DNA of 43,280 nt from Deltaproteobacteria bacterium (GTDB lineage Bacteria > UBA10199 > GCA-002796325 > 1-14-0-20-49-13), in assembly GCA_016180865.1 (NCBI GenBank), contig JACPAJ010000012.1, positions 1 to 43,280 on the forward strand, written 5' to 3'. The position numbers and the translations under genes were made by a program. Below are positions 1 through 43,280 of the stretch, one piece after another. Numbering within the stretch: the first letter of the stretch is position 1; each line of letters starts with the position of its first letter. Below the pieces are notes generated by a model. That model had not been told where the DNA came from. It was given only the letters and a program-made list of their open reading frames with translations, and did not search any database.

Positions 1-1847
1 TCCTGCTCGCTGCCGCCGGCATAAATCCGCAGCATTTTTTTCGTCAATTGTTCGACTCCGTTCATAAATTTATCGCCCGCAAAATTAAAACCGAATTCTT
101 TGGATGACTCATCATAAGAAAGGCCGCCTGACTCCAGCAAAAAGCCGACTTCAACGGCTGAAAGTTTTGAGTATGCATTTCCCTCAAATTTTCCGCCGCG
201 CGTCGCTCTGAGAATCATTCTTTCGGCCCATGCTATTCCATAAACAGCCCGCTTGCGGTAGTAGGTCTCCGCTTTTGCCAAGTCTGTTTTGCTGATTTTG
301 CCGGCTTTAAAATCCGCCCTCGCCTCTTTCAGCAATTCTCCTTCAAAAAATAACGAAAGAACTTCCGCTTTCATCTCCTCCATTGCTCCTCTCCATTTTC
401 CCATTCCTGCATCAAATGTCGTATCGGCGCCGGGTTTGGGCTTTCCAGGCTGAGGCCCGAAATTATGCCCGATTTCATGCAAAAGAACCGCTCTAAGGCC
501 CGCATCTTCGGAAGAAAATTCCTCCTCATGAGCGGATTTAAAAAGAGGCATTATGTATTTCTTCACTATTTTATCGCCGTAGGACAATAACGTTTTATTT
601 CTGTAAATCATAACGCGCCGTTTGCACGGCTCTTCTTTTCCGTCAGCGCCACACCAGTTTGGAAGCGTCTGTCCGATGGGAGTTCCATTTGGCCCGCCAA
701 TATCATCGCCTGTTTCATAAATTGTATCGCTGAATTCCGGCAGATTCATAACGACAGCCGTCGCTTCATAATTTTTGGAGTCGCCGATTAAATCGGCAAC
801 TTTATTTTCCCATTTTTGAAAATACGGGCTATATTTGTCCACAAAAGCCTTTGCCTCCTGAACTTTCAGGCCAAGCCTGAAATGAAAACGCGCCTTGGTT
901 TGGCACTCATCTCCCACTCCATCCCCTCCTGTCTCATCGGGACCCGCTCTGAACATGAATATGGAATCGGATTCTCCAAACACATGCCAACTCGCATCCG
1001 ATTCAAGAAATGGAAAAGGCTTTTCGCTTTCAAGAGCATTCGCCAAAGTCAGCAGATGCCTGGAAAACGGAACTTCTCTGGATATTTCTCCAAAATGAAC
1101 AGCCGCTGCTCTTAAATGTTCAACTGCCGCGGATATATCCTTTTTATAGGCAATTGCATAAGGAACGGTCGCAAAGGTTTTGTCAGAATTTTGAATTACG
1201 GTAGAAAACGGATTTTCCAAGCCTTCCAAATCGCCTTTCATATCATCACACTTGATTCCCTGCGGAAATACGCCATTAAGCGACCGAGCAGAAAGCGACG
1301 GCAACGCCATGCAAAATGCCCCCTGATCGCCCATGCAAAACGGATGGCCGTAGCGGCCTATCAGCGCGGAATCCGCTTCGGTCAGTTTTTCATCGCCTGT
1401 AAGCCCGTTAAATCCAATTTGCTTCTGATATATAACCTGCATTACCGAAGCGGCTTCTAACAGTTCTTTCACGCCTTTTTTGTAGGCTGAGATCTGCGCT
1501 TCATTTGCGTCTGTGTTTTTGCGGAGCCATCTGTCAAAATCGGTATGAATTTCTTCCAAATATGTCAGCTCAAGTTCTCTTTTTATCTTTTCATTTCTAT
1601 AAAGTTCGACTGAGGATTTATAAAGGTTTTCAAATTCCGAGGTAAACTTTTTGGCCCCCTTTTTAACCTCAACATAGCTTGATAAGATTTCGGGGGATTC
1701 CGCGCTTAGCTCCTGCGGGGCAATACATCCGTCAGAATCAGCATCATTCCATGCCAAACTTTTATCGCCCAGCTGTTCCTTTATTAATCTGTTGAACTCC
1801 GCAACCGGCAGGATCGGAAGACCGAATAATCTATCGCAGTTTGGCAT
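1..1847 (-). CDS. Zinc metallopeptidase, DPP III (M49)-like with HExxH variant; 3' end cut by window edge
   Basis: Absent from the ORF track because no stop codon lies in the window. My hand translation of the minus strand from the ATG at 1847 (GGAG a few nt upstream) stays open to position 1, about 615 codons. It contains LLHEIGHNFG (HExxH) followed about 30 aa later by EEMKAE, the two-motif layout of M49-type peptidases. Confidence 0.7.
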   Translation of the reverse strand, partial: MPNCDRLFGLPILPVAEFNRLIKEQLGDKSLAWNDADSDGCIAPQELSAESPEILSSYVEVKKGAKKFTSEFENLYKSSVELYRNEKIKRELELTYLEEIHTDFDRWLRKNTDANEAQISAYKKGVKELLEAASVMQVIYQKQIGFNGLTGDEKLTEADSALIGRYGHPFCMGDQGAFCMALPSLSARSLNGVFPQGIKCDDMKGDLEGLENPFSTVIQNSDKTFATVPYAIAYKKDISAAVEHLRAAAVHFGEISREVPFSRHLLTLANALESEKPFPFLESDASWHVFGESDSIFMFRAGPDETGGDGVGDECQTKARFHFRLGLKVQEAKAFVDKYSPYFQKWENKVADLIGDSKNYEATAVVMNLPEFSDTIYETGDDIGGPNGTPIGQTLPNWCGADGKEEPCKRRVMIYRNKTLLSYGDKIVKKYIMPLFKSAHEEEFSSEDAGLRAVLLHEIGHNFGPQPGKPKPGADTTFDAGMGKWRGAMEEMKAEVLSLFFEGELLKEARADFKAGKISKTDLAKAETYYRKRAVYGIAWAERMILRATRGGKFEGNAYSKLSAVEVGFLLESGGLSYDESSKEFGFNFAGDKFMNGVEQLTKKMLRIYAGGSEQ

Positions 1848-1864
1848 ATTATCTCCATTCTTAT

Positions 1865-1889
1865 GCCCGCCAACGGTTAAGTGGCGGGC
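1865..1889 (-). repeat. GC-rich hairpin GCCCGCCA-N9-TGGCGGGC in the 5' leader of the peptidase gene
   Basis: 8-bp perfect stem with a 9-nt loop. Its reverse complement differs by 1 nt from the hairpin at 28100..28124. Confidence 0.8.
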
Positions 1890-1930
1890 TTATAAGACGT
1901 CTATTATGCGGCGGCATTGGTGTCAATAAT

Positions 1931-1966
1931 AAAAAACCCCGCTAAGATTTCTCCTAGTGGGGCTTT
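1931..1966 (-). terminator. Rho-independent terminator of acs
   Basis: On the minus strand, CCCCACTA-loop-TAGCGGGG (8 bp including one G-U pair) is followed by a T run, about 35 nt after the acs stop codon. Confidence 0.7.
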
Positions 1967-1999
1967 ATTTCAAAATTAATGACTTTCGGGAGCGATTTC

Positions 2000-3982
2000 C
2001 TATTGCCTTCCCTCTACCAATGTATTCACAACGCTGGGATCCGCGAGTGTCGTTGTATCGCCGAGATTTGTAATATCGCCTTCGGCGATTTTCCGCAAAA
2101 TTCTTCGCATTATTTTTCCGCTTCTCGTTTTCGGCAGCGAGTCGGTAAAATGAATTTTATCCGGACAGGCAATCGGGCCGATTTCCTTGCGAACATGGCC
2201 GACAAGCTCTTTCTTTAAATCATCCGACGGATGATTGCCGCTCTTCAGCGTGACATAGGCATATATTCCCTGCCCTTTTATTTCATGCGGCATTCCAACA
2301 ACCGCCGATTCCGCAACCTTTGGATGGCTCACGAGCGCCGATTCAACTTCCGCCGTCCCAATTCGATGTCCGCTGACATTCAATACATCATCGATGCGAC
2401 CCATCAGCCAAAAATAGCCGTCTTCATCTTTGCGGGAACCGTCACCCGTGAGATAGACGCCCGGAAAACGGACAAAATACGTATCTTTGAACCTCTCATG
2501 CTGGCCATAGACCGTTCTCATTATCCCCGGCCACGGCTCCGTTATCACAAGATAGCCGCCCTCGTTCGTGCCGACCTCTTTCCCCTGCTCGTTAAATATT
2601 TTAGGAACCACGCCGAAGAACGGCACCGTTGCCGAGCCCGGCTTTGTCGGAATTGCGCCCGGCAGCGGCGTTATCAATATTCCGCCGGTTTCGGTCTGCC
2701 ACCATGTATCGACAATCGGGCAGCGCTCGCCACCGACGTTATTATAATACCAGATCCACGCTTCAGGATTGATGGGCTCGCCAACGCTTCCCAAAATGCG
2801 CAGTTTTTTAAGATTATGCTTTTTCGGCCACTCCTCGCCCTCGCGCATCAGCGCACGGATCGCGGTCGGGGCCGTGTAAAATATCGTCACGCCGTGCCTC
2901 TCGCAAACATCCCAGAAGCGGTCGGGGTGCGGATAATTCGGGATCCCTTCAAACATCACTTCAGTTGCTCCGCAAAGGAGCGGGCCATATGCAATATATG
3001 TATGGCCTGTAACCCAGCCGATATCGGCTGTGCACCAGAAGACGTCGGAATCGTGATAGTCAAAGATATATTTGAATGTCGTCGCCGTATAGACCATATA
3101 TCCGCCGGTTGTATGAAGCACGCCCTTTGGCTTTCCGGTCGAGCCGGAGGTGTAAAGAATAAAGAGTGGATCTTCGGCGTCCATCTCTTCCGGTTTGCAG
3201 TCTGCCGAAGCATTCTTCACGACATCATGCCACCAGAAATCGCGGCCGGCCTTCATCGGAACATTGCCGTCCGCATGTTTGTAAACGATGCATGTCTTAA
3301 CGGGATGACCGGCCTTCTCACACGCTTCCATCGAAGCATCGGCGGTCGTCTTCATCGGTATTTTTTTGCTGCCGCGGAACGCTTCATCGCAGGTTATCAT
3401 AAACGCGCAGCCGCAATCAAGAGTGCGATCGCGCAGCGAATCTGCCGAAAACCCGCCGAAGACAACGCTGTGAATGGCGCCTATTCTGGCACAGGCAAGC
3501 ATCGCAATCGGCAGCTCGAGAATCATCGGGAGATAAATTGAAACGCGATCTCCCTTTTTTACGCCCTTTTCTCTCAGGACATTTGCGAATTTGCAAACTT
3601 CCGTGTAAAGTTCTTTATACGTGATTTTCTTGCTCTGATTAGGCTCGTTTCCTTCCCATATTATGGCAACGCGATCTCCGCGGCCGTTTTCGATCTGGCG
3701 GTCAAGGCAGTTGAACGACATATTTGTTTTTCCGCCTTCGAAATATTTAATATCTATCTTATTTTTAAAATCGTATGAACGGACTTTTTTCCACGGCTTA
3801 TACCAGTGGAATTCCTTAGCGATATCGCCCCAGAAGCCTTCAGGGTCTTTAACCGAGCGATCGTACATTTTTTTGTACTCGTCAAAATTTTTGATCCATG
3901 CGTTTTTCGAAAGTTCTTTCGGCGGATCGAACTTGCGGTTTTCCAGCGACATGGATTTGATGGTTGATGGGTTGGTTGTCAT
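2000..3982 (-). CDS. acs: Acetyl-CoA synthetase (AMP-forming)
   Basis: 660-aa ORF with the [14 protein letters not shown]-binding motif and full-length resemblance to Acs. Confidence 0.93.
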
Positions 3983-4072
3983 AAAATTAGCCTCCTTTGA
4001 TATAGAGAGATGTAGAAGGAGGATAGAATCTTGTCAAGAACTGGAAAAAAAAGAAAAATTCGAAATTGTCGG

Positions 4073-5896
4073 CTAGTTTACGGAAACCTTAAGCGTAATA
4101 AAGTCCCCTGGTTTCAAGCGCTTAGACGTTTTTTTGTTAAAATTATTCCACTTCATTATATCGGAAACTGAAACCCCGTATTTTTTAGCGATATCCCATA
4201 AAGTGTCGCCATTTTTAACTTTATAAGAAAGCGCATCCGGTTTTTCATCATTATTTTTGGGTTCTTTATTTTCCTGCGGCAGCTGTATTGCCAATAAATC
4301 GCCGGGAATGCTTCCGCTCTTCTCTATTGACATCTGCGGTGGATTATTGGCGCTCGAAGACAATGCAACTGTTTCGGATGATGTCGGCAATGAGGCAAAA
4401 AGCTTTAAATTCTGTCCGATCGCAAGATCCTTTTCTGCCGTCAGCGAATTCCATCCTTTTAGTTCATTAATGCTGACTCCGTATTTCTGGGCGACTTTCC
4501 ACCATGAATCTCCCCTTCTCACTTTATAAGTAGCCGCCCCTTGTTTGCGGCTCGTTTTGCTTGCGACCGCAACGGATGCGGTTTCTTCCGTTCCGTATAC
4601 TTTTAATGTCTGTCCTGTCCGTATCAGATTTCTCTTCACGCGGTTCCACCTTTTCAAGTCCGACACAGAAACGCCGTAGTCCTGAGCGATGAGCCCAAGC
4701 GTCTCACCTGGCTGAACGCGATGTTTGACAAATTTCCCGGACGGCCTTTCGTTTTCGGCAACCGCAACTTCTTTAGCCCTCTGTTTTGTTGCTCCGCCAG
4801 TCGGTATAATAATGCTCATTCCTCTTTTCAAGGAGGACGCGTTCTGCAAATCGTTCGCGGCTAATATTTCTCGAACCGAAACGCCGTAACGACGGGCAAT
4901 TCTGCCGGCGGTTTCTCCGCGTTTTACAATATGCCTTGCTACCATCATCCTCTCTGACGAAGGAATTTTTGCGAATGCAACTTCAAATTCACCCGCCGAA
5001 CCTTTCGGGAGATTCACGCTGTAATTTCCTTCATTTGGAGGAGTGGCGCCGCGGATGAGCTCCGGGTTTAGCTCCTGAACCACATCCAAAGGAACGCCGG
5101 CGCACTTTGAAATAACCTGAAGATCCGTCTGGCTGTCGACAGTCGACTTTTCGGTTTCCACAGGACTGTCAAAAACCACATCCCCGAATCCGAACCTCTC
5201 CGGCGACTTGGCGATTATCGCCGCAGCGATAAATTTTGGGACGTAGTCTTTTGTTTCGGTCCTCAAATAGCGGCGGTCGCTTTCTATCATTTTCCAAAAA
5301 TCCCTCGTCCCCGTTCTTGCGACAGCCTTTCCTATTTTCCCTTCGCCGGCGTTATAAGCAGCCATGGCGAGATACCAGTCGCCAAATTCATCGAAAAGAT
5401 CTCTAAAATATTTTGCCGCCGCTATGGTTGAATCGACCGGATCGCGCCTCTCATCCATCCAGTTGTTTATCTGCAGGTCGTATCGCCTCCCAGTGCTCCT
5501 GATAAATTGCCAGTAGCCTGCCGCGTGAGCCCGCGAATAAGCGCGCGATGAAAAACCGCTTTCAATCATCGCGATATAAACCAGATCCTGCGGCAGGGCA
5601 TATTTTTCCAGAATTTCCTGCATTAGAGGAAGATACTTGCCGGACCTTGCCAGATATCTGGCAAAATGGCTCCTGCCCGGACCCTGAAAATAATCCAGCC
5701 ACGCTACCACGCGGTCGTTAACCGTGATAGGAACGTCAAATTTAGGAAGCCTTGATTGTGAAATGGCCTTGGGCGTCCATTTTGAAGTCCGCTCAACCAT
5801 GGAAGTTCTTGCGCACCCGAATGACAAAGCCATTACCAAAAGCATTAATCCGCTAAGACCGGTTCGAAACATCATCTCCTCCGTTTGACGAAACAA
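4073..5896 (-). CDS. Membrane-bound lytic murein transglycosylase (MltD-like) with four LysM repeats
   Basis: Lipoprotein-type signal (LSFGC), SLT catalytic region (IESGFS...AAGYWQF), and four repeats of the type Y-V-x-GD/ET-x-IA-x-YGVSV-x-WN. The true start may be an internal Met. Confidence 0.85.
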   Translation of the reverse strand: MFRQTEEMMFRTGLSGLMLLVMALSFGCARTSMVERTSKWTPKAISQSRLPKFDVPITVNDRVVAWLDYFQGPGRSHFARYLARSGKYLPLMQEILEKYALPQDLVYIAMIESGFSSRAYSRAHAAGYWQFIRSTGRRYDLQINNWMDERRDPVDSTIAAAKYFRDLFDEFGDWYLAMAAYNAGEGKIGKAVARTGTRDFWKMIESDRRYLRTETKDYVPKFIAAAIIAKSPERFGFGDVVFDSPVETEKSTVDSQTDLQVISKCAGVPLDVVQELNPELIRGATPPNEGNYSVNLPKGSAGEFEVAFAKIPSSERMMVARHIVKRGETAGRIARRYGVSVREILAANDLQNASSLKRGMSIIIPTGGATKQRAKEVAVAENERPSGKFVKHRVQPGETLGLIAQDYGVSVSDLKRWNRVKRNLIRTGQTLKVYGTEETASVAVASKTSRKQGAATYKVRRGDSWWKVAQKYGVSINELKGWNSLTAEKDLAIGQNLKLFASLPTSSETVALSSSANNPPQMSIEKSGSIPGDLLAIQLPQENKEPKNNDEKPDALSYKVKNGDTLWDIAKKYGVSVSDIMKWNNFNKKTSKRLKPGDFITLKVSVN

Positions 5897-5938
5897 TTGC
5901 TATCGTATAATATTTAGCCAAAAAAATCAACTAAATAG

Positions 5939-7192
5939 CTAGTCCGCCTGCTTTCTTAGAAAGGTCGGAATATCATACTCATCATCCTGCAAATCAACCA
6001 TTCCGACTTCCTGAAAGACCTGTTTCCATTCGGCCGCATCTACTTTTCCCCTCACCGTCGGAATTGCGGAATTATCGCTAAATGCAATAGGTTCAACCTC
6101 CGCATGCATCTGCACTTCTGACCTTGGCTGACTTACAGGCGCCGCCTGCTGGATAACTTCAGGTTTCTTAGGGGTAAAAATCGGCGTTACCTTTTGCGGC
6201 CGCTGTGCCGTTGCCGCGCGCACTCCCCTGATTCCTTTATTGAAACCGGTTGCTATTACAGTTACGCGGATTTCATCGCCCATCGATTCATCTATTACAG
6301 AGCCGAAAATGATATTCGCCTCTTCATGGGCCTCTTCCTGTATCAGCTTGCTTGCTTCGTTTACTTCGTGCAGCGTCATGTTTGGCCCACCGGTTATATT
6401 AATGAGAATGCCGGTGGCTCCCCTTATCGACACATTTTCCAGCAGAGGGCTGCTTATAGCTTTTGTTGCCGCATCCAGCGCGCGCCCCTCTCCGCTCGAT
6501 ATTCCGGAACCCATAAGCGCCATTCCCATCTCGCTCATCACAGTTCTAACATCCGCAAAATCCAGATTTATCAGCCCCTGAACATTTATCAGATCCGATA
6601 TGCCTTTAACCGCATGCAAAAGAACATCATCGGCCTTTTTAAACGCATCAAGCATCGTCATATCCTTATCCGCGATGCTTAAAAGTTTTTCGTTTGGAAT
6701 CGTGATAAGGGTATCCACAACGTCTCTCAATTCGGAAACTCCGTCTTCAGCCACTCTTCCTCTTCTTTTGCCTTCAAAGCTGAAAGGCTTTGTCACAACA
6801 CCGACCGTCAGCGCGTTCATCTCTTTGGCTACTTTTGCAATAACCGGAGCTGCGCCGGTTCCGGTTCCGCCGCCCATGCCTGCGGTTATGAAAACCATAT
6901 CCGCTCCTGCCAAAGCATCGGCAATCTCTTTCTGGTCTTCAAGAGCCGCGTTTTTTCCGACATCGGGATTGGCGCCCGCTCCAAGTCCGCGGGTCAATTG
7001 ATGCCCAAGCTGGATTTTGCGCGGAGCTTTATTCGCCTGCAGAGCCTGCATATCGGTATTTGTTGCGACGAAATCGACTCCTTCAAGCCTCGCTTTGATC
7101 ATAGTATTGACGGCATTTCCGCCTGCGCCGCCAACTCCTATCACTTTTATTTTTGCGCCTTCTTTTATCTCTTCTACAAGTTCAAATGTCAT
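5939..7192 (-). CDS. ftsZ: Cell division GTPase FtsZ
   Basis: GGGTGTG tubulin signature. I place the start at ATG 7192 (MTFELVEE) because AAGGAGA lies just upstream. The track start at 7222 would overlap ftsA. Confidence 0.95.
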
Positions 7193-7208
7193 GTTAGTTC
7201 TCCTTTTG

Positions 7209-8438
7209 TTAAAATATTTCATTAAACCACTCTTTAACGCGGCTGCCCATCCTGCCTATTCCTTTGCGCTCGGTCTGCGTTTGAAGTTTTTCCTCCATGC
7301 CGCTCCTTGCACCGGCAAGAACCAGGCCGACGGCTGTGGCATACATCGGGCTCTTCACCACATCCACAAGCCCTCCAACGCCTTTTGGAACGCCGCGCCT
7401 CACTGGAAGATTAAATACCTGTTCCGCAAGCTCAGGCATGCCTTCCAGAATCGCGCAGCCTCCGGTAAGGACAACCCCGGCGGCAATCCTCTCTTCAAAG
7501 CCGCTCCTCACAACTTCCTGATGGACAAGATTGAAGATTTCCTCAACGCGCGGCTCAAGTATTTCCGAAAGTATCTGTCTTGAGAGAATTCGCGGATTTC
7601 TGCCGCCGACCGACGGAACTTCTATTGTCTCTTCCTTTTGCACGAGCGATGTCAGCACGCACCCATATTTCTGCTTCATCCTCTCCGCTTCCTGAGCCGG
7701 AGTTCTAAGCCCAACGGCCACATCGTTTGTAAGATGATTTCCTCCAAGCGGCAAAACGCTTGTGTGAACGACGCTTCCGTTCACGAAAATCGCTATATCG
7801 GTCGTTCCTCCTCCGATATCCACAAGCACGACCCCAAGCTCTTTTTCGTCGTGCCCAAGCACCGCTTCGCTTCCGGCAAGCTGTTCAAGCATCACTTCGT
7901 GGACATTCAGTCCGGCGCGATTGCAGCATCTGATGATATTCTGCGCCGAGGTAGAAGCCGCAGTGACGATATGAACTTTAACTTCCAGGCGTATGCCCGA
8001 CATTCCGACAGGATCTCTCACGCCGTCCTGGTCATCGATAATGAATTCCTGCGGAATTACGTGAATAACCTCTCTATCCGTCGGGATTGCGACCGCTTGA
8101 GCCGCATCGACAACCCTCTTCACATCGCTGCTTCTCACCTCTTTTTCCTTAACTGCAACGATGCCTCGGCTGTTCAGCCCCTTTATATGGCTCCCGGCGA
8201 TTCCGGCGTAAACTCCGGTGATTTCGCAGCCGGCCATAAGCTCGGCCTCTTCAACAGCCTTTTTTACGGATTCAACCGTATTTTCAATATTAACTACTAC
8301 TCCCTTGCGCATGCCCCGCGACGGATGGGAACCAATTCCTATAATGTTGATCCCGTCATCCGTCACCTCCCCCACTATCGCGCATGTTTTAGTGGTTCCG
8401 ATATCAAGTCCAACTATTAGTTGATCATTTTTTGCCAT
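7209..8438 (-). CDS. ftsA: Cell division protein FtsA
   Basis: Actin-like ATPase motifs ([17 protein letters not shown]). Start moved to ATG 8438, which is preceded by GGAGGAG. Confidence 0.93.
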
Positions 8439-8461
8439 TTTGTTCTCCTCCCTCATTTTTT

Positions 8462-8482
8462 ATCACTAGTCACTAATCACTG
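8462..8482. repeat. Tandem heptamer repeat ATCACTA-GTCACTA-ATCACTG in the ftsQ-ftsA spacer
   Basis: Three consecutive 7-nt units read directly from the sequence. A GGCGCA...TGCGCC hairpin follows at 8491..8517. Confidence 0.7.
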
Positions 8483-8562
8483 TCTTTTACGGCGCACCTC
8501 CCGGCGGCCACTGCGCCTTCTGTAAGCGCACAACTTTCCTTTTTTCACCGGGCATTTTGACG

Positions 8563-9339
8563 TTAACTGTCATATTTTACCACAACCTTTCCGGGTATGC
8601 CAAGATCTACATACCGCATTTTATTTTTGTATGAGTTTACGGCTCCAAGCATGGAATAAAATCTGTCCAGCTTCTCTTGAATTCCATCCACGCCGAGCTT
8701 TATTGTCGTTCCATCTCCGCTAAGAACTATTGAATAACCGCTTTCGTCGTCATAATGAACCTCGGAAGGCCTGAAATAATCGGCAAGAGGAGAATTTAAG
8801 TACGATTTTAAAACTTCCGTAGCGCCGCCGATATTGTCTGCTTTTGAAAAACCGGTGATCGCAGGCAGATCTTTATATTCTCCGTTGTCTGCTTCTTTAA
8901 AAACGGTTCCGTTTATATCAACCATATATATAGAATCGGACGCCAGAAGAGCCAGAGGCGCATGTTCGCTGACATAAATCCAGATTGTAGACGGCAGTTT
9001 TCTGGTAACGGCGGCTTCCAAAACCCATGGGTTATCCGCAATTTTCTTTTGCACTTTTTTCAGGTTTACGGAAAAGAGATTTGAACCGGACTGAATTCCG
9101 GCGGCATTTTTGATATCATCTTTAGATATATGATAAAATGCGCCTTCAATCTCCACATTTGCCACCGTAAACAGCCCTTTTTCAAAAACGAAATGATAGA
9201 AGCCGTAGAAAATCCCGACTCCTAAAAACCAGATAAGGACCACAAAACTTATGCTCTGGATTCTTACAAACAAACGCCTGATATTTTTGCGCCGTCTGTT
9301 TGAGTTTTGAACATGCTGCTGTTGCAAAAAAGCGCTCAT
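8563..9339 (-). CDS. ftsQ: Cell division protein FtsQ
   Basis: Single N-terminal TM segment plus a POTRA-like region, in the conserved position between murB and ftsA. Confidence 0.85.
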   Translation of the reverse strand: MSAFLQQQHVQNSNRRRKNIRRLFVRIQSISFVVLIWFLGVGIFYGFYHFVFEKGLFTVANVEIEGAFYHISKDDIKNAAGIQSGSNLFSVNLKKVQKKIADNPWVLEAAVTRKLPSTIWIYVSEHAPLALLASDSIYMVDINGTVFKEADNGEYKDLPAITGFSKADNIGGATEVLKSYLNSPLADYFRPSEVHYDDESGYSIVLSGDGTTIKLGVDGIQEKLDRFYSMLGAVNSYKNKMRYVDLGIPGKVVVKYDS

Positions 9340-9346
9340 ATTGTTT

Positions 9347-10255
9347 TTACTCGCCTATAATCACTATTTCCGGTTCTAAAATTACATCGGATTTTTCTTT
9401 AACACGCTCTTTCACCATTTTTATCAGAACCTCGACATCTTTTGCCGTCGCATTCCCCTCATTTACAATCCAATTCGCGTGTTCATTCGATATTCTGGCG
9501 CCTCCGACCCTGACTCCCCTAAGATTGCAGTCATCTATCAGGCCCCATGCTTTCGATCCTGAGGCCGGATTTTTAAAAACGCTTCCGAGGCTCGGCCAAA
9601 GCAGAGGCTGAACCTCTTTGCGGCGATGCCGGATTTTTTCGATTTTCGATTCAATCTCCTGCTTGTCGGACGGCTTAAGGCCAAGGGAAATTTCAAACAC
9701 TATAGCGCCGCGCGGGAGCTTTAATTTCCGGTAGCTGAATTCGAGATCGCCCTTTTCTGCGGAATAGACTCTTCCTTTACTGGCCCATTTCAGATTTTTA
9801 ACAACATCTCCTATCGAGCCGTCTTTGGTTCCGGCATTCATTATGACGGCTCCGCCAACGGTTCCCGGAATGCCGGCCAGCTCTTCGAGACCGGAAAGCG
9901 AATTTTCAACGGACCATCCGAGAAGCCGCTGCAGATGAACCCCCGCTCCGACGCAAACTATGTTTTCTTCATTTTTATTTATCCAGTCGAATTTCGACAG
10001 CGTTATCGCCATACCGCGAATGCCTTTATCTCTGACAAGGGTATTGCTGCCGTTTCCAAAAATATGTTTAGGAATATCATTCCTATCCGCACACGCCGTG
10101 ACGATTTTCAAATCTTCCAGATCGAGCGGTTCAAACCAGATATCGGCAGGGCCGCCGATTTTAATCGTCGTGTGATCGCGCATCGGCTCATCAAAAGAAA
10201 TGCGCCCTTTTGCTATAGACTGAAGTTCATTTTTTAAATCCAAAGACAGCGTCAT
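9347..10255 (-). CDS. murB: UDP-N-acetylenolpyruvoylglucosamine reductase
   Basis: 302 aa with an FAD-binding MurB N-terminus (TTIKIGGPA), in dcw context. Confidence 0.92.
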   Translation of the reverse strand: MTLSLDLKNELQSIAKGRISFDEPMRDHTTIKIGGPADIWFEPLDLEDLKIVTACADRNDIPKHIFGNGSNTLVRDKGIRGMAITLSKFDWINKNEENIVCVGAGVHLQRLLGWSVENSLSGLEELAGIPGTVGGAVIMNAGTKDGSIGDVVKNLKWASKGRVYSAEKGDLEFSYRKLKLPRGAIVFEISLGLKPSDKQEIESKIEKIRHRRKEVQPLLWPSLGSVFKNPASGSKAWGLIDDCNLRGVRVGGARISNEHANWIVNEGNATAKDVEVLIKMVKERVKEKSDVILEPEIVIIGE

Positions 10256-11625
10256 ATTTGTTTTGCAAACTCTTTCGCCATTTTCCAGATATCGCCGGCT
10301 CCTAAAAAGAGAATGATATCGCTGGAAGAGGCCATTTTCCTGCAGGCGTTAAACATCTCTCCCTTTTCTTCCGCATAAAGCGTGCGGTTATTTCCGCCGC
10401 GGTTTTTTGCAAGATTATCAAAAAGCGTTCTAGCCGTCACGGCGCCCACAGGTTTCTCTCCTGCCGCATAAACAGGCAGCAGTACCACAACATCCGGAAT
10501 GCTCAGCGCGGATACAAAACCGGCAAAAAGAGATGAAAGGCGCGTGAATCTGTGCGGCTGCATGACGCATATTATCCTTTTTCCCGGCCATCCTTTTTTT
10601 GCCGCGCTTAAAACAGCTTCAATTTCGCTTGGGTGATGAGCATAGTCCGTAACGATCGTCGGCGAATCGTCCCCGTTGCGAAGAATCTGAAACCGGCGCT
10701 CTATACCTTTGAACTTTACAAACCCCTGTCTGATTTTTGCGAAAGGAATATCAAGCTCTTTAGCCACGGCAACGGCCGCTAGAGCGTTTAGCACATTATG
10801 CATTCCCGGAGCTGCAAGGCTTACATTTCCCAAAACTTTTCCGCTTTCCTTCACTTCGAATTCCATCACCGGCCCCTTTTGAACAACTCCTTCCGCGCGG
10901 AAATCTCCGCTATCAATGCCATAGGTGACGACTTTTCTGGAAATTTCGGGCAGCAGCTTTTTGATCTCGGGATGATCGCTGCACGCAACAACCACTCCGT
11001 AAAAAGGAACTTTGTATGCAAAAGAAGCGTAAGTTTCCAATACATGCCCAAAATCGCGGTAATTTTCCATATGCTCGGGATCGATATTTGTGATTACAGC
11101 TATAGTCGGCGATAATTTCAAAAATGACCTGTCGGATTCGTCCGCCTCGGCAACAAGATATTCCCCCTTGCCGAGCTTTGCGTTGGTTCGGAAGCTGTTT
11201 ACTTTGCCGCCGATAACCATTGTCGGGTCGAGACCGGCGGCTGCCAGAATCGTGGCAATAAGTGACGTTGTTGTTGTTTTTCCATGCGTGCCGGCAACTG
11301 CAATGCCGTATTTCAAGCGCATCAGCTCAGCGAGCATTTCGGCCCTTGGAACAACGGGTATGGCCTTCTCTTTTGCGGCTTTAACCTCGGAATTGTCGTC
11401 GTGAACGGCGGACGAAATAACCACAACATGCGCAGAACCGATATTTTCTTTTTTGTGCCCGATCATAATTTTTGCGCCGCGCTTGGCAAGCTGCGCCGTG
11501 ACCGCGCTTCTTTTTAAATCGGAACCGGAAACGCTGTATCCAAGGGTCAAAAGAACCTGAGCGATTCCGCTCATCCCAATCCCTCCGATGCCGACAAAAT
11601 GAATATGCTGATACTTTTTAAACAT
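10252..11625 (-). CDS. murC: UDP-N-acetylmuramate--L-alanine ligase
   Basis: HFVGIGGIGMSGIA and GTHGKTTTT motifs. Start probably ATG 11625 (MFKKYQHIHF) rather than the track start at 11655. Confidence 0.93.
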   Translation of the reverse strand: MFKKYQHIHFVGIGGIGMSGIAQVLLTLGYSVSGSDLKRSAVTAQLAKRGAKIMIGHKKENIGSAHVVVISSAVHDDNSEVKAAKEKAIPVVPRAEMLAELMRLKYGIAVAGTHGKTTTTSLIATILAAAGLDPTMVIGGKVNSFRTNAKLGKGEYLVAEADESDRSFLKLSPTIAVITNIDPEHMENYRDFGHVLETYASFAYKVPFYGVVVACSDHPEIKKLLPEISRKVVTYGIDSGDFRAEGVVQKGPVMEFEVKESGKVLGNVSLAAPGMHNVLNALAAVAVAKELDIPFAKIRQGFVKFKGIERRFQILRNGDDSPTIVTDYAHHPSEIEAVLSAAKKGWPGKRIICVMQPHRFTRLSSLFAGFVSALSIPDVVVLLPVYAAGEKPVGAVTARTLFDNLAKNRGGNNRTLYAEEKGEMFNACRKMASSSDIILFLGAGDIWKMAKEFAKQI

Positions 11626-11630
11626 AAGCT

Positions 11631-12728
11631 TTATGGCGCAACCATTTTCATGCATTCATCAACAATAATTTTCGCCGCTTCGGGCTTTCCAAAGCGCTTC
11701 ATCGCAACGGCCATGGAAGAAAGCGCAAACGGCTCGTCAATGAGCCTCCTGATTTCCTGCGCAAGCGCCTCTCCGTTTAAATCCTTATCTTTAATAATAA
11801 CGCAAGCTCCCACATCGAAAAGGGCCTTTGCATTTGCGTCCTGATGATTATCGGCGGCAAAAGGGTATGGAATAAAAATCGCCGGCTTTCCGACAACGGT
11901 CAGTTCGGCCACGCTTGTGGCTCCGGCCCTGCAGATAACAAGGTCGGCCATGGAATAGGCCTTCCCCATATCTTCGATAAAATGATAAACTTCCGCAGAA
12001 AATCCTTTGGCTTTGTAAGCGGCGGAAAATCTATCCATATTTTCTATTCTGCCGATCTGATGAATAATATGAATATCTTCCCTTGCCTCCTCAAGATATC
12101 CGAGAGCCGAAAGGAAAGTTTCGTTTATTCTTTTCGCCCCCTGCGAACCTCCGAAAATAAGCAGGGTAAATCCCTTCTTTTTTACGGACGTTCCAAGCGC
12201 GGCGTCTTTTATTTTTTTGCGCACCGTATTTCCGGAATTAATTATCTTTCTTTTCGGGAAATATTTCGCCGATTCCTGAAATGTGATAAAAACTTTATCC
12301 ACAAAATGCCCCAATATCCTGTTTGTAAACCCCGCTATTGCGTTCTGCTCCATCGCAACGGACGGTATGCCGGTAAGCGCCGCCATTAGAGTAACAGGAC
12401 CTGCCGTATAGCCGCCAACGCCTATTACAATATGCGGTTTAACTTTTTTAAGCGCTCTTCTTGCCTCCAAAAAAGCCTTCGGCATATTCAAAAAAGCCCG
12501 CAATTTCCCAATAAGTCCGCTCCCTTTTAATGAAGGGACTTCCATTGTGATAAGATTCCACGCCGTATGTGGAATAACGCGCCCTTCCAACCCCCTTGAC
12601 GTTCCGACAAATGTAATTGCGGCGTCTTTATTGCGGAACGATATTTCTTCCGCAACCGCAACTGCCGGAAAGAAATGACCGCCCGTCCCGCCGCCCGCTA
12701 TGATAACTTTAAGCCCCATAACGCTCAT
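11631..12728 (-). CDS. murG: Undecaprenyldiphospho-muramoylpentapeptide beta-N-acetylglucosaminyltransferase
   Basis: GGTGGHFFPA N-terminal motif, 365 aa, dcw context. Confidence 0.93.
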   Translation of the reverse strand: MSVMGLKVIIAGGGTGGHFFPAVAVAEEISFRNKDAAITFVGTSRGLEGRVIPHTAWNLITMEVPSLKGSGLIGKLRAFLNMPKAFLEARRALKKVKPHIVIGVGGYTAGPVTLMAALTGIPSVAMEQNAIAGFTNRILGHFVDKVFITFQESAKYFPKRKIINSGNTVRKKIKDAALGTSVKKKGFTLLIFGGSQGAKRINETFLSALGYLEEAREDIHIIHQIGRIENMDRFSAAYKAKGFSAEVYHFIEDMGKAYSMADLVICRAGATSVAELTVVGKPAIFIPYPFAADNHQDANAKALFDVGACVIIKDKDLNGEALAQEIRRLIDEPFALSSMAVAMKRFGKPEAAKIIVDECMKMVAP

Positions 12729-13852
12729 GCCTCTTTCTTGTTAACTTTATAGCTTGAAATATTCAGCAAAACTCCGACAGCTATTAAAAAAGTCGTCAGG
12801 GCGCTGCCGCCGTAGCTTATAAACGGCAGCACAAGCCCTTTTGTCGGCAGCAGCCCCATTACAACGCTTATATTAAACAGCGCCTGCACGCCGATAAAAA
12901 CCGACAGCCCGAATGCCAAATAGCGGCTGAAAAGGTCGGGCGCTTTAAGCCCTATCAGCACCGCCCTCCAGAAAAAAACCATGAAGAGCCCTATTACCAA
13001 AAGAACGCCCAGCAATCCGAGCTCCTCCCCGAGAACCGAAAAGATAAAATCCGTATGAGCTTCCGGAAGATAAAAAAGTTTCTGCTGGCCCTCGCCAAGG
13101 CCCTTGCCGAAAACGCCGCCTTCGTTGAACGAAACAAGAGACTGTATGATTTGGAATCCGGTTCCATATCTGTCGCTCCACGGATCCAGAAAGGCCATTA
13201 TCCTTTTGCGCCGGTAGCCGACGGACGCCACAAGAAAATAAACTGCCGGCAGCGCGGAAAGAAGGCTTGCGCCGAGATAGCTTAATCTTACGCCGCCGAC
13301 AAACATCATCAGCCCGGTTATCACGCACAGCATAAAAGCAGCGCCTAGATCTTTCTGGACCAGAACCATTAATATCAAAACAGCCGCCACCGCAGCGTTT
13401 GAAACAAATCCTACGCCGAAACTTTTTATTCTGGAGGCCTTCTTTTCAAGCGAATACGCTAAAAATATAATCAGCGCAAATTTTGCGAATTCAGACGGCT
13501 GAAAAGTGACCGGCCCAAGCCGAATCCATCTTGAAGCTCCGCCGGCCGTGTTTTTGAGCCCGGGAACAAAAGAGAGGATAAGCATGATAAAAGCAAACCC
13601 GAGTATGGGATAAACCATTTTTTTCCAGAGCTGATAGGGAACTTTTGACGCTATAATCATCAGCGCAAATCCGATTCCGGCAAAAATAATTTCTTTCTTA
13701 AGGAAATAGTACCCGTCATTCATCCGTTCGCGCGCGAGTACCGCGCTTGAGCTGTAAACCATTATTACGCCGATCATCACAAGCATGGCGGTGACTATGA
13801 TCAGCACATAATCAAAATGGACTCTTTTTATGACTGCGTCGTTATCATTCAT
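12725..13852 (-). CDS. ftsW: Peptidoglycan glycosyltransferase FtsW (SEDS family)
   Basis: Polytopic membrane protein of FtsW/RodA type, between murD and murG. Confidence 0.9.
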   Translation of the reverse strand: MNDNDAVIKRVHFDYVLIIVTAMLVMIGVIMVYSSSAVLARERMNDGYYFLKKEIIFAGIGFALMIIASKVPYQLWKKMVYPILGFAFIMLILSFVPGLKNTAGGASRWIRLGPVTFQPSEFAKFALIIFLAYSLEKKASRIKSFGVGFVSNAAVAAVLILMVLVQKDLGAAFMLCVITGLMMFVGGVRLSYLGASLLSALPAVYFLVASVGYRRKRIMAFLDPWSDRYGTGFQIIQSLVSFNEGGVFGKGLGEGQQKLFYLPEAHTDFIFSVLGEELGLLGVLLVIGLFMVFFWRAVLIGLKAPDLFSRYLAFGLSVFIGVQALFNISVVMGLLPTKGLVLPFISYGGSALTTFLIAVGVLLNISSYKVNKKEA

Positions 13853-13857
13853 ACGAG

Positions 13858-15084
13858 CTATAATTTATTAACCTCTTCGGCGAATTTATCGCCTCTCTCG
13901 GCGTAATCTTTAAACATGTCCAGGCTTGAGCATGCCGGAGAAAGAAGCACGACATCCCCTTTAAGAGCTCGGGCCGCGGCCTCCCTCACCGCCGCGGCCA
14001 TTGAGTCGACCAATACCGTCTCCGTTAAAGCTCCAAGCTCCCCTGCTATTTTTTCGCGCGCCGCTCCCATTAAAATAAGAGCCTTTACCTTGTTTTTTAC
14101 CGGCTCTTTCAGCGGATTATAACTTCCGCCTTTATCAAGCCCGCCGGCTATCAGAACAACTTTCGAATCGAAACCTTCGAGAGATTTTACAACTGCGCCG
14201 ACATTCGTCCCTTTCGAATCGTCGAAATATTTCACTCCGCCGATTTCGCGCACAAACTGATTCCGGTGCGGCAGCCCGCTGAACGTTTCAGCCGCGCGCT
14301 GGATAGATTTTGCATCGCATCCGCAGATAAAAGCTGCCGCTGCCGCAGCATACATATTTTCTTTATTGTGAGCGCCGGTCATTTTCATCTTATCAATAAT
14401 AGCTGAATATTTCGCTTCGATCTTTTTTGCGGAAAAACCCGTTTTCTTTGCGGAGGAGGCGCCGGCTATTTTCGCCGCAATAGAATCATCCGCATTATAA
14501 ATAAAATAATCCGCGACCGTGAGATTCTTTATGATTAGAGCCTTTGCATCGATATATTCCTGCATGCCGGCATATCTATCAAGATGGTCCGGCGTAACGT
14601 TCAGAAGAACGGCAACGTGCGGATGGAAAGTAGGGCTGATCTCAAGCTGATAACTCGAAACCTCCAGCACGACATAGTCCGCGCCTTTGATATTTGCGGC
14701 CATATCCAGCAAAGGCGTGCCTAAATTTCCTCCAACCGGCGCTTTTTTGCCGGCAGCCTTTAACATTTCTCCTATCAGGGTCGTAACGGTTGATTTGCCG
14801 TTTGTGCCGGTAATTGCAACTATCGGCGCGTCAAATTTTAAAAGTTCCATTTCGCCTACAATAGGCTTTCCCATCGCTCTCGCTCTTTTTATTCCGTCGA
14901 GCGTCAGCGGAACTCCCGGGCTTGGAATAATAATGTCGGCTTCTTCAAAAAGATTACTAGGATGCTTTCCAAAGCGATCGTCCGTAACAGTCACAAGCGC
15001 GCCTTGTTCAAGGCAATAGCGCTTTGCGGCCTGCCCGGATTTTCCAAAACCTACTATCAATATTTTTTTCCCTATTAAATCCAT
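13858..15084 (-). CDS. murD: UDP-N-acetylmuramoylalanine--D-glutamate ligase
   Basis: Rossmann N-terminus (VGFGKSG) and Mur ligase P-loop GTNGKST. Confidence 0.93.
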   Translation of the reverse strand: MDLIGKKILIVGFGKSGQAAKRYCLEQGALVTVTDDRFGKHPSNLFEEADIIIPSPGVPLTLDGIKRARAMGKPIVGEMELLKFDAPIVAITGTNGKSTVTTLIGEMLKAAGKKAPVGGNLGTPLLDMAANIKGADYVVLEVSSYQLEISPTFHPHVAVLLNVTPDHLDRYAGMQEYIDAKALIIKNLTVADYFIYNADDSIAAKIAGASSAKKTGFSAKKIEAKYSAIIDKMKMTGAHNKENMYAAAAAAFICGCDAKSIQRAAETFSGLPHRNQFVREIGGVKYFDDSKGTNVGAVVKSLEGFDSKVVLIAGGLDKGGSYNPLKEPVKNKVKALILMGAAREKIAGELGALTETVLVDSMAAAVREAAARALKGDVVLLSPACSSLDMFKDYAERGDKFAEEVNKL

Positions 15085-15104
15085 CTCCCCATCTCCCCAT
15101 CTTG

Positions 15105-16184
15105 CTAGCGCAGCTTCAACGTTGACAAACTAAGCAAAGCCAGTATCAGCGCAATAATCCAAAAACGGACAATCACCTTCGATTCTTTCCACCCTTTCAA
15201 CTCAAAATGATGATGCAGCGGAGCCATTCTAAAAACCCTTTTCCCCGTCAATTTGAACGAAATAACCTGAGTGATGACAGAAACCGTCTCCAGCATAAAA
15301 ATCCCGCCCACAAGCGTCAGCAAAAGCTCATTTTTCGTAATTACAGCTATCATTCCCAAAACAGCGCCCAATGGAAGCGCCCCGACATCGCCCATAAAAA
15401 TATCGGCCGGCTGTGCATTGAACCATAAAAAACCTATCAGCGCCCCCATAATGCCGCCGCAAATTATCGTAAGCTCGCCGGCTCCCGGAATAAAAGGAAC
15501 CGCAAGATACGAAGCCATCTTCATGTGGCCGGCTGTGTATGAAAGAATCGCATATGCAAAAAACGCCATGATTGCCGGAACCGCGACAAGGCCGTCCAGC
15601 CCGTCGGTCAAATTGACGGCGTTGGATGTGCCGACAACAATAAATGACGCAAGAGCGACAAATGCCGTGGTGCTTAGAAGCGGATAAAATGATTTAACGA
15701 ACGGAACGGCCAGATGCCTGTCGAAGCCGAGGCCGTCAAAAAGAAACAGGCACGCGAACAGCGCAACGCCGACCTGCAGCGGAAATTTATATCTGGCGCG
15801 AAGCCCGTGAGAATCCCGCAGTATTATTTTTCGGTAATCATCCAGAAAGCCTATCAAAGCATAGGCAATGCCAACGCCCATCACAATAAAAACATACGGA
15901 TTGTCGAGCCTTGCCCACATAATTGTCGCAAATAAAACCCCCGCCCATATGAGCAGTCCGCCCATTGTGGGAGTTTTGCCTTTTTGAAGATGCATAATCG
16001 GGCCATCATCCCTGATCGACTGCCAGAATTGTTTTCTCTGCATGTAAGCGATCAAAAAGCGGCCGAAGACAAAATAAATTATCATCGCCGTAAACATCGC
16101 CGCAAACGTGCGGAATGTTATATAGCGAAAAACATTAAAGGCGGCAAACTGGTCGTGCAGCGGATAAAGCAAATGATATAACAT
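15105..16184 (-). CDS. mraY: Phospho-N-acetylmuramoyl-pentapeptide transferase
   Basis: 359-aa polytopic protein with typical MraY motifs (NAVNLTDGLDGL, HHHFE). Confidence 0.95.
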   Translation of the reverse strand: MLYHLLYPLHDQFAAFNVFRYITFRTFAAMFTAMIIYFVFGRFLIAYMQRKQFWQSIRDDGPIMHLQKGKTPTMGGLLIWAGVLFATIMWARLDNPYVFIVMGVGIAYALIGFLDDYRKIILRDSHGLRARYKFPLQVGVALFACLFLFDGLGFDRHLAVPFVKSFYPLLSTTAFVALASFIVVGTSNAVNLTDGLDGLVAVPAIMAFFAYAILSYTAGHMKMASYLAVPFIPGAGELTIICGGIMGALIGFLWFNAQPADIFMGDVGALPLGAVLGMIAVITKNELLLTLVGGIFMLETVSVITQVISFKLTGKRVFRMAPLHHHFELKGWKESKVIVRFWIIALILALLSLSTLKLR

Positions 16185-16187
16185 TGT

Positions 16188-17624
16188 TTAAACTCCCACG
16201 TTGTCCTTCAAATATTCAACCACCTGTTCCATCCTCATTCCCCGCGAACCCTTCACAAGAACGATATCGCCGGTTTTTATTTCGGAAATAACAAGCTTTT
16301 TCAGCTCTTCCGCATCGGCCGCAACTGCAACATTCGCGCTGTCCATGCCGTTTTTACGAGCCCCGTCGGCGACATCTTTCGCATAGCTGCCCGTCACAAA
16401 AAGTTTTGCGACTCCGAACGATGCCGCGTTTTTTCCAAGCTCCGAATGTTTTTCGGATGAAGCTTCTCCGAGTCCCAGCATATCTCCAAGCACGGCAATA
16501 AACCTTCCCGCTCTTTTGGCTCCGCTCACTGTTCTAAAAGCGGCATGCATCGATGAAGGATTGGCGTTGTAACTGTCATTTATAAGCTGGACTCCGTTTG
16601 CAAGCTGCACTCTTTCCATCCTCATTTTCATCTTTGAAAAATTTTCGAGGCCGCTGATCATGCTGTCTGCAGATGCGCCTGCCGCAATGCCTGCGGACAC
16701 GGCAGCCAGCGCGTTCATCACATTATGGACACCCGGCACGGGCAGCGTCATCGAGTATTCTTTTTCCCCGACATAAAAAGTGAGGCCGACTTTATCAAGG
16801 CCTTCCGAAATCATTCTTCCAAATCGCACGTCACAGTTATTCTGCATGCCGAAATAAATTTTATTCCCCTTATATTTTTTGGATAAACTGACCACCCACG
16901 GATCTTCCGCATTAACTACAATTGTTCCATCAGGATCCATCGCCTCAAACAGTTCCCCTTTGGCTAAAGCTACATTTTCGACAGTATGCAGCTTTTCAAG
17001 ATGCGCCGGGTTGACATTTGTAATGAGCCCGATGGTTGGTCTGGCTATTTCAGTTAAAGTTTTAATTTCGCCCTTGGCGCTCATTCCCATTTCAAGCACG
17101 GCTATTTCGGTTTCAGGCGTTATTCTCATTGCCTGCAGCGGAAGGCCTATTAGATTATTAAAATTCCCTTCGGTTTTAATAGTTTTCCGCGTCGCGGAAA
17201 GAGCGCTGGCTATCATCTCTTTTGTCGTCGACTTTCCGTTTGATCCGGTCACGGCAATAACCGTGCACTTAACTTTGTTCCGCCAGCATGAAGCAATATC
17301 GCCAAGCGCATGGATTGTATCGTCAACCTCCAGTATCCAGAAGTCGGAAGTCAGAAGACAGACGTCGGAAGTCTGATGTCTGATGTCCGATGTCCGACGT
17401 CCGATGTCTGTCTTCTGACTTCGAACTGCTCCACATGCCCCCTTATCCATGGCTTGCCCCACAAAATCATGCCCGTCAAAGTGCGGCCCTTTAATCGCAA
17501 TAAATAAATCCCCCTTTTTAAGGGTGCGCGTATCGATCGATACGCCTGTAATCTGCGATACATTTCCCTTTTGCATCACTTCGGCATCGACCGCCTTCGC
17601 TATTTCATCTATTTTCAATTCCAT
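16188..17624 (-). CDS. murF: UDP-N-acetylmuramoyl-tripeptide--D-alanyl-D-alanine ligase, carrying an in-frame repeat insertion
   Basis: Mur ligase P-loop GSNGKST and colinearity with E. coli MurF, except for about 20 extra residues (see the repeat at 17338..17425). Confidence 0.92.
   Translation of the reverse strand: MELKIDEIAKAVDAEVMQKGNVSQITGVSIDTRTLKKGDLFIAIKGPHFDGHDFVGQAMDKGACGAVRSQKTDIGRRTSDIRHQTSDVCLLTSDFWILEVDDTIHALGDIASCWRNKVKCTVIAVTGSNGKSTTKEMIASALSATRKTIKTEGNFNNLIGLPLQAMRITPETEIAVLEMGMSAKGEIKTLTEIARPTIGLITNVNPAHLEKLHTVENVALAKGELFEAMDPDGTIVVNAEDPWVVSLSKKYKGNKIYFGMQNNCDVRFGRMISEGLDKVGLTFYVGEKEYSMTLPVPGVHNVMNALAAVSAGIAAGASADSMISGLENFSKMKMRMERVQLANGVQLINDSYNANPSSMHAAFRTVSGAKRAGRFIAVLGDMLGLGEASSEKHSELGKNAASFGVAKLFVTGSYAKDVADGARKNGMDSANVAVAADAEELKKLVISEIKTGDIVLVKGSRGMRMEQVVEYLKDNVGV
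17338..17425. repeat. Heptamer-periodic palindromic element inserted in frame in murF
   Basis: Arms at 17347..17369 and 17400..17422 are reverse complements, 22 of 23 nt. The whole tract is built of 7-nt units (CGGACAT, CAGACAT, CTGACTT and similar). It is translated as QKTDIGR-RTSDIRH-QTSDVCL-LTSDFWI. Confidence 0.85.
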
Positions 17625-17627
17625 AAT

Positions 17628-19145
17628 TTACACATCCCTCGACAAGCTCGGGACAAGCTTGCGCACTTCTTCCCTGTCGTCAAAATGCCGGACTTCTTTT
17701 CCGACTATCTGATAAGTTTCATGCCCTTTGCCGGCTATAAGAACAATATCCCCTTCCTGCGCTTTTTCTATCGCGCAGCAAATTGCTTTTTTTCTGTCCT
17801 CTTCCACAAGATAACCGTGCCCGTTTGCCCCAAGAGTTTTCAGGCCGGATTTTTTTATCCCTGCTAGAATATCGGAAATAATTTTCGATGGATCTTCCGT
17901 CCTTGGATTGTCGCTTGTTACAATCACGATATCGCCCAAACTTGCGGCAACATTTCCCATAACCGGTCTTTTTGCTCTATCGCGGTCGCCTCCGCATCCA
18001 AAAACAATGATCAACTTGCCATGTGTCAGATTTTTAAGTGTTTCCGAAACCTTTTTGATTGCATCCGGCGTATGAGCATAATCGACAAAAACAGAAAACC
18101 CCTTTGGCGATCTTATCTCTTCAAGGCGCCCCGGAACAGAATCAAGAAGCTCGATTCCGTTTTTGATTTTTTCCAGCGGCACGCCGAGGCCTCCAAGAAG
18201 CGCTGTGGCGGCGGCAATATTTTGAGCGTTGAAATCTCCTTTAAGGCTCGTAAAACAACCAAGCGTTCCCCACGGCGACTTTATTTTAAGGCTGCTGCCG
18301 CCTTTCAAAGCTTTAAACTCCTCCACAAAAACATCCGCTTTGCTATTCGCGCCGAAAGAGAATGTATCAATTCCTTTATGTCTTTTTGCCGCGGCAAGAA
18401 TTTTCTGGCCGTACGGATCAAATGCGTTTGCAACCGCAACTTTTTGTTTTTTGGAAGATGCAGGCAGAAATTCCGAAAAAAGCAGGCTCTTGGCCTTGAA
18501 ATAGCCTTCCAAACCGTCATGATAATCCAAGTGATCATGGCTCAAGTTTGTAAAAAGCGCCGCGTCAAATTCTATCCCCTCTACGCGCCGCTGCTCGAGA
18601 GCGTGCGAAGAAACCTCCATAACAACATCTTTAACCGCAGCTTTCTGCATTTTACTCAATAATTTATGGAGATCATAGGACATCGGCGTGGTGTTTTGCG
18701 ATTCCAATTGGACGTCTTTATACCGGCAGTTGACTGTTCCGATGACTCCGGGATCGCGTTTCAAGCATTTTAACACCGATTCGATGATGTAAGTGATTGT
18801 AGTTTTGCCGTTAGTGCCCGTTATGCCCATTATTCTCATCATGGCTGACGGATTGCCGAAAAATTCGGATGATATTCTTGCAAGAGCGAGCGAAGTATCG
18901 GAGACAACTATATTGCAGGTTCCTTCCAGCGATCTGATCGGATGATCGCTCACTATGGCAGCCGCTCCTGCCCTGCAGGCTTCATTTATAAACTGGTGGC
19001 CGTCCGCGCGCGTGCCGCGAATCGCGACGAAGCAGGAGCCTTTTTTGACCCGTGCCGAATTATAGGCAATATCTTTTATATCGACATCGGAGAAGCCTAT
19101 AACCTCCTCGTGCTCCAGTTTTTTTATTAAATCTTTAACTTTCAT
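17628..19145 (-). CDS. murE: UDP-N-acetylmuramoyl-L-alanyl-D-glutamate--2,6-diaminopimelate ligase
   Basis: GTNGKTT P-loop and the DNPR motif (TSDNPRTEDP) typical of meso-DAP-adding MurE. Confidence 0.93.
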   Translation of the reverse strand: MKVKDLIKKLEHEEVIGFSDVDIKDIAYNSARVKKGSCFVAIRGTRADGHQFINEACRAGAAAIVSDHPIRSLEGTCNIVVSDTSLALARISSEFFGNPSAMMRIMGITGTNGKTTITYIIESVLKCLKRDPGVIGTVNCRYKDVQLESQNTTPMSYDLHKLLSKMQKAAVKDVVMEVSSHALEQRRVEGIEFDAALFTNLSHDHLDYHDGLEGYFKAKSLLFSEFLPASSKKQKVAVANAFDPYGQKILAAAKRHKGIDTFSFGANSKADVFVEEFKALKGGSSLKIKSPWGTLGCFTSLKGDFNAQNIAAATALLGGLGVPLEKIKNGIELLDSVPGRLEEIRSPKGFSVFVDYAHTPDAIKKVSETLKNLTHGKLIIVFGCGGDRDRAKRPVMGNVAASLGDIVIVTSDNPRTEDPSKIISDILAGIKKSGLKTLGANGHGYLVEEDRKKAICCAIEKAQEGDIVLIAGKGHETYQIVGKEVRHFDDREEVRKLVPSLSRDV

Positions 19146-19156
19146 TTTATCGTCTT

Positions 19157-21157
19157 CTATTCAAGCTGTTTAAAACTCACCCGAAAAGTTTCTCCCTCTT
19201 TAATCATGCTGCCTGGCGAAGGAATCTGGCTTACCGCAACGCCCGATCCCGCGATATCCAGCTTTATATTTGCCTGCCCCACAGACGCCATAACATCCCG
19301 GATCGTCACTCCCCTCACATCCGGCACCTGAAAATTGTTCTCATTAATTTTTTGAAATCGCCTGACTTCGGCATGTCCCGCCGTTATATCCCCGCGGCCG
19401 TCTTTTCCGGAGGCGACTACTTTTGAAAGCGGAGATGGAATATCCATGTGCTTCAAAGTCGCTTCCGTTATTTCGCGGAATGCCGGCGCGGAAACAACGC
19501 CGCCAAAATGAACCCCCGACGGCTCATCCAGCCCCACAAAGACTGCAATTTTAGGATCATTCGAAGGCGCAATTCCTACAAACGATGCGTAATATTTTCC
19601 GGCAACATAATGCCCCGCTCCTTCGACGACTTTTTGGGCAGTGCCTGTTTTGCCGGCAACCGGATATTCTTTGCTTGCGGCCCTTGTGCCTGTTCCGCCC
19701 TGGCCCACAACGCGTTCCAGCATGCCTATCATTGTTGAAGCATTAGCGCTGCTGATCGGCTCGGAAACCAAAGTAGGTTCGGCATTATAAATCAGCATTC
19801 CCTGATTATTGACGGTATGATCCACAACATAAGGTTTCAGCCGTTTTCCGCCGTTTGCGATAGAAGCAAACGCCGTCGCCATTTGAACGGGCGTAACGCT
19901 TATTCCCTGTCCGAACGCAATCGTTGCAAGTTCAACCGGCTGCCATGTTGAAGCGTCTCTGACTATTCCGCCAATTTCACCGGGATAATCTATTCCGGTT
20001 TTTGAGCCTATGCCGAATTTTTTAAGATATTCATATAATCTTTCTCTGCCTACTTCGCGGGCAATTTTTGCGGCGCCGATATTGCTTGAAACTCTGATAA
20101 TATCTTTAACGGAAAGTTTTCCATAAGAATCGTGGTCGTGGAGCACAGCTTTTCCGACGGTCATCGCCCCGTTTTCGCAATCAAAAATCTCTTCCGGCGT
20201 CACAACTCCGGCATCCAGAGCCGAAGCGACGATTAAAACTTTGAATGTCGAACCGGGCTCGATTGTGTCGGTTACAGCCCTGTTTCTCCACATATCCTGC
20301 TTGTATTTTGAATATTCGTTTGCATCGAACGTCGGCATGTTGGACATAGCCAGAACTTCTCCGGTTTCGATATCCAGCACGACCGCCGAGCCGCCTTTAG
20401 CGCCTGCCGATTCGACCGCTTTCTGAAGCGCATTTTCGGCCGCAAACTGAATCTGCTTGTCGATTGTAAGATAAACATCGTTTACATCATCCTGCTCTTC
20501 ATATGCGACCGGCGATATATAAAATTTTCCGCGGGCATCGCGCCTGTAAACAGCTTCTTTTTTATGGCTTTCGAGGAATTTATCGGCAGCAAGCTCTATG
20601 CCAGCAAGAGCTTCGGATTCCATTCCGACCGCGCCAAGGAGATGGCTGGCGAGGGAGCCGTTGGGATAAAATCTTCTGCTCTCTTCAATGGAATAGATTC
20701 CACGCATTCCTTTAACGGCCTCCAACACCTCACGATCGACAAATCTTTTCAGCCAGACGAATTTTTTCGGGGATTTTAATTTTTCCGACAGTTCTTTTTC
20801 ATTCAATCCAAGGACATCGGCCAATTTTTTTATCTCCTCTTCGCTCAGCGAAACGCTCCTCGGATCCGCATATATTGACGGCACGGGAAGGCTTATTGCA
20901 AGCTCATCGCCGTTCCTGTCTAAAATACGGCCCCTCCTTGAACTCTGCGGTATTTTTGCCTGATATTGTTTGGAAGCAACCCACCCAAGCGCCGTATTTT
21001 TAATGCAGTGCAGTTCCAGCGCTCTGCCGATAACAATCAAAAAACCGATTCCAACGGCTATAACCACAATCTGAAGCCTGAGCTTTATCCGCGTTTCGCG
21101 CCGAAGCTCTTCGCTGAGCTGCGACTTGATCTTTCTTATGTTCAATCCTTGTCTCAT
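19157..21157 (-). CDS. ftsI: Division-specific class B penicillin-binding protein (FtsI) with a C-terminal PASTA-like domain
   Basis: N-terminal TM segment, dimerisation domain, transpeptidase motifs (STFK, KTGT). The last ~60 aa (VPDVRGVTIRDV...SQIPSPGSMIKEGETFRVSF) look like a PASTA domain. Confidence 0.9.
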   Translation of the reverse strand: MRQGLNIRKIKSQLSEELRRETRIKLRLQIVVIAVGIGFLIVIGRALELHCIKNTALGWVASKQYQAKIPQSSRRGRILDRNGDELAISLPVPSIYADPRSVSLSEEEIKKLADVLGLNEKELSEKLKSPKKFVWLKRFVDREVLEAVKGMRGIYSIEESRRFYPNGSLASHLLGAVGMESEALAGIELAADKFLESHKKEAVYRRDARGKFYISPVAYEEQDDVNDVYLTIDKQIQFAAENALQKAVESAGAKGGSAVVLDIETGEVLAMSNMPTFDANEYSKYKQDMWRNRAVTDTIEPGSTFKVLIVASALDAGVVTPEEIFDCENGAMTVGKAVLHDHDSYGKLSVKDIIRVSSNIGAAKIAREVGRERLYEYLKKFGIGSKTGIDYPGEIGGIVRDASTWQPVELATIAFGQGISVTPVQMATAFASIANGGKRLKPYVVDHTVNNQGMLIYNAEPTLVSEPISSANASTMIGMLERVVGQGGTGTRAASKEYPVAGKTGTAQKVVEGAGHYVAGKYYASFVGIAPSNDPKIAVFVGLDEPSGVHFGGVVSAPAFREITEATLKHMDIPSPLSKVVASGKDGRGDITAGHAEVRRFQKINENNFQVPDVRGVTIRDVMASVGQANIKLDIAGSGVAVSQIPSPGSMIKEGETFRVSFKQLE

Positions 21158-21170
21158 ATATTTAAAAAGC

Positions 21171-21530
21171 CTAGGGCTTAATAAGCACTATCTGGTCGCT
21201 GGCGGGCGGCTGCATCGAAAGTTTCGTTTTTGCAATATTTTCAAGCCGCGCGGGCGATTTCAGTTTTGCAATTTCAATCTCCAGCATGGAAGCCTGTTTT
21301 CCAAGCTCATCGGTTGTCCGCTTTAAAGCCGATGTTTCATAGCCAAGCTGCACAACCTGCACGCGCGACCAGACATAAAAAAGAGCCAGCGCAGTTATAA
21401 AAAGAAGCCAGAGCACCCACCTCTTCACGAATTTATTCTGCACCGCGGTTGCCTTTGCTCCGACGCCCTGTTTTTGCAGCAGCCTGTGCGCAGGCGAATA
21501 ATTTATATAGTCTGCGGAAATTTGAGACAT
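21171..21530 (-). CDS. ftsL: Cell division protein FtsL
   Basis: Small bitopic protein with a coiled-coil segment, between rsmH and ftsI. The start is uncertain because it overlaps the rsmH end by 28 nt. Confidence 0.75.
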   Translation of the reverse strand: MSQISADYINYSPAHRLLQKQGVGAKATAVQNKFVKRWVLWLLFITALALFYVWSRVQVVQLGYETSALKRTTDELGKQASMLEIEIAKLKSPARLENIAKTKLSMQPPASDQIVLIKP

Positions 21531-22399
21531 ATAGCCCTTAATTTAGCGCTGCGCGCTCTTGGGTTGTTTTTTGTTTCTTCCTCGGCCGGCGGAACCGGCT
21601 TTTTTGTTAAAATCTCTGCTTTGCCGCCGGCTGAAAATTCCTTGAATCTGTTTTTAACCAGCCTGTCTTCAAGCGAATGATAGCTTACAATCACAACCCG
21701 CCCTCCGATTTTTAAACACTCGGGAGCATCGCAGAGGAATTGCTCCAAATTATCAAGCTCCCCGTTTACGGCTATTCTCAGCGCCTGAAACACGCGCGTT
21801 GCAGGATGGGTTTTTGAATGACGCAAACCTTGCGGATAAGCTTTGTAGCAGATATTCTCTAATTCTTCCGTTGTTGTGATTGCCTTCATCCCCCGTTGCC
21901 CGACAATTTTTTCAGCTACCCTTCCGGCAAATTTTTCTTCGCCGAATTTCAAAAAAACTTCCTTCAGCTCATCTTTAGAATAAGCATTAACAATATATTC
22001 CGCCGTAAGGCCGGAATTTTTATCCATTCTCATATCCAAAGGGCCGTTTTTCATAAAACTGAAACCCCGCTCGCCGGTATCAATCTGCATGCTGGAAATT
22101 CCAAGATCCAGAACGATCCCGTCAAAAAGAATTCCCCATTCTTTGGACATCGCGGCAATTTCAGCGTAGCTTTTTCGTTCGATTTTTATTCTTTCTTTGA
22201 AAGCCGAAAGCCGCGCGCGCGATTCGTTCAGCGCCTCATCATCAATATCGATTCCGATGACTTTTCCATCCGGAGCGGATGCCTCAAGAATTTTTTCGGC
22301 GTATCCTCCGGCCCCGAGCGTGCCATCAAGATAAATTTTTCCGGATGCAGGCGCCAGATATTCGATCACTTCTTTTAAAAGAACGGGAATATGCTTCAT
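21503..22399 (-). CDS. rsmH: 16S rRNA (cytosine1402-N4)-methyltransferase
   Basis: HIPVLLKEV N-terminus and SAM-binding motifs, second gene of the dcw cluster. Confidence 0.93.
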   Translation of the reverse strand: MKHIPVLLKEVIEYLAPASGKIYLDGTLGAGGYAEKILEASAPDGKVIGIDIDDEALNESRARLSAFKERIKIERKSYAEIAAMSKEWGILFDGIVLDLGISSMQIDTGERGFSFMKNGPLDMRMDKNSGLTAEYIVNAYSKDELKEVFLKFGEEKFAGRVAEKIVGQRGMKAITTTEELENICYKAYPQGLRHSKTHPATRVFQALRIAVNGELDNLEQFLCDAPECLKIGGRVVIVSYHSLEDRLVKNRFKEFSAGGKAEILTKKPVPPAEEETKNNPRARSAKLRAICLKFPQTI

Positions 22400-22402
22400 C
22401 TT

Positions 22403-22843
22403 CTAAAGTCCTAAATCCGCAAGTTTATCTCCCATCAGCTCCAGTTTCTTTTGCGATTGTTCAAAAGACTGCTGCCATCTTTCGCGCGACCAGATTTCAA
22501 TCCGCATCGTCATGCCGACAAGCACCACGTCTTTGGTAATGCCCGCATATTCGCGAAGCGTAATTGGGATCTGAATCCGGCCGCTTTTATCCACCGGAGC
22601 TTCGCAAGCCGCGGAGATAAAAACGCGCTGAAGAGCTTTTACTTCGTCTTTAAATTGAGGGAGAGACGCAACCTTATTTTCCACCTTCTGCCATTCTGCG
22701 GCAGGATATGCCCAGAGGCAGTTGTCAAAATTAGTGATAATTAATCTTTCATCGTAGCTCGTCGACAAAATTTCGCGGAATTTGGATGGAATAGAAAGCC
22801 GGCCTTTTGAATCTATCGCATGCTCAAATCTACCCCTAAACAT
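22403..22843 (-). CDS. mraZ: Transcriptional regulator MraZ
   Basis: MFRGRFEHAIDSKGRLSIP with duplicated SpoVT/AbrB-like halves. Start set at ATG 22843, which is preceded by GGAGG. Confidence 0.92.
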   Translation of the reverse strand: MFRGRFEHAIDSKGRLSIPSKFREILSTSYDERLIITNFDNCLWAYPAAEWQKVENKVASLPQFKDEVKALQRVFISAACEAPVDKSGRIQIPITLREYAGITKDVVLVGMTMRIEIWSRERWQQSFEQSQKKLELMGDKLADLGL

Positions 22844-22905
22844 GTTAACCTCCATCGCCTTCAAACCCGCTTCAGACTTGAAAAATCGTTGATTTTCAAT
22901 CGGTT

Positions 22906-22942
22906 ACACTTTATTACCTTCTATGCCACTTTATGCCACTTT
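22906..22942 (-). promoter_or_regulatory. Putative MraZ operator: phased AAAGTG(G/T) direct repeats
   Basis: On the minus strand, AAAGTGG occurs at 22942..22936 and 22932..22926, and AAAGTGT at 22912..22906. A degenerate unit lies between them. Spacing is 10 and 20 nt, 63-99 nt upstream of mraZ, and a TTGACC lies just upstream at 22953..22958. Confidence 0.6.
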
Positions 22943-23188
22943 ACGGCACCATGGTCAAGACTTTTTCGGTCTAAAGTCTTGAAAAAACTCATTTTTTTGC
23001 ATTTTTTGCTTTTAAAAATTGCGAAAAAATCCGCTTAAAAATTGGGCTGCTAGTTAAAACAATTAAACTTCTTATTAGACATAGCTTATAACTAGCTGAA
23101 AAATAAAGCAGTGCGTTTGGGACATATAACACTTAAAAATTACGTTTGCCTTTTGCATATTCTTCTGGTTAATTGAGGGCAGTTAGTC

Positions 23189-23276
23189 GGAGAGATGGCC
23201 GAGTGGCTTAAGGCGCCCGCTTGGAAAGCGTGTGTACCGCAAGGTACCGTGGGTTCGACTCCCACTCTCTCCGCCA
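23189..23276 (+). tRNA. tRNA-Ser (anticodon GGA), type II with long variable arm, CCA encoded
   Basis: Hand-folded cloverleaf: acceptor GGAGAGA/TCTCTCC, 3-bp D stem, anticodon loop TTGGAAA, variable arm GTACC-GCAA-GGTAC, T arm GTGGG-TTCGACT-CCCAC. One C-U mismatch in the anticodon stem. Confidence 0.9.
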
Positions 23277-23281
23277 ACCAA

Positions 23282-24294
23282 GGGGTCAAGTATTGACTTT
23301 TCACTTTTGATTTGTTAGAAACATGTCATGTCGCGCCCTCTTCGCATTCAATATGCTGGAGCTGTTTATCATGTTATGAACCGTGGAAATGCCCGTCAGG
23401 ATATTTTCGGGCACACAAATCACTACCAATTATTCATTCGTTGCATGTCAGAAATGATCAATTTATGGGAATTAAAATTGCATGCGTTCAGCCTAATGCC
23501 CAACCATTATCATCTATTGATCGAAACGCCCATGGGCAACTTGTCGCGAGCCATGCGGCACTTGAACCATGTGTACACTCAACGCTTTAACCGATTAACA
23601 GGTCGCGATGGCCATCTGTTCAGAGGTCGATATAAATCTATTCTTATAGAGGAAGACGCTTATTTGATAGAATTGTTGCGCTATATTCATCTTAATCCGG
23701 TAAGAGCAGGTATGACAAAAAGACCGGAGCAGCACAGATGGACGTCACACCATTATTATCTTAAAGGGACTGAAACAGGCTTTCTAACGACCACACGCCT
23801 TCTCGAATATTTTGGAAGACGAAGGAATTTGGCGCGAAGGAAATTGCATGAGTTTGTCATGTCCGGTGTGCCGATAGAATTGGAAAAACGTTTATCCGGT
23901 CAGAAATGGCCGTCGGTTTTAAGTAGTGCAAATTTTGAAGAATGGGTCCATTGGAATTTTGTGAAGGATTTGGATGATGAACAGTTGGAATACGTTCCGA
24001 ATCATAATCAGCAAGTTGCAGAAGAATCTCTGCAAAAGATTCTTTGTAAGATATTCGAAACGAATTGGCCATCCCTAAAGAAGCCTCAAGGACACGAACA
24101 ACAAAAGAGGCGTGCCCAAGCAATATGGTTTTATAGGCGTTATTTAAAACTGGGATATAATGAGCTCTCAAAAATATTTGGGCTTGTGCCATCAAGGATA
24201 TCTAAGATCATGAGCAAAAATGACATGGTGTCATCGGAACTCAATGAACAAGTAGTGCTATCCTTGAAAAAGTGAAAAGTCAATACTTGACCCC
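23282..24294 (+). mobile_element. IS200/RAYT-like unit: Y1 transposase gene bounded by perfect 27-bp inverted repeats
   Basis: GGGGTCAAGTATTGACTTTTCACTTTT at 23282..23308 is the exact reverse complement of 24268..24294. Each arm contains a GTCAA-GTA-TTGAC mini-hairpin. The left arm starts 6 nt after the tRNA CCA end. Confidence 0.8.
23328..24275 (+). CDS. HUH/Y1 (IS200-like, REP-associated tyrosine transposase-like) protein with a C-terminal DnaA domain IV-like HTH
   Basis: HUH motif NHYHLLI, catalytic Tyr context LRYIHLNPVRAG, and a C-terminus (RRAQAIWFYRRYLKLGYNELSKIFG...SRISKIMSK) resembling the DnaA C-terminal HTH. Confidence 0.85.
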   Translation: MSRPLRIQYAGAVYHVMNRGNARQDIFGHTNHYQLFIRCMSEMINLWELKLHAFSLMPNHYHLLIETPMGNLSRAMRHLNHVYTQRFNRLTGRDGHLFRGRYKSILIEEDAYLIELLRYIHLNPVRAGMTKRPEQHRWTSHHYYLKGTETGFLTTTRLLEYFGRRRNLARRKLHEFVMSGVPIELEKRLSGQKWPSVLSSANFEEWVHWNFVKDLDDEQLEYVPNHNQQVAEESLQKILCKIFETNWPSLKKPQGHEQQKRRAQAIWFYRRYLKLGYNELSKIFGLVPSRISKIMSKNDMVSSELNEQVVLSLKK

Positions 24295-24414
24295 TATTCC
24301 TATTACCCCTATTCAAATCCTTTTGCCACCGCAAGAAAGGCCGATGGTTCATCGCCACCCGCTTTTTTATAAAATTCCAACGCACTAGCAAGATCAAGAA
24401 CTGCGCGGCCCAAT

Positions 24415-24999
24415 TTATTTTCCTTTTTTTGTGCCATACAACACCCCCATAAAATATGACCATGAGTTTGAATTGCCGGCAAGGAAAATCGGCTCGTAGT
24501 CTATTCCCAGAAGAAACCATGCCGGCGCAACATCTAAGTTTACAAAATCGACTTCACGCGGAAGCTTGTCCACCTCCTCATCAACAGTTCGTTTTAATTT
24601 AAGGAATGCTTCTCCGGTTAAGGCGCGCCCTCCCCTTGTTATGCACAAATCCCAGTCAGAATATTTACGATTATTCCCCTTGGCGCGCGATCCCAAAAGT
24701 CCAACGGCAATTTCCAAGTCAACTGAACAGAGTTTTTTAACGACCGGAATAATTTCTTCAATATCGTCCGTCTTTTGAGCAGAAAAAGGAGATAAAATAG
24801 ATAAAGGATCAATCTGAAGGGTATCGCAAATAACGTAATACGTCTCCGAAAATGGGCCTCCATTTCCTTTGAGATAATTATTTATAGTTGACCTATTAAA
24901 CCCGTGCGCTTTGGCAAACTCCGTAACGTGCGCATATCCCCTTTGGGTTATGATCTGCTTCAGTTTTGCGGCATCAATATGATATCTCATTAACTGCAT
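24415..24999 (-). CDS. XRE-type HTH fused to a minimal nucleotidyltransferase (MNT-like) domain
   Basis: N-terminus has the HTH (YAHVTEFAKAHGFNRSTINNYLKG). The C-terminus has GSRAKGNNRKYSDWDL (GS-x10-DxD) and a later VDFVNLD acidic motif. Confidence 0.8.
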   Translation of the reverse strand: MQLMRYHIDAAKLKQIITQRGYAHVTEFAKAHGFNRSTINNYLKGNGGPFSETYYVICDTLQIDPLSILSPFSAQKTDDIEEIIPVVKKLCSVDLEIAVGLLGSRAKGNNRKYSDWDLCITRGGRALTGEAFLKLKRTVDEEVDKLPREVDFVNLDVAPAWFLLGIDYEPIFLAGNSNSWSYFMGVLYGTKKGK

Positions 25000-25026
25000 T
25001 ATATCCCAAATCGCGAGCCTATGTCA

Positions 25027-25056
25027 ATTATTTTATATATATGTATATTATTTTAT
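25027..25056. promoter_or_regulatory. Direct repeat ATTATTTTAT-N10-ATTATTTTAT in the divergent promoter region
   Basis: Identical 10-mers at 25027..25036 and 25047..25056, 20 nt start to start, between the HTH-NTase gene and the 281-aa ORF. Candidate operator. TTGACT-N16-TATAGC further downstream could drive the plus-strand gene. Confidence 0.35.
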
Positions 25057-25156
25057 GCACACACTTAATAAACGTTATCAGGCACCTTTTATAAAATAAC
25101 TTGACTTATTCGACGCCTGCAATATAGCTAGCGCCGTCCTTAGAAAGGAGTTTAAA

Positions 25157-26002
25157 ATGGCAAATCCAATAGGTGTCCGCAAGATAGTAATACACGATGA
25201 AAAGGGAGCATCTCGTACATATGAAGTTCCAGTGGAACTTAGCACAGATCCAGCAATTTCCTTTCTTGATACAGCCAAACCAATTGGCGTTCTAGATGAA
25301 TCCGATGCTCCTAAAGATATTCTTTGGCATTTGGTCGGCTATGTTGGCAATAGAATGTTTGCGATAGAACAAAACCGCGAGATGGTGCGGAAAATTGATG
25401 AGTTAAATGCAGAATTAGAACCGTTGATGAATCGCGTGGCGATGGTTCATCTTCTTGCCAAGAAGGTTGACACAAATGACAAATCTAACCGTGGCCTCTT
25501 TGTTGATTATGACGATAGCGACCATCTCTCTGGCCACGTTCTCTACCATGTGTCGGACCAAAACATAGATAGATTTATAAAACTTGCTGGGGCTGATGGA
25601 AAATTAATAGAGACCGAGGTGCCTGTGTATGACCAGTCCAATGGTAACGCTCTTAGTTACACGTGGTCATATAAGACAGGCTCCCAGCTAGAAAAAGATC
25701 TTAATTTGATGAAAGTGAAAATGGCTGCCTTCTTTTCACAATATGGATGGGATGGTTCACTTGAAAGAATAACGCCGCCTTCGGATAAAGTAGATATCGC
25801 AACATTGCCGCAGTTACGCCGTCTGCGTGATCTGTGGAACCCGATTGCAACTTATATTAATGAAGAGCCTTATTATGGAATATACGGTAAGCCATCAGTA
25901 GGAATTCTGGTCATGCAGTTTGATAGCCCTGCACCAATTGTTGATTTGGATGGCGGTGCGGTTCACAAGCGGACAGAGTCAGACTTTTCTCTTCTTAACT
26001 AA
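25157..26002 (+). CDS. Hypothetical protein, 281 aa, no recognisable motif
   Basis: Long ORF with AAAGGAG 8 nt upstream of the ATG, followed by a strong palindrome. I recognise no family. Confidence 0.7.
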   Translation: MANPIGVRKIVIHDEKGASRTYEVPVELSTDPAISFLDTAKPIGVLDESDAPKDILWHLVGYVGNRMFAIEQNREMVRKIDELNAELEPLMNRVAMVHLLAKKVDTNDKSNRGLFVDYDDSDHLSGHVLYHVSDQNIDRFIKLAGADGKLIETEVPVYDQSNGNALSYTWSYKTGSQLEKDLNLMKVKMAAFFSQYGWDGSLERITPPSDKVDIATLPQLRRLRDLWNPIATYINEEPYYGIYGKPSVGILVMQFDSPAPIVDLDGGAVHKRTESDFSLLN

Positions 26003-26021
26003 GTGTCAGACACTTAGTTAA
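25995..26021. terminator. Perfect 27-nt palindrome (13-bp arms) overlapping the stop codon of the 281-aa ORF
   Basis: TTAACTAAGTGTC-A-GACACTTAGTTAA followed by a T-rich stretch. It is either a terminator or a protein-binding palindrome. Confidence 0.55.
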
Positions 26022-26039
26022 TCTTGCATGTTTTTCTTT

Positions 26040-26070
26040 CTGGACAAAATCGCGTAACTCGTTATATTTA
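26040..26070 (+). promoter_or_regulatory. Promoter/operator-like module, copy C (TGGACA-N16-TATATT)
   Basis: 27 of 31 nt identical to the first 31 nt of copy B. Contains TAAC-NN-GTTA between the -35 and -10 hexamers. Lies 47 nt upstream of the HEPN start. Confidence 0.6.
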
Positions 26071-26116
26071 CAAAATAAAGAGGGTTTGTGTGGGCTCTCA
26101 TCGGAGACCAATATCT

Positions 26117-26518
26117 ATGAAACTCGATTTTAGTTCCCTGAAAAAGGCCATCAAAAGCCTGGGCAAGGCCATTGCCAGAACGCAAAAAGAGCCGTTGGAC
26201 GAGGAGTTGCGTGACGCTGTTATTCAGCGTTTTGAATACACTTATGAACTCGCTTGTAAAATGATGAAGCGTCAAATAGAGCAAGAATCCCCGAATCCAT
26301 CCGGAATTGACCAGCTGTCATTCAAAGATCTGCTTCGAACGGTGGCCGAAAAAGGAATTATTACGGACGTTGAGGCATGGCTAGTTTATAGAGACCAGAG
26401 AAATATCACCTCGCATACTGATGACGAGGCCGAGGCCAAAAGCGTTTATGAAACAGCTTTAAAGTTTCATAAAGATGCAGAGGCCTTGTTCTCAAATCTA
26501 GAGAAACGCAAATCATGA
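26117..26518 (+). CDS. HEPN-domain protein, HI0074-type nucleotidyltransferase substrate-binding family (putative toxin)
   Basis: RNITSH matches the Rx4H HEPN motif and the architecture is HI0074-like. Start placed at ATG 26117 (MKLDFSS). The track start at 26024 would run through the promoter module. Confidence 0.85.
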   Translation: MKLDFSSLKKAIKSLGKAIARTQKEPLDEELRDAVIQRFEYTYELACKMMKRQIEQESPNPSGIDQLSFKDLLRTVAEKGIITDVEAWLVYRDQRNITSHTDDEAEAKSVYETALKFHKDAEALFSNLEKRKS

Positions 26519-26844
26519 TCGATATTCCTCATAAACACTTAGAAACAATTATAGCCATCCTCTCAAAATACGTACCCGAACATGAAGTCTGGGCATTTGG
26601 TTCACGGGTTAATCAAAAACCAAAAAAATATGCCGATCTCGACATTGCGATCAAAACCAGCGCCCCGTTACCGGCAGGAACTCTCGCCCTTTTGCGCGAT
26701 GCCTTTTCGGAATCGAACCTGCCATTTAAAGTTGACGTTGTCGACTGGTCAAAAATCAGCAAAGATTTTCAAAAAATCATTGAGGAAAAATTTGAAGTTG
26801 TTCAAGGTAACAAAAGCGTATCTGTGAAAAGGGGGTCAAAATGA
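26515..26844 (+). CDS. Minimal nucleotidyltransferase (MNT, HI0073-type; putative antitoxin)
   Basis: GSRVNQKPKKYADLDI (GS-x10-DxD). ATGA start/stop overlap with the HEPN gene. Confidence 0.88.
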   Translation: MIDIPHKHLETIIAILSKYVPEHEVWAFGSRVNQKPKKYADLDIAIKTSAPLPAGTLALLRDAFSESNLPFKVDVVDWSKISKDFQKIIEEKFEVVQGNKSVSVKRGSK

Positions 26845-27161
26845 AATTAGGCATCATCCTTGAAACAAAGGAATATGAAAAGGCTTGGAACGCATTCAGA
26901 TTTGCAACGGCTTCAAAGAAAGCCGGCCATGAAGTAAAAATCTTTTTAATGGGCGAGGCTGTCGAATGTGAAAATATTACCCACGAAAAATTTGACGTTG
27001 CGGGACAATTGAAGATTTTCGTCGAATCCGGAGGAACAATCCTTGCTTGCGGCACCTGTCTTAAATCCCGCACGATGAAAGCTACCGAGGTTTGCCCTAT
27101 GTCAATGATGATTGACTGCGTAAAAATGGTTGAATGGGCGGATAGAGTGATAAGTTTTTGA
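26841..27161 (+). CDS. DsrE/DsrF-like sulfur-relay family protein
   Basis: 106 aa with an MKLGIIL... Rossmann-like start and the ACGTCLKSR motif typical of the DsrE family. ATGA overlap with the MNT gene. Confidence 0.7.
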   Translation: MKLGIILETKEYEKAWNAFRFATASKKAGHEVKIFLMGEAVECENITHEKFDVAGQLKIFVESGGTILACGTCLKSRTMKATEVCPMSMMIDCVKMVEWADRVISF

Positions 27162-27175
27162 GCCGTAATCGTCTT

Positions 27176-27210
27176 GGGCTTTTTAGCCCGCCACTAAGGC
27201 GTCGACCGGC
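27176..27210 (+). repeat. Decayed copy of the GCCCGCCACTAA hairpin element
   Basis: GCCCGCCACTAA at 27186..27197 is identical to 28100..28111, but the 3' arm is degraded (CGACCGGC versus TGGCGGGC). It is preceded by a GGGCT-TTTT-AGCCC mini-hairpin. Confidence 0.5.
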
Positions 27211-27217
27211 ACAAATT

Positions 27218-28045
27218 ATGACTAAGATTTCAGAGACAGCTTTTCTTGTAAATTATTTGCGCTCCAAGAATAAAGAATTGAGCGGAGATATTTACTCTGA
27301 CCTTTGGATTGAAGAGACAACATCTGAACTAGCTGAAGAGTTTCAAAGAGAGATAAACCCGCTAGAGTCATACCAATTAAGCCTCCGTCATCGTTTCTTT
27401 TTAGAGTGGGTAAAAAAAGCTATCGCTCAAGGAGTTGAGCGAGTAATCAATGTAGGTGCTGGATTCTCAACTTATACTCATTTGGTCGAGCCACCAATTC
27501 CGACCTGTGATGTTGATTATCAGCATATCGTTGCTTACAAAGCGCAGAAGCTAAAGGAGTTCGAAACAAAGAAGTTAATTCCACATCGTGAAATCGTATT
27601 TCTACCTACCGATTTAAATAATTCCAAGAGCCTCGATAAAATGAAGGAGCAACTTAAGAAATGGGTCATAACAGAAAAATCTTTGGCGATATTGGAAGGT
27701 ATCACCTACTATCTTAATAAACAGCAACTGGATAGAGTTTTTAATGTTCTCTCTAAAATTCAATCTAAAGGTAGTTTAATAGCCGTCCTTTATTGGAAAC
27801 CAGATGCAATAGATAATTCAGTTTTTAAAAAATGGATTCCCTTTGCCAAGAAAAACTATAGTTATGATCCCACCGGCTATACATATCTAACAAAGGGTTA
27901 TTTTGAAGAGTTAGATGGCTATCATATCGTGGACTTTGCAACCTACTTTGATCTTGAAAAGAGGTTTGCTAAGAACAATCGTATTAGGAAAAACAACGAT
28001 AACGTATTTCCCGAAGACTTTGTTGTATTGGAGAAAGTTAGATAA
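27218..28045 (+). CDS. Class I SAM-dependent methyltransferase, LCMT/TcmP-like
   Basis: ISETAFLVNYLRS N-terminus, VINVGAGFSTY SAM motif, CDVDYQHIV and LAILEGITYYL blocks typical of the leucine carboxyl methyltransferase-like family. ATG 27218 preferred over TTG 27158. Confidence 0.8.
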   Translation: MTKISETAFLVNYLRSKNKELSGDIYSDLWIEETTSELAEEFQREINPLESYQLSLRHRFFLEWVKKAIAQGVERVINVGAGFSTYTHLVEPPIPTCDVDYQHIVAYKAQKLKEFETKKLIPHREIVFLPTDLNNSKSLDKMKEQLKKWVITEKSLAILEGITYYLNKQQLDRVFNVLSKIQSKGSLIAVLYWKPDAIDNSVFKKWIPFAKKNYSYDPTGYTYLTKGYFEELDGYHIVDFATYFDLEKRFAKNNRIRKNNDNVFPEDFVVLEKVR

Positions 28046-28053
28046 TCTTTTAC

Positions 28054-28104
28054 TGGACAAACTTGTGTAACTGGTCATATTTAGGCTGGATTTAGCTTGC
28101 CCGC
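28054..28104 (+). promoter_or_regulatory. Promoter/operator-like module, copy A (TGGACA-N16-CATATT)
   Basis: 47 of 51 nt identical to copy B at 29988..30038. Confidence 0.6.
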
Positions 28105-28143
28105 CACTAAACCGTTGGCGGGCGATTCGCCTTTGGCGAATCG
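28100..28143 (+). repeat. Two adjacent perfect hairpins (GCCCGCCA-N9-TGGCGGGC and GATTCGCC-TTT-GGCGAATC)
   Basis: 8-bp stems read directly from the sequence. The first is the same element as 1865..1889. They abut the tRNA fragment. Confidence 0.8.
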
Positions 28144-28183
28144 GAGGGGTGTCTGAGCGGCTTAAAGAGCTGGTCTTGAAAAT
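28144..28183 (+). pseudogene. 5' half of a tRNA-Ser(UGA), ending in the anticodon loop
   Basis: 30 of 40 nt identical to the 5' half of the tRNA at 30544. The last 11 nt, GGTCTTGAAAA, are identical. The D stem carries compensatory changes (TCT/AGA versus ACC/GGT). No 3' half follows. Confidence 0.8.
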
Positions 28184-28380
28184 CTTTTAGGGGGTATTTA
28201 AAAAGGTGAAGGATATCAACAATAACCAAGCAATAACAAAAACTAAGCCCACTTTTCGATTACTGTAAACTACCGCCCTTTACTGGGGATTATTTTTAAA
28301 AATATTTAAAAAAATAAGATACATCCTACGGTGAAAAACTCTTGATGTGTTTAATATTAAGAGATAGCTGTAAATGGAAA

Positions 28381-29157
28381 ATGTTACGATTTGTTTACAT
28401 ATTTGTAATAAGCTCCTTTCTCTTACCGTTAAACGTTCAAGCCGATGACTTTTGGAGTTTAAAAAATATAAATGCTACAAAGCAAGGCATTAAAAACATA
28501 TCACAAACTGTTCATAGATGCTCCGTTGGCCTAAATGGATATTTCAAGAATAAACCTGAACACCTTGTAATCATAACCTATGGAGATAGAGATTCTTTCG
28601 TCAAAGGCTTAGTAAGCGAATTAGGCTTTTCCGTTCAGACAGCAGAATATTTTAGAAAAAGTAGTGCCCCTAGACCTATAAATGGTAAAATGTTGGTACC
28701 TCCAGACCAGCTTTTAGAAAATGTCTGTCATGAAGTAGTACATTACTATTTAGAAAGTACTACGAATAGGGATAATTTATTAAAAGCAAAATGGTTTGAC
28801 GAGGGCACAGCTTCATATCTTGCGGCAATTATCGTCAAGCCAGAATCTATTGATGAAATAATAAAATACTTTAAGAAAACATATGGAAATAATTTTATCC
28901 CTCTTTCAAAAATAGAAACGGAACATGATTGGCATCAATTACATCAAAACATGGAGAGTAGAAACAAAGCATATCTGCAAGCAATGACACAGATGAAATA
29001 TTTCTTTGATAACTATTCGGTATCCCAGTTTAATGAGATTTTGAGTCTTATGAATACTTCAACTTTTAATCAGGCATTTAAAATGATTACAGGTTTGTCG
29101 TCAAAGAAGTTTTATCGCAACTGGATAAAGTGGATGTCTAAAACGGAGAATATATGA
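28381..29157 (+). CDS. Secreted peptidase MA-like (gluzincin) protein
   Basis: Signal peptide MLRFVYIFVISSFLLPLNVQA. HEVVHYYL...WFDEGTASYL matches the HExxH...EG-x-A-x-Y layout of the peptidase_MA_2 type. Upstream TTG/ATG starts at 28342/28345 are possible. Confidence 0.75.
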   Translation: MLRFVYIFVISSFLLPLNVQADDFWSLKNINATKQGIKNISQTVHRCSVGLNGYFKNKPEHLVIITYGDRDSFVKGLVSELGFSVQTAEYFRKSSAPRPINGKMLVPPDQLLENVCHEVVHYYLESTTNRDNLLKAKWFDEGTASYLAAIIVKPESIDEIIKYFKKTYGNNFIPLSKIETEHDWHQLHQNMESRNKAYLQAMTQMKYFFDNYSVSQFNEILSLMNTSTFNQAFKMITGLSSKKFYRNWIKWMSKTENI

Positions 29158-29966
29158 ATCAAAAGAACAATAACACCGATTATCTTAAAAAGCTTGAGAC
29201 TGCTACAGGCGATTTGAAACAGATGAGCGATAAACTATTTGATATGGCTCTCCATCTTGCACTTACTGGAAAGTGGAACAATTGGGAAGAATCAATGCCT
29301 ATCGGTACTACCACTACATTTAATGAAGAAATGCTATTCAAAACAGGTGATGAGTTTATATCAAATTTAACCCGTTTGAGAATGGACTTGCTTAGCGAAG
29401 TTGACCGAATAAAATCCTACTTGGGCAATCAGAAAAAATCGCTACCAATAACAAAACCTTTATTAACAGGCCACAAAACAATAGATAAAGCCACCGGTGG
29501 CTTGAAATGTGGAGATGTCATAGCTTTAGCGGGGGCATCAAATAAAGAAACCGCCTTGAAAGTGATTACGAAGGTAGCTTTACAGGATAAAGTAAACTGT
29601 GGGATATTTTCGCTGGAGAAAAATAAGGAAAAGCTAGTTAAACAGATGCTAAGTATTGGTTCTAAAGTCGGTCTAAATAAAATTACAGGAGGTAGAATAG
29701 CATCTAATGATTGGCCTAAACTAGATAATGCCGCTGACAAGCTATCTACGTCTCCAATCTATATCAAAGACAATATTTCATCTGAACGAGAAATGTCAGA
29801 TTCTACCAGTAAGGCTAAAATAAAACTGGGGCTAATAATGGTGAAAGCTCATAACAAATCTATTCCTGTCAAATCCCTTAAAAACATCGCAACTAATTTG
29901 CAGATACCGATTATAGTAACAACAAAAAAGCCCGTGCATGATTTCGACACGGTAATAAATGTGTAG
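29154..29966 (+). CDS. DnaB C-terminal-domain-like protein with degenerate Walker A and Walker B motifs
   Basis: GHKTIDKATGGLKCGDVIALAGASNKETAL aligns with DnaB G-x-TGF-x-LD-x-T-x-GL-x-GDLII-x-ARPSMGKTAF, with GKT replaced by KET. The Walker B position reads LIMVKAHNK instead of LIVIDYLQL. ATGA overlap with the peptidase gene. Confidence 0.7.
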   Translation: MNQKNNNTDYLKKLETATGDLKQMSDKLFDMALHLALTGKWNNWEESMPIGTTTTFNEEMLFKTGDEFISNLTRLRMDLLSEVDRIKSYLGNQKKSLPITKPLLTGHKTIDKATGGLKCGDVIALAGASNKETALKVITKVALQDKVNCGIFSLEKNKEKLVKQMLSIGSKVGLNKITGGRIASNDWPKLDNAADKLSTSPIYIKDNISSEREMSDSTSKAKIKLGLIMVKAHNKSIPVKSLKNIATNLQIPIIVTTKKPVHDFDTVINV

Positions 29967-29987
29967 AAAACTTCAATCGTTTTATCG

Positions 29988-30038
29988 CTGGACAAACTTG
30001 TGTAACTGGTTATATTTAAGCCGGATTTAGTTTGCCCG
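29988..30038 (+). promoter_or_regulatory. Promoter/operator-like module, copy B (TGGACA-N16-TATATT)
   Basis: See copies A and C. The TAAC-TG-GTTA palindrome overlaps the -10. Lies 20 nt upstream of the lipoprotein start, with AAGAGGA as the SD. Confidence 0.6.
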
Positions 30039-30057
30039 TCTCTAAGAGGAAATTATT

Positions 30058-30534
30058 ATGGATCATAGAACCCTGATTTTGGTGGTGATGTTATTTGCAG
30101 TGCTTGCAGGATGCAGTCAATCTGAAAATATAACAGGTAAGGATAACCTGAGTTTGGCTAAGTCATCTTGCATTAGCAATTATGGCAGGTGGGATGAAAA
30201 GGCAGAGAGCTGTATTAGTGCCCCAACTAATGAATCTGATTGCAATAAGGAAGAAGGAGTTTGGCATAACGCCAATACCGAAAAAGGAATCGAAAAAAGC
30301 CTTCCATCCAAAATTACCCAATCATATTGTGAATTACCTGCAACGGATACAGGCAAAACATGCAAAGACAAATCAGAATGTGACAAATATTGTAAACCAA
30401 TATGCACAAATGGCGCTGAAGATTGTGCTTTGAATGAAATGAATAAGGAATATGGTGAATGCGCTAAATTTTTCGATTTATATGGCGGATATTCATGGAA
30501 CGACGGAGAAGTTGTGGAATGGCGAACATATTAA
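30058..30534 (+). CDS. Cysteine-rich lipoprotein, unknown function
   Basis: Lipobox LAGC after a hydrophobic signal. The mature part has many Cys residues. Good SD. Confidence 0.75.
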
Positions 30535-30543
30535 TTTTTCCTT

Positions 30544-30628
30544 GGAGAGGTGACCGAGTGGTTGATGGTGCCGGTCTTGAAAACCGGTGTGCAGAAATGT
30601 ACCGGGGGTTCAAATCCCTCCCTCTCCG
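30544..30628 (+). tRNA. tRNA-Ser (anticodon UGA), type II, no encoded CCA
   Basis: Acceptor GGAGAGG/CCTCTCC, D stem ACC/GGT, anticodon stem CCGGT/ACCGG with loop CTTGAAA, long variable arm, T loop TTCAAAT. Confidence 0.9.
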
Positions 30629-32991
30629 TTTGCTCCTGAAGGGGGTGAACGGAGGGGCTCCTGATTTGCTCCTGTGCTTAGGAAATGCGCGCCTTCGACT
30701 TTGGAACCATTGGAAGAATAGTTAACGTTTATCCTGCCATCGTCTTCTATATATAATTCGCTGGCGACGTCGACTGGAGGCGCAATTACTTCCGCCTTTT
30801 TCCCGATTTCATCGCACCATTGCCGGATCTTATCTGCAAGCTCATGGCCTGTGCTGCAGCCCAGAAGTATAATTCTTCCTCCGTCTTTCACCTTATTTAA
30901 GTACGTCTTGATTTCTTCATCGCTCACGTCAATTTTCGAGAGCTCATTATCATAACTTTCGCTGAGCGCAAAATCTTTTGCAGAGCCATGCCCTCCAAGA
31001 ACAAGAGCATCTACCGAATTATCGTCTTCTTTCGCCAAGGCTTCATATAACTCCGTTTCACTGTATGGCTCGGCAATCTCCAAGTTATATTTTTCAATAA
31101 TTTTATCGACGCCTTGCGCCGCAAATGCGCCGTTATGATCGTGTCCGGGCAAAGAAACGAAAGCACGAGGTTGATCATACACAGGATTTTTTATCTTTTT
31201 TACGATATCTTTATTGTATCTGCTCCAGTGAGATACTTTTTTATCATCCAGCCATTCGCAATCGGCTGCTGCTTCCGCCAAAGTTATTTTCCCGTCGAAA
31301 AATCCGGAATTATAAGCATACCCGAATAATTCAACTATGCGGTAATATCTGAATTTATTAACAACCTCCGGCCAAAGCGGATCGTTTTTCAACAGCGCTA
31401 GCTTATTATCATCAAGCAATTTAAAACCTGACATCGCTTTTGACAGATAACATTTATTAAAATACATAATATCCAAAAACATGCCCATTTCATCCCCGTT
31501 TTGGTAAACATCAAGTCTTGACGCAAAACTCATTAAATCTTCCAAATAATACGACTTGTTTCTGCCGTAAACCCCCATAAAACCGTTCACGGTATCAATG
31601 ATAAGATCATCCTTGATTTTATAATCTCTCATTCTCTTGATGCAGGAGTTAATCGAGCGAAGGCTTGGAAACCCGAGCGAAATAATGTCGGCGAATCTCT
31701 CTTTTGCTTCAGAAGAAACATTCATTTCTTTTAATTGGCCAAAAAGTTCTTTTAGCTCTCCTTCGGAGAAATCATATTTATAAGATGACGCTTGCACAGC
31801 CCAGCAAAGTCTCTTATCTTCAGGAACAATACCTTCTGCCACTTCAAACGCTCTCGGTATAACATTAAAATTTTTCCCACTGAAAAAACACACTTTAATA
31901 ATTCTTCGAAGTTGTTCTTTATCTTTGGAAATATTTTTCAGCCATTTTACATTATCAGCAAACGTCGAAAATGGAAAACCAGCGTAAGAATCGCCAACAT
32001 CCCCTGCTGCTAAATATTTTTTTAAATCCGCAACGGGATCCAGTTCGGCCAGCATCAATCCCTCCGCAACCTTTGGGATTGAATCTATTATTTGACCGGC
32101 CGCAAAATATCGCGAGGCGGATTTTATTATTATCTTGATATCTTCTTCTCCAACACCCCTCTCTCTTAAATATCTGACTGCTGATTCTAACCTGCCATCG
32201 AATATGCAAAGGCCGTTAAGATGCTCTCTTTTTTCCTCCAGTGCAGCTCTTACAAATGAAGCTAATTCAAAACTGTCGAAAAGCTTTAGCCCGGCATTTA
32301 TAGAAATCATGTCTTCCGCATATTTCAAAGCAAAAGGATCTCTTTTGATTATCTCTTTTATTTCGGCATCGGTCAGCCCCAAACCGGAATATGCGCCGAT
32401 GGCGCCTTGCAAATGCCCGGCTAATACGGTCACAGAAAAAGGGCCTTCGACGATTATCGATTTTAAGAATCCTTTCTTTTCGTCTTCGGAATTAAACTTC
32501 AATTTGCCAAGAGCTTCATAAGCCTTGGTTATCATTCCTCCTTCACCAGCACGGTATGCATAATAACCCGCTCCATCAACGATTTGAGATTCAGAGAGGC
32601 CGATAAGACCAAACTCCGGAACCCGTTCAGCTATCGGCTTCAGATAGTTTTTTATCCCCTCATCATAATTCGACTCCTCCCTATTAACGATAAACCCTGA
32701 AAGGAGAAAAAGTTTTTCATAAGGGTCGGCGATAGAACACTTTTCCAGCTCTGCATTGAACCTGCTAAGTAGATTTTTGGAAAATATCTTTGAAACAGCA
32801 CGCTCTTCCAAAGGAGAGTTTTTGAAGCTAAGATATTCTTCAAGCGTAATAATTTTATCCCCGTTCGCATCCGCCAAAGAAATATCCGATTTCCCATCGG
32901 CATGCTGGAGCTCCGCCTCATCAATCCTAAAATCCTCATTAGAATCAACCGGTTGGAAGCTTTTCAGTATCTCTCTGATATACGTAGTCAT
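30610..32991 (-). CDS. Large (793 aa) multidomain protein: N-terminal EF-hand-like loop, C-terminal His/Cys module (caspase/CHAT- or DUF4347-like)
   Basis: [12 protein letters not shown] fits most EF-hand loop positions. The C-terminus has ALVLGGHGS ... [14 protein letters not shown], the beta-strand-His ... beta-strand-Cys layout of caspase-fold/CHAT-like domains. The last 19 nt overlap the tRNA-Ser gene on the opposite strand. Confidence 0.7.
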
Positions 32992-33088
32992 AGCTTATTA
33001 TTATTATCGGCTGGTTGTATACCGTAAGTTGCTAATATTAATAACTTTCCAATTGAAAACCGGCCTGAATCTGGTAGCAGCTATATCT

Positions 33089-35320
33089 ATGGAAAATTTC
33101 TTTAATCCCAAAAGCGTTGCCGTAATCGGCGTTTCGGAATCGCCGGCGAATATGGCCAAAAATATCGTCGGCAATCTGATTGAATTCGGATTCAAAGGGA
33201 TAATTTATCAGGTCGGCAAAACCGAAGGAACGCTTTTTAGCCGCAAAATTTACCGTTCGGTGCTGGAGATCGAAGATAAAATCGACCTCGCGGTAATATT
33301 AACGCCCGCGGCCGCGATTCCGCAGCTTATGGAAGAATGCGGAAAGAAAAATATCCATAACATTGTCATAGAATCGGCTGGTTTCGGCGAATTCGGCGAA
33401 AAAGGGAAAGAGCTCGAAAAAACAATCCTGAAAATCGCAAAAAAATACAACATCAGATTCATCGGCCCGAACTGCATCGGCACAATGGATCTCGCAAGCG
33501 GCCTTGCAACTTCGTTCGTCTCTTTTAAAAACACTTTCAAAAGGGACGGAATATCGATCGTCAGCCAGAGCGGCGGCGTTGGATTCAGCTACATAACAAC
33601 GCTTGCGAGCGAAAATTTAGGCATCTCCAAATTTGCCAGCATCGGCAACAAGCTGAATGTGAACGAAAACGATCTTCTGGAATACCTGATCGACGATCCG
33701 GAAACGAAAATCATTTGCATATACCTTGAAGGAATAAGCAACGGCCGAAAACTTTTGGAGATTGCAAAACGGTCGCCAAAACCGGTCCTCGTGCAAAAGG
33801 CGAATACCGGCAGCCACGCCAAATCGATCGCTGAATCCCACACGGCGGCCCTTTCATCCGACGACAAGGTTGTGGACGCTGCGCTGAAGCAGAGCGGAAT
33901 AGCAAGAATTCTGGACCGCGAAACGCTTGTGAATTATTTAAAAATCATGCCGCTCCCCAAAATGCGGGGCAATAAGCTCGCCATTATTTCCAGAAGCGGC
34001 GGCCACGCGATTATCGCGGCCGATGTGAGCGAGCAGGAGGGCTTTGAGCTCGCCGCGCTGAATAAAAATTTCCTGCATGATATAGAAAAACATCTGCGCG
34101 CCAAAGTCATCCGCCTCACAAACCCGATAGATATCGGCGACCTTTTCGACTACGGCGTTTACGCCGAAATAATCGAAAAGACGCTGAAGCAGCCGAATAT
34201 CGACGGCGTTGTTTTCATGCACGCCTATTTCAGCGAAACCGAAGGGACGCCTTCGCGCGTTCTCTTCAATAAAATAAAAGATCTTTCATATAAATACGAC
34301 AAACCGGTTGGAATATGCATAGCAACGGATGAAGACGAATTTTCGCGCCTACGGAAAGAGCTCGATTATCCGCTGTTCAATGTTCCATCCGCCGTCGTCC
34401 GCGCTCTCGCATTGTCGAGGGATTTTTATTTGAAAAGGTCTTCTGTCATTGCGAGGAGCGAAGTGACGAAGCAATCTCCTGCAAACAATTGCACGCAGGG
34501 GATTGCCACGGCCGCTTCGCGGCCTCGCAATGACAAAACTGCCAAAATCCTCCGCACATGCCTTAGCCAGAAAAGAAATCCTTCCTTTCAAGAAGGCATG
34601 GAAATCTTCAAGGCCTATGGAATTCCGATTGTTAAAACTATACAGGCGAAAAATGCTGACGAAGCCGTGCGTGCTGCGGCAAAAATCGGCTATCCTGTGG
34701 TGATGAAAATATCGTCCCAAAAAATTTCCCATAAAACAGATGTCGGCGGCGTAAAATTGAATATTAAAAATGAATCGCAGCTGCGGGAAGAGCATAAAGC
34801 GATGATGAAAACTCTGTTTCAAACTCCGTCATCCCTGCGAAAGCAGGGATCCAGAGCGCTTACTCGAGATTCCCGCCTGCGCGGGAATGACAATCGTGAG
34901 GTCATCATTCAGCCGATGCTCAAAAAGGGCTGGGAGCTGATACTTGGCGCAAAACAGGATCCCAATTTCGGGCCGGTTGTTTTGGCGGGACTTGGCGGCA
35001 TATTTGTGGAGATATTTAAAGATACAACTATCCGTGTTGTGCCGATTGATAAAGACGAGCCGGCCAAAATGCTCTCCGAGCTGAAAGGCTACGCAATACT
35101 CCAAGGGGCCAGAGGAGATAAACCCTACGACATAAAAGCAGCGGAAGCCGCCATTTCAAAACTCGCCCGCCTAATCGCCGATTTTCCGGAGATAAAAGAG
35201 ATAGACATCAATCCGTTTTATGTGCTGCACAAAGGAGGAGGCGGATTTGCGCTGGACGCCAGGGTGATTCTATTTGCTCCGCGACCGGTGAAAATAAAAA
35301 TAGACCGGAAGGCCGGCTAA
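33089..35320 (+). CDS. Acyl-CoA synthetase (ADP/NDP-forming; CoA-binding plus ATP-grasp), carrying two in-frame repeat insertions
   Basis: MENFFNPKSVAVIGVSESP CoA-binding start, GPNCIG, ATP-grasp part (GYPVVMKISSQKISHKTDVGGV, DINPF). The track ORF start at 32756 would overlap the neighbouring gene, so ATG 33089 is preferred. Confidence 0.85.
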   Translation: MENFFNPKSVAVIGVSESPANMAKNIVGNLIEFGFKGIIYQVGKTEGTLFSRKIYRSVLEIEDKIDLAVILTPAAAIPQLMEECGKKNIHNIVIESAGFGEFGEKGKELEKTILKIAKKYNIRFIGPNCIGTMDLASGLATSFVSFKNTFKRDGISIVSQSGGVGFSYITTLASENLGISKFASIGNKLNVNENDLLEYLIDDPETKIICIYLEGISNGRKLLEIAKRSPKPVLVQKANTGSHAKSIAESHTAALSSDDKVVDAALKQSGIARILDRETLVNYLKIMPLPKMRGNKLAIISRSGGHAIIAADVSEQEGFELAALNKNFLHDIEKHLRAKVIRLTNPIDIGDLFDYGVYAEIIEKTLKQPNIDGVVFMHAYFSETEGTPSRVLFNKIKDLSYKYDKPVGICIATDEDEFSRLRKELDYPLFNVPSAVVRALALSRDFYLKRSSVIARSEVTKQSPANNCTQGIATAASRPRNDKTAKILRTCLSQKRNPSFQEGMEIFKAYGIPIVKTIQAKNADEAVRAAAKIGYPVVMKISSQKISHKTDVGGVKLNIKNESQLREEHKAMMKTLFQTPSSLRKQGSRALTRDSRLRGNDNREVIIQPMLKKGWELILGAKQDPNFGPVVLAGLGGIFVEIFKDTTIRVVPIDKDEPAKMLSELKGYAILQGARGDKPYDIKAAEAAISKLARLIADFPEIKEIDINPFYVLHKGGGGFALDARVILFAPRPVKIKIDRKAG
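34445..34534. repeat. 90-nt imperfect palindromic element in frame in the acyl-CoA synthetase gene
   Basis: Termini GTCATTGCGAGG and CCTCGCAATGAC are exact reverse complements. The arms are about 32 nt and imperfect, with a central CCTGC...GCAGG hairpin. Translated as VIARSEVTKQSPANNCTQGIATAASRPRND. Confidence 0.85.
34828..34891. repeat. ~64-nt double-hairpin palindromic element in frame in the acyl-CoA synthetase gene
   Basis: GTCAT-CCCTGC-GAAA-GCAGGG-ATC ... GAT-TCCCGC-CTGC-GCGGGA-ATGAC. Two related hairpins in inverted orientation. Translated as SSLRKQGSRALTRDSRLRGND. Confidence 0.85.
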
Positions 35321-36613
35321 GATAATCATCAGGCCTATTCCTGATTGTTGTGGGCTTGTATAGAGAGTGTTAATCAATAAAAATACCGAAGCGATCATAA
35401 AGATAACGGGCACCCAAGGATAGCCAAGCGTTTTATATGGCCTAGGGATATTCGGAAGCCTCCTTCTAAAAAGAATGATGGCGCCGGTTGCGGCGGCATA
35501 GAATATCCATGACGCAAATACAACATAGTCGGTAAGCTGGTCGAAAGTTCCCGACATGGCCAGCAAGCAGGACCAAACCCCTTGAACCAAAACCGCCAAA
35601 ACAGGCACCCTTGTTTTTGAGTTAACATTGGAAAGTTTTTGGGGGAAAAGAGAATCTTCCGCCATGGCAAACGGCACGCGAGCGCTGGTCAAAATGGAGC
35701 CGTTCATGGCTCCAAGGGCCGAAATTGCAAAGACAACGGATAACACCGTAATGCCAACCGGCCCTAAAAATGTTTGGGCGGCCGAAGTCGCAACAGGAAG
35801 GGCATCGGGATAAGCCGTAGAATTTGCGCTCAAAACCTCTGCAAACGGGAGCGCGTAAAAATAAACAAGATTGGCCATCATGTAAATAAGCAGGATGGAA
35901 AAAATCCCGATGATCAGAGATAAGGGAATGTTTCTTTGTGGGTTCTTGATCTCTCCGGAGACCATCGGAAGATTGTTCCAGCCATCGTAAGCCCACAGCG
36001 CGGCGAGCATTGCCACTCCAAATGCCGAAAAGCCGGGCCACCGGCCGCCGCCTGCGGGGGCATTCAAATGCAGCCAATCTGCAGATTGCGAAGCGAAAAA
36101 TATTCCAAATATTATCGCAACGATTAAAAAAATCTTTAAAAAGGTCAGAAATGATTGAACCTTGCCGCCAAATGTAATGGCAAGGCAGTTTAATAAAGAG
36201 AAGAATATTATAAAAGATATGGCAAGCCCTGTCTTACCTCCAATAAACTCCAGAGAAAAAGTAGCGCCAAGAAATGTGGCGGCGCCAACGGAATAGGCGG
36301 CGATAGTGCCGGGAGACCCAATCCAGAAACGCTGCCAGCCGTATAAAAATGACGGGAGCCGTCCATACGCCTCTTTTAAGTAGATGTATTCTCCGCCGGT
36401 TTGATGGAACATCCCTCCAAGTTCCGCATAGGCAAGCGCCCCAGCGCATGAAAGAAGGCCGGCAACCAGCCACGCCAAGAGAACATAAAAGGGAGACCCC
36501 ACAGTTTGAGCCATGATGGGTGTCTTCAGAAAAATACCGGTCCCAATAATTGTTCCGATTACAATGCTGGTTGAATCGATAAAACCCAAGCCTCTAACAA
36601 GTTTCGGTTCCAT
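35270..36613 (-). CDS. APC-superfamily amino acid permease
   Basis: 447 aa, about 12 hydrophobic segments, typical APC N-terminal region. Its 3' end overlaps the convergent synthetase gene by 51 nt. Confidence 0.85.
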   Translation of the reverse strand: MEPKLVRGLGFIDSTSIVIGTIIGTGIFLKTPIMAQTVGSPFYVLLAWLVAGLLSCAGALAYAELGGMFHQTGGEYIYLKEAYGRLPSFLYGWQRFWIGSPGTIAAYSVGAATFLGATFSLEFIGGKTGLAISFIIFFSLLNCLAITFGGKVQSFLTFLKIFLIVAIIFGIFFASQSADWLHLNAPAGGGRWPGFSAFGVAMLAALWAYDGWNNLPMVSGEIKNPQRNIPLSLIIGIFSILLIYMMANLVYFYALPFAEVLSANSTAYPDALPVATSAAQTFLGPVGITVLSVVFAISALGAMNGSILTSARVPFAMAEDSLFPQKLSNVNSKTRVPVLAVLVQGVWSCLLAMSGTFDQLTDYVVFASWIFYAAATGAIILFRRRLPNIPRPYKTLGYPWVPVIFMIASVFLLINTLYTSPQQSGIGLMIILAGLPVYFYFHRSRSK

Positions 36614-36654
36614 TTATCATCTATAACACTGTGCCTAAAATTTGCAAACCGTTT

Positions 36655-38112
36655 TTACGGTGCTGCTGAAAGATCATCATCTTTTTGTAGGGCTTTAGCT
36701 TGCTGGACCGCGGTAATTGCTTCATCTCTAGCAATTTCTAATTCCGGATATTCGGAAATAGCCCTTTTAACATAATATGGAGACATTTTAACGTCTCTTG
36801 CTGCAGCTACCACATCGCCTTTATTCGCGCGCAGAGCGTTTTCAATCGCCGTTATTTGCTCAGGACTAAACTCAAGCTTAGGCCGGCCACGCCCTCTTTT
36901 TGGCTTCATAGCTTTGGCCGCCGCTTTTTGCGCCGCAGCCTCTGCCCTAGAGCTCCTTACCGCGGCTCTTTCCTCATTTAATATTCTTTTAAGGTTCGGG
37001 TTTCTGGAAATAGCTATCTGCACTCTATGCATAAGCATTTGAACGTCTCTCGCGACGGCTGCCACATTACCTTTATTCGCGCGCAGAGCTTTTTCAATCG
37101 CAGTTATTTGCTCCGGACTAAACTGAAGTTTGAAGCGGTCTCCTCTCCCTTTGTTAGAACCTTTTATATTGGTAAATCTTTTAATTGGACTGCTTTCCGG
37201 AGCTCTTTTTATCCGTTGCGTAATTGAACTTAGTGTTTTTCCGATCCACCTTGCCACATCTGTCCTGCAACCATTGAAGTGTTTTAACAAAACGATCAGA
37301 TCAAAAAGGTCATAATATTCTTTCCCTTTTGGCGGCAAATATTTCTCCCCCCTTCCGCGTTCGCCCAATTTTTCTGGTGGAGTTTTAACCACCATCAATA
37401 AACCGGCGCCGGCAGCAATTGCCTCTCCTCCGGCCAATGCTGCAGTTTCAGAACCCGCGATTGCAGCGGTCGCAACTCCGCCGCGAGAAACTGTTACAAC
37501 CGGTCCTCCGCCGGAAGAAAATGTGCCGGAAGCTAATTCACCGGCTCCGGAAACAAGGCTTAAAGCGCCGAAGATTATTGCCGACGCCATTATGCCGGTT
37601 TCAGTGAATTCTTTGGAAGCTTGATATACATCCTTCCCATCCGGCCATCTTGCCATCTCGCCATCTACCAACCCCGCTATTTGTGAAAATACGAAAATAC
37701 CACTGTTATAAACACCGGTCGCAATTTCGCATCCAATTTCACCCGTCCGGTAAACGACAGCAGCGGGCCCCCTTGGAATCTCATTTATAATTTTTAGCTC
37801 ATTATCCGCGATACCAAGAGACGATGCTCCAAAAAATTTCAAAAACGCCATGCCGATGCCGGCCTTGGCGGCAAGAGACGGATCATGAATATCTTTTAAG
37901 ATGCCGGTTTGGACAAATTTATCTATCTCCCCTATCGCCTCAAGCCCTCCTTGAGCAAGCGTATGGGTAGCCCAATAATCGGCGGTAGTCCTGTAATACC
38001 CGGTAGATTCAAAATCCGCTTTTAAATCAGCATATTGCTCCGCCCAAAAATCATGAGCATCCCTGAAAAGAGGCCTTGCAATATATCTTAATATTTCTGT
38101 TCCTATGGCCAT
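36655..38112 (-). CDS. Hypothetical protein with a Gly/Ala-rich hydrophobic centre and three C-terminal resolvase/Fis-like HTH units
   Basis: Two near-identical units (K-L-x-FSPEQITAIE-x-ALRANKG-x-V-x-A-x-ARDV) plus a third more distant unit (VARWIGKTLSSITQRIKR). The N-terminal ~250 aa is unassignable. Confidence 0.7.
   Translation of the reverse strand: MAIGTEILRYIARPLFRDAHDFWAEQYADLKADFESTGYYRTTADYWATHTLAQGGLEAIGEIDKFVQTGILKDIHDPSLAAKAGIGMAFLKFFGASSLGIADNELKIINEIPRGPAAVVYRTGEIGCEIATGVYNSGIFVFSQIAGLVDGEMARWPDGKDVYQASKEFTETGIMASAIIFGALSLVSGAGELASGTFSSGGGPVVTVSRGGVATAAIAGSETAALAGGEAIAAGAGLLMVVKTPPEKLGERGRGEKYLPPKGKEYYDLFDLIVLLKHFNGCRTDVARWIGKTLSSITQRIKRAPESSPIKRFTNIKGSNKGRGDRFKLQFSPEQITAIEKALRANKGNVAAVARDVQMLMHRVQIAISRNPNLKRILNEERAAVRSSRAEAAAQKAAAKAMKPKRGRGRPKLEFSPEQITAIENALRANKGDVVAAARDVKMSPYYVKRAISEYPELEIARDEAITAVQQAKALQKDDDLSAAP
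36790..37128 (-). repeat. Internal in-frame duplication (two 87-nt copies, 252 nt apart) encoding the HTH units
   Basis: 36790..36876 versus 37042..37128 are about 76 of 87 nt identical by hand alignment. Confidence 0.8.
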
Positions 38113-38221
38113 GTTGATCTCTTATCGGCTTAAACTCTAAAAGGTTGCTCTTTTTTCTTAGCAACTTATTCACTATTATGCCGATACATGAAACATGATC
38201 AAAAAACAATAAGGAGTTGCC

Positions 38222-39883
38222 ATGTATAAAGAAATAATTCTATCTTCAGAAGAGGCATTTTTGCTTTACAGTCAACTATCGAGTAATGACATAGAGGACG
38301 GATTTCCAACTGCTGTGGAACTTTCTATAGAGCAAGACGAAACATTTTTTTTCGTTGAAGATATTGATGCCAAAAAATTTATAAGCCAATTTCTGGCCCC
38401 TGAAGAAAAGAATTCATACAGCCTTTTTATTAACACACATCTCCCTGCCACAGTTAAAATTGAAGATATACAAAAAAATCCATATCTTGGCATGTTTTTT
38501 GGCAGGCTTGCTCAGGCCGAAGGGAGTGAAGAGCAGAATTGTGAGCTCTATTTTAGAAACAAAGGACTAACTTTTGAAGAGATTGATTCTTTAATAAAGA
38601 TTGCAAGGAACACTGAACAATTAACCGCATCTCAAAATCCAACCGAAGAAGACTATAGCCATTTTATGAAAGCGTTGTCGATGGCTCTTAGTCAACAAGG
38701 CTCTATAGGCGAAGTTGCAACTGCGTTTGAAAATCTTAAAAATAAAAACGCCAAAGGGTTTTCGCCCATCCAGGAACAACCGGGTCTTTTTTATGAACGA
38801 CCGTTAATATTAATAGATTTGGCATGCCAAATTCTTTCTTTAATCGCCATTAATGATTATGAACACTTATTGCGCGCCAACTTCACCAATGACCAGTTGT
38901 CAGGAATGCCCCCAGTTATAATGGGGCCGTTATCCGTAAAACCAAGCATAATTGATGGAAATGTTGTTTCAGTTTATGATGGCAACGAGGCGGCAGAAAA
39001 ACAGAGAAGCGCTTTATATGATGTAAGTGTAAATGCCATATTTTATTCTAATAAATTGTTTAGAACCGATTTTTTCGAACCAGATTCAAAAAGTGGGGAC
39101 ATACCAGCTACAGTTGTTAATCATGAAATCGTACATGCTTGGCAGGACATGGAAAAAAGATCTATGGCATTGAAGTTAAAAGAGGCTGAGGCACATTTTA
39201 CAGACACATTTTATGACAGATTGAAAAATGGAAAAACCCGTTATGATGAATTGCATAAAAAGAACAGAGAAGTTTATATGCCGGGTTGGAAGCTGGTCCT
39301 TGAAAGAATGGAAACAGTCGCAGGGCTAAAGCTTACCGAAGAGGATTTCTTAGATCTGTTGGATATTAGAAGTGATTATATATCAGTTATAGAAGATATG
39401 CTAACTCGACTCCAACGCGGAAAAAAGCTTCCTGAAATTGATATGAAAACATTCGGCGAACGCTATGCCGAAAGTGAATCCGTTTTATCTTGGGTTGGCC
39501 CTGCATTTAACACAGTTACTATACCCGGCGGCCGATTCGATATGATACGTCGTGAAGGAAACCTGCCCATTCTTGATATAATGGGCGCCAGCAAAAAACC
39601 CGACGGGACTTTAGACCTTAAACCCGTGGAAATCCGACTGCCGCAAGATGAAAATAAATTCGAAAAGACAGTGTTTTCGACTATTGATGCAATGAAAACA
39701 ACAACTGATTATCCGCGCATAAAAGCAATAAATGCCATACATGCTGTTGTTATTTACCTTGTTTATATGCACAAACGACATCCCGGCAAGGTCAACGCCA
39801 AGGAAGTCTTTGAAAATGTGCTTATGCCTTTTGCCAACAGATTAACGGACGGGCTTCCACCGCCGTTTACTCTGGGAATATGA
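38222..39883 (+). CDS. Hypothetical 553-aa protein with a single HExxH motif, no signal peptide
   Basis: Good SD (AAGGAG). VVNHEIVHAWQD is the only recognisable motif. AT-rich relative to the core genes. Confidence 0.7.
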   Translation: MYKEIILSSEEAFLLYSQLSSNDIEDGFPTAVELSIEQDETFFFVEDIDAKKFISQFLAPEEKNSYSLFINTHLPATVKIEDIQKNPYLGMFFGRLAQAEGSEEQNCELYFRNKGLTFEEIDSLIKIARNTEQLTASQNPTEEDYSHFMKALSMALSQQGSIGEVATAFENLKNKNAKGFSPIQEQPGLFYERPLILIDLACQILSLIAINDYEHLLRANFTNDQLSGMPPVIMGPLSVKPSIIDGNVVSVYDGNEAAEKQRSALYDVSVNAIFYSNKLFRTDFFEPDSKSGDIPATVVNHEIVHAWQDMEKRSMALKLKEAEAHFTDTFYDRLKNGKTRYDELHKKNREVYMPGWKLVLERMETVAGLKLTEEDFLDLLDIRSDYISVIEDMLTRLQRGKKLPEIDMKTFGERYAESESVLSWVGPAFNTVTIPGGRFDMIRREGNLPILDIMGASKKPDGTLDLKPVEIRLPQDENKFEKTVFSTIDAMKTTTDYPRIKAINAIHAVVIYLVYMHKRHPGKVNAKEVFENVLMPFANRLTDGLPPPFTLGI

Positions 39884-39946
39884 CTTTTTAATGGCACCTT
39901 TGGGTTTTGCTTCCATTTTTCTGAATGCTTTGTTATAAACAGCTTC

Positions 39947-42259
39947 ATGTCAAAAAAATCCGGTCTCCGCCGGCTGTGGCGGTGGCTAAAGACCATTGCC
40001 TTTTTGAGCATGGCATTTATCCTTTTTGGAAGCTGGTATTTACACCACCTTACTCGCTCCATAGAACTGCGCTTTGAACAATCGCAAAAATGGAAAGTCC
40101 CTTCCAAAGTTTATTCGGACGCGGAATATCTCTATCCGGGGATTGATCTCGCAAATAAAAATATTAAAGCAAAGCTAAACCGCCTTGGATACCGCGATAT
40201 GGGCCTGAAAATCACCGGGCCGGGAGATTATGCTTTTACAAAAACGGGTCTTGAAATACATCTGCATGATTTTGACTATCCCGCAGAAAAATTCACCGGT
40301 TTCCCTATCAGGCTGGATCTTTCGAAAAATATCGTTGCAAAAATTACAAATCTCGCTACGGGCGAAGAGCTATCAACGGTAAAACTGGAGCCCGAACTTG
40401 TAGCACCGGTTTTTTCGGATGAGATGGAAGATAGGACGCTTGTAACCCTCAAAGATGTGCCGGAGCATCTTATTGAGGCGGTTATATTAATCGAGGATGA
40501 GAGATTCTTCCGCCATAAAGGGGTCGACCCGATAGGCATCATGCGCGCAGCGGTAAAAGACCTCTTTGCAATGAAAATCGTTCAGGGCGGCTCGACTTTG
40601 ACGCAGCAGCTTGTAAAAAATTATTTCCTCCATAATAAAAAGACAATCACGCGCAAGATAAATGAAGCGCTTCTTGCAATGATTTTGGAGCATCGTCACT
40701 CAAAAGCTGAAATTCTTGAAGCATATCTTAATGAAATCTACCTTGGACAGCGCGGCCGGTCATCCGTAATGGGAGTTGGAGAAGCGGCGCGTTTATATTT
40801 CGCAAAAAACATAGATCAGCTGGCGCTCGGCGAGGCGGCGCTATTAGCGGGACTAATAAAGTCGCCATCCGAATACTCGCCTTTCAAAAACAAAGAAAAG
40901 TCCCGCGCCCGCCGTGATTTCATCCTCGATAAAATGTACGATGAAGAGCTTATTTCCGCAAGGGAACTTGCAGACGCAAAGGGCGAAAATATCGTTACGC
41001 CCGAGCGGCCTCTGCAGGTTGTTAAAGCTCCCTACTTTATCGATTTTGTCAAAGAGCAGATCGGAACTTTATATACGCCGGAAATTCTGACCAGCGAGGG
41101 CCTTCGTATTTTTACAACGCTCGATATGACGGCGCAGATTGCGGCAGAAGCGGCCGTATCGGACGGATTAAAAAAGATTGAAACGACATATGCGGCGTCT
41201 CTGCCCAAAGACCACAAAGACCCTTTGCAGGGAGCGTTGATCAGCATCCAGCCGCAAACAGGCTTCATTCGCGCGCTTGTAGGAGGGCGTGATTTTGAAA
41301 CGAGCCAGTACAACCATATTACATTATCGCACCGGCAGAGCGGCTCATCATTTAAACCTTTTACTTATCTGACGGCTTTCGATCCCAAAAGAAGCAAAAA
41401 GCCTTTCGCCCCTTCATCTTTTATTGATGATACGTCGTTTAAAGTCCGCGCCGGCGGTGAAGACTGGTCTCCTTCGAATTACGATAAAAAAGAGCACGGC
41501 AAAGTCACTCTAAGGAAAGCGCTTGAAGAAAGTTACAATATAGCCACCGCAAAGCTTGCAATAGAGGCTGGCCTTGATAATATAGTGGAAACAGCCCGCG
41601 ACATTGGAATCACCAGCGACCTTTTAGCCGTTCCTTCAATTGCGCTCGGAGCGTTTGAAGTAACGCCTCTGGAGCTTGCGGCCGCTTACACCGTTTTTCC
41701 AAACGGCGGAATCAGAGCGGAGCCTATTTCCATCATCAACATAGCCGATAAAGACGGCCAAGTGCTGGAAAAGCGTTCGATTGAAATGAAGCGAGTTTTT
41801 GATGCCGGACCGGTTTATCTTACGACAAATGTTTTAAAGGGCGTTCTGGACCGCGGAACCGGAGCGGCAGCGCGTTCGATGGGGTTTAAAGGAATAGCCG
41901 CCGGCAAAACCGGCACCACAAGCGATTACCGCGACGCATGGTTTGCGGGCTTTACGCCATCGCTTGTAACGCTTACATGGGTCGGCTATGATGACAATGC
42001 TATAACAAACATGAGCGGCTCGCGCGCGGCGCTTCCAATCTGGACAAATTTCATGAAAAGTTATGCGGGAAACCAGCAGGAAGATTTTGCTTCTCCTAAA
42101 GACGTAATTCTGGTAAAAATCGATCCAAAGAGCGGACAGCTTGCCACAAAAAACTGTCCGGAAACTTCTTTTGAGCCGTTTATTGAGGATACGGAGCCGA
42201 ACGAACCATGCGAACTTCATCCCGCGCCGGGAGTGTTGAAAAGAATTTTTGGAAAATAG
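39947..42259 (+). CDS. Class A penicillin-binding protein (PBP1A-type transglycosylase/transpeptidase)
   Basis: N-terminal TM segment, GT51 motifs (EDERFFRHKG, GGSTLTQQ), transpeptidase motifs (SGSSFKP, KTGTT). Confidence 0.92.
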   Translation: MSKKSGLRRLWRWLKTIAFLSMAFILFGSWYLHHLTRSIELRFEQSQKWKVPSKVYSDAEYLYPGIDLANKNIKAKLNRLGYRDMGLKITGPGDYAFTKTGLEIHLHDFDYPAEKFTGFPIRLDLSKNIVAKITNLATGEELSTVKLEPELVAPVFSDEMEDRTLVTLKDVPEHLIEAVILIEDERFFRHKGVDPIGIMRAAVKDLFAMKIVQGGSTLTQQLVKNYFLHNKKTITRKINEALLAMILEHRHSKAEILEAYLNEIYLGQRGRSSVMGVGEAARLYFAKNIDQLALGEAALLAGLIKSPSEYSPFKNKEKSRARRDFILDKMYDEELISARELADAKGENIVTPERPLQVVKAPYFIDFVKEQIGTLYTPEILTSEGLRIFTTLDMTAQIAAEAAVSDGLKKIETTYAASLPKDHKDPLQGALISIQPQTGFIRALVGGRDFETSQYNHITLSHRQSGSSFKPFTYLTAFDPKRSKKPFAPSSFIDDTSFKVRAGGEDWSPSNYDKKEHGKVTLRKALEESYNIATAKLAIEAGLDNIVETARDIGITSDLLAVPSIALGAFEVTPLELAAAYTVFPNGGIRAEPISIINIADKDGQVLEKRSIEMKRVFDAGPVYLTTNVLKGVLDRGTGAAARSMGFKGIAAGKTGTTSDYRDAWFAGFTPSLVTLTWVGYDDNAITNMSGSRAALPIWTNFMKSYAGNQQEDFASPKDVILVKIDPKSGQLATKNCPETSFEPFIEDTEPNEPCELHPAPGVLKRIFGK

Positions 42260-42717
42260 CATGCGCAACGACGTGCGTCTTGCTGTTTTTCTCCTCCTGC
42301 ATGATGGGCGCAATGCATAAGCGATCAACCCATAAAAAACCTGCCCCCGCCAAAGTAGAACACGAACGCGCGCCGGAAACCGGTGCCAGAAAAGAAATCA
42401 TAAGAACGGAATCAAAGCCGATAACTTTAGCGGCAACGCCAAAAGCGAAGGCTTCGTCTACACTGCTGGAAGACGGGCGGCGCGAATTTGCGCAGGAAAA
42501 TTTTGAAGCGGCGGAACGTTCTTTTCAGGAAGCTATAAATATCGATCCCGCAAACGGCATCGCGTATTATTATCTGGCCAAAACCAAGTATGCACAGGGG
42601 CAGTTTGAACAGGCCAGCGGAGTGCTTGATAAAGCCGAAGAACTATTGGCCGGATCAAAAGAGTGGATGGAAGCGATTTCTATTTTGCGGGAGATGATAA
42701 GCCACGCCGCCAATTAG
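42208..42717 (+). CDS. TPR-repeat lipoprotein
   Basis: Lipobox-like LLFFSSC and a TPR-like segment (AINIDPANGIAYYYLAKTKYAQGQFEQA). The start is uncertain because it overlaps the PBP1A end. Confidence 0.6.
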   Translation: MRTSSRAGSVEKNFWKIACATTCVLLFFSSCMMGAMHKRSTHKKPAPAKVEHERAPETGARKEIIRTESKPITLAATPKAKASSTLLEDGRREFAQENFEAAERSFQEAINIDPANGIAYYYLAKTKYAQGQFEQASGVLDKAEELLAGSKEWMEAISILREMISHAAN

Positions 42718-43198
42718 GAATCCATCTTGGCGTTGAGGCCTTGTACCTGCGATATTCCTCGCCATAGCGATTTTCGAGCGTAGGCTCTTCATAGGCGAAC
42801 ACCCAAAAATGAACGGATAGCGTTAGAATCACCGCATATATAAGAAGAGGCACCGATCTAAAAAATACAACTTCTCCCCAGAGCACAAGAATCCAGCCGA
42901 GCATAAAAGGATTGCGGATATATTTATAAGGGCCGGCAACGCTTAATCCTTCCGGGGAATCATAAGGAACGGGCCGGTCTTTGCCGGGGACAAGCAGAAG
43001 ATATGTGGACCCAGCCGCAAGCGGCGCGCCGAAAACCATTAACACAACGCCAAAATAGCGAAAAAATCCCAAAGGAAGCGGCTTGGCGATAAAATCGAAC
43101 TGGACCGCAAAATACGGGCCCGCGACGAGGGCAATGAAGAGTAAAATTGTGCCGATAACGATTGTGCGAAAAACCAGCATGCGGAGGATTATAACCAA
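42680..43198 (-). CDS. Isoprenylcysteine carboxyl methyltransferase/PEMT-family membrane methyltransferase
   Basis: Hydrophobic 172-aa protein with RNPFMLGWILVLWGE and YGEEYRRYKASTPRWIP, typical of the ICMT/PEMT family. Confidence 0.7.
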   Translation of the reverse strand: MVIILRMLVFRTIVIGTILLFIALVAGPYFAVQFDFIAKPLPLGFFRYFGVVLMVFGAPLAAGSTYLLLVPGKDRPVPYDSPEGLSVAGPYKYIRNPFMLGWILVLWGEVVFFRSVPLLIYAVILTLSVHFWVFAYEEPTLENRYGEEYRRYKASTPRWIPNWRRGLSSPAK

Positions 43199-43280
43199 AA
43201 AGGCCGCCGATTAACAATGATTTTTATAACCACCCATGACGGAGCAAAGTCAGACGGAGCAATTCCTAGCACGTGCTAGG

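Follow-up and report, generated by a model that had tools for sequence, protein, structure and literature searches.

Heptanucleotides were reported to be the most abundant long repeats in most genomes, and slippage has been proposed as their source (Mrazek et al., 2007, as summarized in PMC4679880 and PMC4692102). Described examples are GGGAATC in Xanthomonas and GGGGAYT in Nostoc (PMC4692102) and TAACTGA in Beggiatoaceae (PMC4679880), and the STRR sequences of cyanobacteria are heptamer repeats too. In Xanthomonas, inverted pairs of heptamer arrays with the capacity to form stem-loops are reported at 70–75 per genome. Rickettsia palindromic elements (RPEs), described from Rickettsiales, are ~150 bp long and lie in frame in housekeeping genes, at places that the protein fold tolerates (PMC10969869). 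Borgs, which are giant archaeal extrachromosomal elements, carry fast-evolving tandem repeats within ORFs that keep the reading frame and encode disordered segments (PMC9879509).

The tract described here lies in murF, an essential chromosomal gene, in a groundwater metagenome-assembled genome (MAG) labelled Deltaproteobacteria; it is most likely an unusual example of the known heptamer repeat type and not a jumping element. Like other bacterial heptamer simple-sequence repeats (SSRs), it consists of head-to-tail 7-nt units with a drifting sequence and a unit number that varies between relatives, and it has in common with them the frequent inverted pairing and stem-loop potential. Unlike those repeats, which are mainly intergenic and under-represented in coding DNA, it is translated within an essential enzyme and is allowed to change only in three-unit steps, and its units have the form GA-NN-TC-N, whereas the described ones are G-rich or TAACTGA. 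It resembles RPEs in being palindromic, in frame and at a tolerated place in a housekeeping gene; however, it is only 84 nt long, its peptide is unique whereas RPEs form families with a conserved peptide, it is single in 43 kb plus 17 kb whereas genomes with RPEs contain dozens of them scattered over unrelated sites, and relatives already carry a homologous repeat at the corresponding position. Fast evolution, an intact frame and a disordered product are features that it shares with the Borg repeats. The units of in-ORF Borg repeats are reportedly divisible by three, whereas the murF unit is 7 nt long, so that three units together are needed to keep the frame.

The window, by which we mean the whole stretch of 43,280 nt that was analysed, contains murF (UDP-MurNAc-tripeptide--D-Ala-D-Ala ligase) at positions 16188–17624 of the minus strand, as an intact ORF of 478 aa. 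On the same strand, the murE ORF (17628–19145) is its upstream and the mraY ORF (15105–16184) its downstream neighbour in the dcw operon, the order murE-murF-mraY-murD being that of the dcw context. The window murE has 54% identity to the gene in the murE position of one relative (L126), and the syntenic genes in the mraY position of three relatives (L001, L125 and L126) carry a Glycos_transf_4 domain. The MurF protein has the three domains of the Mur ligase family (Pfam Mur_ligase, Mur_ligase_M and Mur_ligase_C), matched MurF entries of the PDB at E 1e-65 in a sequence search, yielded an AF2 model that matched MurF structures at E 1e-42 in a fold search, and retains the P-loop G127SNGKST and other invariant MurF residues in alignment. 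Domains, structures, fold and gene order agree with a preliminary description of this DNA, in which the host of the repeat was a cell-wall enzyme in the dcw operon. Rfam matches in the window were limited to two tRNAs.

An array of 12 heptanucleotide units of the form GA-NN-TC-N occupies positions 17339–17422 of the minus strand (84 nt) and is translated as residues 68–96 of MurF (R SQKTDIGRRTSDIRHQTSDVCLLTSDF W). Read along the coding strand from 17422 to 17339, units 1–6 are GAAGTCA, GAAGACA, GACATCG, GACGTCG, GACATCG and GACATCA, and units 7–12 are GACATCA, GACTTCC, GACGTCT, GTCTTCT, GACTTCC and GACTTCT. Tandem Repeats Finder (TRF) reported period-7 arrays at 17338–17373 (5.1 copies) and 17371–17408 (5.4 copies), in agreement with the reading by units; the ~88-nt tract of 7-nt units described earlier is therefore real, with the array proper making up 84 nt of it. 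Sequence identity in the loop region of murF was 0.75 at a lag of 7 nt and 0.69 at a lag of 14 nt, with values of 0.13–0.28 at the other lags below 14. The pattern (GANNTCN)x3 had 10 overlapping matches at the tract and none elsewhere in the window, against 0.14–0.16 in shuffles. The reading frame stays open across the tract and encodes the 7-residue periodic peptide that had been described (...QKTDIGR RTSDIRH QTSDVCL LTSDFWI...), which we found identically in the murF ORF; the tryptic peptides expected from this translation include TSDIR and HQTSDVCLLTSDFWILEVDDTIHALGDIASCWR.

The array contains an inverted repeat whose 23-nt arms match at 22 of 23 positions, the 5' arm on the mRNA (GAAGTCAGAAGACAGACATCGGA) lying at 17400–17422 and the 3' arm (TCCGACGTCTGTCTTCTGACTTC) at 17347–17369, both on the minus strand. 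These positions are exactly those first described, and we additionally identified a perfect core of 17 bp, in which 17406–17422 pairs with 17347–17363. The 23-nt arms belong to longer arms of 45 nt that are 80% complementary. Between them, the centre of the array (17370–17399, minus strand) consists of units 5–7 (GACATCG GACATCA GACATCA) with parts of units 4 and 8, and was predicted by RNA folding to form a weakly paired hairpin top and loop. The tract RNA as a whole had a predicted folding energy of -50 to -55.7 kcal/mol (z ~ -6.2), which none of 200 shuffles equalled, consistent with the strong mRNA hairpin that had been proposed. A 17-bp perfect stem was reached in 11 of 2000 shuffles of unit order and in 16 of 2000 skeleton shuffles, and the stem exceeds the inherent symmetry of GA-NN-TC units. 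In the sister lineage (L001) the longest perfect stem was 7 bp and the predicted hairpin was weaker (z -2.8), and RNA folding gave no hairpin for the murF arrays of the outgroups. We found no terminator-like signal at the tract, and rejected an intrinsic terminator because the stem is not followed by a U-run; GGAUACUGGAGG stands in its place 3' of the stem.

In the AF2 model, the tract falls in a beta-hairpin loop of the MurF N-terminal domain, between strands formed by residues 65–69 and 96–100. The pLDDT was 89 overall and below 50 for residues 74–91, between the two beta strands, and the loop is predicted to be disordered. The model thus favours the surface loop for which structure mapping had been suggested, and refines its position, placing it within the N-terminal domain and not in the linker itself between the N-terminal and P-loop domains, where the tract had first been put. 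E. coli MurF (1GG4) has a gap of 19 residues opposite the tract, and the closest relatives that lack the expansion have MurF proteins 14 residues shorter, so that the ~20 extra residues that had been estimated come to ~14–19. Three other MurF proteins (P0029, P0097 and P0098) also have indels at this loop in the alignment.

We found the murF loop to be heptamer-periodic in six further relatives, with units different from those of the window. TRF identified GGAAGAA x4.9 with 100% matches in L125, GCAAAGC x4.1 in L126, GAAGCAA x2.7 in L127 and a period-7 array in L001; the loop arrays of relatives at 62–69% identity include GGAAGAA, GCAAGC-type and GAAGCAG-type arrays and two decayed ones. The number of units was 12 in the window, nine in L001 and ~5 in each of L125, L126 and L127. 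When all of murF was scanned for lag-7 identity in 35-nt stretches, the best stretch fell on the tract loop (codons 66–83) in seven of nine lineages, and the loop arrays open with a common CGAAG/CAAAG and have a GAAG-NNN rhythm in common. The distance between the conserved motifs FDGH and ALGD was 61 aa in the window, 54 aa in P0001, 47 aa in six relatives and 45 aa in P0002. Growth of the loop from 47 to 54 and 61 residues equals +21 and +42 nt, or +3 and +6 heptamers, so that relatives differ in length by whole units at the same locus. The alignment of orthologues that had been proposed as a check on lineage specificity thus gave a divided answer: the expanded length does differ among relatives, but the loop itself is already heptamer-periodic in them. 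Simple expansion alone is insufficient as an explanation, since the loop of P0003 is unchanged in length although it contains a perfect array of 4.9 units, and since murE of L126 has an in-frame heptamer array that is missing from six other lineages and yet alters the length of the protein by only 1 aa.

One 21-nt segment of the tract, GACGTCT GTCTTCT GACTTCC (17346–17366, minus strand), is specific to the window and absent from the 81%-identical murF of the sister lineage L001. The 5' arm of the inverted repeat recurs in it as the reverse complement, and even the atypical unit GAAGACA is mirrored there, as GTCTTCT. Its boundaries are ambiguous by one unit because GACTTCC stands on both sides, and the difference could reflect a gain in the window or a loss in L001 between two GACTTCC units. 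Quasipalindrome-templated mutation, in which strand or template switching occurs at imperfect inverted repeats, is known mainly from point or small-cluster changes in laboratory E. coli and phage; it would account for a 21-nt exact reverse complement that perfects an imperfect palindrome, as judged for murF from the comparison of these two species only.

We consider it likely that the tract is an old in-frame heptanucleotide SSR in a variable, disordered loop of MurF, which changes in 21-nt steps and which became palindromic through a templated inverted duplication. From the repeat, its frame, its position in the loop, the homologous arrays in relatives and the three-unit steps, all shown by the analysis, we infer that slippage and template switching were at work and that the tract is neutral. 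About five GAAG-NNN-like units may already have stood at the murF loop in the ancestor of the groundwater clade, and replication slippage, unit turnover and decay would then have led to different units in each lineage. The loop would have lengthened from 47 to 54 to 61 residues (FDGH to ALGD) by changes of three units (21 nt, 7 aa); only steps of this size keep the frame of this essential gene, 7 not being divisible by 3. In the lineage of the window, one 21-nt step would repeat the 5' end of the array itself in reverse complement, most likely because synthesis switched strands (templates) at the quasi-palindromic GA-NN-TC units, and this inverted step would have created the 17-bp perfect hairpin. 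The tract may serve as a worked example of the birth of a palindrome by inverted duplication inside a repeat array. It also indicates that a frame-breaking repeat unit can persist in an essential gene by changing in unit triplets (21 nt, 7 aa). Every slip of one or two units in murF should be lethal, making the site a built-in mutational hazard, and this hazardous site has lasted across lineages at ~62–81% protein identity.

In a low-complexity repeat, an artefact of assembly or scaffolding might be suspected, since assemblies often break at such repeats and many short unrelated contigs piled up on the tract (depth 650 versus 44). However, an independent NCBI MAG (GCA_016183165.1) has exactly the same tract sequence, the tract is spanned together with both flanks by single contigs with 0 differences in three groundwater runs (X1, X2 and X4), a JGI contig from the sister species has a homologous version of nine units, and the murF reading frame is intact. 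In a fourth groundwater run the tract was covered by two overlapping pieces, and the contigs of the four runs, which drop rare variants, had no unit-number indels at the tract. Given the independent MAG copy and the spanning contigs without differences, we rejected an artefact, the chance of which is practically nil. The preliminary description had likened the tract to RPEs, that is, to a non-autonomous palindromic mobile element of RPE or MITE type that transposed into murF in frame and was tolerated there. Part of this comparison stands: the tract is palindromic, is translated in frame and adds ~14–19 residues in a tolerated surface loop of an otherwise intact MurF, and it has a strong predicted hairpin. 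Moreover, in-frame heptamer arrays occur in many conserved genes, and similar short strings occur in other organisms and contigs: the 22-nt tract string GTCAGAAGACAGACGTCGGAAG lies also within a heptamer array in mnmG of L123, and a separate contig of the same groundwater samples contains GTCTGTCTTCTGACTTC twice, between unrelated flanks. These shared strings could be chance among the very common GACTTCT-type arrays, or a hint of spread. The part of the comparison that finds no support is the insertion of an element. Counting copies, as had been suggested, revealed no second copy of the tract, either within the 43 kb of the window or within the 17 kb covered for the sister lineage. A 20-nt arm pattern had two matches in JGI metagenome contigs, a collection without the window's sample, and neither was a copy of an element: one lies in a secretin-like gene (L124) and is probably a chance match, and the other is a five-unit array in frame in the mnmG gene of an unrelated high-GC organism (L123). 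A search of a 5.8-billion-protein collection with a 47-aa concatenation of the tract peptides of two lineages gave two word-sharing candidates and no match at E 10 or better, and we found no peptide common to insertions in unrelated proteins. The signature of an RPE or MITE, namely an element that is absent at the orthologous site and has terminal repeats and a target-site duplication, was likewise not found: the flanks (GCAGTTC and GGATACT) contain no direct repeat, and no distinct termini are visible on the tract, only heptamers. Most telling is that relatives at 62–69% identity already have a heptamer period at the orthologous site. In addition, the difference between the window and its sister amounts to exactly three units within the array; it is not a matter of the entire tract being present in one and missing in the other. 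Periodic orthologous loops and three-heptamer length steps fit an in-situ SSR and do not fit a transposed element, which we regard as very unlikely.

A further explanation would give the hairpin a selected role in the RNA or the DNA and treat the peptide as incidental. The very stable hairpin (z ~ -6), with a stem longer than the array's own symmetry would give, is consistent with this, as are the weaker hairpin of the sister lineage, a similar intergenic heptamer hairpin between mraY and murD in L127 (z -4.8), and the location of the heptamer repeats studied in Xanthomonas, which lie mostly near ORF ends and most of which are transcribed. However, relatives at 62–69% identity carry arrays at the murF site without a hairpin, indicating a recent origin and a lack of conservation, neither a U-tract nor a terminator-like signal was found after the stem, and the hairpin-bearing murF sequences number only two; we consider such selection unlikely, whether for a site of processing or stability within the long dcw transcript or for a pause of translation once the N-terminal domain is made. 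It is very unlikely that the 7-residue-periodic peptide brings an advantage of its own, for instance by serving MurF as a docking or regulatory loop. A similar peptide (SQK-D-GRRTSDIRHQ-SDF) is kept in two lineages at 81% identity, and MurE-MurF complexes are known (PDB 8F5D was among the matches), but the nucleotide repeat dictates what peptide is encoded, relatives have entirely different sequences in the loop, for which disorder is predicted, and no homologous peptide was found in any other protein of the 5.8-billion-protein collection. If the tract is an old in-frame SSR, MurF most likely tolerates the encoded peptide as a disordered passenger, and the mRNA hairpin most likely arose as a by-product.

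The murE array of L126 and the mraY-murD array of L127 support the notion that the formation of heptamer arrays is an active process in the clade that carries the murF repeat. In 822 kb of other genomes, a set chosen for carrying a heptamer array, we counted 134 period-7 arrays and 0–3 arrays at periods 5, 6 and 8–11. Of these 134 arrays, 37 were not chosen by pattern, and only 5 of the 37 had the GA-NN-TC-N shape; this diversity of unit shapes weakens the idea of a special GA-NN-TC-N family with its own mechanism. A scan of GTDB genomes for (GAMNTCN)x4 had arrays of other phyla among the matches listed, and we observed in-frame heptamer arrays in MurF, MurE, PrmC, RecG, RecJ, UvrA, MnmG, KdtA and a histidine kinase; the in-frame arrays in housekeeping genes span several phyla. 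It is conceivable, though doubtful, that heptamer arrays are more than intergenic junk: conserved housekeeping enzymes in different bacterial phyla would acquire disordered loops with a 7-residue period by a general and still-active process. Arrays would then arise de novo in variable loops and change in 21-nt steps only, and template switching would sometimes fold them back into hairpins. If true, this would be a bacterial counterpart of RPEs and of the amino-acid repeats of Borgs, operating via a putative 7-nt-specific slippage or repair. In-frame heptamer arrays in several housekeeping proteins of other phyla point to a possible source of loop insertions and disordered segments in bacterial proteins that is as yet under-described. 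Heptamer tracts also attract unrelated metagenomic k-mers, and may thereby mislead assembly, binning and gene calling.

The coding strand of murF from position 17422 to 17339 consists of 12 heptamers arranged head to tail (GAAGTCA GAAGACA GACATCG GACGTCG GACATCG GACATCA GACATCA GACTTCC GACGTCT GTCTTCT GACTTCC GACTTCT). TRF called a period of 7 for the tract, and a pattern of three GANNTCN units gave 10 overlapping matches within it, compared to 0.14–0.16 expected; the pattern had no match in the window outside the tract. Translated in frame, the tract corresponds to residues 68–96, with a 7-residue rhythm (QKTDIGR/RTSDIRH/QTSDVCL/LTSDFWI). These data confirm the preliminary description of a tract of 7-nt units inside murF that keeps the frame open and encodes a 7-residue periodic peptide. 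The murF ORF (16188–17624, minus strand, 478 aa) contains three Mur ligase Pfam domains and lies in the dcw cluster between murE (17628–19145) and mraY (15105–16184). Its product matches solved MurF structures by sequence (e.g. 1GG4, E 3e-65) and, using a predicted model, by fold, and an alignment of MurF proteins indicates that all invariant catalytic residues are retained.

The tract is real. It is identical in an independent NCBI MAG contig (L002, from GCA_016183165.1), and single contigs from three groundwater sequencing runs (X1, X2 and X4) cross the tract and both flanks with 0 differences and 0 indels; in run X3 the tract is covered by two overlapping pieces. The murF gene of L002 is called as two pieces, the sole cause being a run of N further downstream (L002 1947–2022; JACPFB010000037.1) at which the public annotation splits the gene; the split is a scaffolding gap, unrelated to the repeat. 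One piece was deposited under the label "partial" MurF (P0011). The groundwater runs also yielded numerous contigs, short and of low depth, in which 30–34 nt match the tract but the flanks are unrelated, showing that arrays resembling it are common in these communities. One further contig (Logan, runs X1, X3 and X5) contains two copies of GTCTGTCTTCTGACTTC in the same orientation, 35 nt apart, aligning to window positions 17347–17364 and 17405–17422, between unrelated flanks (GCTCTGTTTAT on one side and TGCCGCTCACAATTAAG on the other). We assigned this contig to another organism because its depth relative to the window genome varies between runs. The odd unit of the tract thus recurs outside murF.

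The 23-nt inverted repeat reported previously is present at 17347–17369 and 17400–17422, with 22 of 23 positions matching, and is enclosed by 45-nt arms that are 80% complementary. The GA-NN-TC-N unit has an identical shape on either strand, so any array of such units is partly self-complementary. We used shuffled arrays to ask how far this symmetry accounts for the palindrome, taking the longest perfect stem as the measure. Shuffled arrays had a mean longest stem of ~10 bp, compared to the observed 17 bp, a length attained in only 11 of 2000 shuffles of unit order and in 16 of 2000 that preserved the skeleton, indicating that the palindrome exceeds the symmetry inherent in the unit. The predicted fold bore out the suggestion of a strong mRNA hairpin: −55.7 kcal/mol (z −6.2) for 116 nt of the window, and −50 kcal/mol (z about −6.2) for 103 nt. 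The corresponding fold in the sister lineage L001 was −28.7 kcal/mol (z −2.8), and the murF loops of three further relatives (L125, L126 and L127) folded no better than shuffled sequence (z +0.6 to +0.8). No U-run follows the stem, ruling out an intrinsic terminator. Selection of the hairpin for a role at the RNA level is improbable, since the hairpin is recent and unconserved.

The AlphaFold model of the protein has a mean pLDDT of 89, with residues 74–91 below 50. These residues fall between two strands of the N-terminal domain (65–69, GAVRS, and 96–100, WILEV), and precede a helix (103–117) and the P-loop (127–134), which places the site in a beta-hairpin loop. The preliminary description had proposed that the tract replaces a linker of E. 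coli MurF and adds ~20 residues; the extra length agrees with a 19-residue gap in the E. coli protein opposite the tract, but the model places the site in the hairpin loop rather than in the inter-domain linker proper. More distant MurF proteins (P0029, P0097 and P0098) also have indels at the same loop in the alignment.

We next compared loop length among the closest relatives, counting residues from the conserved FDGH motif to the conserved ALGD motif. This distance was 47 residues in six proteins with 62–67% identity to the window MurF (P0003, P0005, P0006, P0007, P0012 and P0013), 45 in P0002 (69% identity), 54 in P0001 of L001 (81–82% identity) and 61 in the window MurF. The steps from 47 to 54 and 61 residues add 7 and 14 residues, corresponding to 21 nt (three heptamers) and 42 nt (six heptamers). 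L001 has a homologous nine-unit tract (GAAGTCA GAAGTCA GACGTCG GACGTCG GACATCA GACATCA GACATCA GGCTTCC GACTTCT). The same loop is also heptamer-periodic DNA in shorter relatives, with units different from those of the window: (GGAAGAA) x4.9 with 100% matches in L125 (P0003), (GCAAAGC) x4.1 in L126 (P0002), GAAGCAA/GAAGCAG-type units in L127 (P0006), and decayed arrays in L128 (P0005) and L129 (P0007). The loop had no periodicity in L130 (P0012) or L131 (P0013). In seven of the nine lineages, the 35-nt window with the top lag-7 score in the entire murF gene is this loop, and all the arrays share a CGAAG/CAAAG-like start and a GAAG-NNN rhythm. The pattern across relatives is that expected of an old, evolving simple-sequence repeat and not of a recent transposition.

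The proposal that the tract resembles a Rickettsia palindromic element (RPE) is only partly supported. The tract is in frame and in a tolerant loop; however, there is no further copy of the arm with ≤3 mismatches elsewhere in the 43-kb window, no other GANNTCN array in the window or L001, and no word-sharing protein that reached a score in a search with the tract peptides. A 20-nt arm pattern had two matches among JGI metagenome contigs, one in a secretin-like gene, likely by chance, and the other in mnmG of a high-GC organism (L123), where five units form an in-frame array. RPEs are about 150 bp long, number in the dozens and group into families that each have a conserved peptide (PMC10969869); the murF tract did not show these defining features, copies having been sought in the window and L001, although a low-copy family would still fit a search of that scope. 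The window differs from L001 by 21 nt (GACGTCT GTCTTCT GACTTCC, about 17346–17366) that include the exact reverse complement of the 5' end of the array; the single atypical unit of that end, GAAGACA, is matched by GTCTTCT. We read this segment as a templated inverted duplication, probably generated when synthesis switched strands within the quasi-palindromic array. Alternatively, L001 may have lost the 21 nt by slippage between two flanking GACTTCC units; the comparison of two sequences, the window and L001, is compatible with either direction of change. Hairpin strength follows the same order: the window folds strongly, L001 weakly and the outgroups not at all. We consider the best explanation, and a likely one, to be a heptanucleotide repeat, kept in frame within a tolerant MurF loop, that grew by three-unit steps and became palindromic through templated inverted duplication.

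The murF tract belongs to a known repeat type. As cited in PMC4679880 and PMC4692102, Mrazek et al. (2007) reported that, in most bacterial genomes, heptamers outnumber the other classes of long simple-sequence repeat, and slippage was suggested as the cause. Scanning GTDB genomes with (GAMNTCN)x4 yielded at least 120 stretches in many phyla. In 120 loci chosen by this pattern (L003–L122, 822 kb), there were 134 period-7 arrays of at least four units, versus 0–3 for each of periods 5, 6, 8, 9, 10 and 11. Only five of the 37 period-7 arrays outside the search pattern were GA-NN-TC-N shaped, indicating that heptamer units are diverse. Several GA-NN-TC-N arrays lie in frame in genuine conserved proteins of unrelated phyla, inside or adjoining Pfam matches: PrmC (L022 4430–4463), RecG (two arrays, L041 4121–4147 and 4717–4743), RecJ (L064 6735–6761), an RlmI-like methyltransferase (L086 750–783), KdtA (L116 969–1002), UvrA (L029 4241–4267), a histidine kinase (L050 3311–3337), a sugar transferase (L070 6012–6038) and MnmG (L123 1903–1945). 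Most in-frame arrays fall inside Pfam domain matches, several of which are 10–50 residues longer than the profile. These cross-phylum arrays are a more interesting lead than the murF tract itself.

Other repeats occur in the clade of the window and in the window itself. In L126, an in-frame murE array (160–191; AGTTCGG AGTTCGG AGTGCGG AGTGCGA ...) encodes EIVRSSECGVRS at a variable loop that differs by only 1 residue in length from that of the window MurE; this site has no periodicity in six other lineages. In L127, whose MurF is 62–64% identical, an intergenic heptamer hairpin between mraY and murD (4094–4149) begins a few bases past the mraY stop, with GGAAGTC units, of the same type as in the murF tract, opposite TGACTTC units (−30.6 kcal/mol, z −4.8). 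The interval from murF to mraY in L127 contains another array, CTGATAA x4 (2973–3001). In the window, the interval between the mraY stop and the murD start contains 2.8 copies of an 8-nt unit (15081–15102; coding strand GATGGGGA GATGGGGA GATGG), so that three ATGs occur at 8-nt intervals, each with GGAG before it; only the last shares the murD frame. At 37633–37677, inside or near ORF 36655–38112, there is a tract with imperfect 8/16-nt periodicity (CTTCCCATCCGGCCATCTTGCCATCTCGCCATC). The window also has tRNA-Ser genes with anticodons GGA (23189–23276) and TGA (30543–30629), the latter overlapping the stop-codon end of a mechanically listed minus-strand ORF (30610–32991).

Follow-up and report, generated by a model that had tools for sequence, protein, structure and literature searches.

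The 7.3-kb interval between two tRNA-Ser genes is probably a composite, decayed genomic island lodged in a tRNA gene rather than a cassette array assembled at the non-coding modules repeated within it. The junctions that could be mapped are in the T-loop or 3′ end of the tRNA (outer boundaries) and in the anticodon loop (inner boundary). A sequence-only reading of the same DNA had proposed an undescribed, integron-like assembly at the modules; we abandoned this proposal because every mappable junction falls inside tRNA-Ser sequence.

Extent and gene content of the island

The island lies in a window of 43,280 nt (the whole stretch of DNA that was analysed). Its left boundary is tRNA-Ser(GGA) at 23189–23276 (54.5 bits) and its right boundary tRNA-Ser(UGA) at 30544–30629 (start 30543/4; 58.9 bits), both on the plus strand; the sequence-only reading had bounded the island by the same two genes. 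Only the GGA gene of the window has its CCA end encoded. The claim that the block is more AT-rich than the dcw cluster was borne out: GC content is 0.41 in 23277–28142 and 0.353 in 28183–30542, against 0.477 in the dcw cluster, and GC3 is likewise lower in the island. Non-coding gaps sum to less than 0.9 kb. No integrase gene was found in the island or elsewhere in the 43-kb window, in agreement with the earlier description. The right neighbour of the island is a 793-aa orphan gene; this side had been labelled PBP1A, which is encoded at 39947–42259. The interval is a genuine foreign-looking accessory island, and none of its proteins had relatives at 90% identity outside the window's strain.

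All the families listed before were recovered. The first unit (23281–24295, plus strand) carries a gene for a Y1 (IS200-like) REP-associated tyrosine transposase, RAYT (23328–24275; Y1_Tnp, PF01797, 1.9e-12; NF047646, 78.2 bits against a cutoff of 80 bits). It is flanked by perfect 28-nt inverted repeats (23281–23308 and 24268–24295), each with a GTCAA-GTA-TTGAC hairpin, which the earlier reading had missed; there is no further copy in the window. The only gene of the island on the minus strand (24415–24990) encodes a protein with a Cro/C1-type HTH and an MntA-like nucleotidyltransferase (191 aa in the gene call on contig L010), and its start abuts a promoter matching the sigma-70 consensus at 12 of 12 positions (25027–24998). 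It is followed on the plus strand by a gene for a 281-aa protein (25157–26002) with no family match, whose 90% cluster contains the window's strain only; a hairpin with a 9-bp stem (25999–26017) comes after this gene.

The remaining genes are also on the plus strand. The operon at 26117–28045 consists of HEPN (NTase_sub_bind, 26117–26518), MNT (26515–26844) and DsrE-like (26841–27161) genes, which overlap stop to start, and a gene for an LCM-family methyltransferase (27218–28045; the ORF opens at 27158). The methyltransferase gene is preceded by a degenerate REP-like hairpin (27186–27210) and has a lower GC3 (0.35). Next come genes for an HExxH protein, a peptidase (28381–29157), and a dead DnaB_C-like protein from which the Walker A motif has been deleted (29154–29966). 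The last is an orphan lipoprotein gene (30058–30534; signal peptide plus LAGC lipobox), with no homologue among 5.8 billion proteins, whose stop codon is separated from tRNA-Ser(UGA) by only 8–9 nt.

Nine contigs from five sequencing runs were collinear with the window, as was a metagenome-assembled genome (MAG) contig with 99.3% identity (L019), and no presence/absence variation at the modules was seen in any of them.

The empty site in a sister species

A contig of a sister species (L020, JGI 3300038439) has 82–84% DNA identity to window positions 5145–23273 and contains one tRNA-Ser(GGA). Its last 83 nt are homologous to 30630–30657, a terminator-like hairpin (plus strand) directly 3′ of tRNA-Ser(UGA) in the window. 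The conservation of this hairpin directly after the sister's single tRNA-Ser(GGA) marks it as the core right flank. These bases are also part of an exact overlap of 88 nt between L020 and contig L001, and the latter runs on into u775, an ADP-forming acetyl-CoA synthetase and a permease. The order in the sister is mraZ, single tRNA-Ser(GGA), terminator, u775, as seen on metagenome contigs of which L020 alone covers mraZ, the tRNA and 83 nt of right flank, the remainder being joined through the 88-nt overlap. Relative to the sister, the window has 7.35 kb extra, both ends of which are in the T-arm/3′-end region of tRNA-Ser.

From the anticodon loop to the variable arm the sister tRNA matches the window's GGA gene at 27 of 28 positions and the UGA gene at 20 of 28. 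In the T-arm and acceptor 3′ strand the matches are 21/25 and 23/25, respectively, a comparison with few informative sites (4 vs 2 differences in 25 nt), and in the 3′ flank 4/35 and 25/35 (ungapped). The first variable position of the sister T-loop agrees with the GGA gene and the second with the UGA gene, placing the switch inside the T-loop. The left flank and body of the sister tRNA are orthologous to the GGA gene of the window, and its T-arm half, 3′ end and terminator to the UGA gene. This hybrid makes the whole 7.3 kb a single unit of gain or loss, which, judged from the alignments, ends inside the tRNA genes and not at modules. A crossover at the very 3′ end of the tRNA is as likely as one in the T-loop. 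The candidate crossover region for either position is a 25-nt imperfect direct repeat (T-arm plus acceptor 3′ strand, plus strand) that brackets the whole island, with copies at 23249–23273 and 30604–30628 (20/25 identical).

The comparison of the interval with its relatives, suggested in the sequence-only reading, bore out its claim that the block is accessory, the island being absent as a unit from the sister; the expected gain or loss of single blocks at the modules was not seen. That reading had named two observations as weighing against it, invariance at the modules and a module that is an ordinary promoter confined to this locus. The former is what we found, whereas the module also occurs outside the locus, on contig L017 (see below).

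The direction of the outer event could be the reverse: the island and both tRNA-Ser genes would be ancestral, and the sister would have deleted the interval between the two T-arm/3′ regions, leaving a hybrid tRNA-Ser(GGA). We regard this as possible but doubtful. In its favour, the sister tRNA has precisely the hybrid structure that such a deletion would yield, with a GGA-type body and UGA-type 3′ part and flank, the sister contigs break at the tRNA site, and the two directions require equal numbers of compensatory 5′-side changes, two each (positions 7 and 62). However, GC and GC3 of the interval are clearly below those of the core, its proteins have no relatives at 90% identity outside the window's strain, and the deletion would have cost the sister a tRNA-Ser(UGA) gene. 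Cells usually cannot dispense with such a gene unless they have a second one. Identical runs shared by the two tRNAs do not exceed 7 nt. RecA-type recombination needs longer runs, and a deletion would therefore still call for a site-specific enzyme. This alternative differs from the island interpretation only in which way the outer event went, and agrees with it in all else.

A displaced tRNA 5′ half and a probable nested insertion

A second scar, which the sequence-only reading had not noticed, lies inside the island. The 40 nt at 28143–28182 (plus strand) are a diverged tRNA-Ser(UGA) 5′ half, comprising the acceptor 5′ strand, D-arm, anticodon stem 5′ strand and anticodon loop. The fragment is 30/40 identical to the intact gene (no more than 25 in any of 200 shuffles) and breaks off 1 nt past the anticodon loop. 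It shares an 11-nt identity (GGTCTTGAAAA) with 30573–30583, and precedes the intact tRNA-Ser(UGA) by 2.4 kb, in the same orientation. Its D-stem differs from that of the intact gene by compensatory changes in two pairs (ACC:GGT to TCT:AGA). ARAGORN and Rfam did not detect the fragment because it is only half a gene.

The fragment appears to mark a nested insertion of 2.4 kb, which we call block B (28183–30583, plus strand). Block B begins with a 200-nt AT-rich non-coding arm and the genes for the HExxH and dead DnaB_C-like proteins. Module copy 3 and the lipoprotein gene come next, and the 5′ half of tRNA-Ser(UGA) as it now stands completes the block. Block B has the lowest GC of the region (0.353), and its GC3 is 0.31–0.35. 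The island is internally composite, with at least one sub-block (28183–30583) that has an integration scar of its own.

We considered whether the tRNA half and the adjacent module copy 2 could be the decayed remains of a local segmental duplication that took in the promoter-tRNA region, with no integration of mobile DNA at the anticodon loop. Promoter (58 nt, 90%) and tRNA 5′ half (40 nt, 75%) are indeed repeated with order and orientation kept. This origin is nonetheless very unlikely: the compensated stem changes indicate that the half diverged as part of a working tRNA and not by decay, it is far more diverged than the promoter next to it, and the break falls just where the anticodon loop ends. 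Moreover, the intervening DNA is the lowest in GC of the region, and on L017 the arrangement of promoter and 5′ half recurs, there followed by unrelated cargo.

The module as a putative promoter

The three modules of the window are all on the plus strand. Copy 1 (26030–26070; boundary match 26040–26070) consists of a T-rich tract plus CTGGACAAA-N7-AACTCGTTATATTTA; copy 2 with its leader GGCTGGATTTAGCTT occupies 28043–28098 (boundary match 28053–28110), and copy 3 with its leader 29978–30045 (boundary match 29988–30045). The conserved modules had been said to separate the gene groups. They do so at three boundaries, but are missing from those between tRNA and RAYT, RAYT and the HTH-nucleotidyltransferase gene, and the latter and the 281-aa gene. 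Conservation is likewise uneven: copies 2 and 3 share 90% identity across 58 nt, whereas copy 1 shares only the 31-nt core (84–87% identity; in-window BLAST E-value 0.003–0.004). The core holds a small TAAC-NN-GTTA palindrome, noted by direct reading of the sequence.

All three copies contain hexamers of the type TGGACA-16-TATATT, matching the sigma-70 consensus at 9–10 of 12 positions, and the spacing fits such a promoter as well. Copy 1 precedes the HEPN start codon by 49 nt and copy 3 the lipoprotein ATG by 42 nt; for copies 1, 3 and L017 the distance from the end of the −10 element to the downstream start codon is 42–53 nt. In copy 2 about 62 nt separate the end of the −10 element from the tRNA 5′ fragment. 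The leader of copy 2 is interrupted by two inserted hairpins (28099–28142, plus strand), one REP-like (GCCCGCCA-N9-TGGCGGGC), which recurs at 1865–1889 on the minus strand, and one of the form GATTCGCC-TTT-GGCGAATC. Upstream of the intact tRNA-Ser(UGA) no promoter other than copy 3 is predicted.

Contig L017, otherwise unrelated and retrieved for a DnaB-like homologue and not for the module, has a fourth copy (E = 5.8e-8 with a model built from the window copies only) in an accessory, defence-type region. A tRNA-Ser 5′-half relic follows it (local alignment score 32, reached by none of 300 shuffles), and once the copy-2 hairpins are removed, module, leader and relic are collinear with copy 2 at the same register. 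Three of the four known copies (2, 3 and L017) are thus 5′ of a tRNA-Ser(UGA) 5′ part, which in copy 3 comes only beyond the lipoprotein gene. A lipoprotein gene between a promoter and its tRNA is unusual, and counts against the island interpretation, as does the lack of a detectable tRNA relic after copy 1. The module reads as a putative sigma-70 promoter copied along with pieces of tRNA-Ser, and copy 2 with its leader as the promoter and leader of the tRNA-Ser(UGA) whose 5′ half follows.

The copies could also have spread independently of the tRNA history, as a mobile promoter or as sites for one regulator that binds the spacer AACTnGTnA and co-regulates three operons. A published definition of putative mobile promoters asks for sequences that lie in front of unrelated genes and agree over 50 nt or more at 80% identity or better (PMC3575422), values that copies 2 and 3 reach; the spacer positions next to the −10 element are invariant in four of four copies, and no tRNA relic was detectable after copy 1 (p about 0.24). 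This alternative is unlikely, since a promoter moving alone would not be expected 5′ of tRNA-Ser(UGA) 5′ parts in three of four cases, nor would copy 2 and L017 be expected to keep the tRNA part at one register after the leader. Furthermore, neither the remaining 36 kb of the window nor 25 kb of sister-species sequence yielded another copy.

The short co-oriented gene groups, which include a toxin-antitoxin pair, the three co-oriented modules about 2 kb apart, the occurrence in a second accessory region (L017) and the palindrome would all suit an integron-like array, in which cassettes were captured singly at the 31–51-nt module by an unknown recombinase encoded elsewhere. We consider this very unlikely. 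The module matches a promoter that faces the downstream gene in every copy, and is found at only three of about six boundaries. It has neither a consensus fold (−0.03 kcal/mol) nor covarying pairs (0) and so is not attC-like, a point on which the sequence-only reading was right. The sole presence/absence difference found takes out the entire island at the tRNAs, and the modules are invariant in the collinear contigs described above.

Proposed course of events

The recombination mechanism outlined here is one that we infer from scars alone. In the first step, integrase-type site-specific recombination at the T-loop or 3′ end of a resident tRNA-Ser(GGA) would have brought in DNA carrying its own promoter-driven tRNA-Ser(UGA), so that both products stayed complete tRNA genes. 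In the window the ancestral tRNA body is found in the left gene (GGA), and the ancestral T-arm half, 3′ end and terminator are found in the right gene (UGA).

In the second step, block B would have been inserted by a crossover in the anticodon loop, supplying a replacement promoter and tRNA 5′ half and pushing the old promoter (module copy 2) and 5′ half upstream. As the replacement promoter is 90% identical to the displaced one, related elements or hosts have to be assumed.

The third step, shown in part, takes the module as the sigma-70 promoter and leader of tRNA-Ser(UGA). Every insertion replacing the tRNA 5′ half would then leave behind one additional copy, which would account for the copies' shared orientation, their spacing of about 2 kb and their location at the 5′ edge of cargo groups. 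The copies may now drive transcription of the HEPN-MNT-DsrE-methyltransferase operon, of the peptidase/DnaB-like pair, and of the lipoprotein gene plus tRNA. Copy 1 might, speculatively, be an older displaced copy minus its tRNA part or a simple promoter duplication. Finally, the integrase or integrases responsible would have been lost or be encoded elsewhere.

By analogy with described cases, junctions inside tRNA sequence are the signature of islands integrating into tRNA genes. The Islander collection includes 2083 islands with anticodon-centred sites, and accepts a configuration in which a tRNA gene has a co-oriented 5′ fragment of itself upstream, found in 159 of 3919 islands (PMC4383910). 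The configuration of block B fits these criteria except for the integrase, and therefore falls short of the full definition. The island would thus belong to a type already described, in its less common form, the one where a 5′ fragment stays behind.

Gene content of the island

The only tRNAs reported by ARAGORN and Rfam are tRNA-Ser(GGA) (23189-23276, plus strand) and tRNA-Ser(UGA) (30543/4-30629, plus strand). The DNA between them is, as the sequence-only reading had it, a non-core, AT-rich block. Its GC content is 0.411 from 23277 to 28142 and 0.353 from 28183 to 30542, versus 0.477 in the dcw cluster, and GC3 is 0.31-0.46 within the interval versus 0.45-0.53 for core genes. Both the whole island (7.35 kb, GC 0.35-0.41) and block B, a proposed nested insertion at 28183-30583 (2.4 kb, GC 0.353), fall within the 2-200 kb size range and have the foreign composition expected of tRNA-gene islands by Islander.

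Gene content was checked with Pfam, NCBIfam and PADLOC on all island ORFs, and with Pfam on the other large ORFs of the window. The gene list proposed from sequence was borne out. The genes encode a Y1_Tnp/RAYT protein (23328-24275; Pfam, NCBIfam), an HTH plus nucleotidyltransferase protein (24415-24990, minus strand; Pfam, NCBIfam), a 281-aa protein without a family match in any of the three collections, a group consisting of HEPN (NTase_sub_bind), MNT, DsrE-like and LCM-type methyltransferase proteins (Pfam, NCBIfam), an HExxH protein (recovered in the Pfam, NCBIfam and PADLOC scans of the island ORFs), a DnaB_C-only protein (29154-29966) whose Walker A motif has a 3-residue deletion, and a lipoprotein. 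The lipoprotein gene lies between the third copy of a repeated module and tRNA-Ser(UGA), and its product is an orphan, for which the homologue search came back empty. PADLOC found no known defence system among the island proteins beyond weak MNT-type matches, and the 90% clusters of the island proteins had zero members outside this strain.

No tyrosine integrase or recombinase was found among the island ORFs (Pfam, NCBIfam, PADLOC) or among the remaining large ORFs of the 43-kb window (Pfam), which agrees with the proposed lack of an integron integrase; nor does an IntI-type integrase with an attI site lie beside the gene groups. A hidden integrase is not expected in the island because its non-coding gaps are too short.

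The right neighbour of the island is a gene for a 793-aa orphan protein and not the PBP1A gene, as the earlier framing of the interval had implied; the PBP1A gene sits at 39947-42259. The 793-aa gene has a single relative, at 73% identity and in the same position in a sister species; it is thus lineage-conserved and not strain-specific. In the window its ORF crosses a hairpin and overlaps the 3′ end of tRNA-Ser(UGA) by 20 nt. A scan of genome contigs using this rare orphan as an anchor found no relatives. It is one of two low-GC genes without a Pfam match outside the island, this one at 30610-32991 (GC 0.41) and the other at 38222-39883 (GC 0.39).

A tRNA 5′ half inside the island

A repeat search aligned the segment 28143-28182 to both tRNA-Ser genes over their 5′ halves. 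By sliding identity the segment agrees with the intact tRNA-Ser(UGA) gene at 30 of 40 positions, the best of 200 window shuffles reaching 25. The fragment starts at tRNA position 1 and comprises the 5′ strand of the acceptor stem, the D-arm, the 5′ strand of the anticodon stem and a CTTGAAA loop with the anticodon TGA, and it breaks off 1 nt past the anticodon loop. Its final 11 nt (GGTCTTGAAAA) recur exactly at 30573-30583. In the D-stem the fragment and the intact gene differ by paired changes (ACC:GGT to TCT:AGA), and such compensated changes indicate that the fragment diverged as a working tRNA, not by decay.

Neither ARAGORN nor, even at a permissive threshold around 28143, the Rfam tRNA model reported the fragment. 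Half-tRNA remnants thus escape these tools, yet they settle the interpretation of the locus. No other 5′ or 3′ fragment of either tRNA-Ser gene was found in the window.

Fragment and intact tRNA-Ser(UGA) gene are on the same strand, the fragment 2,401 nt upstream, and the DNA between them has the lowest GC content of the region. A fragment, a low-GC spacer and an intact gene on the same strand form the signature of a tRNA-gene island that leaves a 5′ fragment (PMC4383910). Islander accepts fragments that precede the tRNA gene if they derive from its 5′ end, and fragments that follow it if they derive from its 3′ end; 159 of 3919 islands have a 5′ fragment, and 2083 have anticodon-centred sites (PMC4383910). 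Here an intact tRNA gene (30544-30629) is preceded by a cognate 5′ fragment (28143-28182) in the same orientation, and the junctions occupy the sublocations that Islander recognizes, the inner one at the anticodon loop and the outer ones at the T-loop/3′ end.

The empty site in a sister species

Nine Logan contigs of the same strain, from five runs, are collinear with 22183-34389 of the window at ≥99.9% identity. Cluster look-ups yielded two further relatives: a contig of a near-identical MAG (L019, GCA_016183165.1), collinear with 20621-24616 at 99.3% identity, and a sister-species contig (L020, JGI 3300038439) with 82-84% identity across the whole dcw cluster. More distant MraZ relatives (L002-L007, JGI metagenomes, ≤70% identity) had neither a tRNA nor synteny upstream of mraZ and were set aside.

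The sister contig L020 carries a single tRNA-Ser(GGA) gene adjoining mraZ, and the sequence upstream of this gene is homologous to the flank of tRNA-Ser(GGA) in the window. On its downstream side the gene is followed at once by the hairpin that trails tRNA-Ser(UGA) in the window. The end of L020 overlaps the end of L001, a contig of the same assembly, by 88 identical nt, and beyond the overlap L001 encodes the homologue of the 793-aa protein (u775), an ADP-forming acetyl-CoA synthetase and a permease. Joined, the two contigs give the order of the sister's empty site: mraZ, tRNA-Ser(GGA), terminator, u775. The site is empty of the whole island.

The sister tRNA gene resembles the two window genes in different segments. 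From the anticodon loop to the variable arm it is identical to the window GGA gene at 27/28 positions and to the UGA gene at 20/28; in the T-arm and the acceptor 3′ strand the values are 21/25 and 23/25, and in the 3′ flank 4/35 and 25/35, respectively. Within the T-loop the first variable base of the sister gene is that of the GGA gene, and the second is that of the UGA gene. The informative sites that place the crossover in the T-arm are few. Among the three genes only the window GGA gene encodes CCA. A 25-nt imperfect repeat (20/25 identical) brackets the 7.35-kb interval. The segment identities, together with the single sister tRNA gene, indicate that the 7.35 kb is one presence/absence unit with its ends in the T-loop/3′-end region of tRNA-Ser.

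None of the mapped presence/absence junctions lies at a repeat module. The sequence-only reading had proposed looking in relatives for gain or loss of blocks at the modules, and the comparison turned out otherwise: the sister is without the whole interval, with junctions in tRNAs, and the closer contigs are collinear. Among the few, metagenome-derived relatives sampled, that is, the same-strain contigs and the 99.3%-identical MAG contig, there was no cassette-wise presence/absence variation.

The same pattern would result if the sister lineage had deleted the DNA between two tRNA-Ser genes, and in one respect the two events are on a par: each needs two compensatory changes, at positions 7 and 62. 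The interval is, however, low in GC, and its proteins are without 90%-identity relatives beyond this strain. A deletion would moreover have removed tRNA-Ser(UGA), which is normally essential. For these three reasons we favour insertion for the outer event.

Two further peculiarities were noticed at the tRNA ends. Homology to the corresponding stretch of L020 (reverse strand, ~135-215) is lacking across the tRNA-Ser(GGA) 5′ half and the 25-45 nt that precede it (23165-23221), the tRNA part matching at 21/32 positions. The contrast with the 27/28 identity from the anticodon loop onward hints that a further 5′-half swap may have occurred at this hotspot. In the sister contig L001 (6363-6690) there are ~240 extra nt between the terminator and the stop codon of u775; they include a piece resembling a tRNA T-arm/CCA end (TGGGTTCGATTACGAGAGGCCA), which may be another old integration scar.

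The repeated module is a predicted promoter

Copy 1 of the module is found at 26040-26070, copy 2 at 28053-28083 and copy 3 at 29988-30018. The similarity between copies 2 and 3 covers 58 nt (90% identity); copy 1 has the 31-nt core only. The idea that such modules separate the gene groups holds at three boundaries but fails at the tRNA/RAYT, RAYT/HTH-nucleotidyltransferase and HTH-nucleotidyltransferase/281-aa boundaries, where the module is absent.

The module reads TGGACA-16-TATATT (CATATT in copy 2), and the copies are the best plus-strand sigma-70 matches of the island. A T-rich tract stands before each copy, and all of them point towards the gene downstream. The distance from the −10 element to the start codon is 49 nt for copy 1 and 42 nt for copy 3, with GGAG or GAGG ~9-10 nt before the start codon. 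In the case of copy 2 the tRNA 5′ fragment begins ~62 nt past the −10 element, and this copy is also the sole predicted promoter before the peptidase/DnaB-like gene pair. Readings of the module as a sigma-54 or ECF-sigma promoter, a LexA box or an attC-like core site were rejected by eye for unfit spacing or motifs; among the readings considered, the scan supports the sigma-70 match only.

A fourth copy came from another organism. The DnaB-like protein of the island has one close relative (P0005), encoded at 1230-2075 of the Logan contig L017, which was fetched for this protein and not for the module. On this contig the module occupies 3131-3184, ahead of a GIY-YIG gene with its called ATG 53 nt past the −10 element; a model made from nothing but the window copies gives the module E = 5.8e-8. 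The surroundings are of defence type, with SIR2_2, GIY-YIG and a DpnII-type restriction-modification system. Directly past the leader (the stretch 3′ of the module) lies a relic of a tRNA-Ser 5′ half, which is closest to the window fragment (local alignment score 32, reached by 0 of 300 shuffles). Its register is that of window copy 2 minus the two hairpins at 28099-28142. The contig also has a tRNA-Met gene (minus strand) and, ~220 nt downstream of it, a remnant of that gene's 3′ half matching at 29/38 positions; the coordinates of the pair are 714-756 and 977-1049.

The consensus fold of the four module copies has an energy of −0.03 kcal/mol with 0 covarying pairs. These values mean that the module is not an attC-like structured site, in agreement with the sequence-only reading. 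Beyond the island a module HMM found no further copy in the window's other 36 kb or in 25 kb of the sister species. Exact-pattern scans of genome and metagenome contig collections gave 0 matches, which is weak evidence because the pattern, fixed at two positions that differ in the L017 copy, was too strict to match that copy. A relaxed pattern matched once in viral contigs (L018), by chance, within a gene of collagen-like repeats in a large virus.

A 5′ part of tRNA-Ser(UGA) lies 3′ of three of the four known module copies: the fragment follows copy 2, the intact gene follows copy 3 after the lipoprotein gene, and the relic follows the L017 copy. Immediate tRNA relics after copies 1 and 3 were not significant. 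From this arrangement the module is read as the predicted promoter and leader of tRNA-Ser(UGA).

The copies resemble putative mobile promoters, or promoter reuse (Matus-Garcia, Nijveen and van Passel 2012; PMC3575422), in that near-identical upstream regions precede unrelated genes and a related copy occurs in another organism. Putative mobile promoters are defined by ≥80% identity over ≥50 nt upstream of non-paralogous genes (PMC3575422); copies 2 and 3 qualify, but copy 1 is too short at 31 nt, and the L017 copy, with 78% over 54 nt, is not similar enough. Unlike in those cases, the route of copying is visible here: the promoters were apparently dragged with tRNA 5′ halves during tRNA-gene integration, and they show no apparent self-movement.

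Proposed history of the island

In the first event incoming DNA with a promoter-driven tRNA-Ser(UGA) gene would have recombined with the resident tRNA-Ser(GGA) gene at the T-loop or 3′ end, leaving the new DNA bracketed by two complete hybrid tRNA genes. Block B would have been inserted later, by an anticodon-loop crossover into that tRNA-Ser(UGA) gene. It would have supplied a new promoter (copy 3), the lipoprotein gene and a new tRNA 5′ half, pushing the old promoter (copy 2) and the old 5′ half upstream. Copy 1, before the HEPN operon, might, speculatively, be an older displaced promoter minus its tRNA part, or a plain promoter duplication. The integrase or integrases may have been lost, or may act from elsewhere in the genome.

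The locus is best called a degenerate, or possibly trans-mobilised, tRNA-gene island. It shares with Islander tRNA-gene islands a stretch of foreign low-GC DNA enclosed by an intact tRNA gene and a co-oriented, cognate end fragment, crossovers at the anticodon loop (inner) and the T-loop/3′ end (outer), a target tRNA rebuilt by the inserted sequence, an empty site in a relative and a nested or tandem structure. It differs in having no integrase, so that one defining feature fails, and in the very small size of its units (2.4 kb and ~5 kb). It differs also in that the outer displaced 3′ fragment is fused to the 5′ part of the incoming tRNA-Ser(UGA), so that a complete tRNA gene stands at either end of the island, the two having different anticodons, and in that the rebuilt 5′ part brings a conserved predicted promoter and, in block B, also the lipoprotein gene between promoter and tRNA. 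These last two features are what is unusual here. Islander filters reject fragments inside full-length tRNA genes (PMC4383910); when the displaced fragment has become part of a second complete tRNA gene, current finders discard the island, and counts of such islands may be too low.

The sequence-only reading had likened the gene groups to an integron cassette array assembled in an undescribed way. Like such arrays, including CALIN, the island has short co-oriented accessory genes with a toxin-antitoxin pair and a short repeat between some groups. CALIN arrays have no integrase nearby, as is the case here. Unlike the sites of integron arrays, the window repeat is without an attC-type imperfect palindrome or conserved fold and occurs in 3 copies only; it is promoter-like and stands at the 5′ end of gene groups, whereas attC marks the 3′ end of a cassette, and the mapped junctions are within tRNA sequence. 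No attC was found at the 3′ ends of the groups: Rfam gave the two tRNAs only, and the modules occur at three boundaries. With no IntI, no attC-like sites, a repeat 5′ and not 3′ of the groups, and no cassette-wise variation seen, an integron-type array was rejected, and the proposed new assembly mechanism is not supported. The island is of the known tRNA-gene kind, with modest extra interest in the promoter-carrying 5′-half replacement.

What looked like an integrase-less cassette array can thus be read as a history of tRNA-gene integration, in which tRNA pieces mark the ends and the inner boundaries and the repeat is a predicted promoter carried along with them. Insertions that replace a tRNA 5′ half must bring a promoter, and promoter copies would thereby be seeded before cargo genes, which gives promoter reuse a concrete path. 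If two complete tRNA-Ser genes recombine, the tRNAs at both island ends would be hybrids with different anticodons.

A more far-reaching model, to which we give little credence, is that ~2-kb integrase-less elements, served by an integrase in trans, insert at the anticodon loop of tRNA-Ser(UGA), use the conserved promoter plus tRNA 5′ half as their att site and stack into a promoter-headed operon array. The cargo of such stackable mini-elements could include toxin-antitoxin genes, a peptidase/dead helicase pair and, in L017, GIY-YIG. If true, the locus would be a tRNA-gene-based functional analogue of the integron.

Individual island genes and small repeats

The RAYT protein matches PF01797 (1.9e-12) and scores 78.2 bits with the NCBIfam equivalog, slightly under the 80-bit cutoff. 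Its gene is flanked by perfect 28-nt inverted repeats with internal hairpins, which had zero further copies within the 43 kb. The Y1 HUH domain, the inverted hairpin-bearing repeats at both flanks and the apparent single copy are as in RAYT/REP systems; a ~190-aa C-terminal extension and the sub-cutoff equivalog score are not.

Another REP-like hairpin, GCCCGCCA-N9-TGGCGGGC, is unrelated in sequence to the RAYT repeats and occurs both inside and outside the island, at 1865-1889 (minus strand) and 28099-28123 (plus strand), with a degenerate copy at 27186-27210. The copy at 28099-28123 and a second hairpin at 28124-28142 together look like 44 nt inserted in the tRNA leader of copy 2 of the module, since L017 has the same register without those hairpins. 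We infer that small mobile or repeat elements of an ordinary, separate kind account for the RAYT unit and the REP-like hairpins.

The HEPN and MNT genes resemble type VII (HI0074/HI0073-type) toxin-antitoxin pairs in encoding NTase_sub_bind (HEPN) and a minimal nucleotidyltransferase from overlapping genes. They differ from such pairs in that the HEPN gene comes first, the MntA model score is below its cutoff, and the genes are predicted to be co-transcribed with those of the DsrE-like protein and the LCM-type methyltransferase.

The start codon of the HTH-nucleotidyltransferase gene directly adjoins a perfect 12/12 match to the sigma-70 consensus (TTGACA-18-TATAAT, minus strand, 25027-24998), pointing to a leaderless mRNA. 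A candidate operator of this gene is formed by 17-nt tandem repeats, TATGT(C/A)(A/T)ATTATTTTAT, at 25020-25056.

Besides the Walker A deletion, the DnaB_C-only protein (29154-29966) is without Walker B and the C-terminal third. Its relative in L017, 64% identical, has the same defects, and the two are the only members found in 5.8 billion proteins. Retention of these defects at 64% identity suggests a conserved non-ATPase role.

Three observations concern the core genes and the right part of the window. Just upstream of mraZ, at 22916-22950 (and at ~440-475 of L020), GCCACTTTA(T/C) occurs three times at 10-nt spacing (AAAGTGGC on the mraZ strand); kept in the sister species, these repeats look like a candidate MraZ operator. 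The coding sequence of murF (16188-17624, minus strand) contains a palindrome at 17339-17430 whose 45-nt arms are 80% complementary; in the protein it coincides with 7 residues inserted in a repeated TSD motif compared with the sister MurF. A 96-nt direct repeat with 86% identity (36784-36879 and 37036-37131) indicates an internal domain duplication in a 485-aa HTH_8-containing gene.

Follow-up and report, generated by a model that had tools for sequence, protein, structure and literature searches.

Introduction

CIMEs and accretion arrays are att-flanked remnants without recombination genes, described for the Streptococcus thermophilus ICE/CIME elements; such elements use the 3' ends of protein or tRNA genes, have defined att cores, and are demonstrated to excise in trans. 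Islands with a 5' tDNA fragment are rare, accounting for 159 of the 3919 islands in Islander, where the fragment should point the same way as the tRNA gene and lie upstream of it; the anticodon loop is a classic crossover site of tDNA integrases (PMC4383910).

Here we describe a 43,280-nt stretch of DNA (the window) in which three copies of a 31-nt module stand at the joints between unrelated accessory gene blocks, as the initial annotation had recognised. Our reading, to which we assign a probability of roughly 0.6, is that these are copies of a tRNA-Ser(UGA) promoter left by repeated insertion of tDNA islands on the 5' side, in a tandem array that has now decayed. On this reading the locus represents an uncommon yet recognisable form of tRNA-linked genomic island, and no new regulatory system.

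Results

The module, CTGGACAAA-N5-GTAACT-N-GTYATATTTA, is present in three copies (A, B and C, Table 1), all on the + strand. The earlier count of three is borne out both by a pattern match and by a profile HMM: exact matches of TGGACAAA-N5-GTAACT-N-GTYATATTTA start at 26041, 28054 and 29989 (+), with 0.00 expected from shuffles, and the profile HMM, which gives E values of 3e-13 to 7e-16 for the three copies and E > 3 for the next match, detects no fourth copy, even a weak one, across the 43-kb window. Copies B and C are 92.2% identical over 51 nt (47/51) and 90% identical over 58 nt, and copies A and C share 27 of 31 positions; the initial annotation had both 47/51 and 27/31 right, with the labels of the pairs swapped.

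Every copy has the form TGGACA-N16-(T/C)ATATT and scores 10/12 (A and C, with a -10 of TATATT) or 9/12 (B, with CATATT) against the sigma-70 consensus. The hexamers are near TTGACA and TATAAT and fall within the 16–18 nt separation of a sigma-70-type promoter, which supports the earlier assignment to this class. Across the region, 17 promoter-like hexamer pairs are found against 20 expected by chance and, because this count is not above chance, the hexamers alone are no proof of a promoter. The module is made up of an A/T-rich stretch upstream, TGGACA as -35, GTAACT-N-GT as conserved spacer and TATATT as -10.

Table 1. Features of the module region, with positions in the window
Feature	Position	Strand	Details
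tRNA-Ser(GGA)	23189–23276	+	ARAGORN, Rfam; left edge of strain-variable stretch
RAYT-like Y1 transposase	23328–24275		
Module copy A	26040–26070	+	-35 26041–26046 TGGACA, -10 26063–26068 TATATT; homology ends right after TATATTTA
HEPN (HI0074-type)	26117–26518	+	Downstream of copy A; Pfam, NCBIfam
MNT nucleotidyltransferase	26515–26844	+	Downstream of copy A; Pfam, NCBIfam
DsrE-like	26841–27161	+	Downstream of copy A; Pfam, NCBIfam
Degenerate REP-like hairpin	27186–27210	+	Alignment to copy B hairpin reached by 1/2000 shuffles
LCM-family SAM methyltransferase gene	27218–28045	+	Pfam; stop codon 7 nt before copy B
Module copy B	28053–28083	+	Putative promoter with weakened -10 (CATATT)
Copy B pre-tRNA leader	28084–28142	+	15-nt leader GGCTGGATTTAGCTT, REP-like hairpin, second hairpin GATTCGCC-TTTG-GCGAATC
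Copy B REP-like hairpin	28099–28123	+	GCCCGCCA-N9-TGGCGGGC; also at 1865–1889
tRNA-Ser(UGA) pseudogene, 5' half	28143–28182	+	Acceptor, D arm, anticodon stem and loop CTTGAAAA; cut in anticodon loop
Secreted HExxH-like protein	28342–29157	+	Lowest-GC block
Short DnaB_C-like protein	29154–29966	+	Lowest-GC block
Copy C unit	29988–30045	+	Module 29988–30018; -35 29989–29994, -10 30011–30016
Lipoprotein ORF (lipobox LAGC)	30058–30534	+	Between promoter C and tRNA; stop 9 nt before tRNA
Intact tRNA-Ser(UGA)	30544–30628	+	ARAGORN; Rfam 58.9 bits

A scan of public metagenomes with the module pattern gave six matches, four of which are chance matches inside coding DNA. In the other two, the unrelated contigs L010 and L011, the module lies 15 and 45 nt, respectively, upstream of an intact tRNA-Ser(UGA) gene on the same strand, and the L011 arrangement is unchanged in four further samples (L030–L033, alike in having 45 nt to the tRNA including the hairpin). 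The order in L011 is module, 15-nt leader, hairpin GCCCGCCA..TGGCGGGC, GAATC and tRNA, matching the architecture of copy B. In L010 and in a co-occurring relative the 15-nt leader separates module and tRNA without a hairpin, the simple state being promoter, then 15-nt leader, then tRNA. For the relative, a unitig present in three source metagenomes joins a module copy, with 2–3 mismatches to the L030 promoter over 49–50 nt, via GGCCAGATTTGG to CTT and the tRNA at 30541; an 826-nt contig points to two module copies in this relative as well, 776 nt from one another. As this relative is seen as short unitigs only, it cannot count as an empty site. Homologous sequence thus stands directly upstream of intact tRNA-Ser(UGA), on the same strand, in independent genomes (L010, L011, L030–L033 and the co-occurring relative). 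The positions left unfixed by the pattern (C1, T20, T24, TA30–31) are identical in L010 and L011 while the N positions vary, with the caveat that the pattern itself, by requiring GTAAC and GT, imposed part of the cross-genome conservation.

A third genome, L035, was reached through the DnaB_C-like protein, of which it encodes a 64%-identical orthologue, rather than through the module pattern. About 1 kb from this orthologue, and in front of a GIY-YIG gene, it carries a module (nhmmer E 9e-15), a 15-nt leader and a degenerate tRNA-Ser 5' fragment of the copy B type (score reached by 0/2000 shuffles). We conclude with high confidence that the module is a sigma-70-type promoter of the tRNA-Ser(UGA) gene.

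For the conservation beyond the hexamers the initial annotation had offered, as one of two explanations, a shared operator. In such a model one repressor would bind the spacer GTAACT-N-GTTA and jointly control tRNA, HEPN/MNT operon and remaining blocks, with selection on the site keeping the copies alike. In A, B, C, L010 and L011 the spacer positions do not change, whereas adjoining ones vary, and TAAC-NN-GTTA forms a short palindrome overlapping the -10; nonetheless, we consider a shared operator improbable. Within the spacer, GTAAC and GT were prescribed by the search pattern, and L035, the sole copy found without it, has GCAAC and TATATTCA. The palindrome, of 4+4 bp only, is intact in copies A and C but is broken (GTCA) in copy B and altered in L035. 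The similarity between B and C spans leader and hairpin (58 nt) and extends into a tRNA fragment, as expected of descent and not of operator selection, and there are no further copies in 43 kb. There is also no evidence that the HTH-nucleotidyltransferase once suggested as the binder has this role: direct repeats of 17 nt (25020–25056) are found in its own promoter region, and no homologue was detected on the module-bearing L011. Conservation beyond the hexamers is accounted for by common descent through duplication or insertion of homologous tRNA-Ser(UGA) promoters, the same module preceding that tRNA elsewhere, and no shared repressor is needed.

The leader of copy B runs into the 5' half of a tRNA-Ser(UGA) gene, a segment in which ARAGORN calls no tRNA. 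These 40 nt are 75% identical to 30544–30583, with a compensated difference in the D stem (UCU/AGA versus ACC/GGU in the resident tRNA, as read from the sequence), and the half tRNA is of a different type from the resident tRNA-Ser(UGA). The half ends exactly in the anticodon loop and has in common with the real tRNA an 11-nt identity block, GGTCTTGAAAA. Unit B has a 9-bp direct repeat, AATCTTTTA, on either side, at 28044–52 and 28181–89 (reached by 22/5000 shuffles). Neither the half tRNA behind copy B nor the real tRNA-Ser(UGA) behind the lipoprotein ORF had been noticed in the initial annotation.

Copy C is followed by a 15-nt leader (30019–30033) and then by the 5' arm and start of the loop of a REP-like hairpin (30034–30045). 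The adjacent lipoprotein ORF belongs to no Pfam family and matches two Logan contigs only, from the same population. No RNA run was found to contain the module region. The last 19 nt of copy A are identical to the module copy directly before the tRNA in the co-occurring relative, and no leader or tRNA remnant was found downstream of copy A, the comparison being no better than chance. A 38%-identical homologue of the LCM-family methyltransferase encoded between copies A and B adjoins the native tRNA-Ser(UGA) promoter in L011.

The module region is bounded by two tRNA-Ser genes. A MAG contig (L005, 99.6% identical) diverges from the window exactly after the 3' end of tRNA-Ser(GGA), and GC is 32–40% at 27.6–30.4 kb versus 43–50% in the dcw-cluster core; for the right-hand blocks, no clean empty site was recovered. 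No tyrosine integrase is present among the ORFs at 23328–30534 (Pfam, NCBIfam, PADLOC). The sole recombinase between the two tRNA genes is the RAYT-like Y1 transposase, which at 78 bits falls short of the NF047646 cut-off of 80.

The hairpin beside the module, but not the module itself, is a repeated, short, G+C-rich intergenic palindrome and in this sense REP-like; it occurs at 1865–1889 and 28099–28123 and, in degenerate form, at 27186–27210, with 0.23 matches expected from shuffles. Sequence upstream of the degenerate hairpin compares with the module no better than chance, and no promoter is found ahead of it. The suggestion made earlier, of a recombination sequence delimiting cassettes, is close in spirit, but what is repeated resembles a target or attachment region in duplicate, composed of a promoter and the 5' portion of a tRNA gene, and not a dedicated cassette site like those of integrons. 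A dedicated site, in which the module or the adjacent hairpin would be the substrate of a cassette-moving enzyme, either integron-attC-like or a RAYT-type Y1 transposase cutting the hairpin, and the blocks would be mobile cassettes, strikes us as very improbable. It would fit the position of the copies at block borders, the RAYT-like gene about 2 kb to their left, the hairpin that breaks off within the loop where the lipoprotein joins (30045), and the degenerate hairpin at another gene border. Yet the RAYT-like gene has at its flanks 28-bp inverted repeats of its own that differ from the hairpin, the promoter occurs without the hairpin in L010 and the co-occurring relative, and the module pattern is found in just one of 185,579 species-representative genomes, as a chance match within a gene. 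As an integron attC site the module was rejected: it has no R''-L''/L'-R' repeats with GTTRRRY cores, and no integrase, of IntI type or otherwise, was found (Pfam, NCBIfam).

A further alternative dispenses with site-specific recombinases and att-type mechanisms. DNA of relatives would have been integrated by homologous or homology-facilitated illegitimate recombination anchored on promoter and tRNA, or a local segmental duplication would have given rise to B and C, with insertions following. The lack of an integrase in the interval is consistent with this, as is the 90% identity of B and C over 58 nt, which is enough for RecA-dependent exchange; the 9-bp repeat around unit B looks not so much like an att core as like microhomology or a duplicated target, and a REP-like hairpin lies at two of the joints. 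We nevertheless regard it as rather unlikely, given that the half tRNA ends exactly in the anticodon loop, with the 11-nt block, a classic place for tDNA integrases to cross over (PMC4383910), and that the L035 fragment ends at about the same place, with weak homology continuing beyond (reached by 12/3000 shuffles).

Discussion

That the three copies are relics of serial island insertion on the 5' side of the tRNA gene seems to us slightly better than an even bet. Low-GC foreign DNA would have entered at the 5' side of tRNA-Ser(UGA) on several occasions, each block bringing or leaving one copy of promoter, leader and 5' part of tRNA-Ser. Crossover would have been in the anticodon loop, by the rare island type that displaces a 5' tRNA fragment, and the islands would have stacked in tandem before decaying. 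Copy B with its half tRNA would be such a displaced fragment, and copy C the promoter now serving the reconstituted tRNA, the lipoprotein gene having presumably inserted into the leader at the REP-like hairpin. Copy A would be the outermost promoter, fused to the HEPN/MNT operon after loss of its leader and tRNA part. As the interval has no integrase, site-specific integration is read from the scar only. The joint at copy A, with no leader or tRNA remnant, calls for an additional deletion or a different event, and the copy B fragment, 75% identical and foreign-looking where a native 5' half is expected, for at least two donors or transfer en bloc.

The copies are probably strong promoters today. 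Copy A would drive HEPN-MNT-DsrE, perhaps with the methyltransferase; copy B, its -10 weakened, would transcribe the dead half tRNA and might continue into the genes that follow; and copy C would drive a lipoprotein–tRNA co-transcript from which the tRNA is then cut out. We give little credence to a more elaborate version, in which small integrase-less blocks insert specifically between the promoter and body of tRNA-Ser(UGA), cross over in the anticodon loop or the leader hairpin, depend for their movement on a recombinase that acts in trans and is encoded elsewhere, and each have their own promoter and 5' half tRNA beside a DnaB_C-like gene. If true, each accessory or defence block in the array would acquire a strong tRNA promoter copy, in effect making a tRNA gene the base of a promoter-bearing cassette system.

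Integron cassette arrays likewise have unrelated, promoterless-looking genes in one orientation with a repeat between them, but here the repeat is a promoter and tRNA leader instead of attC, each unit has a promoter in place of a single Pc, and there is no IntI. As in REP/RAYT systems, a G+C-rich hairpin of 25 nt recurs between genes (at 1865, 27186 and 28099) and a RAYT-like gene with flanking inverted repeats is in the same island, although the tRNA-leader hairpin differs from those repeats; its presence in the L011 leader also indicates that it is old rather than a recent insertion. Like bacterial tRNA promoters, which are of sigma-70 type with an A/T-rich upstream element and a short leader that RNase P removes, the module has hexamers 16 nt apart, a T-rich stretch upstream and, in the simple form of L010 and the co-occurring relative, a predicted start about 10 nt before the mature 5' end. 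It differs from them in its TGGACA -35 and the conserved spacer motif GTAACT-N-GT, and today protein-coding genes lie in front of two of its three copies.

With CIMEs and accretion arrays the locus has in common short cargo blocks, repeated attachment-type borders, no integrase of its own, and stacking beside a conserved target gene; those elements differ in their use of 3' ends, their defined att cores and their demonstrated excision in trans. It departs from the 5'-fragment islands of Islander in having no integrase gene between fragment and tRNA, a very small interval (2.4 kb), a fragment whose tRNA-Ser type is not that of the resident gene, a protein gene between promoter and tRNA, and an outermost copy without a tRNA part. 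In common with those islands, which are known to stack in tandem, upstream of the full tRNA gene stands a cognate end fragment of the same orientation, which stops in the anticodon loop, and low-GC foreign genes lie in between. In 5'-fragment islands the replacing tRNA copy must bring a promoter, and this explains the duplicated promoter.

The repeated module and tRNA-Ser(UGA)

The pattern CTGGACAAA-N5-GTAACT-N-GTYATATTTA occurs three times in the window, always on the forward strand (copies A, B and C), against an expectation of zero from shuffled sequences, and a search of the 43 kb with a profile built from these three copies revealed no weaker copies elsewhere. Each copy reads as TGGACA-16 nt-(T/C)ATATT, copy B having C instead of T as the first base of the -10. 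The sequence, positions and promoter form are thus as described in the initial annotation, although the long-matching pair was mislabelled there and is in fact B and C (47 of 51 nt identical, and 90% identity over 58 nt); copies A and C agree at 27 of 31 nt. Rfam searches of the 22.8–31 kb region score two tRNAs and nothing else, and the module therefore corresponds to no known RNA element. A sigma-54 reading of the TGGAC-N-..GT motif was ruled out by eye, as the -12 GC is absent.

The module very probably serves as the tRNA-Ser(UGA) promoter. Downstream of copy C come a 15-nt leader, a G+C-rich hairpin of which only the first half is present, and a 158-codon lipoprotein ORF (lipobox LAGC) whose stop codon lies 9 nt before tRNA-Ser(UGA). 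The same 15-nt leader follows copy B. Here the hairpin, GCCCGCCA-N9-TGGCGGGC, is complete, and after it come a further small hairpin and 40 nt corresponding to the 5' half of tRNA-Ser(UGA), from the acceptor strand to the anticodon loop CTTGAAAA, beyond which the sequence is unrelated to the tRNA. We refer to the segment from promoter through half tRNA as unit B. The half tRNA shares an 11-nt identity block (GGTCTTGAAAA) with the resident gene, but the two are only 75% identical overall and differ in the D stem by a compensated change (UCU/AGA vs ACC/GGU), indicating that the half tRNA derives from another tRNA-Ser(UGA), one that used to be functional. Copy A has no homology past TATATTTA and runs into a string of HEPN, MNT and DsrE genes; a tRNA remnant behind it is not significant, its best score being reached by 119 of 3000 shuffles. 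Alignment of a putative fourth, eroded promoter at 27162–27185 is likewise no better than for shuffled sequences, and the hairpin remnant adjacent to it is real but lacks a promoter remnant.

Coordinates of features in the window and in related contigs
Feature	Sequence	Position	Strand	Remarks
dcw cluster, mraZ to ftsZ (suggested)	window	4073–22864	-	ORF order and sizes
tRNA-Ser(GGA)	window	23189–23276		ARAGORN, Rfam
28-bp inverted repeats	window	23281–23308; 24268–24295		perfect
RAYT-like Y1 transposase gene	window	23328–24275		315 codons
HTH-nucleotidyltransferase gene	window	24415–24999	-	
HTH-nucleotidyltransferase promoter region with 17-nt repeats	window	24998–25056		TTGACA-18-TATAAT
Module copies A, B, C (starts)	window	26040; 28053; 29988	+	
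REP-like hairpin	window	1865–1889; 27186–27210 (remnant); 28099–28123		
REP-like hairpin	L011	12395–12419		tRNA-Ser(UGA) leader
LCM-family methyltransferase gene	window	27218–28045		
LCM-family methyltransferase gene	L011	12537–13172		
LCM-family methyltransferase gene	L021	611–1770		
9-bp direct repeat around unit B	window	28044–28052; 28181–28189		
Short DnaB_C-like protein gene	window	29154–29966		
Short DnaB_C-like protein gene	L035	1230–2075		
GIY-YIG Shine-Dalgarno and start	L035	3185–3230		
tRNA-Ser(UGA)	window	30544–30628		ARAGORN, Rfam
793-residue protein gene	window	30610–32991	-	

The module in other genomes and samples

Among 185,579 species-representative genomes the pattern matched once, in Legionella steigerwaltii, inside a response-regulator-like ORF, and this was dismissed as a chance match. 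In public metagenomes six contigs matched, four of them inside coding DNA. On the other two contigs, L010 and L011, an intact tRNA-Ser(UGA) gene lies just downstream of the module on the same strand, with the order module, 15-nt leader and tRNA in L010, and module, 15-nt leader, hairpin as in copy B, GAATC and tRNA in L011. The L011 order matches that of copy B exactly and is kept in four further samples. Among the positions left free by the pattern, C1, T20, T24 and the TA at the end are identical everywhere, and the five spacer positions (N5) and N21 vary. In three runs from the source samples, which contain a co-occurring relative, a unitig carries a module copy followed by GGCCAGATTTGG, CTT and the beginning of the window's own tRNA, and this copy has 2–3 differences in 49–50 positions from the promoter on contig L030. 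An 826-nt contig from run X1 both starts and stops in module sequence, seen as contig ends, such that the relative seems to carry two module copies 776 nt apart.

Contigs of 1903, 826 and 151 nt from runs X1–X3 contain further module-like copies, with 5–6 mismatches over 26029–26070, followed by AAYAAGRTTGTTACGAGCATGAGAATGGAG; the 30 nt upstream resemble, by eye only, the region upstream of the L011 promoter. These contigs point to a further lineage whose promoter precedes something other than the tRNA. Runs X5 and X6 added nothing beyond low-coverage fragments of this genome, and exact-protein look-ups of the island proteins returned either the same population or no match. In two pattern scans of viral contigs all matches were chance ones inside phage structural genes, and no phage carrier is therefore known.

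An additional copy was reached without use of the pattern, through the short DnaB_C-like protein, whose only close homologue (64% identity) is on contig L035. The module lies about 1 kb downstream of this homologue (nhmmer, E 9e-15); after it come the 15-nt leader and a B-type tRNA-Ser 5' fragment that is degenerate and whose score is reached by 0 of 2000 shuffles. The unit runs into a GIY-YIG gene, in a defence-like island (SIR2, DpnII-type R-M). Because the same order recurs in L035, the DnaB_C-like gene, promoter and 5' tRNA piece may together constitute the right end of one element family. The L035 copy, unforced by the pattern, has the spacer GCAAC and ends in TATATTCA. The Shine-Dalgarno and start of the GIY-YIG gene are apparently made from a decayed tRNA-Ser D-arm/anticodon region (TTTAAAGAGGTGTGTTTATG), and L035 also contains a tRNA-Met gene followed by two 3'-fragment repeats, the SIR2-like gene and the DpnII-type R-M system.

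The conserved module had been proposed to be either an operator shared by unrelated genes or a sequence delimiting cassettes. A shared operator is not needed, as the similarity between B and C extends past the promoter into the leader, the hairpin and the piece of tRNA; the palindrome invoked is only 4+4 bp and is broken in copy B, the L035 copy differs at the supposed operator positions, and no homologue of the proposed binder, the HTH-nucleotidyltransferase, was detected on L011. A regulator site inside the tRNA-Ser(UGA) promoter is possible, if unsupported. The second proposal holds insofar as the copies mark block borders, but as a duplicated target or attachment sequence rather than a dedicated site.

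Neighbouring genes

A predicted dcw cluster of cell-division and cell-wall genes ends immediately to the left of tRNA-Ser(GGA). ORF order and sizes suggest that it is complete; Pfam matches to MraZ, RsmH (Methyltransf_5), FtsL and the PBP dimer domain on near-identical contigs confirm only the mraZ end, and its extent beyond this is predicted. Immediately after tRNA-Ser(GGA), between the inverted repeats, is the RAYT-like gene (Pfam Y1_Tnp; NCBIfam REP_Tyr_transpos at 78 bits, with a cut-off of 80), and a near-identical MAG contig, L005, is unrelated to the window from the 3' end of this tRNA onwards. The perfect promoter of the HTH-nucleotidyltransferase gene is overlapped by two 17-nt direct repeats, TATGT(C/A)(A/T)ATTATTTTAT, which are probably its own operator and unrelated to the module. 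PADLOC called no defence system, with weak nucleotidyltransferase matches only.

LCM-family methyltransferase genes adjoin tRNA-Ser genes in three ways: in L011 and L030 the gene diverges from the tRNA-Ser(UGA) promoter, in L021–L023 it is downstream of tRNA-Ser(GCT), and in the window it precedes the half tRNA. Coincidence, carriage as island cargo or a functional link could each account for this. Among the contigs with methyltransferase homologues the module adjoins the gene in the L011 organism only; L020 has no tRNA, and in L021–L023 tRNA-Ser(GCT) is present but the module is not. In the short DnaB_C-like protein the N-terminal helicase domain is missing, and the residues around the Walker A lysine have degenerated (AGASNKET in the window, GSSSNEA in L035); helicase activity is improbable. 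The 793-residue protein has faint EF-hand and mTERF-like matches only, and a search of 5.8 billion proteins yielded one homologue (73% identity), on a contig that stops at the tRNA 3' end. As listed, its ORF overlaps the tRNA 3' end by ~20 nt, and its true start is therefore probably further in.

Present-day expression

None of the RNA-seq runs searched contained this stretch. No other good promoter was found between 30060 and tRNA-Ser(UGA), and promoter C is therefore the most likely source of this tRNA, by transcription across the lipoprotein ORF. As judged from the sequence, copy A is positioned to drive HEPN-MNT-DsrE and copy B would face a dead gene. As consequences, a tRNA promoter would be joined to a toxin-antitoxin-like operon, a tRNA pseudogene would retain a promoter of its own, and a presumably essential tRNA would be reachable only through a lipoprotein ORF.

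Origin of the copies and relationship to tRNA-gene islands

We favor, with a probability of roughly 0.55, the interpretation that the three copies are relics of repeated insertion of foreign DNA on the 5' side of tRNA-Ser(UGA), and that the module is present three times for this reason. GC content is 32–40% at 27.6–30.4 kb vs 43–50% in the core of the dcw cluster, and a strain with 99.6% identity over a shared 2.8 kb departs from the window immediately after tRNA-Ser(GGA). No integrase was found by Pfam, NCBIfam or PADLOC among the ORFs at 23328–30534, copy A has no tRNA remnant, and the fragment in unit B is not the native tRNA half; the locus would thus be a decayed and rearranged tandem array of tRNA-gene islands.

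It is less likely, although supported by the 58-nt homology of B and C, the 9-bp direct repeat around unit B and the REP-like hairpin at two joints, that the copies arose through recombination without a site-specific enzyme. The 9-bp repeat (AATCTTTTA; score reached by 22 of 5000 shuffles) resembles a target duplication or microhomology. The hairpin occurs at scattered places in the genome and is also conserved in another organism, in the leader of its tRNA-Ser(UGA); in the source samples, it and the second hairpin also directly precede a different tRNA gene (loose ends 28101/28141).

Repeated insertion recasts a regulon-like signal as a scar of genome history, and shows that regulons called from motifs in MAGs should be treated with caution. 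The locus is really interesting only if the blocks are promoter-bearing cassettes mobilised in trans, in which case accessory genes would spread with ready-made strong promoters. It resembles the tRNA-gene islands of Islander in that a cognate, co-oriented 5' end fragment lies upstream of the tRNA gene, is broken off in the anticodon loop, and has the 11-nt identity block GGTCTTGAAAA. Islands with 5' fragments are a rare form (159 of 3919 islands; PMC4383910), in which the 5' part of the gene is replaced and the incoming DNA must bring a promoter, which accounts for the promoter copies seen here. The locus is probably a further, unusual example of this known kind, here without an integrase.

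Follow-up and report, generated by a model that had tools for sequence, protein, structure and literature searches.

How did half of a tRNA gene come to lie upstream of a complete gene of the same identity, and which side of the present arrangement is the newcomer? tRNA genes are the main landing sites of mobile DNA, and the scars described at them are nearly all 3' fragments. The window analysed here, 43,280 nt of chromosomal DNA from an uncultured groundwater bacterium, holds a 5' half. It carries, in order, the dcw cluster (4–22.8 kb), tRNA-Ser(GGA), a 7-kb stretch of lower GC and tRNA-Ser(UGA), followed by an ORFan-like gene for a 793-aa protein, an ADP-forming acetyl-CoA synthetase gene and PBP1A. 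Between the two tRNA genes lie a RAYT/IS200-like gene, an HTH-nucleotidyltransferase gene, a HepT/MntA pair, DsrE, an LCM-type methyltransferase gene, a HExxH peptidase-like gene, a gene consisting only of a DnaB_C domain with a degenerate Walker A motif, and a lipoprotein gene. The working tRNA-Ser(UGA) gene occupies 30544–30629 on the plus strand; it does not encode CCA, which tRNA-Ser(GGA) in the same window does.

The half gene is found at positions 28143–28182 of the plus strand and covers nt 1–40 of a tRNA-Ser(UGA), comprising the acceptor strand, the D arm, one strand of the anticodon stem, the anticodon loop and one further nucleotide. [quoted passage not shown] The final 11 nt, GGTCTTGAAAA, are indeed identical in the two copies and occur nowhere else in the window. 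When the window was shuffled 300 times, the best 40-mer matched the working 5' half at no more than 26 of 40 positions, and the only other high score in the window itself, 29/40, belongs to the paralogous tRNA-Ser(GGA). Chance similarity among tRNA-like sequences, which the annotation had named as its own possible undoing, does not reach the observed value.

The anatomy of the fragment includes all of the features expected of the 5' part of a class II tRNA. A 7-nt acceptor strand, GGAGGGG, is followed by UG. The D stem has three base pairs, TCT/AGA in the fragment as against ACC/GGT in the working gene, so the differences are compensatory, as annotated, and the D loop of the fragment has 11 nt. 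The anticodon stem strand CTGGT leads into the anticodon loop CTTGAAA. Joined to a suitable 3' half, the fragment is called as tRNA-Ser(UGA) by ARAGORN. Neither ARAGORN nor Rfam called a tRNA at the position itself, as expected of a half gene, and Rfam searches around it with permissive E-values gave chance matches only and no family. The half tRNA gene is thus confirmed as real and far beyond chance: significant partial tRNA similarity and a correct partial cloverleaf, with no complete gene, make it a tRNA pseudogene, or tDNA fragment. It presumably has no tRNA function today.

The fragment lies directly behind a promoter-like module and two hairpins, in agreement with the annotation. Module A (28043–28098, plus strand) consists of a T-tract, a -35 element TGGACA (28054–28059), a -10 element CATATT (28076–28081) and the 15-nt leader GGCTGGATTTAGCTT. 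Hairpin 1 (28099–28123) has the form GCCCGCCA-9 nt-TGGCGGGC and hairpin 2 (28124–28142) the form GATTCGCC-TTT-GGCGAATC, each with a perfect 8-bp stem. Immediately to the left is the LCM/TIGR00027-type SAM methyltransferase gene (27218–28045, plus strand).

Related DNA contains this unit in complete form. A scan of JGI metagenomes with the module pattern gave two true matches. In one, L006, the module stands directly before a complete tRNA-Ser(UGA). In the other, L007, a contig with housekeeping genes, the module is followed by the 15-nt leader, hairpin 1 with one mismatch, GAATC and a complete tRNA-Ser(UGA), and a methyltransferase homologue adjoins the unit. Five more contigs were found as methyltransferase homologues. 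L016 (69% identity) has the methyltransferase gene, four other genes, the module, a hairpin leader and a complete tRNA-Ser(UGA), whereas in L020 (82%) the methyltransferase gene, module, hairpin leader and the start of the tRNA follow one another directly. The junction between the stop codon and the module is the same as in the window in L020 and in L017–L019 (86% at the amino acid level); two contigs with an uninterrupted unit have the window's methyltransferase gene immediately upstream. The methyltransferase gene is, in these relatives, the conserved left neighbour of the promoter-leader-tRNA unit. The closest match of the fragment is the L016 tRNA, at 33/40, above its match to the window's own working gene.

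These intact units indicate that 28043–28182 is the remnant of such a unit, and they bear out the proposal of an origin from a different tRNA-Ser(UGA) gene that was once functional. This gene had a promoter and leader of its own, and relatives keep intact counterparts. The conserved junction suggests further that the fragment is in its ancestral position, a feature that fits insertion in situ as well as import. The uninterrupted module-hairpins-tRNA-Ser arrangement that the annotation recommended looking for, as an empty site, was therefore found in part: the arrangement exists (L007, L016 and L020), but the intact genes of the fragment's type carry other 3' halves than the one now downstream.

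Several neighbouring features were also observed. The 793-aa protein (30610–32991, minus strand; low GC, no Pfam domain) has a single homologue, 73% identical, among 5.8 billion proteins, and its gene adjoins the tRNA both in the contig of that homologue, L005, and in the sister population described below. [quoted passage not shown] A terminator-like hairpin at 30623–30655 uses the last acceptor-strand bases of the tRNA (CTCCGTTTGC...GAACGGAG) and is kept in L005 (6650–6690). The methyltransferase family is found repeatedly beside tRNA-Ser genes: in a Deltaproteobacteria MAG (L010, 5715–5925), a 35% identical homologue follows tRNA-Ser(GCU), with a short repeat of the tRNA 3' end some 100 nt downstream.

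Hairpin 1 is a dispersed, REP-like palindrome. A free-standing, inverted copy with one mismatch lies at 1865–1889 (minus strand), and a decayed copy at 27186–27210 (plus strand), just upstream of the methyltransferase start codon, is intact at the same place in L017–L019. The palindrome recurs in the tRNA leader of L007 (12395–12419) and in community contigs. Several extragenic, GC-rich copies in both orientations place it among REP/BIME-like palindromes. At the site of hairpin 2, L007 has GGCGAATC alone, which points to an origin of hairpin 2 through a 14-nt inverted addition. Other hairpins occupy this part of the leader in L016 and L020, so this tRNA leader seems to have hosted REP-like insertions repeatedly. 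The pair of hairpins also stands directly before another tRNA gene (start ...GGGCCTCTAGCTCAATGGTAGAGC, Met/Ile2-like); the depth of its contigs tracks the window genome in three runs, and it apparently belongs to the same genome. The window's RAYT-like gene (23328–24275, 315 aa, Y1_Tnp; 78.2 bits to NCBIfam REP_Tyr_transpos, for which the cut-off is 80) lies between the arms of another, perfect 28-nt inverted repeat and not between copies of hairpin 1. This repeat contains GTCAAGTATTGAC, and the unit that it bounds (23281–24295) begins 5 nt past the end of tRNA-Ser(GGA); its X2 contig has the summed depth of the two populations discussed below.

Two further copies of the promoter module are present in the window. 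Module B (29978–30045, plus strand) is an A-type copy that continues through the leader into the 5' arm of hairpin 1 (GCCCGTCTCTAA) and has the same spacer, CTTGT, as A; the two are 90% identical over 58 nt (28053–28110 against 29988–30045). The third copy (26040–26070, plus strand), TGGACA-16-TATATT, precedes the HepT/MntA-DsrE-methyltransferase genes, and its last 18 nt are identical to the tRNA-proximal promoter of the sister population. All three share TGGACA-16 nt-(T/C)ATATT, and each heads a block of genes. The spacer of A and B is absent from every other copy, and A and B would on this evidence be recent paralogues, even though the tRNA halves behind them differ by 25% (10/40). Judged from its distribution, the module (28053–28083 in A) is the native, lineage-wide promoter of tRNA-Ser(UGA). 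Module B is predicted to drive the lipoprotein gene (30058–30534, plus strand) and, through read-through, the tRNA. A candidate for a decayed resident promoter within the lipoprotein gene, shortly before the working tRNA, was rejected, since its alignment was no better than that of 33% of random windows.

The promoter-leader region of tRNA-Ser(UGA) shows about 85% identity between modules (71/83 for module A of the window against L007). In the same organisms, the adjacent methyltransferase proteins are 39% identical and the tRNA 5' halves about 72%, so that non-coding DNA here outdoes the tRNA in conservation. Overlapping the -10 element, the module also carries an inverted repeat, TAAC-NN-GTTA, at 26056–26067, 28069–28080 and 30004–30015 of the window and in L006, L007 and L020, where it forms a palindrome of 14 nt with no mismatch, TATAACCGGTTATA. 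The repeat may serve as an operator. Of the window's copies, module A alone has it broken (GTCA), and L016 also departs from it, with TAAG for TAAC.

With a promoter-like module immediately upstream and a stable fold (-46 kcal/mol, z = -2.8), the promoter-hairpins-half-tRNA unit might be thought to have been kept for a function, be it that of a structured 5' leader or of a small RNA such as a regulator resembling a tRNA half. We consider this very improbable. The hexamer CATATT is peculiar to module A, all other copies having TATATT, and the same change breaks the TAAC-NN-GTTA repeat. Positions 28183–28380 contain neither a terminator behind the fragment nor another promoter; none of the other contigs searched contains the unit, and it matches no Rfam family. 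At most, a weakened module A would still transcribe the fragment within the 5' untranslated region of the peptidase/DnaB-like operon.

Where exactly the half gene was cut bears on how it was cut. The annotation placed the end of the identity in the anticodon loop. A break in the loop region is upheld, although the exact end differs: the tRNA-likeness takes in one base of the anticodon stem's 3' strand before it stops, and so ends one base beyond the loop. The anticodon loop is the commonest crossover site of integrases, accounting for 2083 of the 3919 islands in Islander (PMC4383910), and a cut one base past it suggests that the truncating event was probably a crossover of the tyrosine-integrase type. 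The end of the fragment thus coincides with a recognised crossover sublocation, with the small doubt that one distant tRNA aligns as far as 28196. This is a community tRNA-Ser(UGA), seen in three runs, which aligns past the fragment, over 28183–28196 up to TTAGGGGG, with 10 mismatches in 55 nt; that last sequence is the 5' strand of its variable arm.

That alignment, hinting at a true break in the variable arm, is one reason to weigh an explanation without any site-specific recombination, in which the arrival of the low-GC DNA, with illegitimate recombination or a deletion, cut short a second tRNA-Ser(UGA) copy, redundant or imported, and the position of the breakpoint is coincidental. Other breakpoints nearby are not of the att kind: the 26040 module is cut right after its -10 element, module B is cut inside hairpin 1, and the upstream copy of hairpin 1 has decayed. 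Nor were an integrase, arm sites, a partner junction or a displaced 3' half found, the last having been sought in the window by T-loop motif search and blastn-short. We nevertheless hold such a coincidence to be unlikely, because the identity ends within 1 nt of the 3' edge of the loop, where a random break would fall only a few percent of the time, and because L016, the closest intact relative, has no similarity to the window beyond 28182.

Beyond the breakpoint, the DNA appears foreign. The segment 28183–29979 (plus strand) has a GC content of 0.35, and GC stays at 0.35 over 28–30 kb as against about 0.47 in the flanks; its cargo, a secreted HExxH peptidase-like gene (28381–29157) overlapping the DnaB_C-only gene (29154–29966), has almost no relatives. 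Farther upstream, the 7-kb stretch includes a second HTH-nucleotidyltransferase gene (24415–24999, minus strand) and the HepT-like/MntA-like toxin-antitoxin pair (26117–26844), predicted to be transcribed from the 26040 copy of the tRNA promoter. The annotation noted that no integrase remains, and this holds: Pfam and NCBIfam scans of all ORFs of at least 80 aa between 23.3 and 30.6 kb detected none, hence no tyrosine-recombinase gene in the interval, and the non-coding gaps are too short to leave room for a remnant. No cargo relative was found in company with an integrase. Searched for the exact fragment, the module and the peptidase and DnaB-like proteins, viral contigs yielded nothing or one chance coding match; tblastn against plasmids gave ordinary DnaB only, and PADLOC and PHROGs returned nothing useful on the cargo. 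The strict module pattern had no match in GTDB genomes, a pattern that is too strict for spacers of the L006/L007 type.

The sole close homologue of the DnaB_C-only protein (64%) lies in L009 (1–12075), on the 5' side of a tRNA-Met gene. Two tandem tRNA 3' fragments follow across the tRNA-Met, and then SIR2-like, GIY-YIG and restriction-modification genes; the locus looks like a defence-island hot spot.

From the fragment and this interior, the annotation had arrived at an integrative element that carried its own 5' tRNA half. In this account, the anticodon loop of a resident gene was the site of recombination with a small element (28183–30583) that held, besides a tRNA 5' half of its own, the lipoprotein gene and module B. 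The event, in situ or in a common ancestor with the sister population, displaced the resident promoter, hairpins and 5' half upstream, and the element later lost its integrase. Much of the geometry agrees with it. The fragment lies upstream of an intact tRNA gene, in the same orientation (28143–28182 and 30544–30629, both plus), and ends at the anticodon loop, as in the 5'-fragment islands of Islander; an 11-nt core is common to both copies; the interior is low in GC; and the fragment occupies the place after the methyltransferase gene where relatives hold an intact gene. In addition, the incoming side would supply a promoter, as the geometry requires: with a 5' fragment, the tRNA gene comes to depend on a promoter borne by the element, as a review of archaeal recombinases points out (PMC8371274). 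The fragment can even be joined to the present 3' half in a valid tRNA-Ser fold, with two G-U pairs, while the converse chimera has two mismatches.

The 3' halves of the intact genes bear on this hybrid origin. Within the working gene, pairing between the two present halves is perfect. The 3' half reads ACCGG...CCTCTCC (ACCGG...CCTCTCCG), with a T arm and acceptor strand 25/26 identical to those of L006 and 21/26 to those of L016. The intact fragment-like tRNAs, on the other hand, all continue with CCAG (ACCAG), and their 3' acceptor strand, where read (L016 and L007), is CCCCTCC. The present 5' half itself could not be sorted by MAFFT or global identities into an L016 type or an L006/L007 type, which makes the typing of halves weak evidence. 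The 11-nt core is merely the conserved anticodon region of tRNA-Ser(UGA), and the spacer shared by modules A and B, set against tRNA halves that differ at 10 of 40 positions, is unexpected for co-evolved promoter-tRNA pairs from related hosts.

A contrast with the hybrid account comes from the same samples. Contigs of the four runs that hold the window (X1–X4) were placed on it, and a second population emerged in X2–X4, absent from X1, with a divergence of 5–7% in rsmH/mraZ and 10–15% in the gene of the 793-aa protein. In its contigs, the sequence ...CGTAACTCGTTATATTTA GGCCAGATTTGG CTT GGAGAGGTGACC... joins a module of the 26040 type and the canonical 15-nt leader directly to the same tRNA. 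The sister has at this position none of the fragment, peptidase gene, DnaB-like gene, module B and lipoprotein gene, and it shares an identical 85-nt tRNA and the same downstream DNA. A contig covering the whole 85 nt with no mismatch has a depth above that of the window strain in each run, about the sum of both populations in X3 and somewhat less than that sum in X2 and X4. In X1, one contig spans the tRNA without a break. Sequence and depth together indicate that the sister carries the identical, complete tRNA. Zero depth in X2 was not counted as evidence, because placement had missed one long collinear X2 contig, and the sister and other relatives are known from short, broken contigs, the Logan contigs being unable to show absence.

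An element from 28184 to 30572 that joined its own 5' half to an old 3' half is not supported in view of this sister, in which the whole gene exists, unchanged, with no trace of the segment and with a canonical promoter and leader. As the sister's proximal promoter is of the 26040 type and not of the B type, the sister is not simply a deletion derivative either. Against a regenerated hybrid gene, whose empty site would consist of the fragment and the resident part, also stand the other 3' halves of the intact fragment-type genes and the finding that no community contig of the runs joins 28182 to 30584. An intact version of the 28.2–30.5 kb segment with an integrase, which the annotation suggested searching for, did not turn up, the only close DnaB-like homologue lying in the different island next to tRNA-Met. 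The interval lacks an integrase, and no att arm repeats were noticed in it, these not having been the object of a dedicated search. Taken as a whole, the element with its own 5' half seems to us possible but doubtful.

We lean, with middling confidence in the reading as a whole, towards a scar left by gene turnover within a hypervariable array that has promoter repeats as its boundaries: the half gene would have been cut by a crossover at the anticodon loop, and the element responsible would since have been lost. Under this reading, 28043–28182 would be what is left of a complete transcription unit of promoter, hairpin leader and tRNA-Ser(UGA), still sitting where relatives keep the intact unit, right after the methyltransferase gene. 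Of the part 3' to the anticodon loop nothing is left, and low-GC, foreign-looking DNA begins there. The working gene would be best understood as a complete, separately inherited gene rather than a hybrid of an element-borne 5' half and an old 3' half, and the two units would have been joined by recombination upstream of tRNA-Ser(UGA). The truncation may have taken place in this lineage or in a donor, and the element and its partner junction would no longer be recognisable.

The stretch upstream of the working tRNA would then be a series of hypervariable cassettes, each headed by a tRNA promoter: the 26040 module before the toxin-antitoxin, DsrE and methyltransferase genes, A before the peptidase and DnaB-like genes, and B before the lipoprotein gene and the tRNA. 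The sister has two modules 776 nt apart, which suggests that module-bounded arrays recur upstream of this tRNA. Some observations sit less comfortably with gene turnover of this kind. The two G-U pairs by which the fragment fits the present 3' half are compatible with a hybrid ancestor, and the conserved methyltransferase-promoter junction fits an insertion in situ equally well. Replacement of the whole gene predicts a displaced 3' half, and its absence from the window means that a deletion must be assumed; the site-specific step has no integrase or att arm sites in its support.

The same array could be seen more boldly, with the tRNA-Ser(UGA) promoter module as a portable recombination anchor by which DNA circles or fragments bearing the module, in some cases along with leader and tRNA 5' sequence, insert 5' of the tRNA, in the manner of an integron-like array. 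This we think quite unlikely. If it were true, each cassette would arrive with a ready promoter, and the half tRNA would be a fossil of cassettes cut from the tRNA-Ser loci of other genomes.

The locus offers a clean case of the rare 5'-side scar, one in which promoter and leader survive and for which relatives supply the intact form. As such it should be useful to island-finding software, and it presents tRNA promoters that appear to have been duplicated and reused for cargo genes. It also illustrates that a displaced half gene alone does not tell which side came in: the obvious reading was overturned here by data on the populations in the same samples. Otherwise, it is a pseudogene of an uncultured groundwater bacterium with no evident phenotype, and a fairly ordinary genomic scar.

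Among known systems, the nearest are the 5'-fragment islands of Islander, a bacterial minority class, and the pTN3-like elements of Thermococcales. The annotation was right to call this geometry the rarer one, given 159 islands with a 5' tDNA fragment and 3760 with a 3' fragment (PMC4383910). The likeness extends from the intact tRNA with an upstream fragment in the same orientation to the break in the anticodon loop, the promoter of the working gene on the inserted side and the foreign composition of the interior. Here, however, there is no integrase, the interval is just 2.4 kb, the working 5' half is not demonstrably derived from an element, being identical in the island-free sister, and the fragment is 25% off the working gene rather than a near-copy. 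The tRNA-dependent lysogeny of mycobacteriophages (PMC10865867) resembles our case in its short core of about 10 bp (11 nt here) and in a resident tRNA gene that is inactivated and not restored, its function being supplied by a complete gene of the same isotype nearby. It differs in that our window has no prophage, integrase or displaced 3' half, and the complete tRNA is chromosomal, shared with the sister together with its downstream neighbours.

In hairpin 1, a 25-nt GC-rich palindrome that recurs, in either orientation, between genes at several sites and in related genomes, and that belongs to a doublet here, the locus also resembles REP/BIME elements, with the differences that the RAYT-like gene of the window is bracketed by another 28-nt repeat and that two copies of hairpin 1 abut tRNA 5' ends. 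Finally, the tRNA fragments and pseudogenes at island hot spots, where tandem accretion occurs at tDNAs (PMC9897764), share with this locus a partial tRNA beside a tRNA gene and variable, low-GC cargo (toxin-antitoxin pairs, the RAYT-like gene and the DnaB-like gene). Here the fragment is 5' and not 3', with a complete promoter and leader kept, and accretion is 5'-sided, with promoter copies rather than tRNA fragments between the cassettes. The half gene thus belongs to the known category of tDNA fragments at island hot spots, as one of the rarer 5' type; the array of promoter-repeat cassettes and the REP-like tRNA leaders are its more unusual aspects.
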